NCBI GenBank assembly: GCA_958009085.1
Contig: OY253672.1
Location: forward strand, 186,001-250,000
DNA: 64,000 bases
Source of the DNA: Protoeuglena noctilucae
Lineage: Eukaryota
Direction of reading: 5' to 3'
Shown: positions 1 to 64,000 of the stretch, piece by piece
Layout: each line of letters begins with the position of its first letter
Position numbering within the stretch: position 1 is the stretch's first letter
Translations under genes and position numbers: made by a program
Notes under the pieces: generated by a model
What the model saw: the letters and a program-made list of their open reading frames with translations, nothing else
Told to the model about the DNA's origin: nothing
Databases searched by the model: none

Positions 1-73
1 CGACATGCGCCTGTTGCCCCGTCCCTCACGTGTTCAGGTGTGACAAGCACCCCACTTGCCCCTTTCCCCGCAG

Positions 74-2916
74 TTCAAGCAGAAGCGCCTGACTGTGCAG
101 GGGGTCTTCAAGGCCTTCCGCGACATCGCCACCACGCAGGGGCAGGGGTCGCAGACGCGCAAGCAGGGCGCCATCGCCAAGCTGCTATCGGCCAGCCAGG
201 CGAGCACAGCGAGCGAAGAGAGGGTCCGCAGCTGCATGGCGGACTGGACCTGTGACGCGAATGCTGCAGTCTACCCTCCCTCCTCAATGCAGGGCAACGA
301 GGCGGGGTACATCATGCGGTCGCTGCAAGGCAAACTCCGGATCGGTCTGGCGGACCAGACGCTGCTGGCGGCGCTGGCCCACGCGGCCCTTCTGCACCAC
401 ATGGAGAAGCGGGGGGAGGCACTGCGGGGGGAGCAGCTGGCCGAGGTGGGCAGCGTGGCAGGGGTACGTGCGCAGACGTGTGACGGTGTGGCTGTGGACG
501 CCCTGCTCGCCTTCTCTACGCAGCGCATGGTCCGCGCCGAGGGCATTGTGAAGAAGGCCTACAGCGACCTCCCCAGCTTCGACCTGGTGGTGCCTCCGCT
601 GGCGGAGTACGGGCCCGACGCCCTCCCGGAGCACTGCACCTTCCGACCAGGCTTGCCGGGTGAGCGTGGGGGCAGAGCATCACTGGGCATGTTGACCGCC
701 GGGTGATGTATGGAACAGAGCGCCCCCCCTGGCCTCGCAACCTCATCCCACATCGCCCCTTCCATGCCCCCCCGCAGTCAAGCCCATGCTGGCCAAGGCC
801 ACGACGGCGGTGCAGGAGGTGCTGGACAAGTTCGAGGGGCGAGAGTTCACGTGCGAGTACAAGTACGACGGGGAGAGGGCGCAGGTGGGGTTATGGGATG
901 GATCGGATGGCAGGGGTGTCGCTGCCAGGGCTGGCACGCACATGCTTAGCACCCCGTCTGCCCCTTCTAACCCAGGTGCACGTGATGGATCACGGGCGCG
1001 CCGTCAAGATCTACTCCCGCAACCTCGAGGACATGACGGGCAAGTACCCGGACATCGTGGCGAGGGTGCCGCGGGCCCTGGCCGAGGGGACCGAGAGCGT
1101 CGTCCTGGACTGCGAGGCCGTGGCGTGGGACGCGGCGGCGGGGAAGATCCTGCCCTTCCAGGCGAGTGGGCGCGGAGTCGGGTCGTCTCACTTGTGTGTG
1201 GCAGACCCCGGTCTCAGGTCTGCCCTCTTGCTCATCACCACGTCGTCTCCCTCGGCAGGTGCTCTCCAAGCGCGCCCGCAAGGACGTGACGGTGGAGAGC
1301 ATCAAGGTGCAGGTCATCCTCTACGCCTTCGACTGCCTCTACCGCAACGGGGAGCCGCTCCTGGACCGACCACTCACGGAGGTGAGCCCAGGGCAGGGAC
1401 ATATGTTACAAATCAAACCGCTTCCTCCCCGCATGCCCTGCCGTCGCTGCACCTGCCACCCTGCCTGCCCTGCATGCCCTGCCAATGCCACACTCCCCCA
1501 CGCCCCACCCCGCAGCGCCGCGCCGCCCTGTACTCGTCCGTGCGCCCCGTCCCCGGGGAGGTGGCCTTCGCCGAGGCGCGCACCTCGAACGACCTGGAGG
1601 AGCTGACGCGCTTCCTGGACGACGCCGTGGTGGCATCCACGGAGGGCCTGATCGTCAAGACGCTGAGCGACCCCTACGAGCCCTCCAAGCGGTCGCTCAA
1701 CTGGCTTAAGCTCAAGAAGGACTACCTGAACACCGTGGGGGACACCATCGACGCCGTGCCCATCGGGTGAGAGAGTGGGGTTGCATGGCACGGTGGGGCA
1801 CGTGGCGTTGCATACACAGCTGCGGGCGCATGCTCCGCGTATGCGAGGTACAGACACTGGGACGCCTCGTGCTCCGCAGAGCGTGGTACGGCCGCGGCAA
1901 GCGCACGGGCGTGTACGGTTCCTTCCTGCTTGCCATCTACGACCCCGAGAGCGAAGAGTACCAGGCGAGGGAGCACATGCAGGCAGGGATGTTCAATGAC
2001 TGCATCTGTGATGAGCGATAGTGAGCGAATGATGGAGAGCATCGGCAGCAGCGGCAGCAGTTCCAGGGCAGGGGTGTGGGGAGACAGTGGGCGTGGAGAT
2101 GTGGCACGTGTGACACCCTGCCCCACCCACCACCCTGCAGACGCTCTGCAAGATCGGCACGGGGTTCTCGGAGCAGGATCTCGAGGCCTTCTCACAGCAG
2201 CTGCGGGACAAGGAGGTGAGGGGCGGGGGTTCCGAGCGATCGCGCGTGCCATCACCAGGGGCGTGGCAACGTGGACCTGACCATGTCATGATATGGCAGA
2301 GTGTCGTGTCATGGCAGAGGGAGTGCCAGTGCCGGGCAAGCGGGGGCGCCATCCAGATATGAGCGCCCAGGCGACAGGTTGCAAAAGCGGTGCCCTCTCC
2401 TCGCACACAGATCGACAAGCCCCGCCCCTACTACCGCTACGGCGAGACGCTGGTGCCCCAGGCGAGCCAGCCACGATCACCTCCTAGCCCAGTGCATGCT
2501 GCCCAGCTTGGCACGCACCTGCTCCGCATGAGCGTGCCTGGTGCATCTACGTCACTACCCTGCGTTGCACCCCCAGGTGTGGTTCGAGCCTCGCCTTGTG
2601 TGGGAGATCAAGGCCGCGGACCTGTCCCTGTCGCCCGTGCACTGCGCGGCCGTGGGCGTTGTGGACCCGACCCGCGGCGTGTCGGTGCGCTTCCCACGCC
2701 TGCTGCGCGTCAGGTGGGGGCGGGCGGGCATGTGCCGCAGCTGCTGCGGCATGCGTGCGTTTGGTTTGACAGCATATGTGCAACACGCGCCTCGACCCTC
2801 GCAGGGACGACAAGGGCCCCGAGGGGGCCACGACCCCGGAGCAGATCGCCGACATGTACCGGTCGCAGGCGGTGTACAGTAACGCGGGGGCCAAGGACAC
2901 CGGCGGGGGCGAATAG
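74..2916 (+). CDS. LIG1: DNA ligase I, 5' end outside window, multi-exon
   Basis: Spliced exons give RSLQGKLRIGLA, KPMLAK, EYKYDGERAQ (adenylation KxDG), IYSRN, DCEAV, EGLIVK, WLKLKKDY, CKIGTGFS, SVRFPR..RDDK. Stop TAG at 2914-2916. Confidence 0.97.
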
Positions 2917-3141
2917 CTGAGCGCGCAGAGATGCACGGCGTGCGTGGCATGGAGAGGGGAGTTGCACGCGTCGTGCATGGAAGCCTCGCTTGGCCGCCTC
3001 GCGTGTCGCATGCAGTCTAAGGGCACCATTGTTGTTCTGACCGTACTTCAAGCGGTGAGTGCTAAACGACGGCTCGTTCCTGAAAGGCACATCTTGGCAG
3101 AAGGCTGGAGTGAGGGCCACTATAGCTTGGCTGCTGCCGCG

Positions 3142-6100
3142 TCAACGACGTTTGTGAGCATGGTTGACAACGTTAACCAAGGAATGAACAATTCTTTTGA
3201 CCCCGAGGGTAAATCCGAGGACCAAGTACGTGACATTCATGACACGGGCAGCTGGCAAAATAACCTCAGTTAGCGCTAGCAAAAAAAATCTTTTCACCCC
3301 CCTCTTGCTGCTAATCTTGGTGCCCCGTACATGAACCTTCCCACCTTCCACGCGCCAAACTGCTTTGCTGTTAGAACACATCGCAACGCACCCACCATTC
3401 ATGTGAATAACACTGCCCTCGTCAAAACAGCACATGCCGCCATGCGCGCAGTCAGCGATCTGCACCTCGCGCAGCTCGGCGTGCCCGCCCTGTTGGCACG
3501 CAACCCCCTGCCTGCAGTCAGCGATGTGCACCTCTCGCAGCTCCGCCCCCCCCCCACGGTCACACGCCACCCCGTGCCCGTCCTTGCACCCCGTGATGCG
3601 CCCCCCCTGCACGACCGCCTGGGCGCCCCAGCCAGTGCAGCACACGCCGCTCAGCTTGCAGTCAGCCACCTCCACGCCATCGACCGTGACGTGCCCGTGG
3701 CCCTGGCACAGCACGCCGTGGCCCTCCATGGACCCCGAGATGCGCCCCCCCCGCACGACCACCTGGCTACCAGCCCCATGGCAGCGCACACAGCCCAGCT
3801 TGCAGTCGGCTATTGTTGTGCCCTCAACCTGCACCCTTCCTCTTTGAGAACATGCCACCCCATTTCCATCGCTGGATCCCGTGATGCGACCCCCATGCAT
3901 CGTCACGTGGCTACCCTGACCATAGCTGTACACGCCACTCTGCTTGCAGGCGACAACCTCCACATCCCGCAGCTTGGCGCACCCGCCCTGCTGGCATGCT
4001 ATGCCATGGCCCACCTTGGACCCCACGACGCGTGCTCTCTGGACGACTACCATACTTCCCGTGCCAGAGATAAACACGCCACACAGGTTGCAGTCAGCGA
4101 TCTCCACATCCCGCACTTCCGCCTGCCCACCATCCTGGCAAACCAACCCATCAGATGCCCTGGATCCTGCAATGCGCCCCCCCTGCACATCTACCCGACT
4201 CCCATGCCCCGTGCACATGACCCCCGTCTTAGGAGCGTCCTCCAAGCGCACGTGAACGAGTGCAGCATTGCCACCGCCGCCGCACCGCACGCCTGTGCCT
4301 ATCACCGTCATGCCCTCCAGCCGCAGCTCCGCACCCTGCTGCACTTGCAGGCCGTAGCCTGTGCCTAGCGGAGTGTCGGCAGCCCGCAGAGTGCCGTTGC
4401 GCACCGTTGTCACGACCCTATTCCCCACCACGATCTCCGCCGTCAGGCCCAGCTCGTCACCACCCAGGTCAATGCTGCCCCCCCTCTCCATCGCCTCCGC
4501 AAGCTCCTCCGCTGTCGACACAAGAGCTATCCCTTCCTGCAGAGCCAATCGCTGTCTGGTGATGCTCGCCTCCACATCCGCCCACTGCAGCCTCGCCTCC
4601 CGGATGGCAAACAGCCCCTCCGCCGCCTCCCACACCGCCCTCCGAAGCTCATCTGGCACCTTGCGTACCAGGTATGCCAACGCTTTCCGCCTATGCAAGG
4701 CTCTCTCTTGCTCCCGGAACATTGCCTCTGTTCCAAACAGGTCCGGCCGCCGCGGATTGCGCGTGCAGTGCGCCACATGATGATGCGCGTCCTCCCCGCA
4801 TTCCCCCAGGCACCACCTACACATAAACGCCCCGCAACCCCCTTCCGCCCTCGTGCAAGTCAGGGCCATGCACGCCTGGAAGTCCCCCACCATCGCCGCC
4901 CGCTTGCACCTCGGGCACCGAATCACGTTCAGCTCCTCCTGCAGCAGCTTGCAGTGCGCAGCCACCGCCTCCGGCCCTCCTGCTGCCTCCAGCTCCACGA
5001 TGCGGCTCCTCAGCTCCTCCAGCTCCCTCGCCCTCTCCGCCTGCTCGGCCTCTGCCGCATGCCGCCGGCTGGCATCCAGGAAGCCCCGCCGGTCCTCGTC
5101 CCCGGGAAGCTTAGCCATTACCGCTGCAGCTGAGAAGGCCCCCATGCACTCCAGCCCCGTGCAGTCCCTGCACCTAAGATCCCCCGCTGGGGTCGAGGCC
5201 GCCCGGCTCTCCGCCAGCGTCCCGACCTTGAGCGCCAGGCAATCGCTGCACACGTGGTGGGCGGCGCCTCCACTGCATGCCACAGCAACGCGAGACTCGA
5301 CCCGCTCCATGCATACACGACAGTCCTGGAGCCTGCGGGAGAATGCGAGGCCAAGCCATGCAGACACAAGCCCGGTGCACAGAGCAAGAAGGTCTCCCGC
5401 CCGCCTGGAAGCGCAATGCTCAAAACCAATTGCTATGAATGCATGCCCCTGCAGCGTCTAGGGAAAAAAATTCATCTCGCCAGCCTAGTCTAGCGAGCAA
5501 GCCCTCGCATACACCCCCGCCTCACCCGGACTCCCTCGCGGCCCTGAGCATGGCAGCCACGCCCGGCCGCTCCTCCGGCTGCTCCCTCAGCGCCCCCTGC
5601 AGCGCCGACCGCAGCGGCTCCGGCACCGACTCGGGCACCGTGGGGAAGCGCTGAAGGCCCACCACGTCCCTGTCGACCTCCCCATCGCCCTGGTCGCCGT
5701 GGGGCAGCTGCCCCGATGCCACGCAGCACAGCGTCGCTGCCACCGCGTACGCATCCGAGGCGGCTGTGATGCGCCCATTCCGCCACTCCGGCGGCATGAA
5801 GTCCTCACTGCTCATACCTGTCACCGTGGATCTGCCATAGCTCGGGCCGGCTCGGGGCATCGACTGCGGTGGGCGAGACCACCGGGGGCGGTGAGACCAT
5901 GCGGTGTGCGACGACTGCATTCAGTGACTGCATCCAAGATACCGCCGACCATGAAGCGACCCCGGCAAAGCACATCCGCCTCCGCGTCTGGCCGCCTCAC
6001 CCATGGCAAGCTCCCTATCGCATTCCCGACCACCGACGCCAGCCCGTAGTCCGCCAGCATCACGATGCCCCGCTCGTCGACCAGGGCGTTCCCCGGCGTG

Positions 6101-6736
6101 ACCTTCCCGTGCACGACTCCGCGGTCATGCAGGTCGCGCAGACCCTCCAGCAGCTGCACCGCCACGTCCACGACCTCCTGCGGCGGCAGCCCTGCCCGTC
6201 GCTCCTTGATGCGGTCCGCCAGGGACCCTCCCTCGATCCATGGCATGACGGCGAGGATCTCGGAGTCCTTCACCGCAAAGCCCAGCAGCCTGCGGCCAGG
6301 GGCGTGCCGATGGGGCCGTAGGTGTGGGCAGCACCCAGGAGCTGGGCGGGCGCAGTGGGTGCAGAGCTGAGTCAGCAGTCGGCGCCCATACTCCAGACGC
6401 TGCGCGTGTGGCTAGCACTCGGTGCGCCCAATCGACATGCCCAGCCACGCCGCTCCAGCCCACCCATTTAGCAGCAAGACCCAGCTAGCCTCACGGGCAC
6501 ACGTGGCGGCTGCCGACGGACGCGACCGCCATGCGCTGCAGCTCCTCCACGCGGCGGGCCATGACCTCGCGATACCTCTCCCAATCCGCGCCACTCATGT
6601 CCGTTGCCACGCATTTGATGGCCACATCGCGGCCTCGGGACACCCACTTGCCCCGGACCACTCCGCCGTCGCCGAGGGGCTCTCCCAGCTCCAGGTCCTC
6701 CACGGGAATGACAAAGCTCTCCATGACCGTCTCCAT
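3142..6736 (-). CDS. Pseudokinase + RING + Rcat-like zinc fingers + right-handed beta-helix repeats (fusion protein)
   Basis: Kinase exons (LGDGG, VAIK, HGKVTPGN, LADYG, FMPPE, SDAYA) join the 2.2 kb last exon by a phase-compatible intron GG|gtgag (~5525) ... ctcccgcag|G CTC CAG (~5333). Last exon: CRVC..HHVCSDC..CRDC, then CPRC..DFQACMALTC..C..FMCRWC..HHHVAHC, then ~48-aa Gly/Cys beta-helix repeats. Start approximate. Confidence 0.75.
3440..4330 (-). repeat. Coding tandem repeat, ~144-nt (48-aa) period, beta-helix coils
   Basis: A tgcagtcagc-like word recurs at ~3513, 3657, 3801, 3945 and 4089 (144-nt spacing). Protein unit ~IADCKLxGVxCxGxGSxVxVxGGRIxGSxxGHGVxCxxGGxAELRxV. Confidence 0.85.
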
Positions 6737-8196
6737 GATCGTCCCGCTGGGGCAGCCCGCGCCCGACACGGCTGCAGGAAGGGGCGGCGCGTTTCGTGAG
6801 GTGACGCCATCGTCTCGCTGGCTGGAGGACGACGACGCGGGACCGATACGCATGCCAGACGCGTGACACATTATCAGTTAAGCTCGCGGCTTGGTTCCGC
6901 TACGCCTCGTGAGCCCAGGCGCTCCCGCGGGGCAGGAGCGTTCGCGCAAATCGGGTCAAGAACCAAGCCGCACCCGCGGGCCGACCGTGAGCAACGCGCG
7001 TGCGTTTGGAGACAGCCGCATATCCGCACTCGCAGCAACCACCCGCGCCGGCGCTGGATGGGCCGTTGAGCGCGGGGAGACGTGACTCGCAAGTCACATC
7101 GTCCAAGCACAGAGAGCGCAGCGGGCACGCGGGGGCGTCCGCAGGGCGACGCATTCCACTCGGGCGATACGGGGAAAGGCAAATGCGCGATCGCCCACCT
7201 GAAGGCTCGGCGGGCGCGTCAGAGGAGTGCCTCGCTCCCCTTGCCGGAGTTCCCGATGGTGCGGGTCCCTTCTCTTGCGGAGAGACGCAACCAGGTGACT
7301 CCGACTGAGTTGCGCACCAATGCCACTCTGCGCGCGACGGAGAGGCGCAATTACCAGCGCCGTTTCGCGGTGGGGACCGGACGAGGCGCGAACAGTCATC
7401 CCAGGCCTGGCGTCACTTCCGCGGGGCGCGCCGCCTCCGCCATGTCCCAGCATGCGGCGCCATGATCACCACATACATCCATGCAGAGGACGTGGCCCGC
7501 GGGGACCCCGCGGCAGCGGCAAGCTGCAACCATCTCACCCACTGCAACGCGACGTGACCGGTGGCGGGCGAGCCTTTAGCACCGCGGGCAGCTGAGCAAG
7601 CAATTCAGGCTAATCGCAACTCACTTGCTGCCTCGATACCGTGCCTTGGGGGGCGGACGTGCCACGAGAGCTCCGGTATCCAAGCCCAGGCACAGGAGAC
7701 GAGTTTCCGGCGCGCGGGCGAACACTGCTCGATGACTGCAGCACACGCATTTCATGGCGGGAGCGTGGATGCCAGACGTCTACTCACAGGGCCACACAGG
7801 CCTGACACCGACGCGTCAGAGGCTAGGTCTCCCCCCGAAGGTGGGCCCGTCACTGCTCCACCAATATGCTCGGTCACGTCGAGCAGGTCGTGACAGGTGC
7901 AGCTGTCGCGGACGCGCTGACTGCCCCTTCGGTCGGCCAACGCAAGGAGCGCTCGTGTCTCAGGCCTCGCCGCGCATCTGGGCGTCGCCCTTGCCCACGT
8001 GTCCTGCGGCGCCCCCCTCTGGCTTGCCCGCCTCTGCAGGAGGCATGGCGTCCAGGGCCGCCCGCGCTCTGCTGCTGGCCAGGGAGCCCCTGCGAGCCCT
8101 CACGAGGCATACGAGGCTCAGACAATCGGCTGATACATAATACCGGTATACCGCTGGTATACCGCAAGTCCTCCTGGCTCCCGCCTCTTCCCGCCC

Positions 8197-8726
8197 TCAC
8201 CGGGGGAGGAGGAAGTAGAACTCCCGGTCCCCAACCCTAACGAGGCTCTGACTCCGCAGCGGCACCGTGACCTCGGGCGGCACCGCCCGGTCGTCCACCC
8301 GCACGTCGCCTCCTGGCCCTCCCCTCAGCACGAACAGCTCTCGATCCATGTCATACTCGATGCGGGGACCCCCCACCCGGGGCACGGTGTCGCTGCGGTA
8401 CGAGGTGCAGCGGCATTGGCAGCTGCGTGAAGATTTGCCGCCAAGTCGACGCACGACGGCCCCCGCACCTGTCCAGCAGCACGTCCGGAAGCGACGGTTC
8501 TTCTGACTCCAATTGCGCGTGCCCGCCTTCCTGCCTGCCAGCGATGGTCACGCAGGGCTTCTGCAAGCGAACTGCTCACTCGCGTGGCGGAAGCACGCGA
8601 GGCGAGGGTCAGAAACACAGGCATGACATTCCGCAGATGCACCTGGACAATGTAGTGAACATGGGGCCCCTTGAGAAGCGCGAAACCCACACACGAAGGG
8701 GGTGCTTGGGCATTCAGCTGCGCCAT
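8197..8726 (-). CDS. FHA-domain protein, plant FHA2-like (3' extent uncertain)
   Basis: GFALLKGPHVHYIVQ / CVTIAGR / RIEYDMDRELFVL..VPLRSQSLVRVGDREFYFLLP matches the FHA2 pattern GFAKLQG..IGDKEFYFLLP. A gtgag donor at ~8200 suggests further exons. Confidence 0.7.
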
Positions 8727-8913
8727 CGATCGCTGTCGTCCACGCTATGGGGGCGCGGGAGCTTCAGCAATCTAATCTCGTTTCGCGGAATGCCACGGAT
8801 GCCTGGCGAGGCCCGCCAGGTGCCCCGTGTCTGGCGAGGGAGTCAGGCCGCCGCAGCCATGCGCAACTTCGCAGACACCGTCGCGTCCCATTTCACCAAG
8901 CTAAGCCCAAGCC

Positions 8914-11900
8914 CTATCCTTCCAGCATGGTCAACGCCGCCCGCAGCATGGCCCTGTCCGTTTGGGACTCCTCCCCACCGCTCGCGTGCGCCCGCATGGC
9001 CCGGGCCAGGTCGCCCCTCTGCCCCTCGTCCACGTCAGCCAGCAGCGCCGCCAGGGCCTCCTCCCCCCGCACCTCAGCCAGGAAGGCCCGGAGCATCGAC
9101 CCCCAGAAGCGGGCGACGGGCGCGGGGCAGGCAGGGTCCACGGCCTGAGCCAGGTCGGCGTGGCGGAGGCGGCGCATGGGCACCACTCGGTGCGCCTGCG
9201 AAGGAGGCAACGAGTGTTGGGGACTCGCGGCCACCGTGTCACGCTCCACGGGTCACGCGCGGCGGGAAGGCAGCAGGTGCCGTGGCTTGGCGGTGCTCTC
9301 ACCAAGAGGTAGGCCACGCTGTGCGCCAGGTTGCTGGCCTCGAGCGGCCCGAGGCGCTCCGCCTGCTTGATCATGTCCAGCGTCGTGAAGCCCGCCTGCT
9401 TGCCGATGCGGCGGTCCAGGGTCGCGACGCGCTGCAGGGCGAGGACGTAGAACTGCGGGGCAGCCAGGGGGGCATGGAGTGGACGGCTGGGTGCGGAGTG
9501 GAGGAGCGCGACGCGAGAGGCGGTGGGCAGCCCGCAGCCACTGGGCCTCGCCTTGTTCCAGCCCCTCTCCCGCATGGACAGCTCGAACGCCACCCGCGCC
9601 ACCTCGAAATGCTGCGCCTTCTTCAGAGGCAGCCTCAGCACCCTGTCCGCCGCGTCGACGTAGTCGCTGGCGCCCATCAGCGCCTCAAACACCTGCCGCT
9701 TCACTCCCGAGCCCATGCGCAGCGCACGGGCCAGGTCCTGTGGAGCAAACGCAGGGCACGTGGTGTAACGGCAAGCACACGCGTGGGCGGGGAGCCAGCC
9801 ATGGGTCAGCGATCGAGTCTTCGTCTAGCGCTGCTCTGCCCTGGCCACACCTGCAGCTTCCGTGGATCCGCCCCCGCCACGTCATCCCCCTCCGGCACAC
9901 CGAGGCTCTCCTCGGACACGGACGGAGACGGGGCCACCCCTGCGTCAGAAACGACGCAGGGTTAGTACCCCGGCGGGTGTGCAGCAGTTGCCACGAGAGG
10001 GCCAGGTCACTGCCACGATACTCGCCTTCGCCTTCGCCGCCCTGCTCGCCCCCCCCTGCCGTGCCGTCTTCGCCCCACCCCGCGAACCCCACCACGCGCA
10101 CCCCTGACACCCCCACCCCCCCCAGCCACGTCAGCATGTCCGGGGGCACGACCGGCCGCGTCACCCGCGCCCCCTTGGCCAGCCCCCCCTTCGCCTTGCC
10201 CCCCGGCCCCTTGCCCCCCTCCCCCGCGTTGTTCTTCATGTCGTACACGGCCTCGAGCATCAGCCGCGCCCGCGTGGACAGCTCGCCCCCCCTCCTCGCC
10301 CGCTCCTCGTGCACCCGCAGCACCAGGTCCTTGACCCCCGCGGGGTCCTCGGCGCGGGCCACGTGGCCGCACGCACGCACCAGCAGGAGCATGAGAGAGA
10401 CGGCCGCCTCGCCCAGGTCACGGGACTGGGGGGAAGGGAGGGAGGCATGCGAGTGGGACGGGGCAACGGAGGTGAGTGGCGAGGGACGGGCCACGTGGCT
10501 GGTCACAGACGGGGCTTCGCATGCTCACCAAGTGCAGGAGCAGCCCGAGGACCACGTCACCACCAATGGCGCCCACGAGACACAGGTACGCCACCAGCAG
10601 CCCCAGGTTGCCGCAACAGTCCTCGTCCCCAGCGCCAATCGCCTGCAGCAAGGGCACGGATGGTGGGGTGAGCACGTGATGGCAAAGCTGGGCAGTCAAG
10701 CAGGCATGCAATCTGCACCGGCTCACTTTAATCAGCCGTGCTGCCACTTGGCCCAGGAAAGCCGACAGGAGCCCCGGGTCCCCCCGCATCGCTGCCACTG
10801 CCGCCACCAGCCCCGCCGCCGCACAGGCGAACTGGTCCGACGCCTTGGGCCCCTCCGCCACGGCCGACACGAGCTCACGCGACACGAGGGCCAGGGGATC
10901 CGGCGACTTGGCGGAAGTGGATACCAGGGTCTGCAGGCGAGGGTATGGCAGGGTTCAACGAGTGTGTTGCAGTATTGCCGTGACCAGGACAACCGCAGTA
11001 CACCGCAGCCATGCCACAGACAGACACCGCGTGTGGCCCTCACCAGGACCTCCTCAGCGATGCCCTTGACGTTCACGACGCTCAGCTTATTGCACAGGCC
11101 CCGCACACGGCGCTCCAGGTCGCCCACCCGGCCCGCCCCCGCCCCCCGCTGCGCCGGTGGGACGTACCGCCCCTCCCGCGAGGGCCCCGCCTCTCCACCC
11201 CTCGCGGCCCGCCCCTCCTCTCCTTCGCTGTCCGAGCTCTCTTCATCACTCCCATCCCCGTCCATGGACAGTGACCCACTCCCCATCTCGTCCTCGTCGT
11301 TGCTTGCGTCCCCGCTCGTCCCCTCGCTGGCGCCATCGGCAGCGCCCTCGCTACCCCCGTCACTCTCGGACCCCTCTCCTCCCTCACCAAAGATGTCCAG
11401 CGAGCCGTCGTCCTCGTCGCTGCCACCCAGCTGCGGCAGCCAGAGAAACCGCAGCGTGTGCCCCGAGAGTGGAAGGATGCACCTCACTCCACGCGCGCAC
11501 CCCGCCACCGTCACTCTCACCTCCCTGTCCACCTCCCTCTGCATCGCCGAGCGCTTCCCTCCCAGCCCCAACTGCGCCAACACGTCCTCCTCCTCCTCCT
11601 CCCTCTCCTTGCGCCGCGACTTGGGCCCCGACCCTCCCAGCTTCCGTGCCAACTCCGCCTCCGCGGCGTCGTCCTCCTCCGCCGTCGTCCCCAGGCCCAG
11701 ACGCGCGTCCAGGTCCGCGAGCGTCAATTGACGCTTGGATGGCTTCTGAGTCTGGGCCGGGTCCCGCCTGGCCGCGGCCGGGTCGCGAGCGGTGACGCCC
11801 CCGTTTTGCGACGCGGGTCTCACCGCCCCGCCCCTGCCCGCACCGCCCCGCGCGGCAGCGTCCTGTGATGCGCGTCGCCGCTTCTCTTTCGCCACCTCCT

Positions 11901-12384
11901 CCGGCGTGGGGCCCCGCCTTCGCTTCAGCCGCCGCCGCTCCTTGCGGTCCTGCAGCCCCCGCAAGGCGGCGTCCCTCCCCGCGTGGGCGAGCTTCACCTC
12001 GTCGCCCACCTGCGCGAGGAGGCGCACAAGTGGAGCATGACTGTGGTGCCGCGAAAGCGCGGGCGGGGGGCTCGCAGGGGCTGCCGCGGGGGCCACAGCG
12101 GTTGCGTGCAGCGACGGGCTCGCGCCGGTCCCAGGAAGAGAGCCACGCGCTCTTCCGCCACGAACAGTTGCATGCACAATCGAAGAGCTTGCCGTGATGG
12201 CTATCGCGCATGTAACGTGCCCAAAGCGGGCGCAGGACGCGAGCACAGCACGTACGCTTGCCTCAGCCTCCCCCGCCTCCGCGTCGCCCTGTTCCCGATC
12301 GCGCAGCTCATTCGGGAGGACGGGTCCTCGATAGCGCCCTCTCCCGCGCCCGTGGGACCTGCCGCCGCGGCCAGAGCCCCGCAT
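8914..12384 (-). CDS. NOM1: Nucleolar MIF4G/MA3 domain protein (NOM1/Sgd1)
   Basis: Basic and acidic N-terminus, GRYVPPAQR, RVRGLCNKLSVVN, RARLMLEAVYDMKNN, and MA3 segment VKRQVFEALMGASDYVDAADRVLRL. Confidence 0.88.
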
Positions 12385-12611
12385 CTTGGGCCGGGGAGGC
12401 AGGATTTCGCACTCCCTCAGAACTCCCACTTGATGGCCGTGGTGGGGCGAGATGCAACGAATTGCCGCCTCTTTCGCCTACACATGCATACTCGTGCCGT
12501 CGTCTGTCACCGGCTCGCCAGTGATGCGCCATTCAACTGAGCTGCAAGAGCAGCTGCGGCGCGCGGGACATCTACACTCTCTCATGCGCATGGCCACGCC
12601 ATGCCGGTGCG

Positions 12612-14116
12612 TCACAGGACGCGGTGCCGCTCGAAGCTGCGGGAGTCCTGCGTGATGCGCTCCATCTCCCTCTGCGCGTCCGCCAGCGTCCGGACGTGGT
12701 TGTCGAAGCCGATGCGCTCGATAGTGATGGCCTGCCCCCTCCGCACCCTAACCTCGCACCCCAGCTTGTCGATCGAGATGATCATGCAGTCGTCCACCCG
12801 CGCGTCCCCGTGCAGTGCCGTGAGGAGGTCCTTCAGGGACTCGGAGTGCGCGCGGTTCAAGGCCTCCAGGGTCTGGAAGAGCTCCCCGGACACCACGTCG
12901 TCCGGCTGCGTGCGCTCGTACGCCCGCGTGTCGATCCACTGCACCGTCCCGAAGCCGCCCGTGAAGTAGACGTCCACCAGGTTGTGCATGCGGAAGAACG
13001 AGTAGCCGCCCGTCACCCACCGCCCGCCGTCCATGTTGTGCTGCGGGGGGCGCGGACTTCACGAGGGAGGTGAGCCACGTACGACGTGCAGGAAGGGGCC
13101 ACTGCACCCGCACTGCGTTCTCGCCTTCTGCGCAAAGAGGCTCCGCGCGGCCTCCTCGGACTCTGGGGGAAGCTCGTACACGTCGCCGAAGATGGTCACG
13201 GAGGCGTTGGCCAGGCCCGACCAGCCGGGGGCTTGGACCACCAGGCACACCGACGGGTTGGCGAGGATGTTGTGCGTGTGGATGCCCAGGGGGGACAGGC
13301 TGGGGGAGGGGAGGGCAGGCATGGTGATTACGGGCCCGCGCTGGCTCGTGAGCGCGGCAGGGGGCTCTGCTGCGGCGGTGCACTTGCCAGAAAATGGGCT
13401 TGCCCGCCCCATCGGTTGTGAAGTCCACTAAGGTGCCGAAGGGGTACCCCGTCCGGCGGTGGTGCATCTCCGACATGACTGTACACAGCTGCGCATACGA
13501 CGCCTGCAGCGGCGGGGCGGGGAGCGCGTGGGGCACGGGACCCGCACCGGCAGCGAGGAAGGCTGCATTTCCTGGACCGGGATCGGGTAACAAGGGGCGA
13601 TGCTGTCAAGCGAAGGGACCCGAACGTGTTATCTCGCATCTCGCCTGCTCCATGAGGTTGCGCACGGCGACGACGGGCGGAGGCAAGTCATGCCGCTGCG
13701 CCGCGGACAGCGCCCCGGTGATGGGCGTGTTGGACAGGCCCGTGGCTTTGACGGGGCTCTGCTGAACCGCACCTCGACCTGAAGAGCCTGCGGGCGGGTG
13801 GGCGCGGTGCACGTCGGCGGAGGGAGGGCAGAAACCGCGGCGCCACGACGGCAACGTCAAAACCCAGCACGTCGGCGAGGCTAGGGACGCTTGGCCAACC
13901 ACACACATCCAGCATACGACGGGATGACCTCGGCAACGGGAGGGTGTATAGCGCCGGGAGGCGAGCGAGGAGAATGCAATGGAGCCGGCACTCACTGGCC
14001 TCCCCCGATTCCCCTCGGCACACGGTAACGCGCGCGACCTTTGCATTTGCAGCAGAGTGGGTCGCCGTCGGCGCGCGCCACGCGAATGCGCTCGGCGCGG
14101 CGAGGGCGGCCTGCAT
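12612..14116 (-). CDS. FMN-binding split-barrel (pyridoxamine 5'-phosphate oxidase-like / HugZ-like) protein, probably plastid-targeted
   Basis: AVRNLMEQASYAQLCTVMSEMHHRRTGYPFGTLVDF..LSPLGIHTHNILANP..VQAPGWSGLANASVTIFGDV..YFTGGFGTVQWI. Ala-rich transit-like N-terminus MQAALAAPSAF. Confidence 0.88.
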
Positions 14117-14516
14117 CGCGCACACCAGGCCCGTCAGCGCCTTTGAAGGGTCCGAGCACAGTCTGATGCGATCCTTTACGAAATCGGAACTGGTCCGGAT
14201 GGTCAGGAGCGGGGAATCTACACAGGATGGGCGAGTCCGGCAAGACTGGCAGAATTCAGTCCGCCCGTGCGTTTCGATGCCTTTGAGAGCGCCTACGCCC
14301 CTTCTGCGAGCTCCAAAGCTCCCGGACGGTCTCCACGGTGCGATGTGTCCCGTGTACATCACAACGCCCGCTGTGAGGTATCATGTCACGAAGGGTCTTT
14401 GTCTGTGATTCGTCGAGGATGGTGGCGCCGCTTGCCATGCTTGCACTAACGTGTTGCTCGGGACTGGGCCTGCGAGGCTGAGGAGGCGCCATCGGTCCCC
14501 AACCTCGCGGGTCTGA

Positions 14517-17500
14517 ATGTCGCGTGCGGGCTTGGCCCAGATTCGGCGATGCCGGCCCGAGCGCATCGTGGGTTGTGGTGGTGAGTTGGGCAGGAGGCGG
14601 GTGGGGCTTAATGGGGACGGGCTACACGCCTGTCACGATTGGAGCAGGCCCGGACGCGGCTTCGGGAAGCAAGGCCCGGAAAGTCGGGGGTTTTCTAGGT
14701 CGAGCTCCGCGTGCTCATCTTCTTCAGGCTTTGCGGTTCCTGCAGACGGCCGCATCGGCGCCCTCGAGCTGTCCTCGACGTACAATCATCCCAGCGAGCC
14801 TGCTTGTGGAAACCCCAGCAGAGGCCGACACGCGCGGGACGGCGCCACGGCAGCGCCACTGCCACGGTCGGGGTGGCATGCTAGGAGCCGGCACGACTGG
14901 CGCGCGGCCGCGCGCGTTCGTGGGCTCCTGGGCTGTGGGCACTCCTGGCTGGCCTGGCGCCCCTTTGCCGCGGCGCCAGAGGGCCGGGACAGGGAGGACG
15001 ACGTGTCCAGCACCGTCGAGGCGCTCCTCAGCGAGGGGGACAGAGACGGGGCCATTCGCGCACTGCACGCGGCGACCGTGGCAGGCGCACACGTGGTGAG
15101 GATCCTCGCCAGGCCGGTCACCAACCCCAGCAGCGCCTGCATCCATATTAAGCACTGCACCGTACTGTCGCTGCTTGCAGCCCCCCACCCTCCAGCGTGC
15201 GGTGCTCGACGCCGTGCGCGGTGGGCCCCCCGGCGGTCCCCGCACCCTGGACACCTCAGCCCTGGCTCTGCTCCTGGACGCCACCACGCGCGGCGCGTCC
15301 CCCGAGCTGCGCCTCCCCGACCTCCTCGACCTCCTGGACATCGCCGAGCCCCCTGCCGACCTCCCCCGCCCGGCCATCCAGGCGCGCGTGGCGGGGGAGG
15401 AGGGCGAGGCGGTCAGCACCACCCCCGAGGCCATCGCCACCATCCTGCGCGCCGTCACACGCGCCAACCGCGCATGGGGAGGGACGCGTGAGGGGCAGGC
15501 GCGCAGCCATCGCCACCTCTGCCCACCGCGTATGACTTTGCGAACATGGCCTCCTGCCACTGACCCCCGCAGAGCCGGCGTCGTCGTCCCTCGCGCTGCT
15601 GGCCGAGGCCCTGCGCCACATGCGCGCCCTGACGCTGCGGCCCCTGGACTCCCTCTGCGTCCCGCCCTTCCTGGCCGCCACCCGCCTTCGCCCCGACAGC
15701 GCCACGCGGCACCTCGTGTGGTCGCACCTGGCCCTGGAAGTGCCCCACATCCTGCGGGCCGCGGACGAGGGCCCGGACGACGGGGGTGGCGAGCGAACTG
15801 CGGGCCCCGCGGACTTCCTCGGCTGCCTGCAGGGGCTGGCACACCTGGGCGGCACGGCGGACGTGCGGGTGGTGCTGGCGCTGTCGGTGGCAGCGCTGGG
15901 GCTGCCGTCCTGCCTGGCGCGGAACGGGGAGGGGGGCGCGAGGGAGGTGGCACTGGCCTCGCGCGGTGAGTGAGGAGGGGACGGGGAGGGGTGGTGCAGC
16001 AGTGTTGACCAGCAACTGACCCGTGCCCAAGGCGACGTTGCCCCTCCCTGTTGCCGCAGAGTCATCTTGGGCGGCCCTCCTCGGCCTCCTTCGCCTGCGC
16101 ACGGCCCCCTCGCCCGAGGCCAGCAGCTCCCTGGAGCAGGCGTCGTCCAGATTCGGGGCACGGCTGCAAGGCGCGTGGCAGCACGCGCTCGCCGGGCGCA
16201 GACACGCTTGCAGCGTCAGCTTAGTCAACTCTCTCCGTGTGTTCTCCGCAGGCCCCAGTGCCCTGCCCTCTCTGCCGCGCCCCTCCCCGGGCACGCCGCC
16301 ACCCCCTGACCTGTCCGGTGGGGCCGCCACGGCCATGCACGCGGTACTGGAGCGCCTGGGGTCGCGGTCGCTCGCGGACGTGTCCGCCAGGGGCCGCGTG
16401 CTGGACCTGCTGGACGCGCTGCCGCCCGCGCAGCAGGAGAGCCTGGCGTGGCTGGCGGCCGAGGTGGCGTTCCTGGCGCACGCAAGGGCGGCGGCGCGGG
16501 GGGCGGTGGGGCGCAGGGCGAGTGCGCAGCTGTGGGACGAGAGTGGCGAGGAGAGCACGCGGGAGGCGGGGCACGCGGGGTCGGGGGCGCCGTGCCCGGC
16601 ACACACGGTGGCGGGGGTGGTGGGGGCGTGGGCGGCGCTGGGGTGCGGGGGGGCGGTGCCGGGCCCGCTGTGGAGCGCGGTGGAGGGGTGGGTGGCCCGG
16701 GAGGGCGGGCGTGGGGACGCGCGGGGCGTGGTGGCGGTGCTGGGCGCCATGGAGCGAGCAGGGCGGTCACCGACGGCGCTGGGGCTGGTGGCGACGGAAG
16801 AGGTGAGGGTAGCATTGAGTGACTGATGCGGGAGTGGCGACGATAGCCAAGCTCAGCAATTGCTCATTATTATGGTATCATCTACACCCCCCGCAGCACC
16901 TGGCGCGCCTGGCTGTGGACGCCCCCCCTCCAAGCCCTGCGTCGTGCGTGGGTGCACTGGCCCTGGTGCATGCCTGGGGCCGACTGCGACACGTGCCGTC
17001 CCCCGGGGCCTTCGAGGGTCTGCGGCGCGTCGTGGAGGGGCTGGGCCAGGCGGGCAGCGGCCGAGGGGTGAGTGGCGAATGCGACAGGCAAGCTGTTTGT
17101 ACTGCAGTGTCGCAGAGCATGCACCCATCGCTGTGTGCCTCCCGCCCAGGACCACCCCGGCCCCTCCGTGCGCGACCTCGCCCTGGCGCTCTGGGCCCTC
17201 CGCGCCCTGGGTGCCCCGCCAGCCCTGGCACGGTCCCTGGCTGCGTGCGTGGATGCGGCTGTGGGGGTGCGGGGGAAGGGGGTTGCGCTCGGGCTCAGCG
17301 CGGGGGACGTCAGAGATTTGCTGTGGGCGTCGCAGGCGGAGAGGGCGAGGGGGCCGCTGCCCCAGGCGGCGGTGCCCAGTGTCACGCGCGCCGTTCCTGG
17401 GGACCCCGAGGGGACGGGGGGCGAGGAGGGCTCTGCGCCCGGGCAGTCTCTGTTGGCACCTGGCACGGTGATGGCGGTGGCTGCGTCGCTGGCGCGGGCG

Positions 17501-17884
17501 GGCGGCCTCAGCCAGTCGTCGCCGGACGTGGTGGCGGAGGTGCTGGAGGGGCTGGTGGCCGCGGGGGTGGTCGTGGGCAGCGACGATGGCGGGGGGCTGT
17601 CGGGGCGGCTCCTGGAGCAGGCGGAGGTGGCCGTGGATCGCTCGCTCCGGTCCCTTGTGCCCAAGGCGAGGGGCAGGCTGCGAGAGGCGTGCTGTGATGG
17701 GCCACTGCCGGCTGTGGGCGCGGACAGCGCGCTGAACTCGTGCCCGCAGCGTCGCAACGAGGACGACGTGCTGGCCCCCTGGACGGACGCCTACCTCTCC
17801 ATCTGCGCCGTCATGGCCCTGGCCGGCCACCGCCCGCGCGCCCCCCTCGTGGCCGATCTGATGCACCGCGCAGGGCTGGGCTAG
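14517..17884 (+). CDS. Uncharacterised Ala/Leu-rich helical protein, possibly organellar
   Basis: Chain of coding-like exons with gtgag/cag borders (e.g. 15194-15498, 15573-15964, 16060-16802, 16897-17066, 17150-17884). No recognisable catalytic motif. Confidence 0.55.
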
Positions 17885-18007
17885 TGAAGCGGTGGGGCTG
17901 TGGTTCAAAAGAGGCATCGAGAGACGTGCCGAAGGAACTCTGACCTGCTCCGCCGCTGCTGCCAAACGGCTGATGCACCGCGTGCTCCTGCACCTCCCGT
18001 CGCCCGC

Positions 18008-20975
18008 TTATCGGTTCTGGTGTCGGACGAAGGCCAGGGCGGCCCACGCGCAGAGGCCGAAGAAGACGACCCAGGACGCGAGGATGAGCATGTTTGCGTA
18101 CACGGGCTCGGTGATGTCGTAGAACTCCAGGGGGGTCATCGTGCCGAAGACGGGGGTGGTGACGCCCCGGAACTGATCCGCCATCACGGCGGCCCTGCGT
18201 CAAGTGCGGGTCATGCGTGCTGCGAGGGTGCGAAACCCGGCGCGGGGGTCCGGCATCGCAGGATTTGGCCGGCTCAGATTGCCACGCACATTCCGCACTC
18301 GCCAGGCATAGCGCATGAAGTCCAGGTACGAGATCCATCGGATGAAACCCGGGATGCTGTTCTGGTGGATGAGGAATCCGGCGAAGAACAGGTCGACGGT
18401 GATGAGCGTGGGGAAGAGCGCGTTGGCCGCCTCGAGGGTGCTGGTGGATGCGGCGATGAAGTAGGCGAGCGTCGTGGAGCACGAGAGGGCCAGGAAGTAG
18501 GCCATCCACACGATGACGAAGTGACCCTGGAGGCCTACGCTGAAGGAGAAGACGATGGTGGCCGCGCACGCCACGACCTGGGGCTCAGCCAAGAAGGGCC
18601 ATGGCTCAGCCGTGCACGGGAGGGTGAACGCAGCGCACCATGGCTCATCGCAGACAGGACGGCTCACCACAGACAGGATGGACTCCTCAACGACCTTGTT
18701 GAGGAGGTACAGGCCGGCCGTGTAGACGCCGTCGCTGCGCTCGCGGTAGTAGAGCGGACGCTCGATGACCAGCGTGGGGATGTATCTGCGGAGGGTCGCT
18801 GAGGATGCGGGTGGGTGCACACGCCCCGCCTGCCGCGCCCAGCACCCCGCGCCTCTCACATGGCTGCCCCGAACGACGGCTGAACCATCCACATGTAGAG
18901 CACGGCGGCCTGGGTGACGACGCGCGTCTGAGAGAGGCCAGTGCCCTCGTTCATGAACAGCAGAGCCGCCAGGACGGCCAGGAAGAGCTGCAGTGGCGAG
19001 GGCGCTGAGCGTTGCGCTGTCGCCACCCCACGCTGGCTGGCACGTGCTGCAACCATGCGTCCATTCGCGTACCTTGTTGAAGACGCGCGTGCCAACCCAT
19101 GAGGGGCTCATGTAAGCACTGACGGTGCGGTATCGGAAGAAGACCCAGAAGGCGTACCAGCGCGGCACGGTCATGGCAGACCCGCCCCGGGGGTCGTTCT
19201 TCAGCACCTCCGACACTGCGGGACGCGGGAGGCGCACGTGAGGACGCAAGACGCAGTCGCGCGCACATCGGGGAAGATACGGATCGTGCTGTGACTCGCA
19301 CCCGTTGTGCCCCGGACGTGCTCTCGTGCCCACCGCGCCCTCCTGCGGTTCTCCTGCGCGGGCACCGATGACGGCGCGAGTCAACCCCCCCCGCAGCCCT
19401 CCTGGTCCGCATGGAGACACAGGTGACGTCTCACCTCCGCCTTGGGACTACGCTCGTACGCTTGGACAAAGTCGAAGTCGCCGCTGCCGTCCGCCTGCTC
19501 CGCTGCTCCGTGCCGCGACCCCTTCGTGGCAATGCGCTTGGACCCCGTCGTCACTCGCACCACCAACTCCACGTCCGACTCCTGGGGCCGACGCTCGGGG
19601 AGGGCAACCGGCAGAGAGAAGAAGTAGTCCTGCACCGCTGCCCCAGCAGGGCCCGTGTAGATGACGCGGCCCCCGTAGAGCATCTGAGGGTAGGTGCGTG
19701 GCTACCATGGAGGTGACAGGCTGGGTCTGGGCAAGCAGAACGGCTGCATTCGTCTCCATCTCACCAAGAGCTCGTCGAAGAGGCAGAACGTGAACGCGGA
19801 TGGGCTGTGGATGGTCGAGCAGATGGTGACGCCGCTGCGTGCCAAGCGCTGCACCACCTGCATGACCTCGTCGGCCGTGAAGCTGTCCAGGCCAGACGTG
19901 GGCTGCGGGGATTCAAACAGTCGTCAAGTTGGCGACGCAGCTGCCGTTGATGATGCAGCTGCCTTGACCCTGGCACGTGCGCCCCCACCTCGTCGAGGAA
20001 GAGCACCCGGGGCTCCGTGATGAGCGCGATGCCGATGTTGACGCGCTTGGCCTGCCCCCCCGAGATGCCCCGCCGCAGGGGACTCCCGATGAGTGTGTCG
20101 GCCACGTGGCTCAGACCCAGGCGGTCCAGCATCAGGTCCACGGCCGACTGCTTGACCGCAGCGCACTGGCCTGAGAGGAGGAGCGCAGCAGGGGTGGCCA
20201 TCTCCGCACTCCCGCACTAGCAGTGGCAAAAGACGCCGCATCGTCCGCGCCGCTCACTGTGGGGTCGCTTCATGAACGCCTGGTACGCGAGCATCTCCCG
20301 CACCGTGAGCGTCGGCAGCAGCGTGTCCTGCTGCTCCACGTACCCGGTGTGACGGCGGAGGAAGCGCCCTCGGGGGCGCTCGCCCCCGTACAGAATGTCA
20401 CCCTCGATGCGTCCCACTGCGGAGGATGGAAAGGGCAATGCCATGCCTGTGTCCTCCTGTGGGGCTGCCACCCCATGTGCGCAGGAAGCACCAGCACCGC
20501 TTCCTGGCTGAGCCCTTCTCACCCGTCTTGCGGCCCGCCAGGACGTCCAAAAGCGTGCTCTTCCCGCTGCCGCTCGGGCCCATCAGCGCAGTCATTTTCC
20601 CCGCCTCCAGAATCCCCGTCACGTCCTCCAAAATCACAGACGTCTTGCGGCGGCCCTGCACGCTGTACCGCACACCCTCGAACGTCACCGTGAGCCCCGC
20701 ATCCTCCCGGCGGCTCCGCCCGGTGAAGTAGCGCTGCGACTCCCGGAACTGCTCCCGAGCCTCCTCGCCCTCCGTCACCATCCGGGTCAGGGCGCGGGAC
20801 AGGCCGCTCTTGACCCCCTGCAGGCCATCGCCCTCCCCCGCCTGGGCGTCCGAGGAGCCCTCGCCTCGTTCCTCGTCCGCGTCGCCGTGGACGCCCAACT
20901 CCAGCTCTGCTGACGCGGAAACGGGGCCCCATGCCCGTGCTTACGTATTACCTCCTTCCCGCACCGACGGGCCAT
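18008..20975 (-). CDS. ABCG (White-type) half transporter, NBD-TMD order
   Basis: Walker A GPSGSGKST, YVEQQD, signature GISGGQAKRVNIG, Walker B VLFLDE|PTSGLD, STIHSP, ERPLYYRER, hydrophobic TMD. Stop TAA at 18008-18010. Start approximate. Confidence 0.95.
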
Positions 20976-21292
20976 CCGCTCGCCTCTGCTGCGGCTGGGC
21001 GCGATAGAACCACGCCGTACGCCATCTGCTTGCGTCCCGCCGCGTCGATCCGGCGCGAAATGGAACATCGCGGCCTCAGCAGCACTCCCGGCTGCGAGTG
21101 CCTTTGCGGAGGGCCAGCCCGGTGAAACTTCGCTCTGTTGCTTTAACCTTCTTAATGAGATTCAAGAATAAAACAAGACGTCGGATTCGATGAGGCCAAG
21201 CATCGCCCCAGCCTTGCAATGCGCCTGAATGTGCGCGTAGGCATCTGGTGCCGGCTTCACAGCTTGCTGGGAATTCGGAAAGGAAGGAGACT

Positions 21293-22487
21293 CTACATTT
21301 TGGCATGCGGCCGTCCTGCGAACTGTGAGGATAGCCTCCCCTTCGTGTCGCCCCCTGCCTTGCCCATCTCGATGTAGGCCTGGAGCGCCTGGTCGACCTC
21401 CATGGTGAGCGCTTCCCGCAGGCTCATCCCCTCGCCCTCGTTGATCATCCGCTTGAACAGCTGGTTGACCTCCGCGTTCCTGTGGCCAGGCGTCCGTCGC
21501 GTTCGCACGATGACAACGGCAGAGCGGGCAACACAGCGGCGCCGCAAAGCGCAGGCGCAAACGGGGCACCTCTTGCACGCCCCGTCCGCCAGCGCCGTCG
21601 CCGCGCTCATGAGCTGTTCTCGCGGCACGACCTCGGCAACCAGGCCCCATGCCAGCGCTTGCGCCGCCGCCACCTTGTGCCCGCAGATGGACATGAGCTT
21701 GGCACGCCCCGGCCTGCGTGGGTCGACAGGCGGCACAGGTGGCCCGCAGCGCAGGAGCCAGGGCTCAGGGAGGGGCCCCGGCTGGGAGGGGCCTTGCTGC
21801 TTGCACGCCGATCACCCGACGAGACGGGGGAGGATCTGCGACATGCCGCCGGCCGGCCGTATGTTGTAGAGGCTGTGCGTGTCCCAGAACACGGCGTCGT
21901 CCGCGGCAACGATCACGTCGCAGTTTAGGGCCACCTCCATGCCCCCCGTCGCGCAGTACCCAGCCACAGCCCCTGCATACGCATGCGGCATAGAGCGGGC
22001 GCTTGCATTTGCAGTTCCACCGCTCGAATCACAAGGGTCGCTCGAGAGAAGTCAGCCCGGCGCGGGCCCGCACCAATGATGGGGAAGTCGCACTTTTGCA
22101 TCTGCACAAGGTAATTCCCCTCCCCCTTGATCCACTCGGGAGTCATGATTTCGGGATCCGCAAACAGAGGCTCCTTGAGGTCCACGCCGGCGCAGAAGTT
22201 CTTCCCGGCGCCCGTGAGGACGCACACGGTCACGTCCCCGCGTGCCCTGCGCCTCGCGCGAGGGGAGCTCGCCTTCCGGGGCGGACCGCCGCGATTCAAA
22301 AATAGAGAGCCCTTCGTTTGCACGACAGCGCGGCCTGGGCTCGCCTCAGCCCCCGGAACGCCGAGGAGAGGGCCTTGCCGAGCGCGGGGTTGATGGCGTT
22401 GAACTGCGCCGGGCGATTCAGCGTCACCACCGCGACCCTCTTCCCCGGCCCCTTTTCGACGAATTCAACCAGGACAGGGTCCGACAT
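21293..22487 (-). CDS. ECHIA: Peroxisomal enoyl-CoA hydratase/isomerase (crotonase family)
   Basis: VTLNRPAQFNAI, FCAGVDL, PIIGAVAGYCATGGMEVALNCD, FWDTH. C-terminal AKM is PTS1-like. Confidence 0.9.
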
Positions 22488-22690
22488 GGGAGAAAGTGCG
22501 CGCGAGGGGGCGCTAAGGCCAGTGACTGGAACAGCAGTCGCGAGCGGCGTCGCCGTCGACAGCGAAGGCCAGAGGACAACCGAAACGCGAGAGCAGCGCT
22601 TTTTGTTTTGCCAATGAGGATTCAAATAGATGACGGCTAGGGCACCGCTTCCTGTGGCAGCATGGACGTCCGCGCTCCTCTGAAACACTG

Positions 22691-23427
22691 CTAGCATGCA
22701 GGCTTTTGCCCCACCTGCGCCCCGAACAGGGGCAGCGCCGCCACGGAGGTGCGGTACCTGCTGTTGGGGTCCGCCTGGTCAGCGGACCCTGAGCTCCAGT
22801 TGGTCGAGTAAGCGACGTACAGCAACGTGTTGCTCTGGGGGTCGTAGATGCGGCGCAGCTTGACCGACTTGAAGAAGAGCGACTTCCGCTCCCTGAAGAT
22901 CTCCTCCCCCGCGGGACCGTACTTAATCGGCGCCTTGAAGGAGATGGGCCCCGTCTGGGCCACTGCTCGGGAGGGAGCGCTTCAAGCCGTGTCTCACTCG
23001 CGCGGCCACGCCATGCGTGGGCGAAGCGGGCGGGGCAGCTGCCGGCCTCACCAGTTATGGAGGTGGATGTGGGGTCCGTAAAGAAATCTTTGGCCAAACG
23101 GTCAGTTATGGGGCGCTCAATACTCGACAAAAAGACCGACACCCCCTCGACTGCAGGGTCCGGCACAGCATGCACGCGCACGGTGTCCTGGAAGAACAGG
23201 CCGCCCCGCGCCCCAAACTCGCCCACGCGACGGACCTGGCGGGGACCGGCGCCCTCCTCGGCCGCTCCCTCCCCCTCGGCGGCCCCGGGGGGCAGGGCCC
23301 AGCCTGCGACGTGATGCAGAGGCCTGTTCCCAGGAGGGCGCGGGGAGGCTGGCAGGCATGGGCGACAAAACGCACCTGCCGCAAGCGCACATCCCATCAC
23401 CCCCGCTACGGCAATGGCGCGCCTCAT
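22691..23427 (-). CDS. creA: CreA family protein
   Basis: VGEF..DTVRVHAVPDPAVEGV..S..DPTSTSITVAQTGPI..GEEIFRERKSLFFKSVKLRRIYD..NTLLYVAYS is the CreA signature. Hydrophobic N-terminus. Two GT-AG introns. May extend further 5'. Confidence 0.85.
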
Positions 23428-23784
23428 GACACAGCAAATGTTGGCACCCTGGGCGTCGAAAATGTGTCGTAACTCTGTTGGTTCTCGCCACTGTGACAGG
23501 AGGAGGAGCTGAGGAGGACTGTAGGAGGACAGGAGGAGAACCAGAGGACCGAAGTAACACCGAAGCAGCTGGCGTTTGGTCGCCAGCACGGGCCGGGGCA
23601 GTCCAGCCTTCGGCGGATATTCCTAGCACGCGACGATGAATCATCAATGAGTATATGCACCTCGGTGTGAGCAGACACTGCCTGGGCGCGGGGAAATCCT
23701 GCAGCGACAGCGTTTTGTTGACTGCTCTGCGGCTCCCTCGACGGCCAGCGATGGCTCGCCGACCGCCCGGCGGTAGATAGTCGC

Positions 23785-26700
23785 ATGTCGGTCTTGGTCA
23801 GGGACGTGGCCTGCCGGGGTTGTCCGGCGGAGCCCCGGGAGCTCCGGGAGCTGCCTGCACGCGCCCAAGCGGATGGGCGCCGCCGGCGAAGCCAGCGCCG
23901 GGATGTCCACGAGCATGTGCCTCATCAAAGAAGACGCATAGGGCTTCGCGAGGTGGCCGTGTGCGCCTCCGAGGGCGCCGAAGTAACGCCTGACATCCCC
24001 GCGCTGATCACGGCGTTGGCCGAAAATGACGAAGAGGCGAGTCCATTAACGCGCAACCGACGCATTGCGTGAGTCGCGTTGTGTCCACGGGGCCACCGTC
24101 ATATCATCCGTCTCTCTCCCCAGGCCGCCTTCCGCGTGGTGCCGTCCCTGCACGAGGCGCTCGCTCCCGTCGCCCGGGAGCACCCGGCGCTCCTCAAGCG
24201 GTACCAGGCCAATGTGCCGCCGCAAGTGTTCGACAGGCTCCTCCACATGGCGCGGGACCGGGGCTCCGCCGCCCCTCTCGAGCTGCTGCACCTCCTCTCG
24301 TACCGCCACGCTGCCCTCGCCACCCACGTCGTCACCCACGACCTGCCGCCCCTCGTGGCCCTCCTGGAGCCCCGAGCCACCCGCGGTGAGCGAGTGACAC
24401 CGCAGGGCCGCGGCGGCACTACTCCGTCCGTGATGCATGTACTCGTAAGAGCCCCGACCTCTCATCGCGGCCAACCCCCGGCCCTGCGCAGGGAGTGACA
24501 TGGTGGCGAGCGCTGCCCACGTCGCGTCATCCGTCGTGACGTACGCCGAGGAGGAGGCGGTGGTCGACGCGGCCCTGCGCACGGGGCTGGCGTCGCGAGT
24601 TGTGATGCTCCTGCACGGCAACGAGGGTGAGGGGCAGCGAGGCGCCTCCCCACCACGTGTTGCTCTGCCGCGCATGTGCCAAGGCCTTCCCTGCGCTCCC
24701 CCGCAGCTCTCCTCCTCGCCCCTGGCCGCTCCGTATCGTGTGGGTCCGCCACGCTGCTGCAGCGGCTGCTGGCCATCCTTCGCAACGTCGCCCTCAGCGC
24801 CACGCCGCAGCAGAGGGCGGACCTGCGGGCGTGCGGGGTCGGCGCGGCGCTGCGGCGGTGGCTGGGGCGGTGCACGGATCCAGGGGACAAGGTGAACGCG
24901 GCGCTGGGGCTGGCGGCGGTGGAGGAGGCGGACGAGGGGGCGGATGGGGCATCCGAGGGGGGCGCGGCTCGCACTGACGGAGGGGGCGCAGGGGCCAGTC
25001 ACGGGAAGCACGGGCGGCGAGGGAGCGGGAGCAGGGGCGAGGGGGCGGGGGAGCGGGACTGGGCGCGGCAGACGGTGTTGGACCTGGTGGCGCTGGATGA
25101 GTGGGACTTGGACGGGACTGGGGGCGGGGACATGAGGTGGGAGCAAGACGGGGGGATTGCGGTGGAGGGGACGGCAGCGAGCACATCGGCTCTGGCGGGA
25201 AAGGGGGCGGGGGCGGTCGAGGAGCGTGCGCCACAGAGGGGAGCTCGATGGCGGGGGCCAGAGAAGAGCGAGGCAGTGACGGGTGAGTGGAGGGGAGTGG
25301 AATGGGGGAATGGGTGTGAGCTGACAGAAAAGACGGCTGACTTGCATGTGACAGTCACCCCGCAGTGACGGATTAGATGATCGACGTCCTGGTGGCCGCC
25401 CTGCCCTCCTCTGCCACGGAAGCAACGTTCCTGGGCCAGGTGTATGTGGCGCCATGGAAGATTCTGCGTGGCATGTCGGCCCTCTGCGCCAGCGACGGGA
25501 ACAAGGACGCCCTGGTGGCGAGGGGGGCAGTGCCCGCGCTGTCGGCCGTGCTGGCGGCCCCGGACCTGGACCGGCAGGAGCGGGTGCGGGTGCACGGGGC
25601 GGGGGTGGTGTGGCAGCTGGCCTTCAGCGAGCGGGGGCGGCAGGCGGTGCTGGCCGAGCCGGGTCTCGTGGAGGCGCTGCGGTGAGGGGCGCTGCTAGTG
25701 GCAGGGGCGTCGCCTGCGCTAGCACGGGGCACCGGCCTTCCCGCCATCCTGCCTTCATCATGTCATGCGCGTTTGACCCCTTTGCTCATGCAGGTCCCTG
25801 TACCGTTCGGCCGAGTCCCCCGCCGTGCGCCGCGCCGCCGAGGGCGCCCTGTGGACGCTGGGGGAGGAGGCGGACGTGGAGGAGCTGTTCGAGGTGGCCA
25901 GGCAGCGGCCGCGGACGGACGAGGCGGACGGGCACGTGTTCATCAGCTACTGCTGGGACGAGCAGCGGATGGCGCTGCTGCTCAAGGCGGAGCTGGAGAA
26001 GCTGGGGTACAGGCGAGGGCGGGGGGATGGGGTGCAGGAGACGGGTGAGCTGGCCGTGCATGAGACTCTGACGACGTGACGCGAAGCCCCCGGGTGTGGC
26101 TGGTGCACCCAGGACGTGGATGGACTTGGAACAGATGCAGGGGAGCACGCTGCAGGCCATGGCCGAGGGGATCGAGGAGGCCGTCGTGGTGAGGGTGGTG
26201 GCGTGACCTCCGACTGCCCTGTCGCGCCTCGCTGGGCCGCGGTCACCCACGCCGCGCCCCTCCTCCACCCCAGGTGGTGCTGTGTCTGTCGCGGGGTTAC
26301 AAGCGCAGCCAGGCGTGCCGCACAGAGGCCGAGTACGCAGCGACGCTGAAGAAGCGGCTGGTGCCGGTGCGCATGGAGGCGGGGTTCGCGCCGACCGGGT
26401 GGCTGGGTGCCATGGTGGCGGGCAAGGCCGTGTTCCAACTGGCAGACCCCAGGAAGGCGGCAGACGTGGCGGGGCTGCTGGCGCGGCACATCGGGGACGT
26501 GGCGGTGGCCCGGGAGCAGGAGCGCTTCCTGCACCGGTGAGCGCGCCCGCGGTGGCCCTTCCGCCCCCTCTCGCATGGCCGCGTCGCCACGGTCCCTGCG
26601 GTCGCTCTCGCAGGGCGGTGGCGGGGACGCAGCGGGAGGACCAGGCCCATCAGTGGACGGAGGAGGAGGTGGCGGTGTGGCTCCACCACATTGGCCTGGG

Positions 26701-26878
26701 CGGTCACGCGGGGGCCTTCCGGCGCCAGGGCATTGACGGGGCTGCCCTGGGGGGCATGGCGCGCTTCATGCGCGCGGACGCCCGGTACGCCTTGGAGCTG
26801 ATCAGGACGGAGCTGAGCATCGAGCGGGTGGGAGAGCTCTTGCGGCTGTGCGAGGGCCTCCATCAGCTCTTAGACTGA
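23785..26878 (+). CDS. ARM-repeat + TIR (TIR_2-type) + SAM domain protein
   Basis: ARM-like helices (ILRGMSALCASDGNKDALVARGAVPALSAVL; AAEGALWTL). TIR: HVFISYCW..TWMDLEQMQGSTLQAMAEGIEEA..LCLSRGYKRSQACRTEAEYA..LVPVRME..GWLG. SAM: WTEEEVAVWLHHIGL..AFRRQGIDGAAL. Confidence 0.9.
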
Positions 26879-27017
26879 CACAGATTCGTGATGCCAGCCT
26901 TGCTTGCCTTGCCAGTGCCGTGAGACGGAGCGCTAGGCGTCCTTTCGTGACCGCATCAGCCTGAAAGCGGATATCCGCTAGCAACACTTTCGAATCCGCG
27001 TGCCTTGTGAGTGAAGA

Positions 27018-28755
27018 ATGGACCATTTGCTCGCAAGCCCGCCCACCCCGCCCGCCCCGCCGGGGGTCGCGCGGGCCGCGGCGCCGGGCTCCGCGACGGT
27101 CGCGCGCTTACGGTACATCGCGGTCGTCGCGGCTCCCGACGTCGGCTCCGCGCTCTCCGCGTCGCTCGAGCCTGCCGCGCGCAACAAAGGCACCGACCGC
27201 TTTCAGCCCCTTCCCCAAGAAGCGGTCGGCAGCGGCATGACCCGGGACGACTTCCTGGAGTTTCTGGAAGGTGCGTGGCACTGTGTACGTGCGTTGAGGC
27301 CCGCCGGCAAGGCTCTCGACAGCGCACGCGCCGGAGATCCTTGCTGCACGGTCGACGCAGGGCTTCCCGACCCACCCGCGACGCTGATGCAGGACGCGGA
27401 CATCACGCGCGGAGAAACGGCAAATGACGAATGGAGCGAGCTACTCGTCGCATGCGGGACCGCCGCGGCCGCTGGCTTCCTCGGCCTCCTGGCCTTCGCA
27501 TGGAAACGCGCCCAAGAGCTCGAGGCGCAGCTTGGCCGCATTGGCCGAGCGCCCGTACGCGAGCGTGAGGCGCCAGCGGAGCGCGCGGAGGTGTCGACGC
27601 CGATCCGGGAGCCGCGCGCGGTCGGGCTCGCCGTGACGCGCATGCTGGAGGACCTGGACCAGAGGGTCAGCAGCGGGCCCCCGCTGGGGGAGCCGGGCGC
27701 GGGCATGGCGGGCCCGAGGAAGGGGCGGGAGCGGCGGGGTGCCGGGGGCACGGAGGGCGGGCCGCGGCGTCCCAGGAGGGGGCGGGCGGGGCGGGGCAGC
27801 GGTGCGCCGGGCGTGGGGCGCCGGGAGGGGTTGGAAGGCGGGCAGGGGACGGTGGTCGTTGCGGACACGAACACCTACATGTGCGAGTTGCGGGCCGCGC
27901 GGCAGCTGCTGGAGAGGCCGGACGGGTGAGGGGAGCGGAGGGGGCTGCCTGGGGTTAGGGTGGGGCCGTCGCCGTTGTTTCATGCCGTCCGCTGGGCCCG
28001 CAGGCCGAGCGTCGTGGTTCCTGCGACGGTGGTGGCTGAGCTGGACGGTCTGCGTCACTCGCCCAACCCCGAGACGAGCTACAGCGCCCGCATTGCGCTG
28101 GCGGCCATTGAGGAGAGCGTCGGGGGGGCGCTGATGGGGTGGCTGCGGTCGGCGAGGGCGGCGCAGGTGGGGCAGCGATCGCCGGGCTAGGCTGCTGGGG
28201 CTGTGGGTGCGAGGACGTGACCCAGTGACTCTGCCTGGCCCATGGCCGCAGGCGGAGGGGGGCGTGAGGATTCCTTTCCTGGCACGCCTGCCCGAGGAGG
28301 GGCGAGCGCGGGGCGGCACGTGGAGGCGCGGCGTGGCGGTGGGACCGTCGCGTGGGGCTGGGGGCGAGGGCCCAGGCGCGGACGTGCCAGGGTGGGGCGC
28401 AGGGCGGGAGCGGGACGGGGACCGGGAACTGTTGGAGGTGTGCCTGGCGATCCGGGAGGCGGGGGGGCGAGCGGGGGAGGAGGAGGGGCACCTGGGAGGG
28501 TGGGAGCGTGTGCTGCGTGGCGCGGAGGGCGACGGTGAGGGGGGCGGCAAGAGGGGCGCGTCGGGCCGGGAGCTTGGAGACGCGGGGGCGGTGGTGGCCA
28601 TCCGCGTGCCGGGACCCGACGCCGCGGGGCACGGGGAGCCTCCCGCAGTGCGCGTGGTGCTGCTGACGGCGGACCGGGCCCTGCAGCTGTCGGGGGTGCT
28701 GGAAGGGATCCAGGCAATGCCCATTGCCGCGGGACGGGATGGGGCGCCGGGGTGA
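27018..28755 (+). CDS. PIN-domain (PIN_4/Swt1-like) ribonuclease with N-terminal hydrophobic helix
   Basis: VVVADTN, VVVPATVVAELDGL, DRELLEVC, VVLLTADRAL. Hydrophobic LLVACGTAAAAGFLGLLAFAW followed by KR. Start could be 27238. Confidence 0.8.
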
Positions 28756-28866
28756 GGCCCCGACGGCGTTGTCATGCGACGAAAAGGCTACGCTTGCTTA
28801 TGTGCAGTGCCTTGCTATTGCTTCGAATTCAAATGGTGAATTGGTCAACGGCGCCCCACTCCAACC

Positions 28867-31552
28867 TCAAAGCTTGGAGCCAACCTGCCTTCGCACATCC
28901 CCGCGCTGGCTTGGCCCCACGGCTGCCAGTGCAGCCCCATCTGCCCCTTCCGTGCCCTCTCCCGCTCCCTCCCCCTCCGGCAACCCCTGCCCCTCCAACC
29001 CCCTCTCGCGCACCCCATGGCCGCTCGTGTCCCCCCGCGGACCGGGAGAGTGCCGCTCTCCACGCCCCAGCCCCGACAGACTCGCCGACCGCCGCCGCCC
29101 CACGCGCGCGCGCGTCCCCCGCGCCCACCACCGCAGCACCGTCACGCTCACCGACGCGCGCGAGCCCACGCTCAGCCCCACGCCAGCCCCCGCCGGGTCC
29201 TGAGCCTCCCCGCGCTCCGACTCTGGCTCTGAGGCCCCGCCTGAGGCGCTACTCTCCGCATCTGCGACTGTCCCCGCCGCCACTGCCACCCCGCCTTGGC
29301 CTGCGACCGCCACCTCCCCCGCCACCACTGCCACCGCTGCCCCCTGGCCCTCCTCCCGCGGCCCCCGCACTCCCTTCCGCATCTCCGCCACGTACGCCTG
29401 GATCATGCCCTCCTCCAGGTCCCTCGTCCCGGGAATGCTCTCTTCCCGGCTCGTCAATGCGTGCCGGACCAGAGCCCCGACACGCAGGCGATAGTAGCGA
29501 CAGCCGTGCATCAATCGACCACGAACGACGGCTTGAGAGAAGGTCGGCTGGAAGAGGGGCGGGTGGGAAGGGCTGCGAGACAGGCAAGGGCGTGGGCATG
29601 GGATGGGATGGAGCGCGAGCCGGGCCACACGCAGCGGCAGGGACTCTTCAGCCTCGCACCTGGCTGCAGCTGCAGTGGCCGCGGCCACCGCCTGCACTGC
29701 CGCCTCTGCCTCCGCCTCTGCCTCCGCGTCTCTGTCCGCCACGCCGGCGCCCGCGCCGTCCCTCACGCCCCGCCAGTGCAGCGGCCTCACGCACTCCCCC
29801 ATCATGGCGTACTCGGGCGCCCCCTCCCACACCGCCCGCACCCACTCGCCGTGCTGCGCCGCCACCCGTCGCGTCAGCCGCGGCGCCCCCTCCCACACCG
29901 CGCGTGCCAGCTGCCCCGACTGGGCCGCCACCGCCCGGGACAGCTCGCTCGCCGCGATCCCCGACGCCGCCCTCGCCGTCGCCCGGGCCACGCTTGACAC
30001 CACGCCCCCCGCCGCGACCAGACCCGCGGCCGCCCCGCTCACAGGAGACCGGGCGCGGCTGGCGACCCCACCCGACACCGCGGTCCCCTCGGGGCCATCT
30101 GCCACGCCCTCGCCAGGCGCAGCGCTCCCGTCACAGGACGATGCGACGGACCTGCCGACCCCGTCCTCGGCAGAGGCGCCCGATTCCCTCTCTGGTGCTT
30201 TGGCCGAAATGAAAGCCCTGCGCACGTGCGACAGCCGGCGCCCTGCCCTGTCCGCCGCGCAGGGCTCAGGCTCGGCAGGGGCGGGACCTGGCGCGGCCTG
30301 GTCTGCACCGGTCTGACCGACCAGGGCCACGGCACTGGGGCCTGGCGCCCCCTGGGGCACAAAGGGCCTCTTGTTCGCTTGGAAGGGCCCCGTGCACCCG
30401 TGCTTCTGCGCAAACAAGGACACGAGCGTCTCACCATCTATCCTCGAAACGAGGGCCCTCGCCCTCATGCGCATGCGATGGCACGCACCTGGAACGGCGT
30501 GTATTGCAGCACGTGCGGAATGGGATCCTCCGGCAGCAGGTAGTGGGCGACGCAGCGCGTCCACCCGCAGGCGCGGCAGAGCGACGCCAGGGCGTGGTTT
30601 CCCACAGGGGGCACGGCGAACCCCACGCAATGGACGCGGCGCTGGAGGTGAGGAGGCAGCGACGACAGCAGGCGCAGGGTTGCCAGCGTCGCGACGGCGC
30701 CGCCCAGGCTGTGCCCGGTAAAGACGATGTCCTTGTCCTTGGCCAGCGCCTCACGGAAGAGGTCCTCGGCAGGCACGGCCAGCGCCCTCTGCGCGAAGCC
30801 ATTGTGGGCCGCGGGGACGGCGCGGGGGGAGGGGCGGCGGTCCGAGGGGTGGGGGGCGTGGCGCGGCGGGGGCGCGGAGTCGGAGCGCTGGGATGGGCGG
30901 TCGCGGGCAGCGAGAGACTGCGGGCGGAGTGGCGCACAGTCATGAGTTGGCAGAGGCCCAGGGTGGCGCAGATGGCCCCCGGCGAGGGATGGCGCCGTCT
31001 CGCCTGCAGTGCACGCGGCAGGGCACGGCGCGCGTCGGCGGGGAGCGCCCTCAGCACGGCCACGAGCCGGTCGTTGTCCAGCAGCGGCATCATGCTCAGG
31101 CCGTCGACGTCCACCAGCACGTCCTCTAAGGCCTTGGTGCCCATGATGCCCACGTACAGCGCCGCCTCCCCCTCGGCGACCACAAAGCGCTGCGGGGCCC
31201 CGGGGGGCGACGCCCGCACGGAGTAGTAGTCGCACGCGCCAGAAGGCAGGGCGTCCTTGTACCGCTGGCCCCACGCGGCCTCCTCCCCGCGCTTGTACGC
31301 CACCTCCGCCACGGCGCTCGCCGTCACCACCCGCCGAAGCTCCTCTGCGTCCGCGGCGCCGAGCAGGCGACACGCCAGCGCCACGCGCGACGCGGCGTGC
31401 GCGCCTAACGGACCTGCGGCCGCCGCGCTAAGCCGGGCCTGCCCCCTCGCCCGCTCCATCACCGCCTCGGGGGCATGCCTGTGGCGCCGGGGGCTGGCCG
31501 CAACATCCCAGGCCGGGGTGCCCAGGATGCTGATCAGGGATTCGGTGGACAC
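28867..31552 (-). CDS. Class 3 lipase (alpha/beta hydrolase), plant At3g07400-like
   Basis: VGIMGT, AHNGFAQRALAVP, IVFTGHSLGGAVATLATL (GxSxG), FAVPPVGN, PEDPIP (Asp), distal LMHGCRYYRLR (His). The 5' end probably extends upstream of 31552. Confidence 0.85.
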
Positions 31553-32998
31553 ACTTGGGGAGGAGGGCTTGGCAGCAGAAGACTCCTTTTGGGGGAACAG
31601 CCGGGACAGTGCACGTGAGGGCGCGGGGTGCTAGGGGCGCACGCAGTGCCGGTAGGGGTCGCGCAGTCAAGTCACCTGAGGGGCCTGCCACAGCCCTTGC
31701 CATGCACGTCCGGCGGTGGCGGCGGCGGATGCGGTGCGCTGCGGGCCGAGCGTCTGCCCCGGGCCCTCCCCCGACCTGCGCCGCGCCTCGGCACGCGCAG
31801 GAAGGGGCGGTGAGGAGCCCAGGAGGCCCTGTCCGATGGACTGCTGAAGCGATGCCCAGCTGCTCGAAGACCGCAGGCTTTGCGGCGGTGATGCGAAGCG
31901 CGCTGCGGGAAGCCATGGAGTTCAGGGGCTGCCCTTGGCTGCCCTTGCGACGAGCCCGGCCGAGGCGCTCGCGGCGGCACATGCTCGGGGAAGAAGACGG
32001 CAGCAGCCATTCTAGGACAGTCGACTGCAGCAAACCAACTGCACCTGTCGAGCCTTCTGGGGATGCAAGGCTGGAGGTCGAAGCCCTGCACGGGGGCGGG
32101 CTGGAGCCGCGAAGAAACACTGCGAGGAGAAAAAGTGGCGTCTCGGTTTCCAAAAGCACGCGCGACGCGCTGCACCTGCGCCGACAAGCCCTGGTCGCTT
32201 TGTGTCGAGGAATCTCCGCGCATAGGCCCCGCTAGAAAGGATAGCTTGCGGCATAGGAAGCATGTACCTCCACTCTTCACCCATGTGGGCCGCGAGCGGC
32301 CATGGGACGACGGCAGCATTCGTCAATGCAAGGGCGCGGTCAAAGCAAGGGCGACATCTGCCCAGAAGTGGCAGGGCTCCGGCTGCTGGGATACTGGTTG
32401 CTTTTCAGAGCGCGGATTTCACAGGCGCGCTCCTGTGGAGGAATGCCGCCATTTTTCGCCCAAGAGATCCGTTTCACTGGCGGGGCTGACACGAGCAGCA
32501 ACTTGCCAACTCGCTGCATAACGCGGAGCTGGCGCTGCTTTGTACGCGCATTGGGTTCGTTGACGACCGCGGGCATCCTGGTAGGCGCATCCCATCGGCC
32601 TCGAGGGAGGCAGCGCTGGCTGTTTCTAGAACGCAGCCTGCACGCACGCGAGGCGCGGGATCGGCGCGACAGGGTGAGAATCCACCATGCCCGCCTCCGC
32701 ACAGTCGTTCAGCGGACTGCTCTGGCCATTTGCGTCGCCTCGCGGCCCCTCGGGAACGGCATGACCGTCCCACTATCCTCTGTCAATTGCGGTCCCTTGG
32801 CGAGGCAGAGGGCCAGATCTTCTCGCTGGCCTGGCTGTAATGCAAGTCTGCACATGTTTGGAGCAGGCGCGGGTCCCGATGTTGCGGCAGGCGCCTGCTC
32901 TCGCACGGGGAGCCTCTGAAGCTCGTGCGGCGCGATGCGGCCCCCGATCCCTCGCACCGACGCAGTTCATCGCTGATCCGGCGATTCGATAGTGGAGG

Positions 32999-35900
32999 AT
33001 GGCGCTGCTGAGGACGCGGGGGCCTCGCGTCCGCCTGATGGCGGCGCTGGCCATGCTCCTCTGCATGCTGTTGACTGCGCAGGCCGCCCTGATGGCCATC
33101 GACTTGGGGACGGATACCATGAAGGTGCAAGTCGCTGTGCGTTCGTCTGTACATGCGCTCGGCGCGCACGCCGTCCTCTTAAGCGTGTCCCAACCTGCCC
33201 CGCTCGCCCCCCTGCTGCAGATTGCCATGGTGGGCAAGCGTGACCGCAAGCCGGGCGACTCGCCCATCGAGATCGTGCTGAACGAGGGCGGCTCGCGGAA
33301 GACCCCGACGGGCGTGGCCTTCGCCCGGGGCGAGCGCGTCACGGGGGGCAACCTCGCCACCGTGAGGAGCAAGTTCCCGCAGGTGGGGGCGCGCGTCGCT
33401 CAGCGAACAGCTGTGGGGTGTTTGGACGCCCGTGTGGACGCTTCTTGCTGGCTTGGCCTTTCATTTCACCCGGCCAGTGAGATGCGGTGTGCCTAGCCTG
33501 CACTACGCCTCCTCGCCCTCCCTGCAGGACACCTACACGCGGATCATGGACATGCTGGGTCGGCAGTACGACGACGAGGACCTGCGGGCCAAGATGGCCG
33601 CCACGCTCCGCCCCTTCGAGATCGTCGCCTCGGACAACCGAGGCCGGGCGGGCGTGGTGTCCAAGGAGGGGCCCATGACTGCCGAGGAGCTCCTGGGCCA
33701 CGTGCTCGTGTACGCCAAAAACCTGGCGACGGGTGCGGGCCCGCCTGCGTTGCAGCTTATGCGTCCCCAGTGCCAGCGAGGTGTCTTGGCCGTCATTCGT
33801 GCCACCACCGGACGACCCCTCTCGCCGCCCCCGCAGACGTGAACGGCGGGGAGCCCGTCAACCAGGTCACGCTCGTCGTGCCGCCCCACTTTGGCCACGC
33901 AGCGCGGCAGGCCGTCCTGGACGTGAGGGGCCATGGCAGCAGGATGCCCCTGGCGCTTGCCTCCCCTCCCCGCCCCTCCCGTCTCACCGCGCGCCCCTCC
34001 TCCCTTTCTCCCAGGCCGCCGAGCTCGCGGGCCTCAAGGTGCTGAGCATCGTCAACTCCCACGCGGCGGCGGCGCTGCGGTACATGGTGCAGGGGGTGTA
34101 CGTGCCGAGCACCTCGAAGAGGGAGGCGGAGCGGGTGCTGTTCTACGACATGGGTGCGGGTTCGACGGTGGTGGCGCTGGTGGAGTACACGACGGCGGCC
34201 GGGGGCGTGGGGGAGGCGGTGGTGCGGGACGTGGCCTGGGACGCGGACCTGGGCGGGGAGGCGCTGGAGATGGCGCTGGTGGACGACCTGGCCCGGCGCT
34301 TCAACGCCGACCACGTCGCCGAGCTGGCCGGGCGCGACATCCGCGACGACGCCAAGGCCATGCTGCGGCTGCAGTCGGCGTGCCGGCGGGCCAAGGAGGT
34401 GCTGTCGGCCAACACCGAGACAGTGGTCTACATCGACGAGTTCCTGGGGGACACCCCCCTGACTTACAAGCTGGCGCGCGCGGACCTGGAGGCCGCCGTG
34501 GCGCCCCTGCTGGCCCGTGCCCAGGAGCCCCTGGCGGCCATCGTGGCGCGCAACGCGCTGCGGGCCGAGCAGCTGGCCAACTTTGAGCTCCTGGGCGGCG
34601 GCACCCGCGTGCCCGGCGTGGTGACGGCCATCTCCGCGGCGCTCCCCGGCGCCGACGTCTCCCGCCACCTCGACTCGGACGAGGCCGTGGTGTGGGGCGG
34701 GGCCATGTTTGCAGCCAACTCGAGCTCCTCCTTCAAGATGAAGCGCTTCCTCTTCACGGACGGCGCCCCGCACGCCTACGACCTCGTCACGTGGCCCGCG
34801 GGGCAGAGCAGCGCCACGCACCCCGTCGCCGGCCTCATGCGCGACTGGGAGGCGCGGGCGGCGGCCGCGGGGCCGGAGGGGGAGGCGCCGCCGCCCCCGG
34901 TGCGCCGCGTGCTGCCGCGCATGTTCCCCACGGGCCGCGGCCGGCAGGTGGTGCTGTTCGACGCCGCGGACGGCATGGCCATCGAGGTGGTGGCGTCCGA
35001 GGAGGGCAACCCCCAGGGCCGCCCGCGGGACCTGGCCAAGCCCGTGCTGGGCCGGTGGTTCCTGGGGGGCCTGGCGGCGGCCGAGGCCGCGCACGGCGCC
35101 GACAGCATCGAGAAGGTGACCGTGACGGTGCGGGTGGACCACGGGGGCATGGTGCGCGTGACGTCCCCCACGGCGCACGTGCGGACGGTACACAAGGTCG
35201 AGAAGAGAGTCTTGGTGGAGGAGGAGGGGGAGGGGGAGGGGGAGGGGGAGGAGGCGGCGACGGGCGCTGGCGCTGGGGCGCCGGGGTCGTCGCCGGGCGC
35301 GGAGGGGGAGGGGCAGGGGGCGGAGGGCGCCGAGGGGGCGTCGCGGCCGAAGAGGCGCGTGTACAAGACGGTGACGGTGGATGAGCCGGCGGTGGAGCGC
35401 GTGGCGCTGGAGCTGACGGGGGGCGTGCTGGGCGGGGAAATGGACCGCGCGACGTGGGCGTCCGTGACGGCGCGGTTCGGGGCGATCGAGGAGCGGGAGG
35501 CGGTCAAGCACCGCGTGCTGAGCCTGCAGCACCGCCTGGAGACGGACCTGTTCGCGTGGATGGACCACGTGGGCGGGGGCGACGCGCACGACTACGCGAC
35601 GGCGGCGGAGCGGTCGGCCATCCAGTCCTTCCTGGCCGACCTGGAGGAGTGGCTGTACGACGAGGGCATGGACGAGACGGACCCCGCCGTGCTGCAGGGG
35701 CGGCTGGACGCGCTGCACGAGGCGGTGCGGGGCCCCCGGACGCGGATGCGGGAGGCGCAGGAGCGGTTGTTCGTGGTGCCGGAGGTGCTGGCGCTGGCGG
35801 ACGAGGTGGAGGCGGAGGTGGAGGGGTGGGAGGAGAGCCGGCCGTGGCTGGGGCGGGACGAGCGGGAGGAGGTGCTGGAGGAGGCGCGGGGGCTGCGGGA

Positions 35901-36117
35901 GTGGGTGCAGGCGGTGGCGGACGCGGCCAAGGGGCAGCCGCGGGACGCCGACCCGGCCGTGACGGTGGCGGAGATGGTGGGGCGGGGGGCGGCCCTCGAG
36001 AGGCACCGTGACAAGCTGGCGCGGAGGCAGAAGCCCAGGGAGGCGCCCCGCGAGGAGGGGCCGGGGGAGGAGGGGGGCGCGGGGGACGCGGACGGCGGGG
36101 CGCACGAGGAGCTGTGA
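32999..36117 (+). CDS. HYOU1: ER-lumenal HSP70/HSP110-type chaperone (GRP170/HYOU1, HSP70-17)
   Basis: Signal peptide, AIDLGT, IVLNEGGSRKTP, FYDMGAGST, AKEVLSAN, LLGGGTRVP, HLDSDEA, EEWLYDEG. C-terminal HEEL ER-retention signal. Confidence 0.95.
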
Positions 36118-36725
36118 GGCGGCGGCAGCGGGGGCGGATTGCCGCGACAGCAATGCGCGCTGATTGCGTGCTCCGTTTGGTTGTTTCGTGCCTGCTCATT
36201 TGCGTGCTGCGTTCTCCCTACCAATTCAAGCACGCATGTCTGGGCTTAGGCCTTACAGAGGGCGCGAACCGAGTGCTCTGCGGCGCGACAAGCCGGAAAC
36301 CTGGCCAGGCCTCTGCACAACGCGTGCTAGGCGTGGCATGGACACGTCACCTGCAGCAAGTCTCCGGGCTAACAGCACATCTCGGGCCGGTGCGGCGGCC
36401 AACACGGGCGCAGGCGCGGGCTTCCACGCCCGTGGGCCGCCCGTGGTTGCGGGAGGGGGAAAATCCACGGCGATCGGGCGGCGGGCCCCCGTCCGCCTGG
36501 CCTGGAAGAATGGCGTGCCGAGGGCGGTGCCCCCGGACGGGAAAGGACGTGATAGAGCTCAGAGTCAGTGATGCGCATCGATATCGATGAATGCAAGGGG
36601 TCCGGAAGGGGCGGAGGGTGCCGTGGGGGGCCCTTGGCGAAACGGCGGCGCTCCCCTGCTCTGCCGCGCAGTGGAGGGCGGCCCGGTCCCGCCCGACCGA
36701 GCCTGCTCTCCACCCTGCAGCACCG

Positions 36726-37349
36726 TCACCGCAAGTGGCCCTCGTCAGCCTCAGTGGAAGCCGTTCTGCGAGCACCCGAGGACAGCCCCACGTCGCGCAC
36801 GCCACATCGCTGTCGTGGCGGAGGAGCTCGACGGAACCCCCCCCCGCGCACCTGGCTGCTGGCAAAGTAAAGGCCCTTGCGCATTTGCCCTGGGGTGACC
36901 ATGCCTGCCCCCTGGCTGTGCCCGTTGCTGTTGTACGACCCCGGCTGCTCTCGCACGGGCGTCGAAGCCAGCGACGGCACCCCATTCTGCCCGCCCCCCA
37001 GCCCGGTGCCCTTGTCCAGCGGCGCCTCGTTGCGGTGCTGCTCCCAGTGCCGGCGAAAGCAGTCCGTGGAGCAGTACATGGACTCAGACGAGCCGCGCTT
37101 GAGGCATTGCATGCACTGGATCACCGCAGGGCGCTGCGGGCGGACGCGGGGAATCAAGTTCGGACGCGAAGGGGCGGAGGGCGGGTTGGCATGCTCGGCG
37201 TGCTCGCTTGCCTGGAGATGGACACAGCAGGCGGGCGTGTCCTTCTCGCCGGGCAAAAGGCGGTTGGATGGCGTCCCTTTGCGCGACACTTTGACCGACT
37301 CCCTGCACGCGGCCCGACGGGCCCTGCAAGCACGGGAAGCCGGTCGCAT
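36726..37349 (-). CDS. Small protein with C6H2/MYND-like zinc finger resembling the plant CCR4 N-terminus (ends uncertain)
   Basis: Removing a GC-AG intron gives CCVHLQ|RPAVIQCMQCLKRGSSESMYCSTDCFRRHWEQH. Confidence 0.55.
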   Translation of the reverse strand: MRPASRACRARRAACRESVKVSRKGTPSNRLLPGEKDTPACCVHLQASEHAEHANPPSAPSRPNLIPRVRPQRPAVIQCMQCLKRGSSESMYCSTDCFRRHWEQHRNEAPLDKGTGLGGGQNGVPSLASTPVREQPGSYNSNGHSQGAGMVTPGQMRKGLYFASSQVRGGGFRRAPPPRQRCGVRDVGLSSGARRTASTEADEGHLR

Positions 37350-38159
37350 CCGTCAAGCCCGCGCGCGCTGCACGGGCCCCGAGGCTCTCCACGGCACGTG
37401 GGACACATCCATCGCCCACGCGGACCCCACGCCCGCGGCTGCGGGCAGGTTCACGCGCAGGGACCCCAAAAAAAGCACCAGTGCTTCGACGCTCCCGAGA
37501 GAGCTGCGCGCCGCCCGTCTCCGTAGCGCCGAGCTGGGGACGAAGCAGGAGCAACTCCCACAGCGCTCGCTGCCACAACGCGGCTCCGCAAGGGGCGGGG
37601 GAGGCCCAAGAGGCAGGCAGGGACGTTGTGGCTCCCGACTTGGCGAACAATCGGCCCGCCGGGCCGGAACCGCTTCCCCGAAGGCGCGAGCACTGCCAAG
37701 AAACGATATCGGGGTGCGGAGAGGGATGCGAAGGCCCGGACGCTTCCCCCGGAGCCCGCAGAGGTCGGCCCGACTCGGAAAAGAAAATCGGCATCGAGCC
37801 CGCGTGTCCCCGCCATCACCACGCCAATAAGTGTGCACAGGCGTCACGCGCAAGGCCCGTCACCTCTCCTGCTCGGCTCAACGCCGAGAATTGGAACCAC
37901 CAGCGTTTTCGCGCACAGCATGCGCCGTTTGGATGACATATCTCTCGCGTTTTGACGCGCACCACGGCGCGCGGGTCCCGTGAGAGCTGGGGAGGGGGCC
38001 AACATGTCAGTCAGGGCTGTGTCTCGACGCGGCGCAGAGAGGCCGCGCAGGACTATTGGAGCAGAACCGGGAGCTTGAATCGCGGGCGCAGCGGGCCGCT
38101 ATCGCCGCGCCCCTCTAGCTCCAGCCCAACCCAGGCCGAACCCTGCCATTGCGCGCCGA

Positions 38160-39053
38160 TCAAACGTTGATCTTGCGGCGGGGGAGCGGGTCCTCGGGCG
38201 AGAAGTACGGTGCGAAAGCGGGGACGTTGTCCTTGCGAGTCTGCAGGCGCAGCGAAAGGCCGGGTGTCAGGTCCTCCCAGCCAATGGGTGAGCCCCCAGG
38301 CAGGAAGGAGGCACGAAGGAGCGCGCAGGGAGACTGCGCACCTGGTACCCGAAGTACATGATGAAGGCCGGGCCCGAGAAAGCAAGGGCCAAGCCCTTGA
38401 GGAACTGCGGGAGCGGCGGGGGTCTCAATCCGTGTGCGCTGACAAGGGTCGTGGGGGCGACCCACAAGACGCTCAAGCCGGCGAGGCGACGTAGGCCCAC
38501 GCCCAGACGGCCGGGGCACCGCGGGAGCGGGGCACGCACGGCTCCATGACGGCCCACTCACCCACGAGCTCGAGACGCCGTGCTGCTCCGGCAGCCACAG
38601 GACGGGGAACGGGTGGGCGCTGCCATCGTACCACGTCCAGTCGTGCTTGTCGACGTCAAGCTGCAAAAGCCGCGGAGGAGGCACATATCATTCCGCTCCG
38701 TGTCCAGCGCTAGCTGCGATGCGGTGGCGCCCGCGGCCTACACATCCCGCCACTCAGCAGCCAGCGACGCACCCGCTTGCTCGACACTCGCTGCTCCTTG
38801 AAGACGCCACCGGAAAAGTAGCTCCTGCGCAGACCGAGCTGCGTGGCATCACACGCCACAAGCCACGACAGCGCCCCCGCGCAGCTCGAATGCGGTGGAT
38901 CGAGAATCGAGACTGTGGAACGCGGAGCTCGCGGTGCGACGCATGCGCCAAGCACGGCGACGGCCTGCTCCGCGGCACGCACCTGCTCGGCAGCGCGTCC
39001 TTGGCACGGAGCGCCCCCCGCGCCAGGGACTCAAGGCCTGCCCTGACTGACAT
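38160..39053 (-). CDS. NDUFB8: Mitochondrial complex I subunit NDUFB8 (ASHI)
   Basis: Spliced product MSVRAGLESLARGALR..LDVDKHDWTWYDGSAHPFPVL..FLKGLALAFSGPAFIMYFGYQTRKDNVPAFAP resembles the plant ASHI pattern WDNGTAFPEP..TM..KVPFTP. Arg-rich presequence. Confidence 0.7.
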
Positions 39054-39477
39054 CCGGCCCGCTTGCCACTCGGGGGGTGCTAGGAAGCGGGCGCTCCCAC
39101 GACACGACTCCCGTCCACTGCAACGCGGCTGGCGAGGCCGCCCGCCCGCTCTGGCACGTCACAGGCGCGCGCGAAGTCCCTGCAAACGCCAAGGCGCTCC
39201 TGGCGTGCCCGAGGACTCACACGCGCGCCCCTAGGGGAGCAGCAACGCTGCCTTATCACCACCGGGACTCCCAGTACAAAACACGGCCACGATCAACCCA
39301 CAGCTTCTGCCGCGTGCTGTGTTCATGGCAGCGCTTCATCTGAGCGGCCCCCAGCCCCGGGTCCCTGACAACGCACGTTGCTGGCGTGTCGCAGGAGTCA
39401 CGTTCTCCGTCTTCGTCCCCGCAGCAGCAATCCGTGGTTCCTCCGCAGTTCTTTCAGGCGCGATCCCGTCCATTCTT

Positions 39478-40538
39478 ATGGTGGGCCCGGCCGGAACCCC
39501 TTGCTTTGGCACGTGCGCACGCAGGGTCACCCTTGGGAGAGGGAACGCCGCTCCCCGGTCCGCCCCTGCGCGGCCGCCAGCCCACCATGCGAGGTGAGAA
39601 AGCACTGCCCGCCCGCTGGGTGCCCAGTGCACCGGGCCACAGGGCAGTATTGCTCAGCTCCCCCGCACCCGCAGAGGACAGTTTGCGACGGTGGAGGAGG
39701 CTGCCCGCGCTCTGGGCCTGACGAGCACGTCGGTGGGGCCAAAGGAGGTCAAGCGGTCTTTCCGAAAGCTCGCTCTTCAGCATCACCCCGACGTATCGGG
39801 TCAGGACGACGGGGCGGAGTTCATGCGCATCTCGCTGGCGTACGAGATTGTGCTGGGTCACGCACTGGGCAAGGACGTAGAGGCCCTGCTAGCGGACGCC
39901 GAGCGGGCGTCGTCGAGCAGCGGCCGGTGGGACTTCCACGACTGGTACTGGTCGTTTCGGAGGTCCCGGATGCGGAAGCGCAAGGGCGATGCCTCGGGGA
40001 CCACACAGCAGCCGAGGTGAGCGCATGGGGGGCATCGCAGACTTGAGCATGAGCCGCAGGGCGTTGCCCAGGAATGCGGGTGCCCCTGCCCCCGGGATGC
40101 TGCAGGGGTGGTCCCGAGCTGGAGGCGCAGCTGCAGGGCATGCGGGAGCGAGCCTCACGGCGGGCCGGGGAGTGGGAGCGAAGGAGGGGAGAGCGCGCCC
40201 GGCGATGGGACGAGTCACACCGACGCCGGAGCGGGGCCCAAGAGGCGGGGGAGGGGGTGTGCGGAAGGTCGAATTCTGTAGGCGCGAGTGGCGAGAGTGG
40301 GCGCCGAGGAGCGGCAGAGGATGGGCGTGGGGCAGACGTGAGGTGGCCGGGGAGGCGAGGCTGGCATGGCCCTGGGCTCTCCGCTGCCCGCGAGGAGGGG
40401 GAGGGGAGCGTGGGCGCTCGCGTGGAGGGGCCGGGTTGTGATAGCAAACTGGATGGCCCAGAGCAGGGGCAGGGAGGCAGCGTCCCGCGTCACGTCTCGC
40501 GGCAGCTAGAGGGCCTCCACCGGAAGGCTCGGCTCTGA
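39478..40538 (+). CDS. J-domain (DnaJ type III) protein, probably organellar
   Basis: ALGL..EVKRSFRKLALQHHPDV..EFMRISLAYEIV with HPD. Transit-like first exon. Confidence 0.85.
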
Positions 40539-40570
40539 CTTGTGCTTGCTTGAAACACTTGGACCACCGC

Positions 40571-41973
40571 CTACCCGCGCCACACGGCGTTCGATGCCAG
40601 CTTGATTGAGGCATTCAGGGTCCCCGATGAGTAGCCATTGTTCCACAGCACCTGCCCCACCGGCGCCGCCACAGCGGGCCCCCCACTCTTCCTCGCCTCG
40701 TCCCTCTCCTTCTTCTCTGCACACGGGGCGCATTACAGGTCCATCCCCGCAACCCGACTGCCAATCCCAGCAGCCCATCGCCACCCGCGCAGCGCCCTCA
40801 CCTTCCCGCAGCCACTCCAGCACGACATCCATGAGGCGCGCCCCCCGGTTGAGCTCCGGTATGTCCCCCACGGCGCCGAACAGCCGCAGCCGCCCCCCCG
40901 CCACGTACGCCAGGTGCGTGGGCCACCCCTCGAGGCCGTCAAAGATATGCGTGCAGTAGACGACCGTGGTGCCCCGCGTCTCGCACTCGTCCCTGAGGAA
41001 CCGCATGAGGGCCGCCCGGGCCAGGACGTCCAGGTCGACCGTCACCTCGTCCAAAAGGAGCACGCGGAACTCGCGGAGGAGGCCGAGGCAGATCTGGACG
41101 CGGCGGCGCTGCCCGTCCGACACGCGATGCATCCGCCACCTGGGGTTGATGCCCATCACCTGCGCCGGGCGGGGCCGGGACTCGTCAAGCCAGGCGAGCC
41201 CAGGGGTGTCACACCAGCACCCGCCCTCCCCAGCCTCGCCTGGATCAGCCGCTCCTTCCTCGCGGGGTCGACTCCCGGCACCAAGTCAATCATCTGCCGG
41301 GCGGGGAAGTCCCCTTGCAGCGGCACCGCGTAGCCGGCAAACGCCACGTCGCGCTCCCAGTTGCCCCCCACTGCGCGGGCGGTCCGTGGCGGGCATTGCC
41401 ACGCTGGCAGATCTCGCAGCGTCTGCCGGCGGTGAGGAGAGACGCTCCGGCAACCCCTCACCGTAGGACAGCTCCCCGGACATGGTCAGGGCCGTGTCGT
41501 GGAAGGGCGGCCGGCCGAGCACCTGCACCGCCGACTCGGGCACCATGTGCTTGCCCGCCAGAACCTTGAGCAGCGTCGTCTTGCCCGCCCCGTTCGGGCC
41601 CACCAGCAGGCACAGGCTGCCCCGGGGGAGGCTGCGTGGGCACAGCAGGATGAGACGTCGGTCATGTCAGGAAGGGACCCGAGCCCGCACATGCCAGCCA
41701 GATGAGGACAGCCACAGCGTGACCCCACCTCATGGACATGTCCCGGACGACGGGGGGCAGGCCGGGGATGGGACGGCCGTCCAGGCCGGGGTACGAGAAG
41801 TCGAGGTGGGAGACCAGCACGGCGGGGGAGTCGAGGTCGTCATTAACTCCGTTCGCAGGTGCCCGCCCGGACGCCGATACCTCCGGCGAGGGCTGCGCGG
41901 CGTCGCCTTGCGTGGACGTGCTCGCGTCGCCGGTTCGTGCGCCCTCCCCCGCCTGCGCCTGGAAGAGGGCCAT
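40571..41973 (-). CDS. ABCI20: Soluble ABC ATPase, ABCI20/CAF16 family
   Basis: [58 protein letters not shown]-terminal NNGYSSGTL. Confidence 0.93.
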
Positions 41974-42705
41974 GGGGGCCTCAGCACTCCGCGGCCCGTA
42001 TTCGACTGGTCCAAGCCGCTGCGGCGCACGGGCGCCGGGCGGAGCCGCTGAGCGAGGCAGGCTGTGCGGATGGCCAGGCGAGTGGCCACGGGGTGACTTG
42101 CCAAGCCGCGCCGATCCTAGCGATGCAGGGGTGCGCGAGTCGCATGGTGGTCAGGACATTACTAAATGAACTGGTGCGAGCAGCATAAAGCGAGCAGACA
42201 GTGGCAACATCGCAGGGAACGGCAGGGATGGAAGCATGGCTGACCACCTTGCGCGCGAACGGGCCCACGGTCGGCAGCTCCTGCAGCTGATAGGCCGCCA
42301 GACCCAACCCCCCCGGATTGGTGATCGATACAGGAACGGGCATCGCAGAGCAAACACGTTTGCAGGAGGCGCCTTGCGCAGGCGCAAAATGAGAGTCAAA
42401 TTGCGAATTAGGACGTTTGGATGTGGGAAAGACAGAGCTAAAGTTTGAGATTTTTGGGCGTTCGTCCCCTCCCGCGCTGCAGATGGCCTACGCCGTACAC
42501 CCACTTGCACGCAGTGGTCAGGGGCGTCAGGCAATTGGCAATAGGCTATTGCTCTCCGATGCCGGTGTACTCTGTGCATCAGGGACTCCTTGCTGACCAT
42601 CTGGAATCCTGCAGTCGTGCGGTCGTGTGCGTGCGGGGTCCCACATCGAACTGCGTGACCCCAGAAGGGTGGAAGGCGCCCGCAATGTGCCACCGCTGTT
42701 TCCAG

Positions 42706-44450
42706 GTGACGAGACTGCGCTGGCGAGTCTGCGTGCTGCTGTCGTTGAGCCTGTCCTCCGCTCCTTGCACCGCGTTGCCGAAGAGAATCTTGAGCCTTGC
42801 CTCAGGGTCTTTCGTGCCTCGAGGACCGGGCGGAGCTGGACAAGTTCTTGCAGAAGTTCGTCCCGCGTAAGCAGGCGAGGCCGGGGCGCCAGCTAGGGGC
42901 CAATCGACTGTATCTTGGCCACGCCGCGTCGCGTCCCACGCAGTACTTGGCCCCTGCGCAGGAGAAAGCCTGCGGGCACCCACCCGGCGCTTGCTGTGGA
43001 AAGAGTGGAGCACATTGCAACGGACGGGTGGAGGACAGCCTGCCCAGCCGGGCAGGCGATGCAGTGGGCCCTGGCGAGGTGGACCGCGCCATCAGTCCGA
43101 GGGCGCCCGCCCCCGAAGCGCATTGAGAGGCTGATGAGCAAGCTTCATGGAGGAGATGGCAGCCCCGGTGCCTGGGTGCCCTCGTGGCGCAGGCGGCAAC
43201 TGGCGGGAGAGGCGGTGGGGGAGGCCGCTGCTGCTGGGGGCGTGCCCCGACCGCTGGGCCCAGGCGACGCCGCGGCGCCCCCGGGGAGGCGATCGTCGTC
43301 ACGGCCGTCGTCGGCCACTGACCGCCGTGGCTCCCATCGCAGCCCCTCCGCCCGGAGTCGCAGTGCGAGTCGGTCACGCACGGGCGCTGCATCCTCCCTC
43401 CACGTGAGCACGTGCCGCCGTGGGTGGCCCCCGCTGAGCGTGACGCGGCCTTGGCAGGCGTCGGCGCCGACAGGAAGCGGCGTTTCCAGCCCCCGACGCC
43501 TCTGCTGTGCCCCGCAGTCACTGCGCCGATCGTTGTCTGCCGCGCTCACCGCCCTGGCTTCGCCCCCGCCGCTGCCGGACTCGGCTCGCGCGTGCCTCCG
43601 CGACCCTAGAAACGTGCTCTCCGACACTGCCGACCTGGCGCTGGCGTCCCGGCTGGGGTACACCCGGGTGTGGGCTGCCCGGGGCCTGCTGAGCAGCGGG
43701 GGGCACGAGGTGGCCAAGTCGGCCATCGCGGCGCACAGGGAGGGGCGGGGGGCCTCCAAGGGCGTGGCGCATGAGGAGGGAGCACTGCGGGGCCTGGGGG
43801 CGGTGGCGGAGGAGCGGGAGGCAAGCGGGGAGGCGACGGTGGGGCAGGGGAGGGCGGACGGCGAGGGCGGGCAGGCGCCGCCGGCCACGCCGCCGCTGCG
43901 CACGGGCGACCGTGCGATGGGGTGGGAGGAGCTGACGACGCTGGTGCGGGAGGGGTCCGAGGCGTCCCTGGGGCGGCTGGTGCGCACGGAGGAGTGCACG
44001 CAGAGGTACCGGCGGGCGCGGGCGGAGGCGCTCGAGTCCTTCGCGACGGTGTCGGACCGCGTCCTGTCGCGGCAGCTGGGGTTCGGGGTGGCGGTGGACG
44101 GCGCGACGGGGAAGCTGGTGGCGGTGGTGGACGGGGACGGCGGGGCGCTGGCTGGGGCGCTGCGTGCGCTGGACGGGGGCCGGTACTGCGAGAGCCTGCG
44201 GGGCGTACGGGTGGCGTGGAGCGAGAACGAGTTCCCGTACGCGTTTGAGTGCGGGGTGGAGCACCACTGCATCTGGTGCACGCGGCCCCTGACCGAGGCG
44301 GAGGTGGCGGCGGTGGTGGCGGCCGAGCGCGCGGGGATGGAGGCGGTGCACTGGGTCAACCCGCCGTCGCTGCAGAGCGTGCGGGCCGTGTGGCACGCGC
44401 ACGTGGCCTCGCGGGCGGGGCCAGGGGCGGGCGACGAGGGGCCATCTTGA
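42706..44450 (+). CDS. DUF3605 (GIG1-like) protein with long N-terminal extension (start uncertain)
   Basis: WEEL..LGRLVR..Y, ENEFPYAFECGVEHHCIW, WVNPPSLQSVRAVWHAHV in 43918-44410. Confidence 0.8.
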
Positions 44451-44588
44451 GCGTATTCAACGTTAACGCCGCCGGCGACGCAAGCGACGCGAGGCGGCAG
44501 CCGCGCGGTGGCGGTTTACGATGCTAGGAAGGCTGCTTGAATGCCCGTGCGACTCTCCCATGCTCCACCTGCTGACACATGCATCCCG

Positions 44589-47500
44589 TCACTGCCCTCG
44601 GTTAACGAGCTCCTGCAGCGCAGAAAACTTCCCCTCCAAGTCTCCGTGCGCCCCGGTCCGTGCAACGCGTGCGGCCGCCCGCTGCTCGGACGCCAGGTGG
44701 AAGGGACGGAGCTGCGGGGGCGGAAGAGGATGTCTTGTCTCTTGCTCCGACACTGCTCCGACACAAAGCCGGGCCCACGGGGTCGGCAGACCTCATGGCA
44801 TGACCTCCACAGCCGCCTTGTCGCTGGAGCTGGGACCCCTGCCCAGCTCACCTGTGTGGACTGGTTCTTCCATGCCGATCCCGCGCTCTCCGGCATGCGC
44901 GCCCCCGCATCGCGCACAGAGGAGCCAAACGCCAGCCCCGCGCGCCGACTGCCGGAAGGTGCTACCCCGACGCTGTGGCCGCCCGTCGATGCACGCGACG
45001 CCGATGCGGGCCTGCAGGGAGCGGCGTAGCACTCAAATGATCGTCGAGCGCGCACCTCTCCCCGTTTCAGCCCGAGGCCTCCCTCGGACCGGTCGAGGCA
45101 GTCGAGTCCAGTCAAGGCAGGTGTCACCTGGCAAGCTCAGGACCTGCCTCTCCCGCGCCGCCCACCGCGTGCGTGGAAGCTCGCAGGCTGGTGCGGAGTC
45201 GGAACTCCCGGGGCTGCGTCGGGGGCCTGGCCACGACGCCCGACCTCTGCCCCGCCAGCGCCAGGGCCGCGTAGTCGGGGACGGGCCGTGCGCGGAAGGC
45301 GCCCCGGGCGGCCAGCTCCTCCACCTCGCGCTCCTCGGTCGTCCTGGGACGCTCGTGGGCGGCGCGAGCCGCGAGGGCCCGGGCCTCGGTGCTGAGGCGG
45401 GGGGGCCCGGGCGAGGCGGTGGAGGGGCGGGGCAGGGCGGAGGCGTGGGTGGAGGCGGCACGCCCCCCGCCTCGCTCGTTGAAACGACGGACGCTCTCCG
45501 CGAGGCCGACGTACGGGGAAGCCGCGGGCGGCGCGGCGTCAGCAGCGCGGAGGGCGGCGCGCCGGGACGTGCTGAGGTCCGGGGTGACGGGGACGGTCGG
45601 GGCGTGCTCGGCGGGGGCCCGGGGATGCCGAGGGGCCGCCGTCACGCGCTCCAGTAGCGCCTGCTGCCGTCGGTGCTCCTGGAAGGCAGCAACGGAGGGG
45701 GGCTCGGGATGGAGAGGGCTGGATTGCGTCACCGTATCCAGCGTGTCCCTGGCCCCCGCGCTCACCTCTTCGGCCTCCCTCTTGGCCTGCAGCAGCGCCG
45801 CCTCCTCCGTCGTCACGCGCTCCTCCGCCACGTGCCCCGCAGCCCGCTGGTCCGTCCGCAGCGCAAACGCCACGGGCACCGTGGCGCGGGGCCGCCACGC
45901 TGCCAGGGCCGCGCGCTTCTCGTCCCCGTGCCGCCGCACCGACCGCGTCCGCGCCAGCGCCGCCTGGGTCGGGGCCAGGAAGCGCGGCCCGCCGCTGGTT
46001 AGCTCCGCCCCCGGGCGCCCCAGCGAGGACGACCGGGGTGGGCCAGTCCGGACCCAGGCGCTCACGAGGCTGGGCTCGGAGCGCAGGAGCACGGACCGAG
46101 GGCTCTCCGAGGAGTTGCGCGCCTGCACGCGCTTGCGAGCCACGGGGCGGGCCCTGGGGCGGGCGGGCGCCGTGCGGGGGGCCGTCCGGGGGTGGGGGGC
46201 TCCAGGCAGGGGAGGCATGGCCGGCGCGGCGGGGGTGGCGGACGCAGACGTGGCTTGCCCCGCGCTTGCGCGGATACGGGGCGACGAGGAGGCGGACGGG
46301 GCGCGCAGGTGGGGGCGCTGCTTGGCGATGCCGGCGGCAGCGGGGCGGAGGGCTGTCGCGCGGGCACGGGACGCTGCCACCGAGCGGGCGGGACGGCGCG
46401 ACACGCGAAGAGTCGGCGACGACCTCCGCTGCGTCGCCTGTACGGGGGTGACATCGGCCCTGACTCCCTCTGCCTGGGGAGCAGGGGCTGCTGAGCCCAG
46501 CGCCAGCCCTCCCTGAGCGGTGGCAGATGGGGGCTGGTCCGGCACCGTGAACGCGAAGGGTCCCTGCAGCGATCCGCGGCGGTTGGACCGCTGTCCTCGG
46601 GAAGCCTCGTCCTCGGCACGCTGGTGACCTTCCATGTGGACGCCCGCCATGGCGTGGCGGCTCCCGCGGAGCGCATCAGGAGCAGGCGCGGAGATGGGCT
46701 CCACGGTCACATCGCGGTGGATCTGGCCGTCGCAGGCCTCCCTCTGCGCCTTCTGGAGCAGGACGGGAAGGGTGGGCTCGGGCGTGGGGGGCTCCGGGTC
46801 CCCAGGGCTTGGGAAGGAGGGGTGCTCGCCGCGCACGGGCGTGGGAGCGGGGCAGCGAGGCGTAAAGGGAGCGGCGCGGCGCCCGCGCGCGGACGCAGGC
46901 GCGTCCTTCAGGGCCGGGGAGGCCAGGGCCGACCGTGCGGGGTCGCCGTTGGTGATGTTCTGCGACACACAACCAGCGAGGGGCCGCGGTGGCGTAGGTC
47001 GAGAGCAGAAGCATCACACGAGTGCCACGCCGCAACGACGAGGCGAAGCCTGGAGTGTGCATGTGCAGTGGGCCATGCGGACCTTGAGCATCAGGCGCGC
47101 CGACCGTCGGGGGGGTGTCACCATGGGGCTGTCATCCCGCAAGAGATCCTCGGTCACGTCCTGTCGCTCTGCAGGCAGACGGGGCAACTCAGGGGGTCAG
47201 CGTGCTTTCAGCCACGCATCCCTGGGCCGCTGGTTGCTCCAGGCTCTCCCACACCTGATTCCGAGGCCGGGCTAGAGGACCCGAAGCGGTCCAGGCCATC
47301 GATGCCTGAGTCCCGGTCGTCGTCGTGCCCACCGCCACGTCCCCTGCGGCACGCAAGGGTCAGGGTGCACCACGGTTCCCGTGTCGTGGATGCACCGTCC
47401 GCCTGCCCCGGGCCGGGGCCATGTCTCGCCATGCCATGACACGGACGCAATACCGATAGGGCCATGTGCCATTGTCTGACCTGGAAGTGAGGCCCCCAGG

Positions 47501-47819
47501 AGCGCCGATGGGCGGCCCGGATGGGCCGGGAGGAGTCCGACGAACCTTGCGGTTGCCTGCGGGCAAGGGTTGTCCCGCCATGTGACGAAATAGTGCGGAA
47601 GCATGGAGGGCGGCGCGGGCGACGAGGACGCGCCACTGGGTGGGATGCACGCAGTCCAGGTGAGACGGGGAGCGCACCCGGGGCGTCGTCGCTCTGGAAC
47701 CACGCTTCAGCATCGTCGTTGACAGACAGCGACGTCATCTCTCGCTCCAGGTCGCAGTAACGCGGCGCGTCGAAGGAGAAGGGCTCCTTGGCGCCCTCCC
47801 GCGCAACGGCCTCGCTCAT
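44589..47819 (-). CDS. TPX2: TPX2 microtubule-associated spindle assembly factor
   Basis: N-terminal FSFDAPRYCDL..AEAWF (Aurora-binding-type). Repeated TxPxxF/PxLxTxxRA motifs, SPYVGLAESVRRF, TTEERE..FRARPV, PTQPREFRLRT, PFHLASEQRA. Confidence 0.82.
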
Positions 47820-48269
47820 CGCCTCCAAGCGACTTGCAAGCGTCCACAGACTCAGCGACCAACTCCCAGCAAACGAGAGACAGAAAAGAAGGTCAGGAAG
47901 AGACGCTTGCCGTCAAAGAGTGATTGGCGGGCGCTAGGAGGGGTGGCGGGAACCTCGCTAACAACGGTTGTCGGCCCGCGTCTCCGAGGCGAGTCACTGT
48001 CGTCGCGCGTCCAATTCAGCATGCAACGTTCGACGTAGACCGTTTCCTGCGCCCTCTCGATTCGCGCGGCCCGGGATGAGTGCAGTTCTGACGAGGGCAT
48101 CCCGACCCAGCCTTCAGCATGATCCCCTCTGTTGGGAATGGAGGTTAAGACATCTTTGCTGCACGTCGCGGAGGGGATCTTCCGTGTCTAAGAGCACGTT
48201 TGTCACCCAATCACGCGGAGGTGGGGGCTGGGCATTCTGCGCCTCCTCGTGATCACAGAGTAGGCAAAG

Positions 48270-51200
48270 ATGGCGCAGGGCAGAACGCTGGAGGCCATCC
48301 GCTACTCACGGGGCTCACTGGCCCTGCTCGACCAGCGCCGCCTTCCCCACGAGGAGGTCTACGTGCCGTGCGCGAGCGCGCAGGTGAGCACAGACGTGTA
48401 TGCTTGCCATGATGGGCTCCCTGTCGATGCTAAAGCGATGCATTGCTCGGACGCGCGAAGGCCCACCTGTGTCCCTGCACCCGCAGGATGCGTGGCAGAT
48501 GATCAAGGATATGGTCGTTCGCGGCGCCCCTGCGATCGGCATTACGGGTGCGCTGGCGCTGGCGGTGGAACTGGAGGCGCGGAAGGCGTCCTTCGCGGAC
48601 CGCGACGAGGGTGAGCGGATGGCCGTGCTGCATCTGCCGAGTTCGCCGAACTCGGTATCCCGATCTGCCCGCGCGGTCCCGGGCAAGGAGGGTCTTCGCT
48701 GTTCTTCGCCCCTGTGCTGCCGCCGGATAGCCCCATTGCATGGCATTGGCGCACGCAGTCGCCGCGTTCGTCGCAAAGACGATGGACTACCTGGTGACAT
48801 CGCGGCCGACGGCCGTGAACCTGGCGGATGCGGCGGACAAGCTGAAGCGACTGGCCGCGTCGGCCACCTCCGGGTCCGCGGGGGAGCTCGCAGAGGCCAT
48901 GGTCGGCGCCTGCGAGCGGATGCTTGTGGACGACTTGGCCGCCAACCGCGCGATGGGGCGCGTCGGCTGCGAGGCGGTGCTGCGGGCCACGGAGGTGAGC
49001 GCAATGACGTGACCTGCTCCGGCCCTGCGGCGTCCCTGCGTCCGCTCGCGACTCCGAAACGTGCTGCCCACGCAGGGCCGGACGGGGGGCCGCAAGCTGC
49101 GTCTGCTGACGCACTGCAACACGGGATCCCTGGCCTGCGCGGGATACGGCACGGCGCTGGGGGTCGTCCGGGCTCTGCACGAGATGGGCCGGGTGGAGAT
49201 GGTGTACTGCTCTGAGACACGCCCTTACAACCAGGGGTCCAGGCTGACGGCGTTCGAGCTGGTGTACGAGGGCATCCCCGGGACGCTCGTCTGCGACTCG
49301 GCAGCCGCGTCGCTCATGGCCCAGAGCAAGGTGGACGCCGTGCTGGTGGGGGCCGACCGCATCACCGCCAACGGCGACACGGGTGAGGGCACGGGGATTG
49401 AGGGTGACATGAGGGCTGCGGGAACTTGCGGCGCTACGAGCGCACCCGCCTCGCCCCCCGCAGCCAACAAGATCGGCACCTACTCGCACGCCGTGAGCGC
49501 CCACCACCACGGCGTGCCCTTCTTCGTGGTGGCCCCGTGCACCACGCTCGACCCGCGGATGGAGACGGGGCAGGAGATCGTGATCGAGGAGCGGCCGACT
49601 GAGGAAGTGACGCACGACCGCTCGGGCGCACGCGTGGCTGCCGAGGGCATTGCCGTCTTGAACCCCTCCTTCGATGTGGTCCCTGCCGCCCTCATCCGGG
49701 GCATCGTCACGGAGAAAGGGGAGGTCCCGCGGACACAGGACGGCTCCTTTGATGTCCGGGGGCACCTCGGCGCGGTGAGGGCGCCGGCTGCGACGCGTGG
49801 CCGGGCTCTGGCGACCACAGCCAGCAACGCAGCGGTGCCTCACCCTGCCCTCCCCCTGCGCCCAGGCCCCCCCCGCGTCCCTGCCGTCCCTGCCTGTGCC
49901 CCCCGGGTACTTTGACCTCGACGAGTCATCGGCCGCCGCCTTCGTGGCCGCGCGCCCCGCCCTGGCCGCGCGCGTGGGCGGCCCCGAGTCGGCCGCCTCC
50001 TGGCGCGTCCGCGAGGTGGGGGACGGCAACATCAACTTCGTCTTCATCGTCGAGGGTCCCCTGGGCGCCGTAGTGGTCAAGCAGGGGCGGCCGTACGTGC
50101 GCGTGATCGGGGAGTCCTGGCCGCTGACCCAGGAGCGCATCCGCTTCGAGGCCCAGGCGCTGCAGGAGCACGCCAGGTGCGGGCTGAGGGTGTTCCCACC
50201 TGCCATGTTACATCCTTGCATCTCCCATGCTCGACCGCACTGTCCTTGCACCCCTCCCAGGCACTGCCCCGAGCACGTCCCCGAGGTCTTCCTCTACGAC
50301 CCCCAGATGTCCGCCCTGGCCATGCGCTACGTGGAGCCCCCCCACGTGATCCTCCGCAAGGGCCTCGTCGAGGGGGGCGTGTACCCGGACTTCCCCCGCC
50401 ACTGCGCCGCCTACATGGCCCGCGTGCTCCTGCGCACGTCCACCCTCGTCATGGACACCGAGGCCCACGCGGCGCTCGCCAGGCGCGTGGGGGACGGCGG
50501 CGCTTCTCGACAGCACCAGAGGTGACACCTCCCCTTCCTCACCGCCCCTCTCCCTTGCCCCCGCAGGCGCTTTGGCAACGTGCACCTGTGCCGCCTGACG
50601 GAGCAGGTCGTCTTCACCGACCCCTACTACCCCGCGCCGCCCAACCGCCACACGACCCCGCACCTGGACGCGGACGTGGCGGCTCTGCGCGCGGACTCCG
50701 ACCTGACCCGCCGCGTCTTCGCCCTCAAGCGCCTCTTCATGCACAGCCGCGAGTCCCTCCTCCACGGCGACCTCCACACCGGGTCCTTCATGGCCACCCC
50801 CACCTCCACCTTCGTCCTCGACGCCGAGTTCGCCTTCGTGGGGCCCATGGGCTTCGACGTCGGAGCCGTGCTCGCCAACCTCCTCCTGGCATTCTTTGCC
50901 GCGGACGGACTCGAGGCGGAGGAGGGAGGCGGGGGCGCGGGGAGGGGGGCGCAGCGCGCGTGGCTGCTGCGGGCGCTGGTGGAGGTGTGGGAGCGATTTG
51001 CAGAGGAGTCGACGGGGGTGCTGGAGCGCGAGGGACGCGGGGACGCGCTGCCCGAGGCCGTGTACGGGGCGGGTAAGCCCTCGTGCGCATGCCGTGGGGC
51101 GCGGGCGGTGGCTGTTTGGGTGTGCGTATAAGCCATGTCCACTTGCCTGCTCGTCTGCCTGTGCAGGAAGCAAGGCCCTTCACGACGGTCGCACGGCGTT

Positions 51201-51617
51201 GCGGTTCAGCGCGGAGAGCGCCTTCTTCCGTGACAAGCTGGCCGAGAGTCTGGGGTTCGCGGGGTGCAAGATGATCCGGTGCGCGATGCGGGTGGCGAGG
51301 GCAGGGACGCCGGGGTGGATCTGTTGCCCACCCGTCCACCCATGCCGCCCATGAGACTGCTCCGCGACTGCCTTGGCCTCGCGCCCGGTGCCTGCAGGCG
51401 CATCGTGGGCGTGGCCCACGTGGCAGACATGGAGAGCATCCGTGACGCGGCTTTGCGTAGTGTGTGCGAGCGGCGGGCGCTCGAGTTCGGCAAGACGCTG
51501 GTCAAGCGGGCGGGGGATTTCGGGGGCATCCGGGACGTGGCTGTGGCAGCGGACATGGCCAGAAGGGACGGCAGGGAGCCCTACCACGTGCTGGCTGGGG
51601 TGCCGGGCAGGGACTAG
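48270..51617 (+). CDS. mtnA-mtnK: Fused methylthioribose-1-phosphate isomerase + methylthioribose kinase
   Basis: Mtn[60 protein letters not shown]. Mtn[70 protein letters not shown]. Joined by a phase-0 intron (~49775-49865). Confidence 0.93.
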
Positions 51618-51633
51618 GACACCGCTTTGACGT

Positions 51634-52839
51634 TCAACGGCTCGCTCCTGCCCCCTCTGCCGCGTCCATCTCGGCCAGCGCCTTGGCGATCTCGCCCCCC
51701 ACTCGCGCGTTGTTCTTCACCAACCACACATTGGCCTCGAGGGAGGCGCCGCCCGTGATGTCAGCCACCCTCCGCAGCAGGAAGGGCGTCGTGGCGTTGC
51801 CCGACACCCCCCGCTCCGCCGCCTCCCCCAGCGCCGTCTCCACCGCCGCCTGCACCACCGCCCCCGCCGCCTCGTGCTCGGCCGGGATGGGCACAGCGAT
51901 GACCTGGCCGCTCCCCAAGCGCAGCGCCAGCGCCCCGTGCACCAGCGACGCGGCCTCGCGCGCGCTGTCCACCCTGCAGCAAGCAACGTGGGTCCAGCCA
52001 TTGGCTCCTCCGCTGCCACTAGACCGGCCCCTCGCCTTGCCTGGCCGCTGCCCCCCGGCCTCGCCTGCATGGCGCCCGGCACCCGCTGCTCCTCGTGTAG
52101 AAGGCCGGGAACTCGTCCGTGCCCATCGCCGCCACGCACACCCCCTGCGTCTCCAGGTACTCGAGCGTCCGGGGCAAGTCCAGGATGCTCTTGGCCCCCG
52201 CACACACCACGGCCACGGGCGTGCGCCCCAGCTCCGTCAGGTCCGCGGACACGTCCCACGTCTGGTCGGCGCCGCGGTGCACTCCCCCGATGCCCCCTGC
52301 GCATGCGAGTGGGTTGACTGGCAGGCTCAGTCGCGATGGCGTCAGGCGGCCTTGGCAGGGCGCGGGCGACGCTGCGAGGGTGCACCTGTGACGAAGACGC
52401 GTACGCCGGCCCGGGCTGCCAGCAGCATGGTGGAGGACACGGTAGTGGCGGCGTCCAGGCCCAGGCCGCACACTGGGTGAGCACAAAGAAGGGGGTGGTG
52501 AGACTTGGGTGGGAAAGCCTGCACTCGCCCTTGCCACCTACGGCGCGACCGCTATGACAACGCACCGTGTGGCAGGTCCCTTCTGGAGCATTTGGCAATC
52601 TTGGCGCCCGGCTGTGCCAGCCTCTGCAGCTGTGCATCAGTGAGGCCCACGTGGGGCACGCCGCCGAGCACCGCCACGGTGGCAGGGACCACGCCCTGCT
52701 GTCGGAGGATGGCCTCGACCTCGCGGGCGGTGGCCAGGTTGCGCGGGTACGGCATCCCCTGCGAAATAATGGAGCTCTCCAAGGCCACAACGGGTCGCCC
52801 GCGCGACAGGGCGCATTGCACCTCGGGGTGGATCACCAT
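51634..52839 (-). CDS. psuG: Pseudouridine-5'-phosphate glycosidase (IndA/PsuG/PUMY)
   Basis: [73 protein letters not shown] possible extra 5' exon starts at 53258. Confidence 0.93.
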
Positions 52840-53417
52840 GTAGCTACTGCGGACCAGGGCATCGACTCAATGGCACTCGTGACGTGGATGACGCGCATAT
52901 GCGGCGCGTATCCGGCGCGGAGTTGCTGGAAGGGGGCAGGATGTCACCTTGCGGGGCGCAGGCCGCGGTAAACGAGGCTGTATTGCTCGTCACAACTCTG
53001 CAATCGTTGAAACATTACTTATGAATCACGCGCTAGATATTTCGGTCTCGAAGGGAGCGGCGCAGGCCGCACCTGGCCCGTGGATGCCTGCCCGCCGGAT
53101 TTGCGGCGGTTTTCCAGTTGTGCCTGTGCTTGTTCCCCCAACGCGTCCCCGTTTGCGAGATATGACTGGCTGACTTCCTTGCCGTAGCAGCCCCCGGTGG
53201 TGGTCACCGCTTGGCCGGCGAGCACGGCCAGCCTCCGCTCGGCGCTGGCGCTGGCCATCTCTGCTGGGACGGCAGGGCCGGAGAGACCCCCCGATGAGCT
53301 AAGCGCTGCGAATGTCTCGCCAGTACAGAGTTGGGGCAGATAATATGGCAATCGCTGCTGATTCATTCGAGCGCCAGTCTAGGCCTTCCTTCTAGCCCTG
53401 CCAACCCAGCCATCACA

Positions 53418-56400
53418 TCACGCCTTGGTCGCTGCCGGCTGCATGCTCTTGAGCCGCTGCTTCAACGCCTGCATCCGCGCCCCCAGCGCCGTCCCCACCT
53501 GCGAGAAGGTTGAGAAATATCAATCACTACAGCCCTCAACGCAAGCAGCCCGCGCCACTGCAGCGTGCGCCCTCGCCTGCGCCGGGGAGGGCGCCTCAGG
53601 CACCGCCGCCGCCGCCTCATGCACCGCTGCCGCCTCCGCTCCCCCCTGCTCCCACGACGCGGAGGGCTCCAGGTGAGCCGGGTCCGCCACCGCAGCTGCC
53701 CCCACCGCAGACGCCGCGGGCGACAGGGTTTCAGAGTCTCTGCAGGCAGCACGAGGAGCATGCGTCACCGGCCCGCAGTCATTGCGCTCCGCTGCAGCGC
53801 TTGCATGCCCCCTCCCCTCACCCTCCGTCGCCCCGACCAGAGTCGTCTTCCCCGCCCCCCTCCTGGCCATCCAAAGGCGCCCCCAACCCGGGCCCCTCTC
53901 GGCTCGCCTCCCGTGATGGGCTCGGTTTGAAGAAGTCCGACGACAAGGCCAGGTCCACCGAGGCTTTGAAGCGGCCGCGCTCCTCGGCGCTGATCTTCGG
54001 CACCATCCACCTCCCCGAGGGGGACGGCACGGGGCGAGGGTCCGACCCTGGGGGGCGCCCCCCCACGAGCTGTCGCCACGACCCTGCCAGCTGGCCCCAC
54101 CACCCCGACGCACCCTCTCCAAGCGAGGACGCCTCTCCCAGGGAAGGCGCCTCTGCCAGAGAAGGCGCCCCCACGAGCACCGACCCTTGCGTGCCACTGC
54201 CCGGGCGCCACCCACCCGGCCCGCCCTTCGCCGCCCCTGCCCCCGCAGCCGCCGCAGCCCCGTGTTGCCGCCAGGCCCCCGACGTCTGCCGCTGCAGCGA
54301 CCCTGCCTGGCCCCCACCTCCGCTGGGCGCACCCGCCCCCCGGCTCCTCCACCGGCCCCCCGCGGCAGAAGCGGACGACCCCGGCTGCCACCCTCCCGAC
54401 GGCGCCGCCGCTGCTGAGGGTGCCCATGCGGCCTTGGCTGGCCGCGATGCGCTCGTCCCATGCGCCCTCCAGCCGCCCGTGTCGGCCGCGGGCGTTGGTG
54501 AGGGCGGTGCGCCAACCCCGGGAGGGGCGGCGGGCGATGCGGACTTCCACGATCGCCACTGGGAGGGGCCCGACGGAGAAAGCGCCGAGTGCGTGGCGGG
54601 TGCGGGTGCCGCCGCAGGAACCCTTGACACCGCTGCTGACAGAGCATCGGAGGGGGCGGATGGGGGCCGGATCGCCTGCACTGCTGCGGCCCAGGCGTCT
54701 GCCTCAGCCCCACTCAGCGATGTCGCCGGCCCCACGCTGGGGGCGGAGGTCAGCGCGTGGGCGTCGGGGGCGCCCCTTCCAGAGCCGCCTGGGCCGGCAG
54801 ACGCGGCCGCAGGGGCGGCCACGGGGTCCGCGGGCGTGGCCTCAGAGATGGACTCGGGGTCTGAGCTGGGACTCCTCTCGGAGCTGGGCTTGGGGTCTGC
54901 ACCAGGCTTGGGCTCCACAGTGGGCGCTGGCGTCCGCCAGGAAGGCTGGCGGGCCAGGGGCGGGGGAGACGAGGCGCTCTGGGTGGCTGCTGGGGTCGGG
55001 GACGAGCCGCCGTCCGATGCCCCCGCATGCGCCTGCCAGGCCCCGGCGGAGGGCTGGCGGGCGAGGGGTGACCCGGGGACATCCCCGGCTGCGGAGAGCT
55101 GCGGCAATGCGACGCAGCGACGAGTGAGGGCCTGCCTATGCATGGGGCACTGCGCATGGGCCACAGCCAATGCCGCCGCCCCTCACCCGCTCCTGGGCGC
55201 TGCTGTACCCCTCCTCGTCCACCTCCATCAGCGCCCCCCCGTCCAGCAGCCTCCTGCATTGACGCGCGGAGCAGTCATGGGGTGGCCGGGCACGCACGTG
55301 GCGGGCATTGCAAGAGGGCCACCCATTTTTCTCACCCAATGCTCCTCCGCTGCATGGAGCTCAGCGCGCTGTCTGACATGTCCCTGCGCATCTTGGGGGA
55401 ATCCACCCCTGCATTCGACATGCTGTCCTGTACCGACAGCACGCGCGGGAGGGACGGCGCCGTGGCAAGGGGCCCGGAGCTCTCGGGGCCACCACCGCCG
55501 CTGCCATCCGCTGCCTGGCCGAGGTGGGGACTCTGCAGCGAGGGGGCGTCAACGCACGTGAGAGAGGCGCGGCGATCGAGGCAAGTGCCCAGCTGCTGCC
55601 TGCACCCTTGCAGGCTCCTCACGTCGCCGCGCTGCGTCGGGGTTGACGGCTTGGCCTGCCCCTTCTGGTGCCACGTGTGTGCGCCGTGGTGGTCCTCTCC
55701 CGTGCCCGCGTCTGCAGGCACGGTAGTGTAAGGTGTCCTATGCCACTCACGAGACGGGTCATTCCTTATGCAACGCATGTGCCACCACAGCTGGCCCCCT
55801 CACCGGACGTGCGCCATCCGTGGGGCGACTCGTTCGCCGCGCCCCGCGTGCCCGTGACCTTTGCGCTGCCGTCCCGCTCGGATCCCTCCCCCTTGCGCGC
55901 CGCCATGAACTGCCGCCACTCCCCGTTCCCCAGCGACGCGTTCCGCATGAGCCTCCCACCGCCACCGCCGTCCCTGCCCGGCTCCCGGTCCTCCGCCCCC
56001 GAGGCGCTGCCGGAGCGGTCGGCCGTGTCGCGGCGCTCGAGCTGGCTGATCTGCCGCGCCCGCTTGCTCTTGATGGCGGGGGCGGCCGGCTCCAGGTACC
56101 GGTGCAGGGGCTGCGGGAGCAGCAAAGGGGGTGCCAGGATGGGTGGGGAGGATGACGAGCGCCCTCAGACATGCGCCCTCACGAGCGCCCCTCACCTCTG
56201 CGACGTGGTCGTTGGGGCGGATGATGTGATAGCCCCCGAATCGCAGGCGCTTGGCGGGCCGCCTGCGGTGCTCAGAGGCGTGGTGGTCGTCATGCGAGCG
56301 CCGGCCCGAGTCTCCGTGACCGTGGCCCGCGTGATGCCTGTGGCTGCCATGCTCGTGGCTGGCGTGGCCGGAGGCATGGCTGTGGCTGGAGTGCCCGTGG

Positions 56401-59068
56401 CTGCCGTGGCCATGACTGGAGTGCCCGTGGGCATGGTCATGGCTGGAGCACCCATGGTGAGTGTCGTGCGCGCCGGCGTGGTGCGAGTGGTGAGAGTGGG
56501 GCCGAGACGCGAGGTCACGGTCACTCTGGTCCGAACTCGCGTATCCCCCCTCCGAGCGTGGGTGGTGGTGGGAGTGGTGAGAGTGCCCCGCGTGAGCGTC
56601 GTGGCGGGTCTCCTCGGCCTCGGGACCGCCTGGCCGAGTCCCCACCACGTGTCCGTGGGGGGTCCAGGTCTGGGAGGGGCCAGCGCGTAGCGGCGGAGTG
56701 GGTGGGACGGAGGGGGTGCGGGTCGGGGGGAATGGGCGCGTGCTGAAAGGCAGGGGACCCTCCTGAAGGGACGAGGGCAGGTCGCGGCCCGCTTCCGGGT
56801 CGGAGGGGGGCACGGTGATGGCCGGGGGGACGGGGTGGGGGGCCGCGGGTGGGGCGGGGGTCGGGGCCGTGGCTGCGGGCGCGGCGCTGGGCGCAGTGCC
56901 ACTCGCGTCAAAGCCCGAAAGATCCTCGGGGAGTGGGCCCCGGGCGACGGGGATGGCCTCGTTGCCCCGTGCGGAGCCGCCCTGCTTCACGGCCTGAGGG
57001 AAGAGGGTGGGGCAGCCCTCAGCGCACCAGCCCGGCCCCTGGACAGTGTGGATCCGACAAGCCGAGACGACCACAGCCGCGTCAACTGCGCGCGCCCTGG
57101 GCCCTGAGCCCCCTCACCTCGGCCTTGCGCGCCGCCATGCGGTGCTCCCTCTCCAGCTCGGCGCGCATGTCGATCTCTGGGAGGCGGTCCTTTTGGTCGG
57201 CGGACATGCTCTTCCGGCGGTAGCGCTCACGGTCCACGGCGTCCGCCAGCGCGGCGACCGAGTCGGCGCCGGGTGCGGGGCCCGCGCGGGGGTCGACACT
57301 GCGGGTTGGGGGGCAGGGGAGGTGATGGAGGTGCAGTCCGTCGAGCCAGGACGCAAGTAGGCAAAGGACGAGACCGCGGTTTTCGGCGATAAACATGGCC
57401 GTCTACTGTGCTTGCCACCTCCCCCCCTTCCGTTGCCCCACCTGCGCCTGCGCTCGGCCGCGAGGCTCAGCCGCCGGGCCCACTTCTGCGCCTGCGGGTC
57501 CACGTCCCCGGTCTGCGCGAGCGCCTGCACGGGGTCCTTCGCGGCCTGGGCGATGTCGGGGCGGACGCGAAGGGCCGCCTCGTCAAAGGGCGCAGCGTCG
57601 GACGGGGGAGCTGGCTCGCTCCCCCCGGGGGCAGCGGGCGGGGGCTGGCTGGGGCCCGTCCCCCCCCTCTCGGCGGAGATGCGCAGAGGGGCGTCGAGGA
57701 AGCTCGACAGCCACGCGTCCTGCCTGCCCTGGCCGGGCGCGGGGGCTGTTGCGGGCTTGTCAATGGAGCCAGGGTTGCGCCAGGCGTTGGTGAGGGACAG
57801 GGCGCTGCCGCTGACCGAGACCATGGACGCCCCAAACACCTCGGTGAGCGCCTGCACCACGTGCGAGTTGCCGCGCTGCACGGCCACCTCCGCGGGGCGG
57901 CGGCCCCTCAGGTCCGACGCAGCACACAGGTGGGCCGGGCACGCCTCGAACAGCGCCACCGCCGTGTCGTAGTTCATGCCGGGAGACGCAGCCGCGCAAT
58001 GCACGACGTTCCAGCCGTTGCTGCGGGGGCACCGGGAGAGAGGTCATGAATGGCGCGCATGAGCGCAATGGGCGCTGCCCTGTCAAGAGCCGCGACCCCA
58101 GCGCCTGCCCATGCCCGTGGCCCTGCCCTCGCCTTGTCTCCGTGACGGCCGGGTCGCACCCCGCGTCCAGCAGCATGTACAGCAGCCCCGTGTCGGCCCC
58201 CGCCAGCACTGCCAGGTGCAAGACGGTGTGCCCCCCGGCGTCCACGTCCTGGGGCAGCAGCTCCCCCCGGGCGGAAAGCGCCTCGAGCACCTCGCGCGAC
58301 TTGCGGCAGGCGGCGCGGTGCTGCAGCAGCTCCCCCGTCGCGGCCACTCGCAGGAGGGGCGACGCGCCGCGGTCGAGCAGGTCCGTGACGATGCCGACGT
58401 GGCCGGCGTCCAGCGCCAGCAACGACGCGGGCCACCCCGCCACGGATCTGCGAGCGCGAACGCCGGGGCTCGCCGGGCACGGCAGCAGCCCGCACCCTGC
58501 CCCTGCCCAGGCGGCCCCTCACCGGATGTCGGGGTCCACGCTCAGGTGCTCCACCAGGCAGCGCACGGCGCCCGCCTGCCCGGCCACGGCCGCGGCGTGT
58601 AGCGTCGAGTGCCCAGCTGCGTTCAGCCGGTACAGGTTGGCGTGCCACTCGCGTACCAGCCACTCCAGCGTCTCGACGTGGCCCTCGCGCGCCGCGATGA
58701 CGGCGGGGGTGTCGCGGTCGAAGAGCGTCGGCAGGTCCACGTCCGCCCCCATCTCCAGCAGCGTCTCCAGCGCCTCCTCCGATGCCTCGTGCACCGCCAC
58801 GTGGATCGGCGCCAGGCCCGTCCTGGGGTCTGCAGGCAGGGTGGAGCGCAGGTGACGGGAGCGCCGTGCGGGCGCGGGCACCAGCGTACGGCAGGGGTGT
58901 GCACGCACCGAAGCTGTTCACATCGACCGCGCCCGAGTCAAGAATCTGCCGGACGTTCACCCCGTCATCCCTCCGCACGGCCATCATGAGCTCCACGAGC
59001 GCGCTGGGCGTCTCCGGCGCCGCGACGCCCACGCTGCACATGGGCCAGACGTGCCGCGGTAATGACAT
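53418..59068 (-). CDS. Large ankyrin-repeat protein with long low-complexity (His-, Pro/Ala-rich) C-terminus
   Basis: About 8 ankyrin repeats in 57830-59000 (GLAPIHVAV, DTPAVIAAREGHVE, GHSTLHAAAVAGQ, GHTVLHLAVLAG, GWNVVHCAA, GRRPAEVAVQRG). Downstream exon chain is less certain and could be two genes. Confidence 0.7.
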
Positions 59069-59724
59069 CGTTGGTTCGCTGATAAAGTCCGCGCGGCCGT
59101 CGAGAAATCCACGCCGTTGGCGAGGCCAGTGACAAACCTGGCAATTGAGGCGCAGCGCGCCGCGTCGCCCTCACCTCGACGGTCCCGCAGCGACTAGATC
59201 CGCGCCGGGATGAGCTAGCGCTTCCACCAGGGCATCCGGAGACCCGCGGCCGCTGCCTCCCCAAGGGGGTGGGGCTTGGCCAGAGGGGAGGTGCGCGCCG
59301 CGCGCACCAGCTCCCCTGCGTCGGCAAAGGCCACGCCAGACTCCATTTCCGAAACCAAAGGTACCATGGACGACGCGCGCAGGGGTCGCGCGTCTCGGAG
59401 CCCCCAAACGCGGAGTCAAACGATGCGCAGCCTGTGCTCACCCCCAAAAATCGTCCTGGTCGTCCCGGTCACCGGTATCAATCTCTGAGTCACTCAGATT
59501 GCTCCCCGACTCGGAGTCGCTGGCGCCGTCGGTCCACTTGCCCGCCGCAGCGCGCAGACCGGCGCGGGCGACCAAGCCCAGCGCCTTTAACATCGTGTTC
59601 AAGCAACCCCGAGCATCCGTTTCAACTCACGCAGCCATAGCCAAGCCTAAGCAGCGCAACCGACGCCAAAGCTGCCCTGCCAACTCAACAAGTACCGAGA
59701 CGCGGGGACACCCTGCAACTGTGG

Positions 59725-61620
59725 TCAGGCGCGCCCGGCCGCTAGGACGCATCCGGGGCAATTGTGCAGCGTCCCGTGGATGACCTGGTCGCATTCGAAG
59801 CAGAATATTTGCTCGCACCCTTCGCACCGCAAGATGAGGCTGGGCTGGGCGCCGGGATGGAGGCCCATCTGAGGACAGCGTGGAAGTCGGCCTCGAATGC
59901 GAATGTCACGTCTCACATCCCAAGCGCCGACGCAGTCATTGCCCTGCACGCACGAAAGCCCCTGCGGACCCTGACCCACTCACCGTCTGCGGCCTCGCCC
60001 CCACGTCCCGCGTGCATCCAAAGCACGGGACCGCGCGTGGCCGATCCTGCGGCAGCTCCTCGTCGCCCGACCAGTCTTCCAGGCCCAAAGGCCCCGCCTC
60101 CCGAGCGCCGTCGCCCGCCCCGGCCCCCCTACCATGCCCCTGCAAGTCCTCTGGGTCCACCTCGACAAACGGCTTGACGGGGAAGAGATGGTGGTAGCTC
60201 TTGGCCAGGTGCGGGCTCGAGATGAGCAGGAGATTGCACACATGGCAGCGGGCGGGAATCTCCCGCGTGCAGGCGAAGCACCTGGGTCGGTGCAGAGGGG
60301 CGAGGCAGTGAGTGGGCGCGGTCCCCGATCTGAGCAACTCCGGTATCCTCACTGGGACCGCAGTTCCCGAGCGCTGCCGAGCCGGGACAGCTCACCGAGG
60401 GCACGTGTAGCCGCCCGAACGGAGGTCGCACTGGGGCCCGATGAACCCGGGCCGGCCCGTCTCGGGGTTGCGCTCCGCGAAACCCATCTCCACGAGACTC
60501 GCGGGCGCATCGTGGCTCGACGCAGCGGGAGGGTCCATGTGCGCCTCCACGAGCTCCTGCGGCACGGGCACGGCACCAGCGTTTGGCTGCGCAGACCGCA
60601 ACGCACTAGCCGGCCACCCCGGGAAATGCGCGCCTCGCCTCAAAGTGCCGCTCGTTCCGCGCCACGGCGTAGGTGCCCCCCGTCTCGCGCGACACGCGCC
60701 GCAGCACGTGCACCTCCCCCCCCATCCCCACGGCCGAGACGCGGACCTTGGCCCGGACGCACGCGGCGCTGGAGGTGAAGACGTCGCCCTCGTCGACGGT
60801 GCACAGGGAGCTGCTGAGGAGCAGCACCTCCCGCAGTCCGTACGGCGGGGCGTTGCGCAGGACGGCCAGGGCGTCGTCCAGGAGGCGCTGCAGGGAGGCG
60901 ACGCCGCTGCCGACCTGGAGCCGGGCCAGCTCCCGCGCATGGAGCTCCGGGGACGCCCCAAGCTCCGAGACCCTGTGCACCTTGCCGTCCCGCAAGGCCA
61001 CCACGCACAGCTGGCTTAGGGGGTTGTGGTCGAAGAAGTCCCGGACGAACTGCGCCGCCAAGGCCGCCACCATCCGCAGGCGCGTGGGCTTCATGTCCGC
61101 GTCGTTGGCAGCAGCCGACAGATCCAGAGCCAGGATGAGGTACCTGCTCAACGGCACCCGGGTGTCAGTATGGGAGAAGCGAAGCATAGGGGAGTCCCAG
61201 AGCGGCGCGGGCCACGCTGGGGTAGAGACCCTGTGCCACGGAACGAGCCAGATGTAAAACATGATGGCAAAGAACACTCACCGAATCAAGCCCCTTCGGA
61301 CCCTTGCCGATGCCAACACGTCCAGCTGTCGCTTGCGCTTCTGCCGCAGCAACTCCGCCTGGTCGAGCGCCACCAGCCGGCCCTCCTCATCCTCCCGCAG
61401 CTGCTCCCAGCTCGATGCGTGCTCGTACCTGCGGCAGGCATGCAGAAGGTGTTCCAGACCGCCCATCCTGCGCACAAGCCCTTCGCACCGCAGGTGACTG
61501 GCGCAGTGGCCCTCACAATCGCTCGTATGCCCGAATTTCCTGCAGCTGCTCCTCCACTTCACCCTCATTCTCCTCCTCGTCGACTCTGTCTGGGTCCCAT
61601 GGCTCCGCGCCGGGGGCCAT
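59725..61620 (-). CDS. GTF2H2: TFIIH subunit p44 (vWA + zinc fingers)
   Basis: YEHASSWEQLREDEEG, RRGLIRYLILALDLS, FFDHNPLSQL, GGYTCPRC, CHVCNLLLISSPHLAKSYHHLFP, FCFECDQVIHGTLHNCPGC. Confidence 0.96.
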
Positions 61621-61978
61621 GGCCCCTTGGATCCAATCACAAAGGGGATAGACGAGAAGAAGGCTCGGTGGCGAGAGCTTGAATAACAACAAAAGTAACT
61701 CGCTGCAGAGCGCACGGGCAGACACAGGAAACAGGGCAAAAACCGCCGCTGACGCAGGCGTCAGAGGCCTGAACCACGAAAACGCTTCTCTTTGTGTCGC
61801 GCTTATTCCCAGAGGTCCAGAAACTCGGTCCAGAAACTTGTGCAGACGCTGCGTCCAAAGGTTCTGTCATTGCTCTTGTCGCGCGCTCGGGCGGCTCGCG
61901 CATCGCGAGCAACGCGTCGTGGGGCGAATTCCCCGGCATCCCATGGTTATTTCCGCCGCCGTGGCGAGGGTAGCGATC

Positions 61979-64000
61979 ATGTCATTGAACATGGCTCTGG
62001 ACGCTGCCAGGGCAGCTCCTGGGGCGTCTTCGCTGCGCACTGCTGCGCCCCTCGCGCGGGGCTGGCTGCTGGGCCTGCGGTCTCAGCCGCTGCCGTTGTC
62101 GTGGCTGGCCAACGGCGTCACGCGCACCTCTATGCGATGCCTCGCTGGCAAGGCGGACGGTCGTCCCCGGCACGTGAAGCCCGAGCTGCCGCCGGACTTC
62201 AGGCGAGTCAACCGAGTCGTTCCCGAGCCGTTCCGCCCCGCGCCTTCAGTGCTGTGGTGGCGACACCAGTGCAGTGGGGCCACGCCAGCCGCATCGACCT
62301 GCCCGCTCGCTCTGCCTTGCAGCATGACAGAGGTGACGGCCAGCGGGTGCTGCGAGGGGTGCGGGGTGACGTTGCAGAGGGAGGACCCCGACAAGCCCGG
62401 TTTCTTCCGGGTCCCCGAGAAACTGATCGAGGAGATTCTGGCAAATCGGCGGGCGGCAGCAGAGGGGCCTGAAAGTGAGGCCTGGGGTCTGCGCACGAGC
62501 GCGAGAGTAGCAGCTTGGGTCTTGGTGTGACTGGACCAAGTGCATGGCCCGCGCAGGCATGGCGGCGAGGATTCGCGAGGCACAGGAGGCTGAGGATATG
62601 GAGGGCGAGGGAGACGAGGAGGAGTTGGGGGAGTTGATGGGCGCTGATGGCTTGGACGACGCGGGGCGAGCGGGGGCCGGGGGCATGCCTTGGGAGGAAG
62701 GGGGCGACGAGGGGCTGATTTCCATGGTGGTGGACGACCCGGAACTCGAAGCGCGGCTGGGAGGGGGGCGGAGGGACCGGGGCGGGTACGTGCGGGACGA
62801 GGAGATTATGGAGATGCTGGAGGGCGAGCGGCGAGGGGTCACCGGGGCAGAGGTGGGTTGGGCCGTGTCGGGAATCTGATGAAAAGGTCTGCGAGTGTTT
62901 GGTTCGAATATGCATGGCCTGTGTGCGTCGCTGCAGGCGCTAGCTCTGGAGGGCAACTACGCGGGGGAGGGCGTGGACGTCGTGGATGCGTTTGGGGCCA
63001 TGGCGGAGAGCTGGCTGGACGGGGGCCAGGGGAAGCGGCCAGCTATGCGGGACCAGGACATGGCCGGCCGGCCCAAGGTCCTCTGCGCGCGGTGCTTCAG
63101 GCGAGGGGCATGGTGGCGGGCATGGGTCCGCTGGGGGCGGGCGAGGTGATGCTGAGCGATTCAACAGTCGAGGGGTGCTATGACTCTCAGAGCCACGCCT
63201 TGCGGCAGAAGTGCCGTCCCCCGGGGCAGCTGACACCCCGGGGTTTCCATCGTTGCAGTGCATATGGCACGTGGCCCGCCCCCGCTAGGTCTCCCCACCC
63301 GAAGGCAAAGGGGTCGCCCACCCCGGGTTCTTGCACCCCTAGCCCCCTCGCTGCGCCCTAGGGCAGAATCGCCGTCCCAGAGTGGGACGATGCAGCCACG
63401 GGGGCGGGCGAGGGTGTGGGGGCACGCGACGCGACGCCCTTTGCCTATGCGCAGCCTGATCAACTACGGGCGCGTCAAGTCGGCGGAGGCAGAGGCACTG
63501 CTGCCCGAGTTCGACCTGCGCCGGCGGGTGGGGCGCAAGCTCGAGTCCCTCCGCGGGCGCAAGGGCGTCGTGGCGGTGGTGGTGGACGTGGCGGACTTTG
63601 ACGGCTCCCTGCCCCGATGGGCCCTGCAGCAGCTGCTGCCGCGCGACGCGGAGGGGCGCGCGTGCACCACGCCCGGCGTGCGGCTGGTGGTGCTCGCCAA
63701 CAAGGTGGACCTGCTGCCTCGATACGTCTCCGCCGATCGCCTCGAGATGTGGGTCCGGAGGCGCGCGCGGCAGGCGAGGAGCGTGGCGGGTGGGGAGCCC
63801 GCACGGTCAGCTGCGTCAGGCCCGTGACCACCCTCGCGCCCTCCCCCGTGCCCAGGGTGGCCTGCCCCGCCCTGACGCGGTGGTGCTCACGTCCGCGCGC
63901 ACGGGGTTCGGCATCGCCAGGGCCGTGGAGGAGATGGAGGTGCTGGCGGGGGACCGTGGCCAGGTTTTTGTGGTGGGGGCCCAGAACGCGGGCAAGTCAT
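61979..64000 (+). CDS. Circularly permuted YqeH-family GTPase (BPG2/At4g10620-like), truncated by window end
   Basis: CEGCG..PGFF and CARCF|SLINYG zinc pair, VVDVADFDGSLP, G4 NKVDLLP before G1 GAQNAGKS. Transit-like N-terminus. Confidence 0.92.

Follow-up and report, generated by a model that had tools for sequence, protein, structure and literature searches.

Does one gene of the green alga Protoeuglena noctilucae join ARM, TIR and SAM domains in a single SARM1-like enzyme, and can this copy of the gene still make it? The locus lies on the forward strand of the window, the 64,000-nucleotide stretch of contig OY253672.1 that was analysed, in which a preliminary description had read an ARM-TIR-SAM gene with an intact TIR catalytic Glu. 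The window also holds a DNA ligase exon and an HSP70-like exon; the named best matches of the ligase exon are chlorophytes and land plants, in agreement with the green-algal origin suggested earlier.

A transcribed gene of nine exons

We compared the predicted gene model with contigs from runs X1 and X3 of one marine metatranscriptome study that match the window with 0 mismatches. These contigs confirm seven of the eight introns, two of which are GC-AG; as assembled sequences they would leave rare isoforms hidden and do not show transcript starts. Run X2 yielded only unspliced contigs over introns 3, 4, 5 and 8 and is thus uninformative on splicing. The features of the locus are as follows, where "profile" denotes the family profile built from 15 relatives.

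23785..24036, + strand: exon 1, Arg-rich, with the predicted start; joint to exon 2 seen in run X3 RNA
24037..24123, + strand: intron 1, GC-AG, RNA-confirmed
24124..24385, + strand: exon 2, N-terminal ARM region; profile positions 116-172, E 5e-4; GC3 0.93
24386-24491, + strand: intron 2, prediction only, the sole intron without RNA confirmation
24492..24626, + strand: exon 3, ARM region; weak colinear profile match at positions 192-210, E 3.2; GC3 0.89
24627-24706, + strand: intron 3, RNA-confirmed
24707..25282, + strand: exon 4, ARM region to about 24927; profile positions 247-301, E 5e-3
24928-25282, + strand: G-rich low-complexity insert in exon 4, about 118 residues, missing from relatives (unmatched in the alignment)
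25283..25365, + strand: intron 4, GT-AG, seen in one X1 RNA contig
25366..25681, + strand: exon 5, ARM repeats, with an ATG at 25377; profile positions 319-414, E 3e-17
25374-25376, + strand: in-frame TAG that ends a 411-codon frame, directly 5' of ATG 25377
25682-25793, + strand: intron 5, RNA-confirmed
25794..26012, + strand: exon 6, last ARM repeat, linker, and first TIR strand and helix (from about 25933); profile positions 417-492, E 4e-15
26013..26112, + strand: intron 6, GC-AG, RNA-confirmed in X1 and X3
26113..26188, + strand: exon 7, central part of the TIR domain; profile positions 492-518, E 5e-10; aligned in alignment A3
26189-26273, + strand: intron 7, RNA-confirmed
26274..26536, + strand: exon 8, C-terminal half of the TIR domain, containing the putative catalytic Glu codon (26325-26327); profile E 8e-28
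26537-26613, + strand: intron 8, RNA-confirmed
26614..26878, + strand: exon 9, SAM domain, with the TGA stop at 26876-26878; profile E 7e-10

The frame begins at an ATG read from the sequence at 23785, a predicted start, and one RNA contig spans 23671-24001. The exon 3/4 joint is visible in X1 RNA, a single X1 contig connects exons 5, 6, 7 and 8, and an X3 contig carries exon 8 spliced to 26613-26999, which extends the 3' UTR to at least 26999. The exon 4/5 joint is carried by one 221-nt X1 contig with a 14-letter overhang; those 14 loose letters are unique in the window at 25268-25281, and the remainder corresponds to 25365-25571. A 10-bp direct repeat flanks intron 4, with copies at 25273-25282 and 25362-25371. 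Contigs link exons 4-5, 5-6-7-8 and 8-9 and so connect ARM, TIR and SAM exons.

The RNA joints of introns 1 (24034>24122) and 6 (26009>26110) each leave four ambiguous letters, and GC..AG borders result only from a +2 shift in the first and a +3 shift in the second. All eight model introns end in CAG, and none recurs elsewhere within the window when searched for as an introner. GC3 is 0.89-0.99 across the exons other than exon 1 and the insert. Exon 1 lies lower (GC3 = 0.74) and has no homology to relatives; the insert has a GC3 of 0.81 and is 55% G, and it could be partly intronic, as no spliced RNA contig lies over it.

ARM, TIR and SAM regions

The ARM assignment rests on homology, namely the profile match in exons 2-6 together with significant Arm matches at the same place in relatives. 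The window's own exons gave no Pfam Arm match up to E 1 and no Arm or HEAT family at E 0.1 (HEAT_2 in exon 6 reached E 0.11), and the profile matches exons 2-9 in colinear order. In the algal relative L002, the stretch homologous to exon 5 scores 49.1 bits against Pfam Arm. Exon 2 is 25% identical to the pedinophyte protein P0002 over 72 aa, and exon 4 is 36% identical to the C. reinhardtii protein P0008 over 72 aa. A structural model of the Gonium relative (pLDDT 90.0, computed from alignment A2) displays an ARM solenoid at residues 1-346, a TIR domain at 360-490 and a SAM domain at 515-590, and its fold matches include designed ARM proteins (1e-7), beta-catenin and SARM1. The ARM-like repeats of the preliminary description are supported by way of relatives.

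The TIR domain is spread over three exons (about 25933-26012, 26113-26188 and 26274-26536), as described before, with the FISY motif beginning at 25939 in exon 6 and SQACRTE in exon 8, where GAG at 26325-26327 encodes the Glu. Pfam TIR_2 (PF13676) matches exon 6 at profile positions 1-25 (14.6 bits, E 0.046) and exon 8 at positions 54-107 (25.5 bits, E 2e-5); exon 8 alone is below the gathering cut-off of 28, which applies to a whole protein, a rough sum of the two exon scores of this intron-split domain is 40.1 bits, and relatives score 50-88 bits. Exon 8 alone found only chance ribosomal-protein matches among PDB sequences and no match among longer database proteins, where a full-length L002 query succeeded. 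The Glu and its surrounding motif are kept in all 17 rows of A3 that cover the Glu, and the window differs from the family motif in one place, a Lys to Arg change four residues before the motif Cys.

In a search of the TIR profile against PDB sequences, the best matches among solved TIR structures were CRISPR-associated TIR 1 (Cat1, 1.1e-7) and RPS4 (1e-4), with SARM1 at 1.5e-3, and the Glu column coincided with the Glu of Cat1 and RPS4. The Glu of L002 also aligns with the TIR Glu of C. elegans tir-1 in a SARM1/tir-1 chimera, although the aligned stretch is weak (6.1 bits); the human SARM1 residue given in the PDB title of 7cm7 is E642A. We built a TIR tree by a quick method from 87 of 91 candidate rows (130 columns), dropping rows with fewer than 90 matched profile positions. 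The window TIR sits on a long branch and in no well-supported set of this poorly resolved tree, and we therefore draw no conclusion on ancestry or transfer.

The last exon encodes the SAM domain that had been described, beginning with a Trp at 26654. Exon 9 scores 30.1 bits for SAM_1 and 26.9 bits for SAM_2, above the respective cut-offs of 23 and 20.5, and its model is a helical bundle (pLDDT 90.1) that matches the SAM domains of Shank2, DGK-delta, Scm and SARM1 with probability 1.00 and TMt up to 0.83; the best structural matches are SAM domains, none of them at E 0.001. A four-copy prediction scored 0.46, compared with 0.02 for the best of three controls. Of 30 proteins whose solved structures are pairs of one chain, 21 attain that mark; among 23 solved as single chains, none does. 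Contact agreement between the runs was at least 92%, with a partner pLDDT of at least 79. The predicted contact is asymmetric, bringing residues 37-67 of one copy against residues 52-83 of the next, and may be a recall of solved SAM polymers, of which the tool itself warns.

A family shared by green algae and invertebrates

The combination had been called unexpected in an alga, a view that the database relatives contradict. ARM, TIR and SAM occur together in 23 of 80 of them by the precomputed Pfam column, including uninterrupted proteins of six named chlorophyte species: C. reinhardtii (XP_001689753.1), Gonium pectorale (GPECTOR_3g203), Volvox africanus, Astrephomene, Haematococcus and Pedinophyceae sp. 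YPF-701. Uninterrupted members also lie on many marine metagenome contigs; all 21 metagenome ORFs that we scanned carry TIR_2, 14 have a SAM match and 12 combine ARM, TIR and SAM. Two C. eustigma proteins considered as ARM-only relatives (P0021, P0022) were set aside; they end just inside the TIR domain, at the window's exon 6/7 boundary, and are probably truncated gene models. Our literature searches found no published function for the chlorophyte proteins, some of which bear the automatic UniRef name ADP-ribosyl cyclase/cyclic ADP-ribose hydrolase.

The window copy is colinear with the chlorophyte proteins over ARM, TIR and SAM and shares their Glu motif and C-terminal end. Its identities to P0008 and P0002 are 29-36% for the ARM exons, with the 25% of exon 2 noted above, 44-57% for the TIR exons and 35-41% for the SAM exon. 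It differs from them in its TAG, its G-rich insert and its long TIR branch, whereas the relatives have a single frame.

The suggested link to invertebrate ARM-TIR proteins is upheld, with relatives in molluscs, echinoderms (a brittle star) and a tunicate. These carry ARM repeats directly N-terminal of TIR_2 and share the Glu motif, at 29-42% identity to L002 over 38-79% of its length, but a SAM domain after the TIR domain appears only as a sub-threshold match in three of nine named animal proteins. We take these ARM-TIR proteins to be among the invertebrate "evolutionarily conserved TIR-domain-containing" proteins. Proteins of that name are mentioned in PMC6321704. In the TIR survey by Toshchakov and Neuwald 2020, the invertebrate ARM-TIR proteins fall in group 18, where chlorophyte, cnidarian, mollusc and echinoderm TIRs stand together (PMC7075850).

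An in-frame TAG divides this copy

Translation of the spliced model meets stops at codons 412 and 788 and no others, for 787 codons in all. The first is the TAG at 25374-25376, which is present in the DNA and in the third record of RNA contig X1 (0 mismatches). The domain order ARM-TIR-SAM of the preliminary description is therefore retained, and its single open frame from 23785 to 26878 is not. Because the TAG stands in spliced RNA, ordinary decoding of the observed RNA gives no single full-length protein; the mRNA holds one frame of 411 codons for the ARM part and another of 375 codons for an ARM remnant of about three repeats followed by TIR and SAM.

When the spliced product was aligned with 11 relatives, the TAG column held Gln, Glu or Asp, the four residues 5' of the TAG and the Met 3' of it remained aligned, and Met 25377 fell opposite Met, Leu, Ile or Val. 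The column was taken from a profile search and a script alignment, which we preferred because MAFFT misplaced the window's exon fragments in the 53-row alignment A2. The TAG lies between ARM repeats and is one base off CAG or GAG. All 11 relatives have a single continuous frame, from which the window copy departs. Environmental RNA of 2016 carries this TAG, placing the allele beyond a culture, although that sample is perhaps not independent of the genome source. TAG as a sense codon was also considered; a scan of coding-like frames in the window found one TAG and one TGA, a weak test that gives this idea no support.

Taken together, we judge it somewhat more probable than its opposite that this nine-exon gene is a transcribed member, broken by a TAG, of a conserved eukaryotic ARM-TIR-SAM family whose proteins would act as NADases. 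The likeliest state of this copy, which we put at a little short of an even chance, is a recently disabled or strongly down-tuned allele. Strong codon bias in both halves and the lack of any other internal stop fit a working gene and a very recent break equally well.

One alternative that we consider unlikely is that the gene still yields a full-length protein of about 780 residues, either by read-through of the TAG or by a minor splice form that joins a donor after 25275 to an acceptor at 25376/25377 and so removes the TAG in frame. The sequence offers a phase-0 GT donor at 25276 and an AG at 25375-25376, and the coding-type GC3 of both halves, the absence of further internal stops and the continuous frame of 11 of 11 relatives would all suit such a product. 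The sole contig across the joint uses 25282>25366, however, and the alternative acceptor is a TAG after a purine-rich stretch, unlike the CAG of eight out of eight model introns. The stop scan, weak as it is, does not point to decoding of TAG as an amino acid, and we know of no recognised read-through context 3' of 25374-25376.

A second alternative, also with only a minor share of our belief, is a working split gene in which the 375-residue ARM-remnant-TIR-SAM protein is translated alone, either because transcription starts internally or because ribosomes re-initiate at the ATG abutting the TAG, while the 411-residue ARM fragment acts in trans or lies idle. The TAG and ATG are adjacent and in frame, and the downstream frame is intact with its catalytic motif and a confident SAM fold. 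Against this, Met 25377 is a conserved internal residue of the family rather than a new start, and re-initiation after a frame of 411 codons is inefficient in eukaryotes. No contig begins in intron 4 or exon 5, though contigs cannot show starts. Polycistronic nuclear transcripts are known in green algae (PMC7896298, PMC11291117), and the bicistronic genes treated in the latter are reported to be depleted of ATG before the second frame. The present locus has the opposite pattern, with 14 ATG triplets upstream of ATG 25377 in the spliced RNA, which also disfavours leaky scanning.

A predicted NAD+-cleaving mechanism and its relation to SARM1

The activity of TIR enzymes requires clustering for the active site to form. 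In an uninterrupted family member, the C-terminal SAM domain would gather TIR domains by head-to-tail self-association, the TIR domain would cleave NAD+ by means of the conserved Glu, giving NAD+ depletion or a cyclic ADP-ribose-type signal, and the long ARM solenoid directly N-terminal of the TIR domain would be the regulatory or sensing part. Judged by its motif, the TIR domain is probably NAD-cleaving. We infer enzyme activity, regulation by ARM, and any role in stress, immunity or cell death, and the oligomerisation-activated NADase action of the preliminary description would follow the same scheme.

Many animal TIR domains act as adaptors, and the family TIR could instead be a protein-contact scaffold like those of animal TLR adaptors, not an enzyme. 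Our searches found no enzyme assay for any family member, and an adaptor or regulator role has been proposed for invertebrate members of conserved TIR families (PMC6321704). The Glu and its motif are nevertheless conserved from algae to echinoderms, and NADases of proven activity have their catalytic Glu in the same alignment column. In addition, a 2026 preprint (10.64898/2026.04.20.719644) describes Glu-dependent cADPR-type products for many eukaryotic TIRs, algal ones included; a member of the present family may be among its 154 assayed TIRs. We accordingly regard the scaffold as rather improbable. Even less credible, in our estimate, is a two-part SARM1-like enzyme in which the TAG-ATG couples termination of the 411-residue ARM "sensor" to re-initiation of the 375-residue ARM-remnant-TIR-SAM "executor" and the ARM fragment holds the NADase in check in trans; were it true, the regulatory and catalytic halves would be separate chains made in a set ratio from one mRNA.

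The likeness to SARM1 holds for the domain set. ARM, SAM and TIR domain types occur in one protein, the Glu stands at the corresponding TIR position, the window's SAM fold resembles SARM1 SAM1-2 (TMq 0.64), and by analogy the logic is likely the same, with SAM clustering, ARM controlling and TIR cleaving NAD+. It does not extend to domain order, which is ARM-SAM-SAM-TIR in SARM1 and ARM-TIR with one SAM here, or to the TIR domain itself, which resembles bacterial Cat1 and plant RPS4 at least as closely as SARM1. Those two proteins in turn lack ARM and SAM, carry other partner domains and are part of the immunity of bacteria or land plants. As far as sequence can tell, the gene is not a SARM1 orthologue, since the order differs and the TIR domain is no closer to SARM1. 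An animal SARM1 orthologue or recent SARM1 transfer into algae with rearranged domains might be read from the three common domain types, the SARM1 chains that rank fourth among PDB fold matches of the Gonium model and the few SARM1-like TIRs in green algae noted in a preprint (PMC13142454), but it is highly improbable given the single-SAM order, the higher scores of Cat1 and RPS4, a whole-protein match to the SARM1/tir-1 chimera of only E 3.4e-4, closest animal relatives that are mollusc, echinoderm and tunicate ARM-TIR proteins and not SARM1, and the separation of chlorophyte TIRs (group 18) from SARM1 (group 24) in the TIR survey (PMC7075850).

Implications

The interrupted frame is a caution, as the window copy is ill suited to expression work until its product has been shown to exist. 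Public databases already contain the family under automatically assigned names, and wide-ranging surveys and activity screens of TIR domains are in progress, which makes the locus a lead into an unstudied family and not a surprise. If members of the family are Glu-dependent NADases, this would be an old enzyme common to green algae and many invertebrates, in which the three modules of SARM1, the axon-death enzyme, are wired in another order. Because the Chlamydomonas orthologue is uninterrupted, it would offer a tractable system for studying control by ARM and clustering by SAM, in which one could also explore whether algae use NAD+ cleavage in their responses to stress or viruses.

Gene Model and Transcription

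We read the gene model from 23000–27600 on the plus strand, where the features named in the preliminary description (the ATG at 23785, FISY, SQACRTE with its Glu codon, and a SAM-like last exon) are all present in the sequence. Contigs of three RNA runs from one marine metatranscriptome study (X1, X2, and X3) and of X5, probably source DNA, were compared with 22800–27800; parts of the stretch were found in four runs of that study, and the whole stretch in four runs labeled with one organism.

Exons and introns of the ARM-TIR-SAM gene, with matches to a family profile (15 non-redundant relatives, 723 positions)
23785–24036, +, exon 1, ATG at 23785
24037–24123, +, intron 1, skipped in RNA contigs, GC-AG
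24124–24385, +, exon 2, profile 116–172
24386–24491, +, intron 2, predicted, outside the RNA joints seen
24492–24626, +, exon 3, profile 192–210 (weak)
24627–24706, +, intron 3, skipped in RNA contigs
24707–25282, +, exon 4, profile 247–301, ends with G-rich insert 24928–25282
25283–25365, +, intron 4, skipped in RNA contigs, GT 25283–25284, AG 25364–25365
25366–25681, +, exon 5, profile 319–414
25682–25793, +, intron 5, skipped in RNA contigs
25794–26012, +, exon 6, profile 417–492, contains FISY
26013–26112, +, intron 6, skipped in RNA contigs, GC-AG
26113–26188, +, exon 7, profile 492–518
26189–26273, +, intron 7, skipped in RNA contigs
26274–26536, +, exon 8, profile 518–596, SQACRTE, Glu codon GAG 26325–26327
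26537–26613, +, intron 8, skipped in RNA contigs
26614–26878, +, exon 9, profile 625–715, C-terminal SAM-like, stop TGA 26876–26878

When each exon was scanned separately against Pfam, exon 6 matched TIR_2 positions 1–25 (14.6 bits), exon 8 matched TIR_2 positions 54–107 (25.5 bits), and exon 9 matched both SAM_1 (30.1 bits, cut-off 23) and SAM_2 (26.9 bits, cut-off 20.5); no Arm or HEAT family was found at E 0.1 or better in the window's own exons. The composition of exons 2, 3, and early exon 4 (GC3 0.89–0.93, GC2 0.45–0.58) resembles that of exons 5–9. The G-rich insert (55% G, GC3 0.81), which falls between profile positions 301 and 319, may be partly intronic, since it is absent from relatives and covered by no spliced contig.

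Contigs of X1 and X3 match the window with 0 mismatches while skipping seven intervals. Exons 5, 6, 7, and 8 are linked in a single X1 contig of 547 nt, exon 8 is spliced to 26613–26999 in an X3 contig of 464 nt, and one 221-nt X1 contig carries the exon 4/5 joint; X2 contigs over introns 3, 4, 5, and 8 are all unspliced and uninformative on splicing. The overlapping spliced contigs place the ARM, TIR, and SAM exons on one transcript chain and thus rule against separate transcripts, an outcome that the preliminary description had considered. For 24037–24123 and 26013–26112, GC..AG is the sole shift within the ambiguity that gives intron-like ends, so that GC-AG ends account for two of the seven introns verified by RNA, which is a high share. 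Intron 4 is bordered by a direct repeat of 10 bp (25273–25282 and 25362–25371; at most 6 bp at the other seven introns) and may have been gained through insertion or duplication; the window contains no second copy of it.

The RNA-covered leader contains a short upstream frame at 23751–23780 (ATG, with TAG nine codons on), just before the predicted start at 23785. RNA of the divergent neighbor extends to 23502, so the promoter region common to both genes is under about 170 bp. The downstream gene, in which no Pfam family was found, starts about 15 bp past the point where RNA coverage of the TIR gene's 3′ UTR ends. Among the other genes, the DNA ligase exon has chlorophytes and land plants as its named best matches, in agreement with the proposed green-algal source.

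Neighboring genes in the window
664–1770, DNA ligase I exon
3142–5457, −, beta-helix/NosD-like protein exon
18200–19447, −, ABC-2 transporter exon
22513–23622, −, divergent upstream neighbor, CreA-domain match, RNA-verified introns 22963–23051 and 23303–23374
27014–27929, +, downstream gene, verified intron 27269–27358
33679–36117, HSP70-family protein exon
42897–44450, DUF3605 exon

An In-Frame Stop Divides the Spliced Reading Frame

The first 14 letters of the 221-nt X1 contig are not those at 25351–25364 but lie, uniquely in the window, at 25268–25281, and the contig continues over 25365–25571 with no mismatch. The mRNA joint is 25282 to 25366, after which the exon 4 frame reaches a TAG at 25374–25376, followed directly and in the same frame by the ATG at 25377 that opens the frame of exons 5–9. 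Translation of the spliced model meets just two stops, at codons 412 and 788 (frames of 411 and 375 codons); the single open frame previously proposed for 23785–26878 is therefore broken by this TAG in spliced RNA, and the RNA contigs seen cannot yield a full-length ARM-TIR-SAM protein.

The exons upstream of the TAG belong to the same ancestral gene as exons 5–9. In a profile search, exons 2–9 are colinear with the family profile; exon 4 shares 36% identity with the Chlamydomonas reinhardtii relative and exon 2 shares 25% with the relative from Pedinophyceae sp. YPF-701, each over 72 residues. Conservation is lowest in the N-terminal part, as exons 1–4 alone recovered none of 62 related metagenome loci by tblastn at E 1e-3. 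When the spliced product was aligned with 11 relatives, seven of these had Glu at the stop column, three had Gln, and one had Asp, with the four preceding residues and the following Met kept in register. Hence, the TAG seems to have arisen from CAG or GAG by a single base change in a continuous ancestral frame, and the ATG at 25377 appears by the same alignment to be a conserved internal Met, not a purpose-made start.

We favor, at slightly less than even chances, a recently disabled or strongly down-tuned allele, although both halves are intact apart from the TAG and environmental RNA also carries it, which argues against simple decay. Production of a full-length protein through rare splicing or read-through is unlikely. 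Whatever the upstream splicing, RNA with 25374–25379 uninterrupted has a stop ahead of the TIR-SAM frame, and the sole splicing escape is a joint exactly at 25376/25377 from a donor in phase 0 (for example, the GT at 25276); an acceptor there would end in TAG after a purine-rich stretch, and all eight model introns end in CAG. Separate translation of a TIR-SAM protein is similarly doubtful. With 14 ATG triplets ahead of it in the spliced RNA, the ATG at 25377 is unlikely to be reached by leaky scanning, whereas the second frame of algal bicistronic genes is preceded by ATG depletion (PMC11291117). The remaining probability lies outside these three readings.

Predicted Structures

Folded with 14 relatives, exon 9 forms a helical bundle (pLDDT 90.1) whose best PDB matches are the SAM domains of Shank2, DGK-delta1, Shank3, and Scm, and SARM1 SAM1-2 (probability 1.00, TMt up to 0.83). 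All fall short of E 0.001, which is common with domains this small. The model thus folds as a SAM domain, whose absence would have counted against the preliminary description. Exon 9 modeled in four copies gave a score of 0.46, with 0.02 as the highest among three controls; the former mark was attained by 21 of 30 solved same-chain pairs and 0 of 23 single chains in a calibration on two copies, not four; the runs show at least 92% contact agreement and partner pLDDT of at least 79. The predicted interface is asymmetric, like that of head-to-tail SAM polymers, and the score may reflect memory of solved SAM polymers. The model of the Gonium relative (pLDDT 90.0) comprises an ARM solenoid (1–346), TIR (360–490), and SAM (515–590), and matches designed armadillo proteins, beta-catenin, Vac8, and SARM1 chains.

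The TIR Domain and Its Relation to SARM1

TIR NADases are established among SARM1, plant TIRs, and bacterial TIRs. We aligned the window's three TIR exons with 16 relatives, and the motif around the Glu is kept in all rows that cover it, with one Lys-to-Arg change in the window. Against PDB sequences, the TIR profile ranked Cat1 (1.1e-7) and RPS4 (1e-4) above SARM1 TIR (1.5e-3), with the Glu column aligned to the Glu of Cat1 and RPS4; the Glu of L002, a metagenome locus, aligned with that of the C. elegans tir-1 TIR in a SARM1/tir-1 chimera. These alignments and this ranking suggest a TIR of enzymatic type by motif, not specifically SARM1-like. The proposed likeness to SARM1 thus holds for the domain parts and probable logic, but not for family membership. 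A TIR tree built by a quick method from 87 rows and 130 columns was poorly resolved, with the window TIR on a long branch nearest L001-type, L002-type, and pedinophyte rows and in no well-supported set, and we therefore draw no conclusion on ancestry versus transfer.

An ARM-TIR(-SAM) Family in Algae and Animals

An exon 8 scan of metagenome contigs gave the 62 loci, in most of which the counterparts of exons 5–8 are contiguous and intron-free; L002 and L001 are single frames of 556 and 653 residues. Pfam, run on 21 locus ORFs, found TIR_2 in all 21, a SAM match C-terminal of TIR in 14, an ARM-type family in 17, and all three in 12. L034–L057, from one metagenome sample (GC 0.26–0.31), comprise more than 20 distinct SAM-less paralogues in which ARM-TIR is followed by a non-SAM tail, one with ankyrin repeats N-terminally; they look like the product of one low-GC organism.

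With L002 as the query, a database search yielded 80 proteins, 34 with TIR_2 and SAM and 23 with ARM, TIR, and SAM (precomputed Pfam column). All three domains occur together in six named chlorophytes, Pedinophyceae sp. YPF-701, Gonium pectorale, Astrephomene gubernaculifera, Volvox africanus, C. reinhardtii, and Haematococcus lacustris, which removes the supposed oddity of this alga; several of these proteins are auto-named “ADP-ribosyl cyclase/cyclic ADP-ribose hydrolase” in UniRef. In a protein atlas, L002 adjoins Chlorophyta-labeled clusters with TIR_2, Arm, and SAM_2; mollusc ARM-TIR clusters score level with these (0.96), and SARM1 clusters slightly lower (0.94). Two Chlamydomonas eustigma neighbors (P0021, g3744; P0022, g3746), probably truncated gene models, end a few residues past the exon 6/7 boundary position, which hints at a shared intron position.

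Nine named animal relatives (Amphiura, Haliotis, Aplysia, Nucella, Babylonia, Solemya, Arion, Clavelina, and Mya) carry TIR_2 with or without ARM, and a fresh scan gave sub-threshold SAM matches C-terminal of TIR in three of the nine. In the protein of the brittle star Amphiura filiformis (P0051, residues about 359–468), the Glu motif of the TIR nearly matches that of the algal relatives, and the TIR is followed by a stretch resembling SAM_3 (19.2 bits, below cut-off), so the full order may be older than green algae.

Discussion

Toshchakov and Neuwald assign seven TIRs of chlorophytes to group 18, together with TIRs from cnidarians, molluscs, and echinoderms; this is the one eukaryotic TIR group with diverse architectures, and SARM1 falls in group 24 (PMC7075850). 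Johanndrees et al. find algal TIRs outside the land-plant groups and leave them aside (PMC9806590), and a 2026 preprint reports a few SARM1-like TIRs in green algae (PMC13142454). Another 2026 preprint describes Glu-dependent cADPR-type products from many eukaryotic TIRs, including 3′cADPR from a C. reinhardtii TIR (E264) whose clade is described with dinoflagellates, chytrids, and haptophytes (10.64898/2026.04.20.719644). That TIR is probably a different protein from the C. reinhardtii ARM-TIR-SAM member, whose Glu is at about residue 337. Our literature search found no paper describing or testing the green-algal ARM-TIR-SAM architecture.

Judged from the anatomy, SAM would drive assembly, the assembled TIRs would form the active site around the Glu, and the ARM solenoid would regulate or sense. 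ARM-TIR-SAM is a conserved, catalogued, unstudied family and not a peculiarity of one alga, and we think that, by analogy with TIR NADases, its members are probably clustering-activated NAD+-cleaving enzymes.
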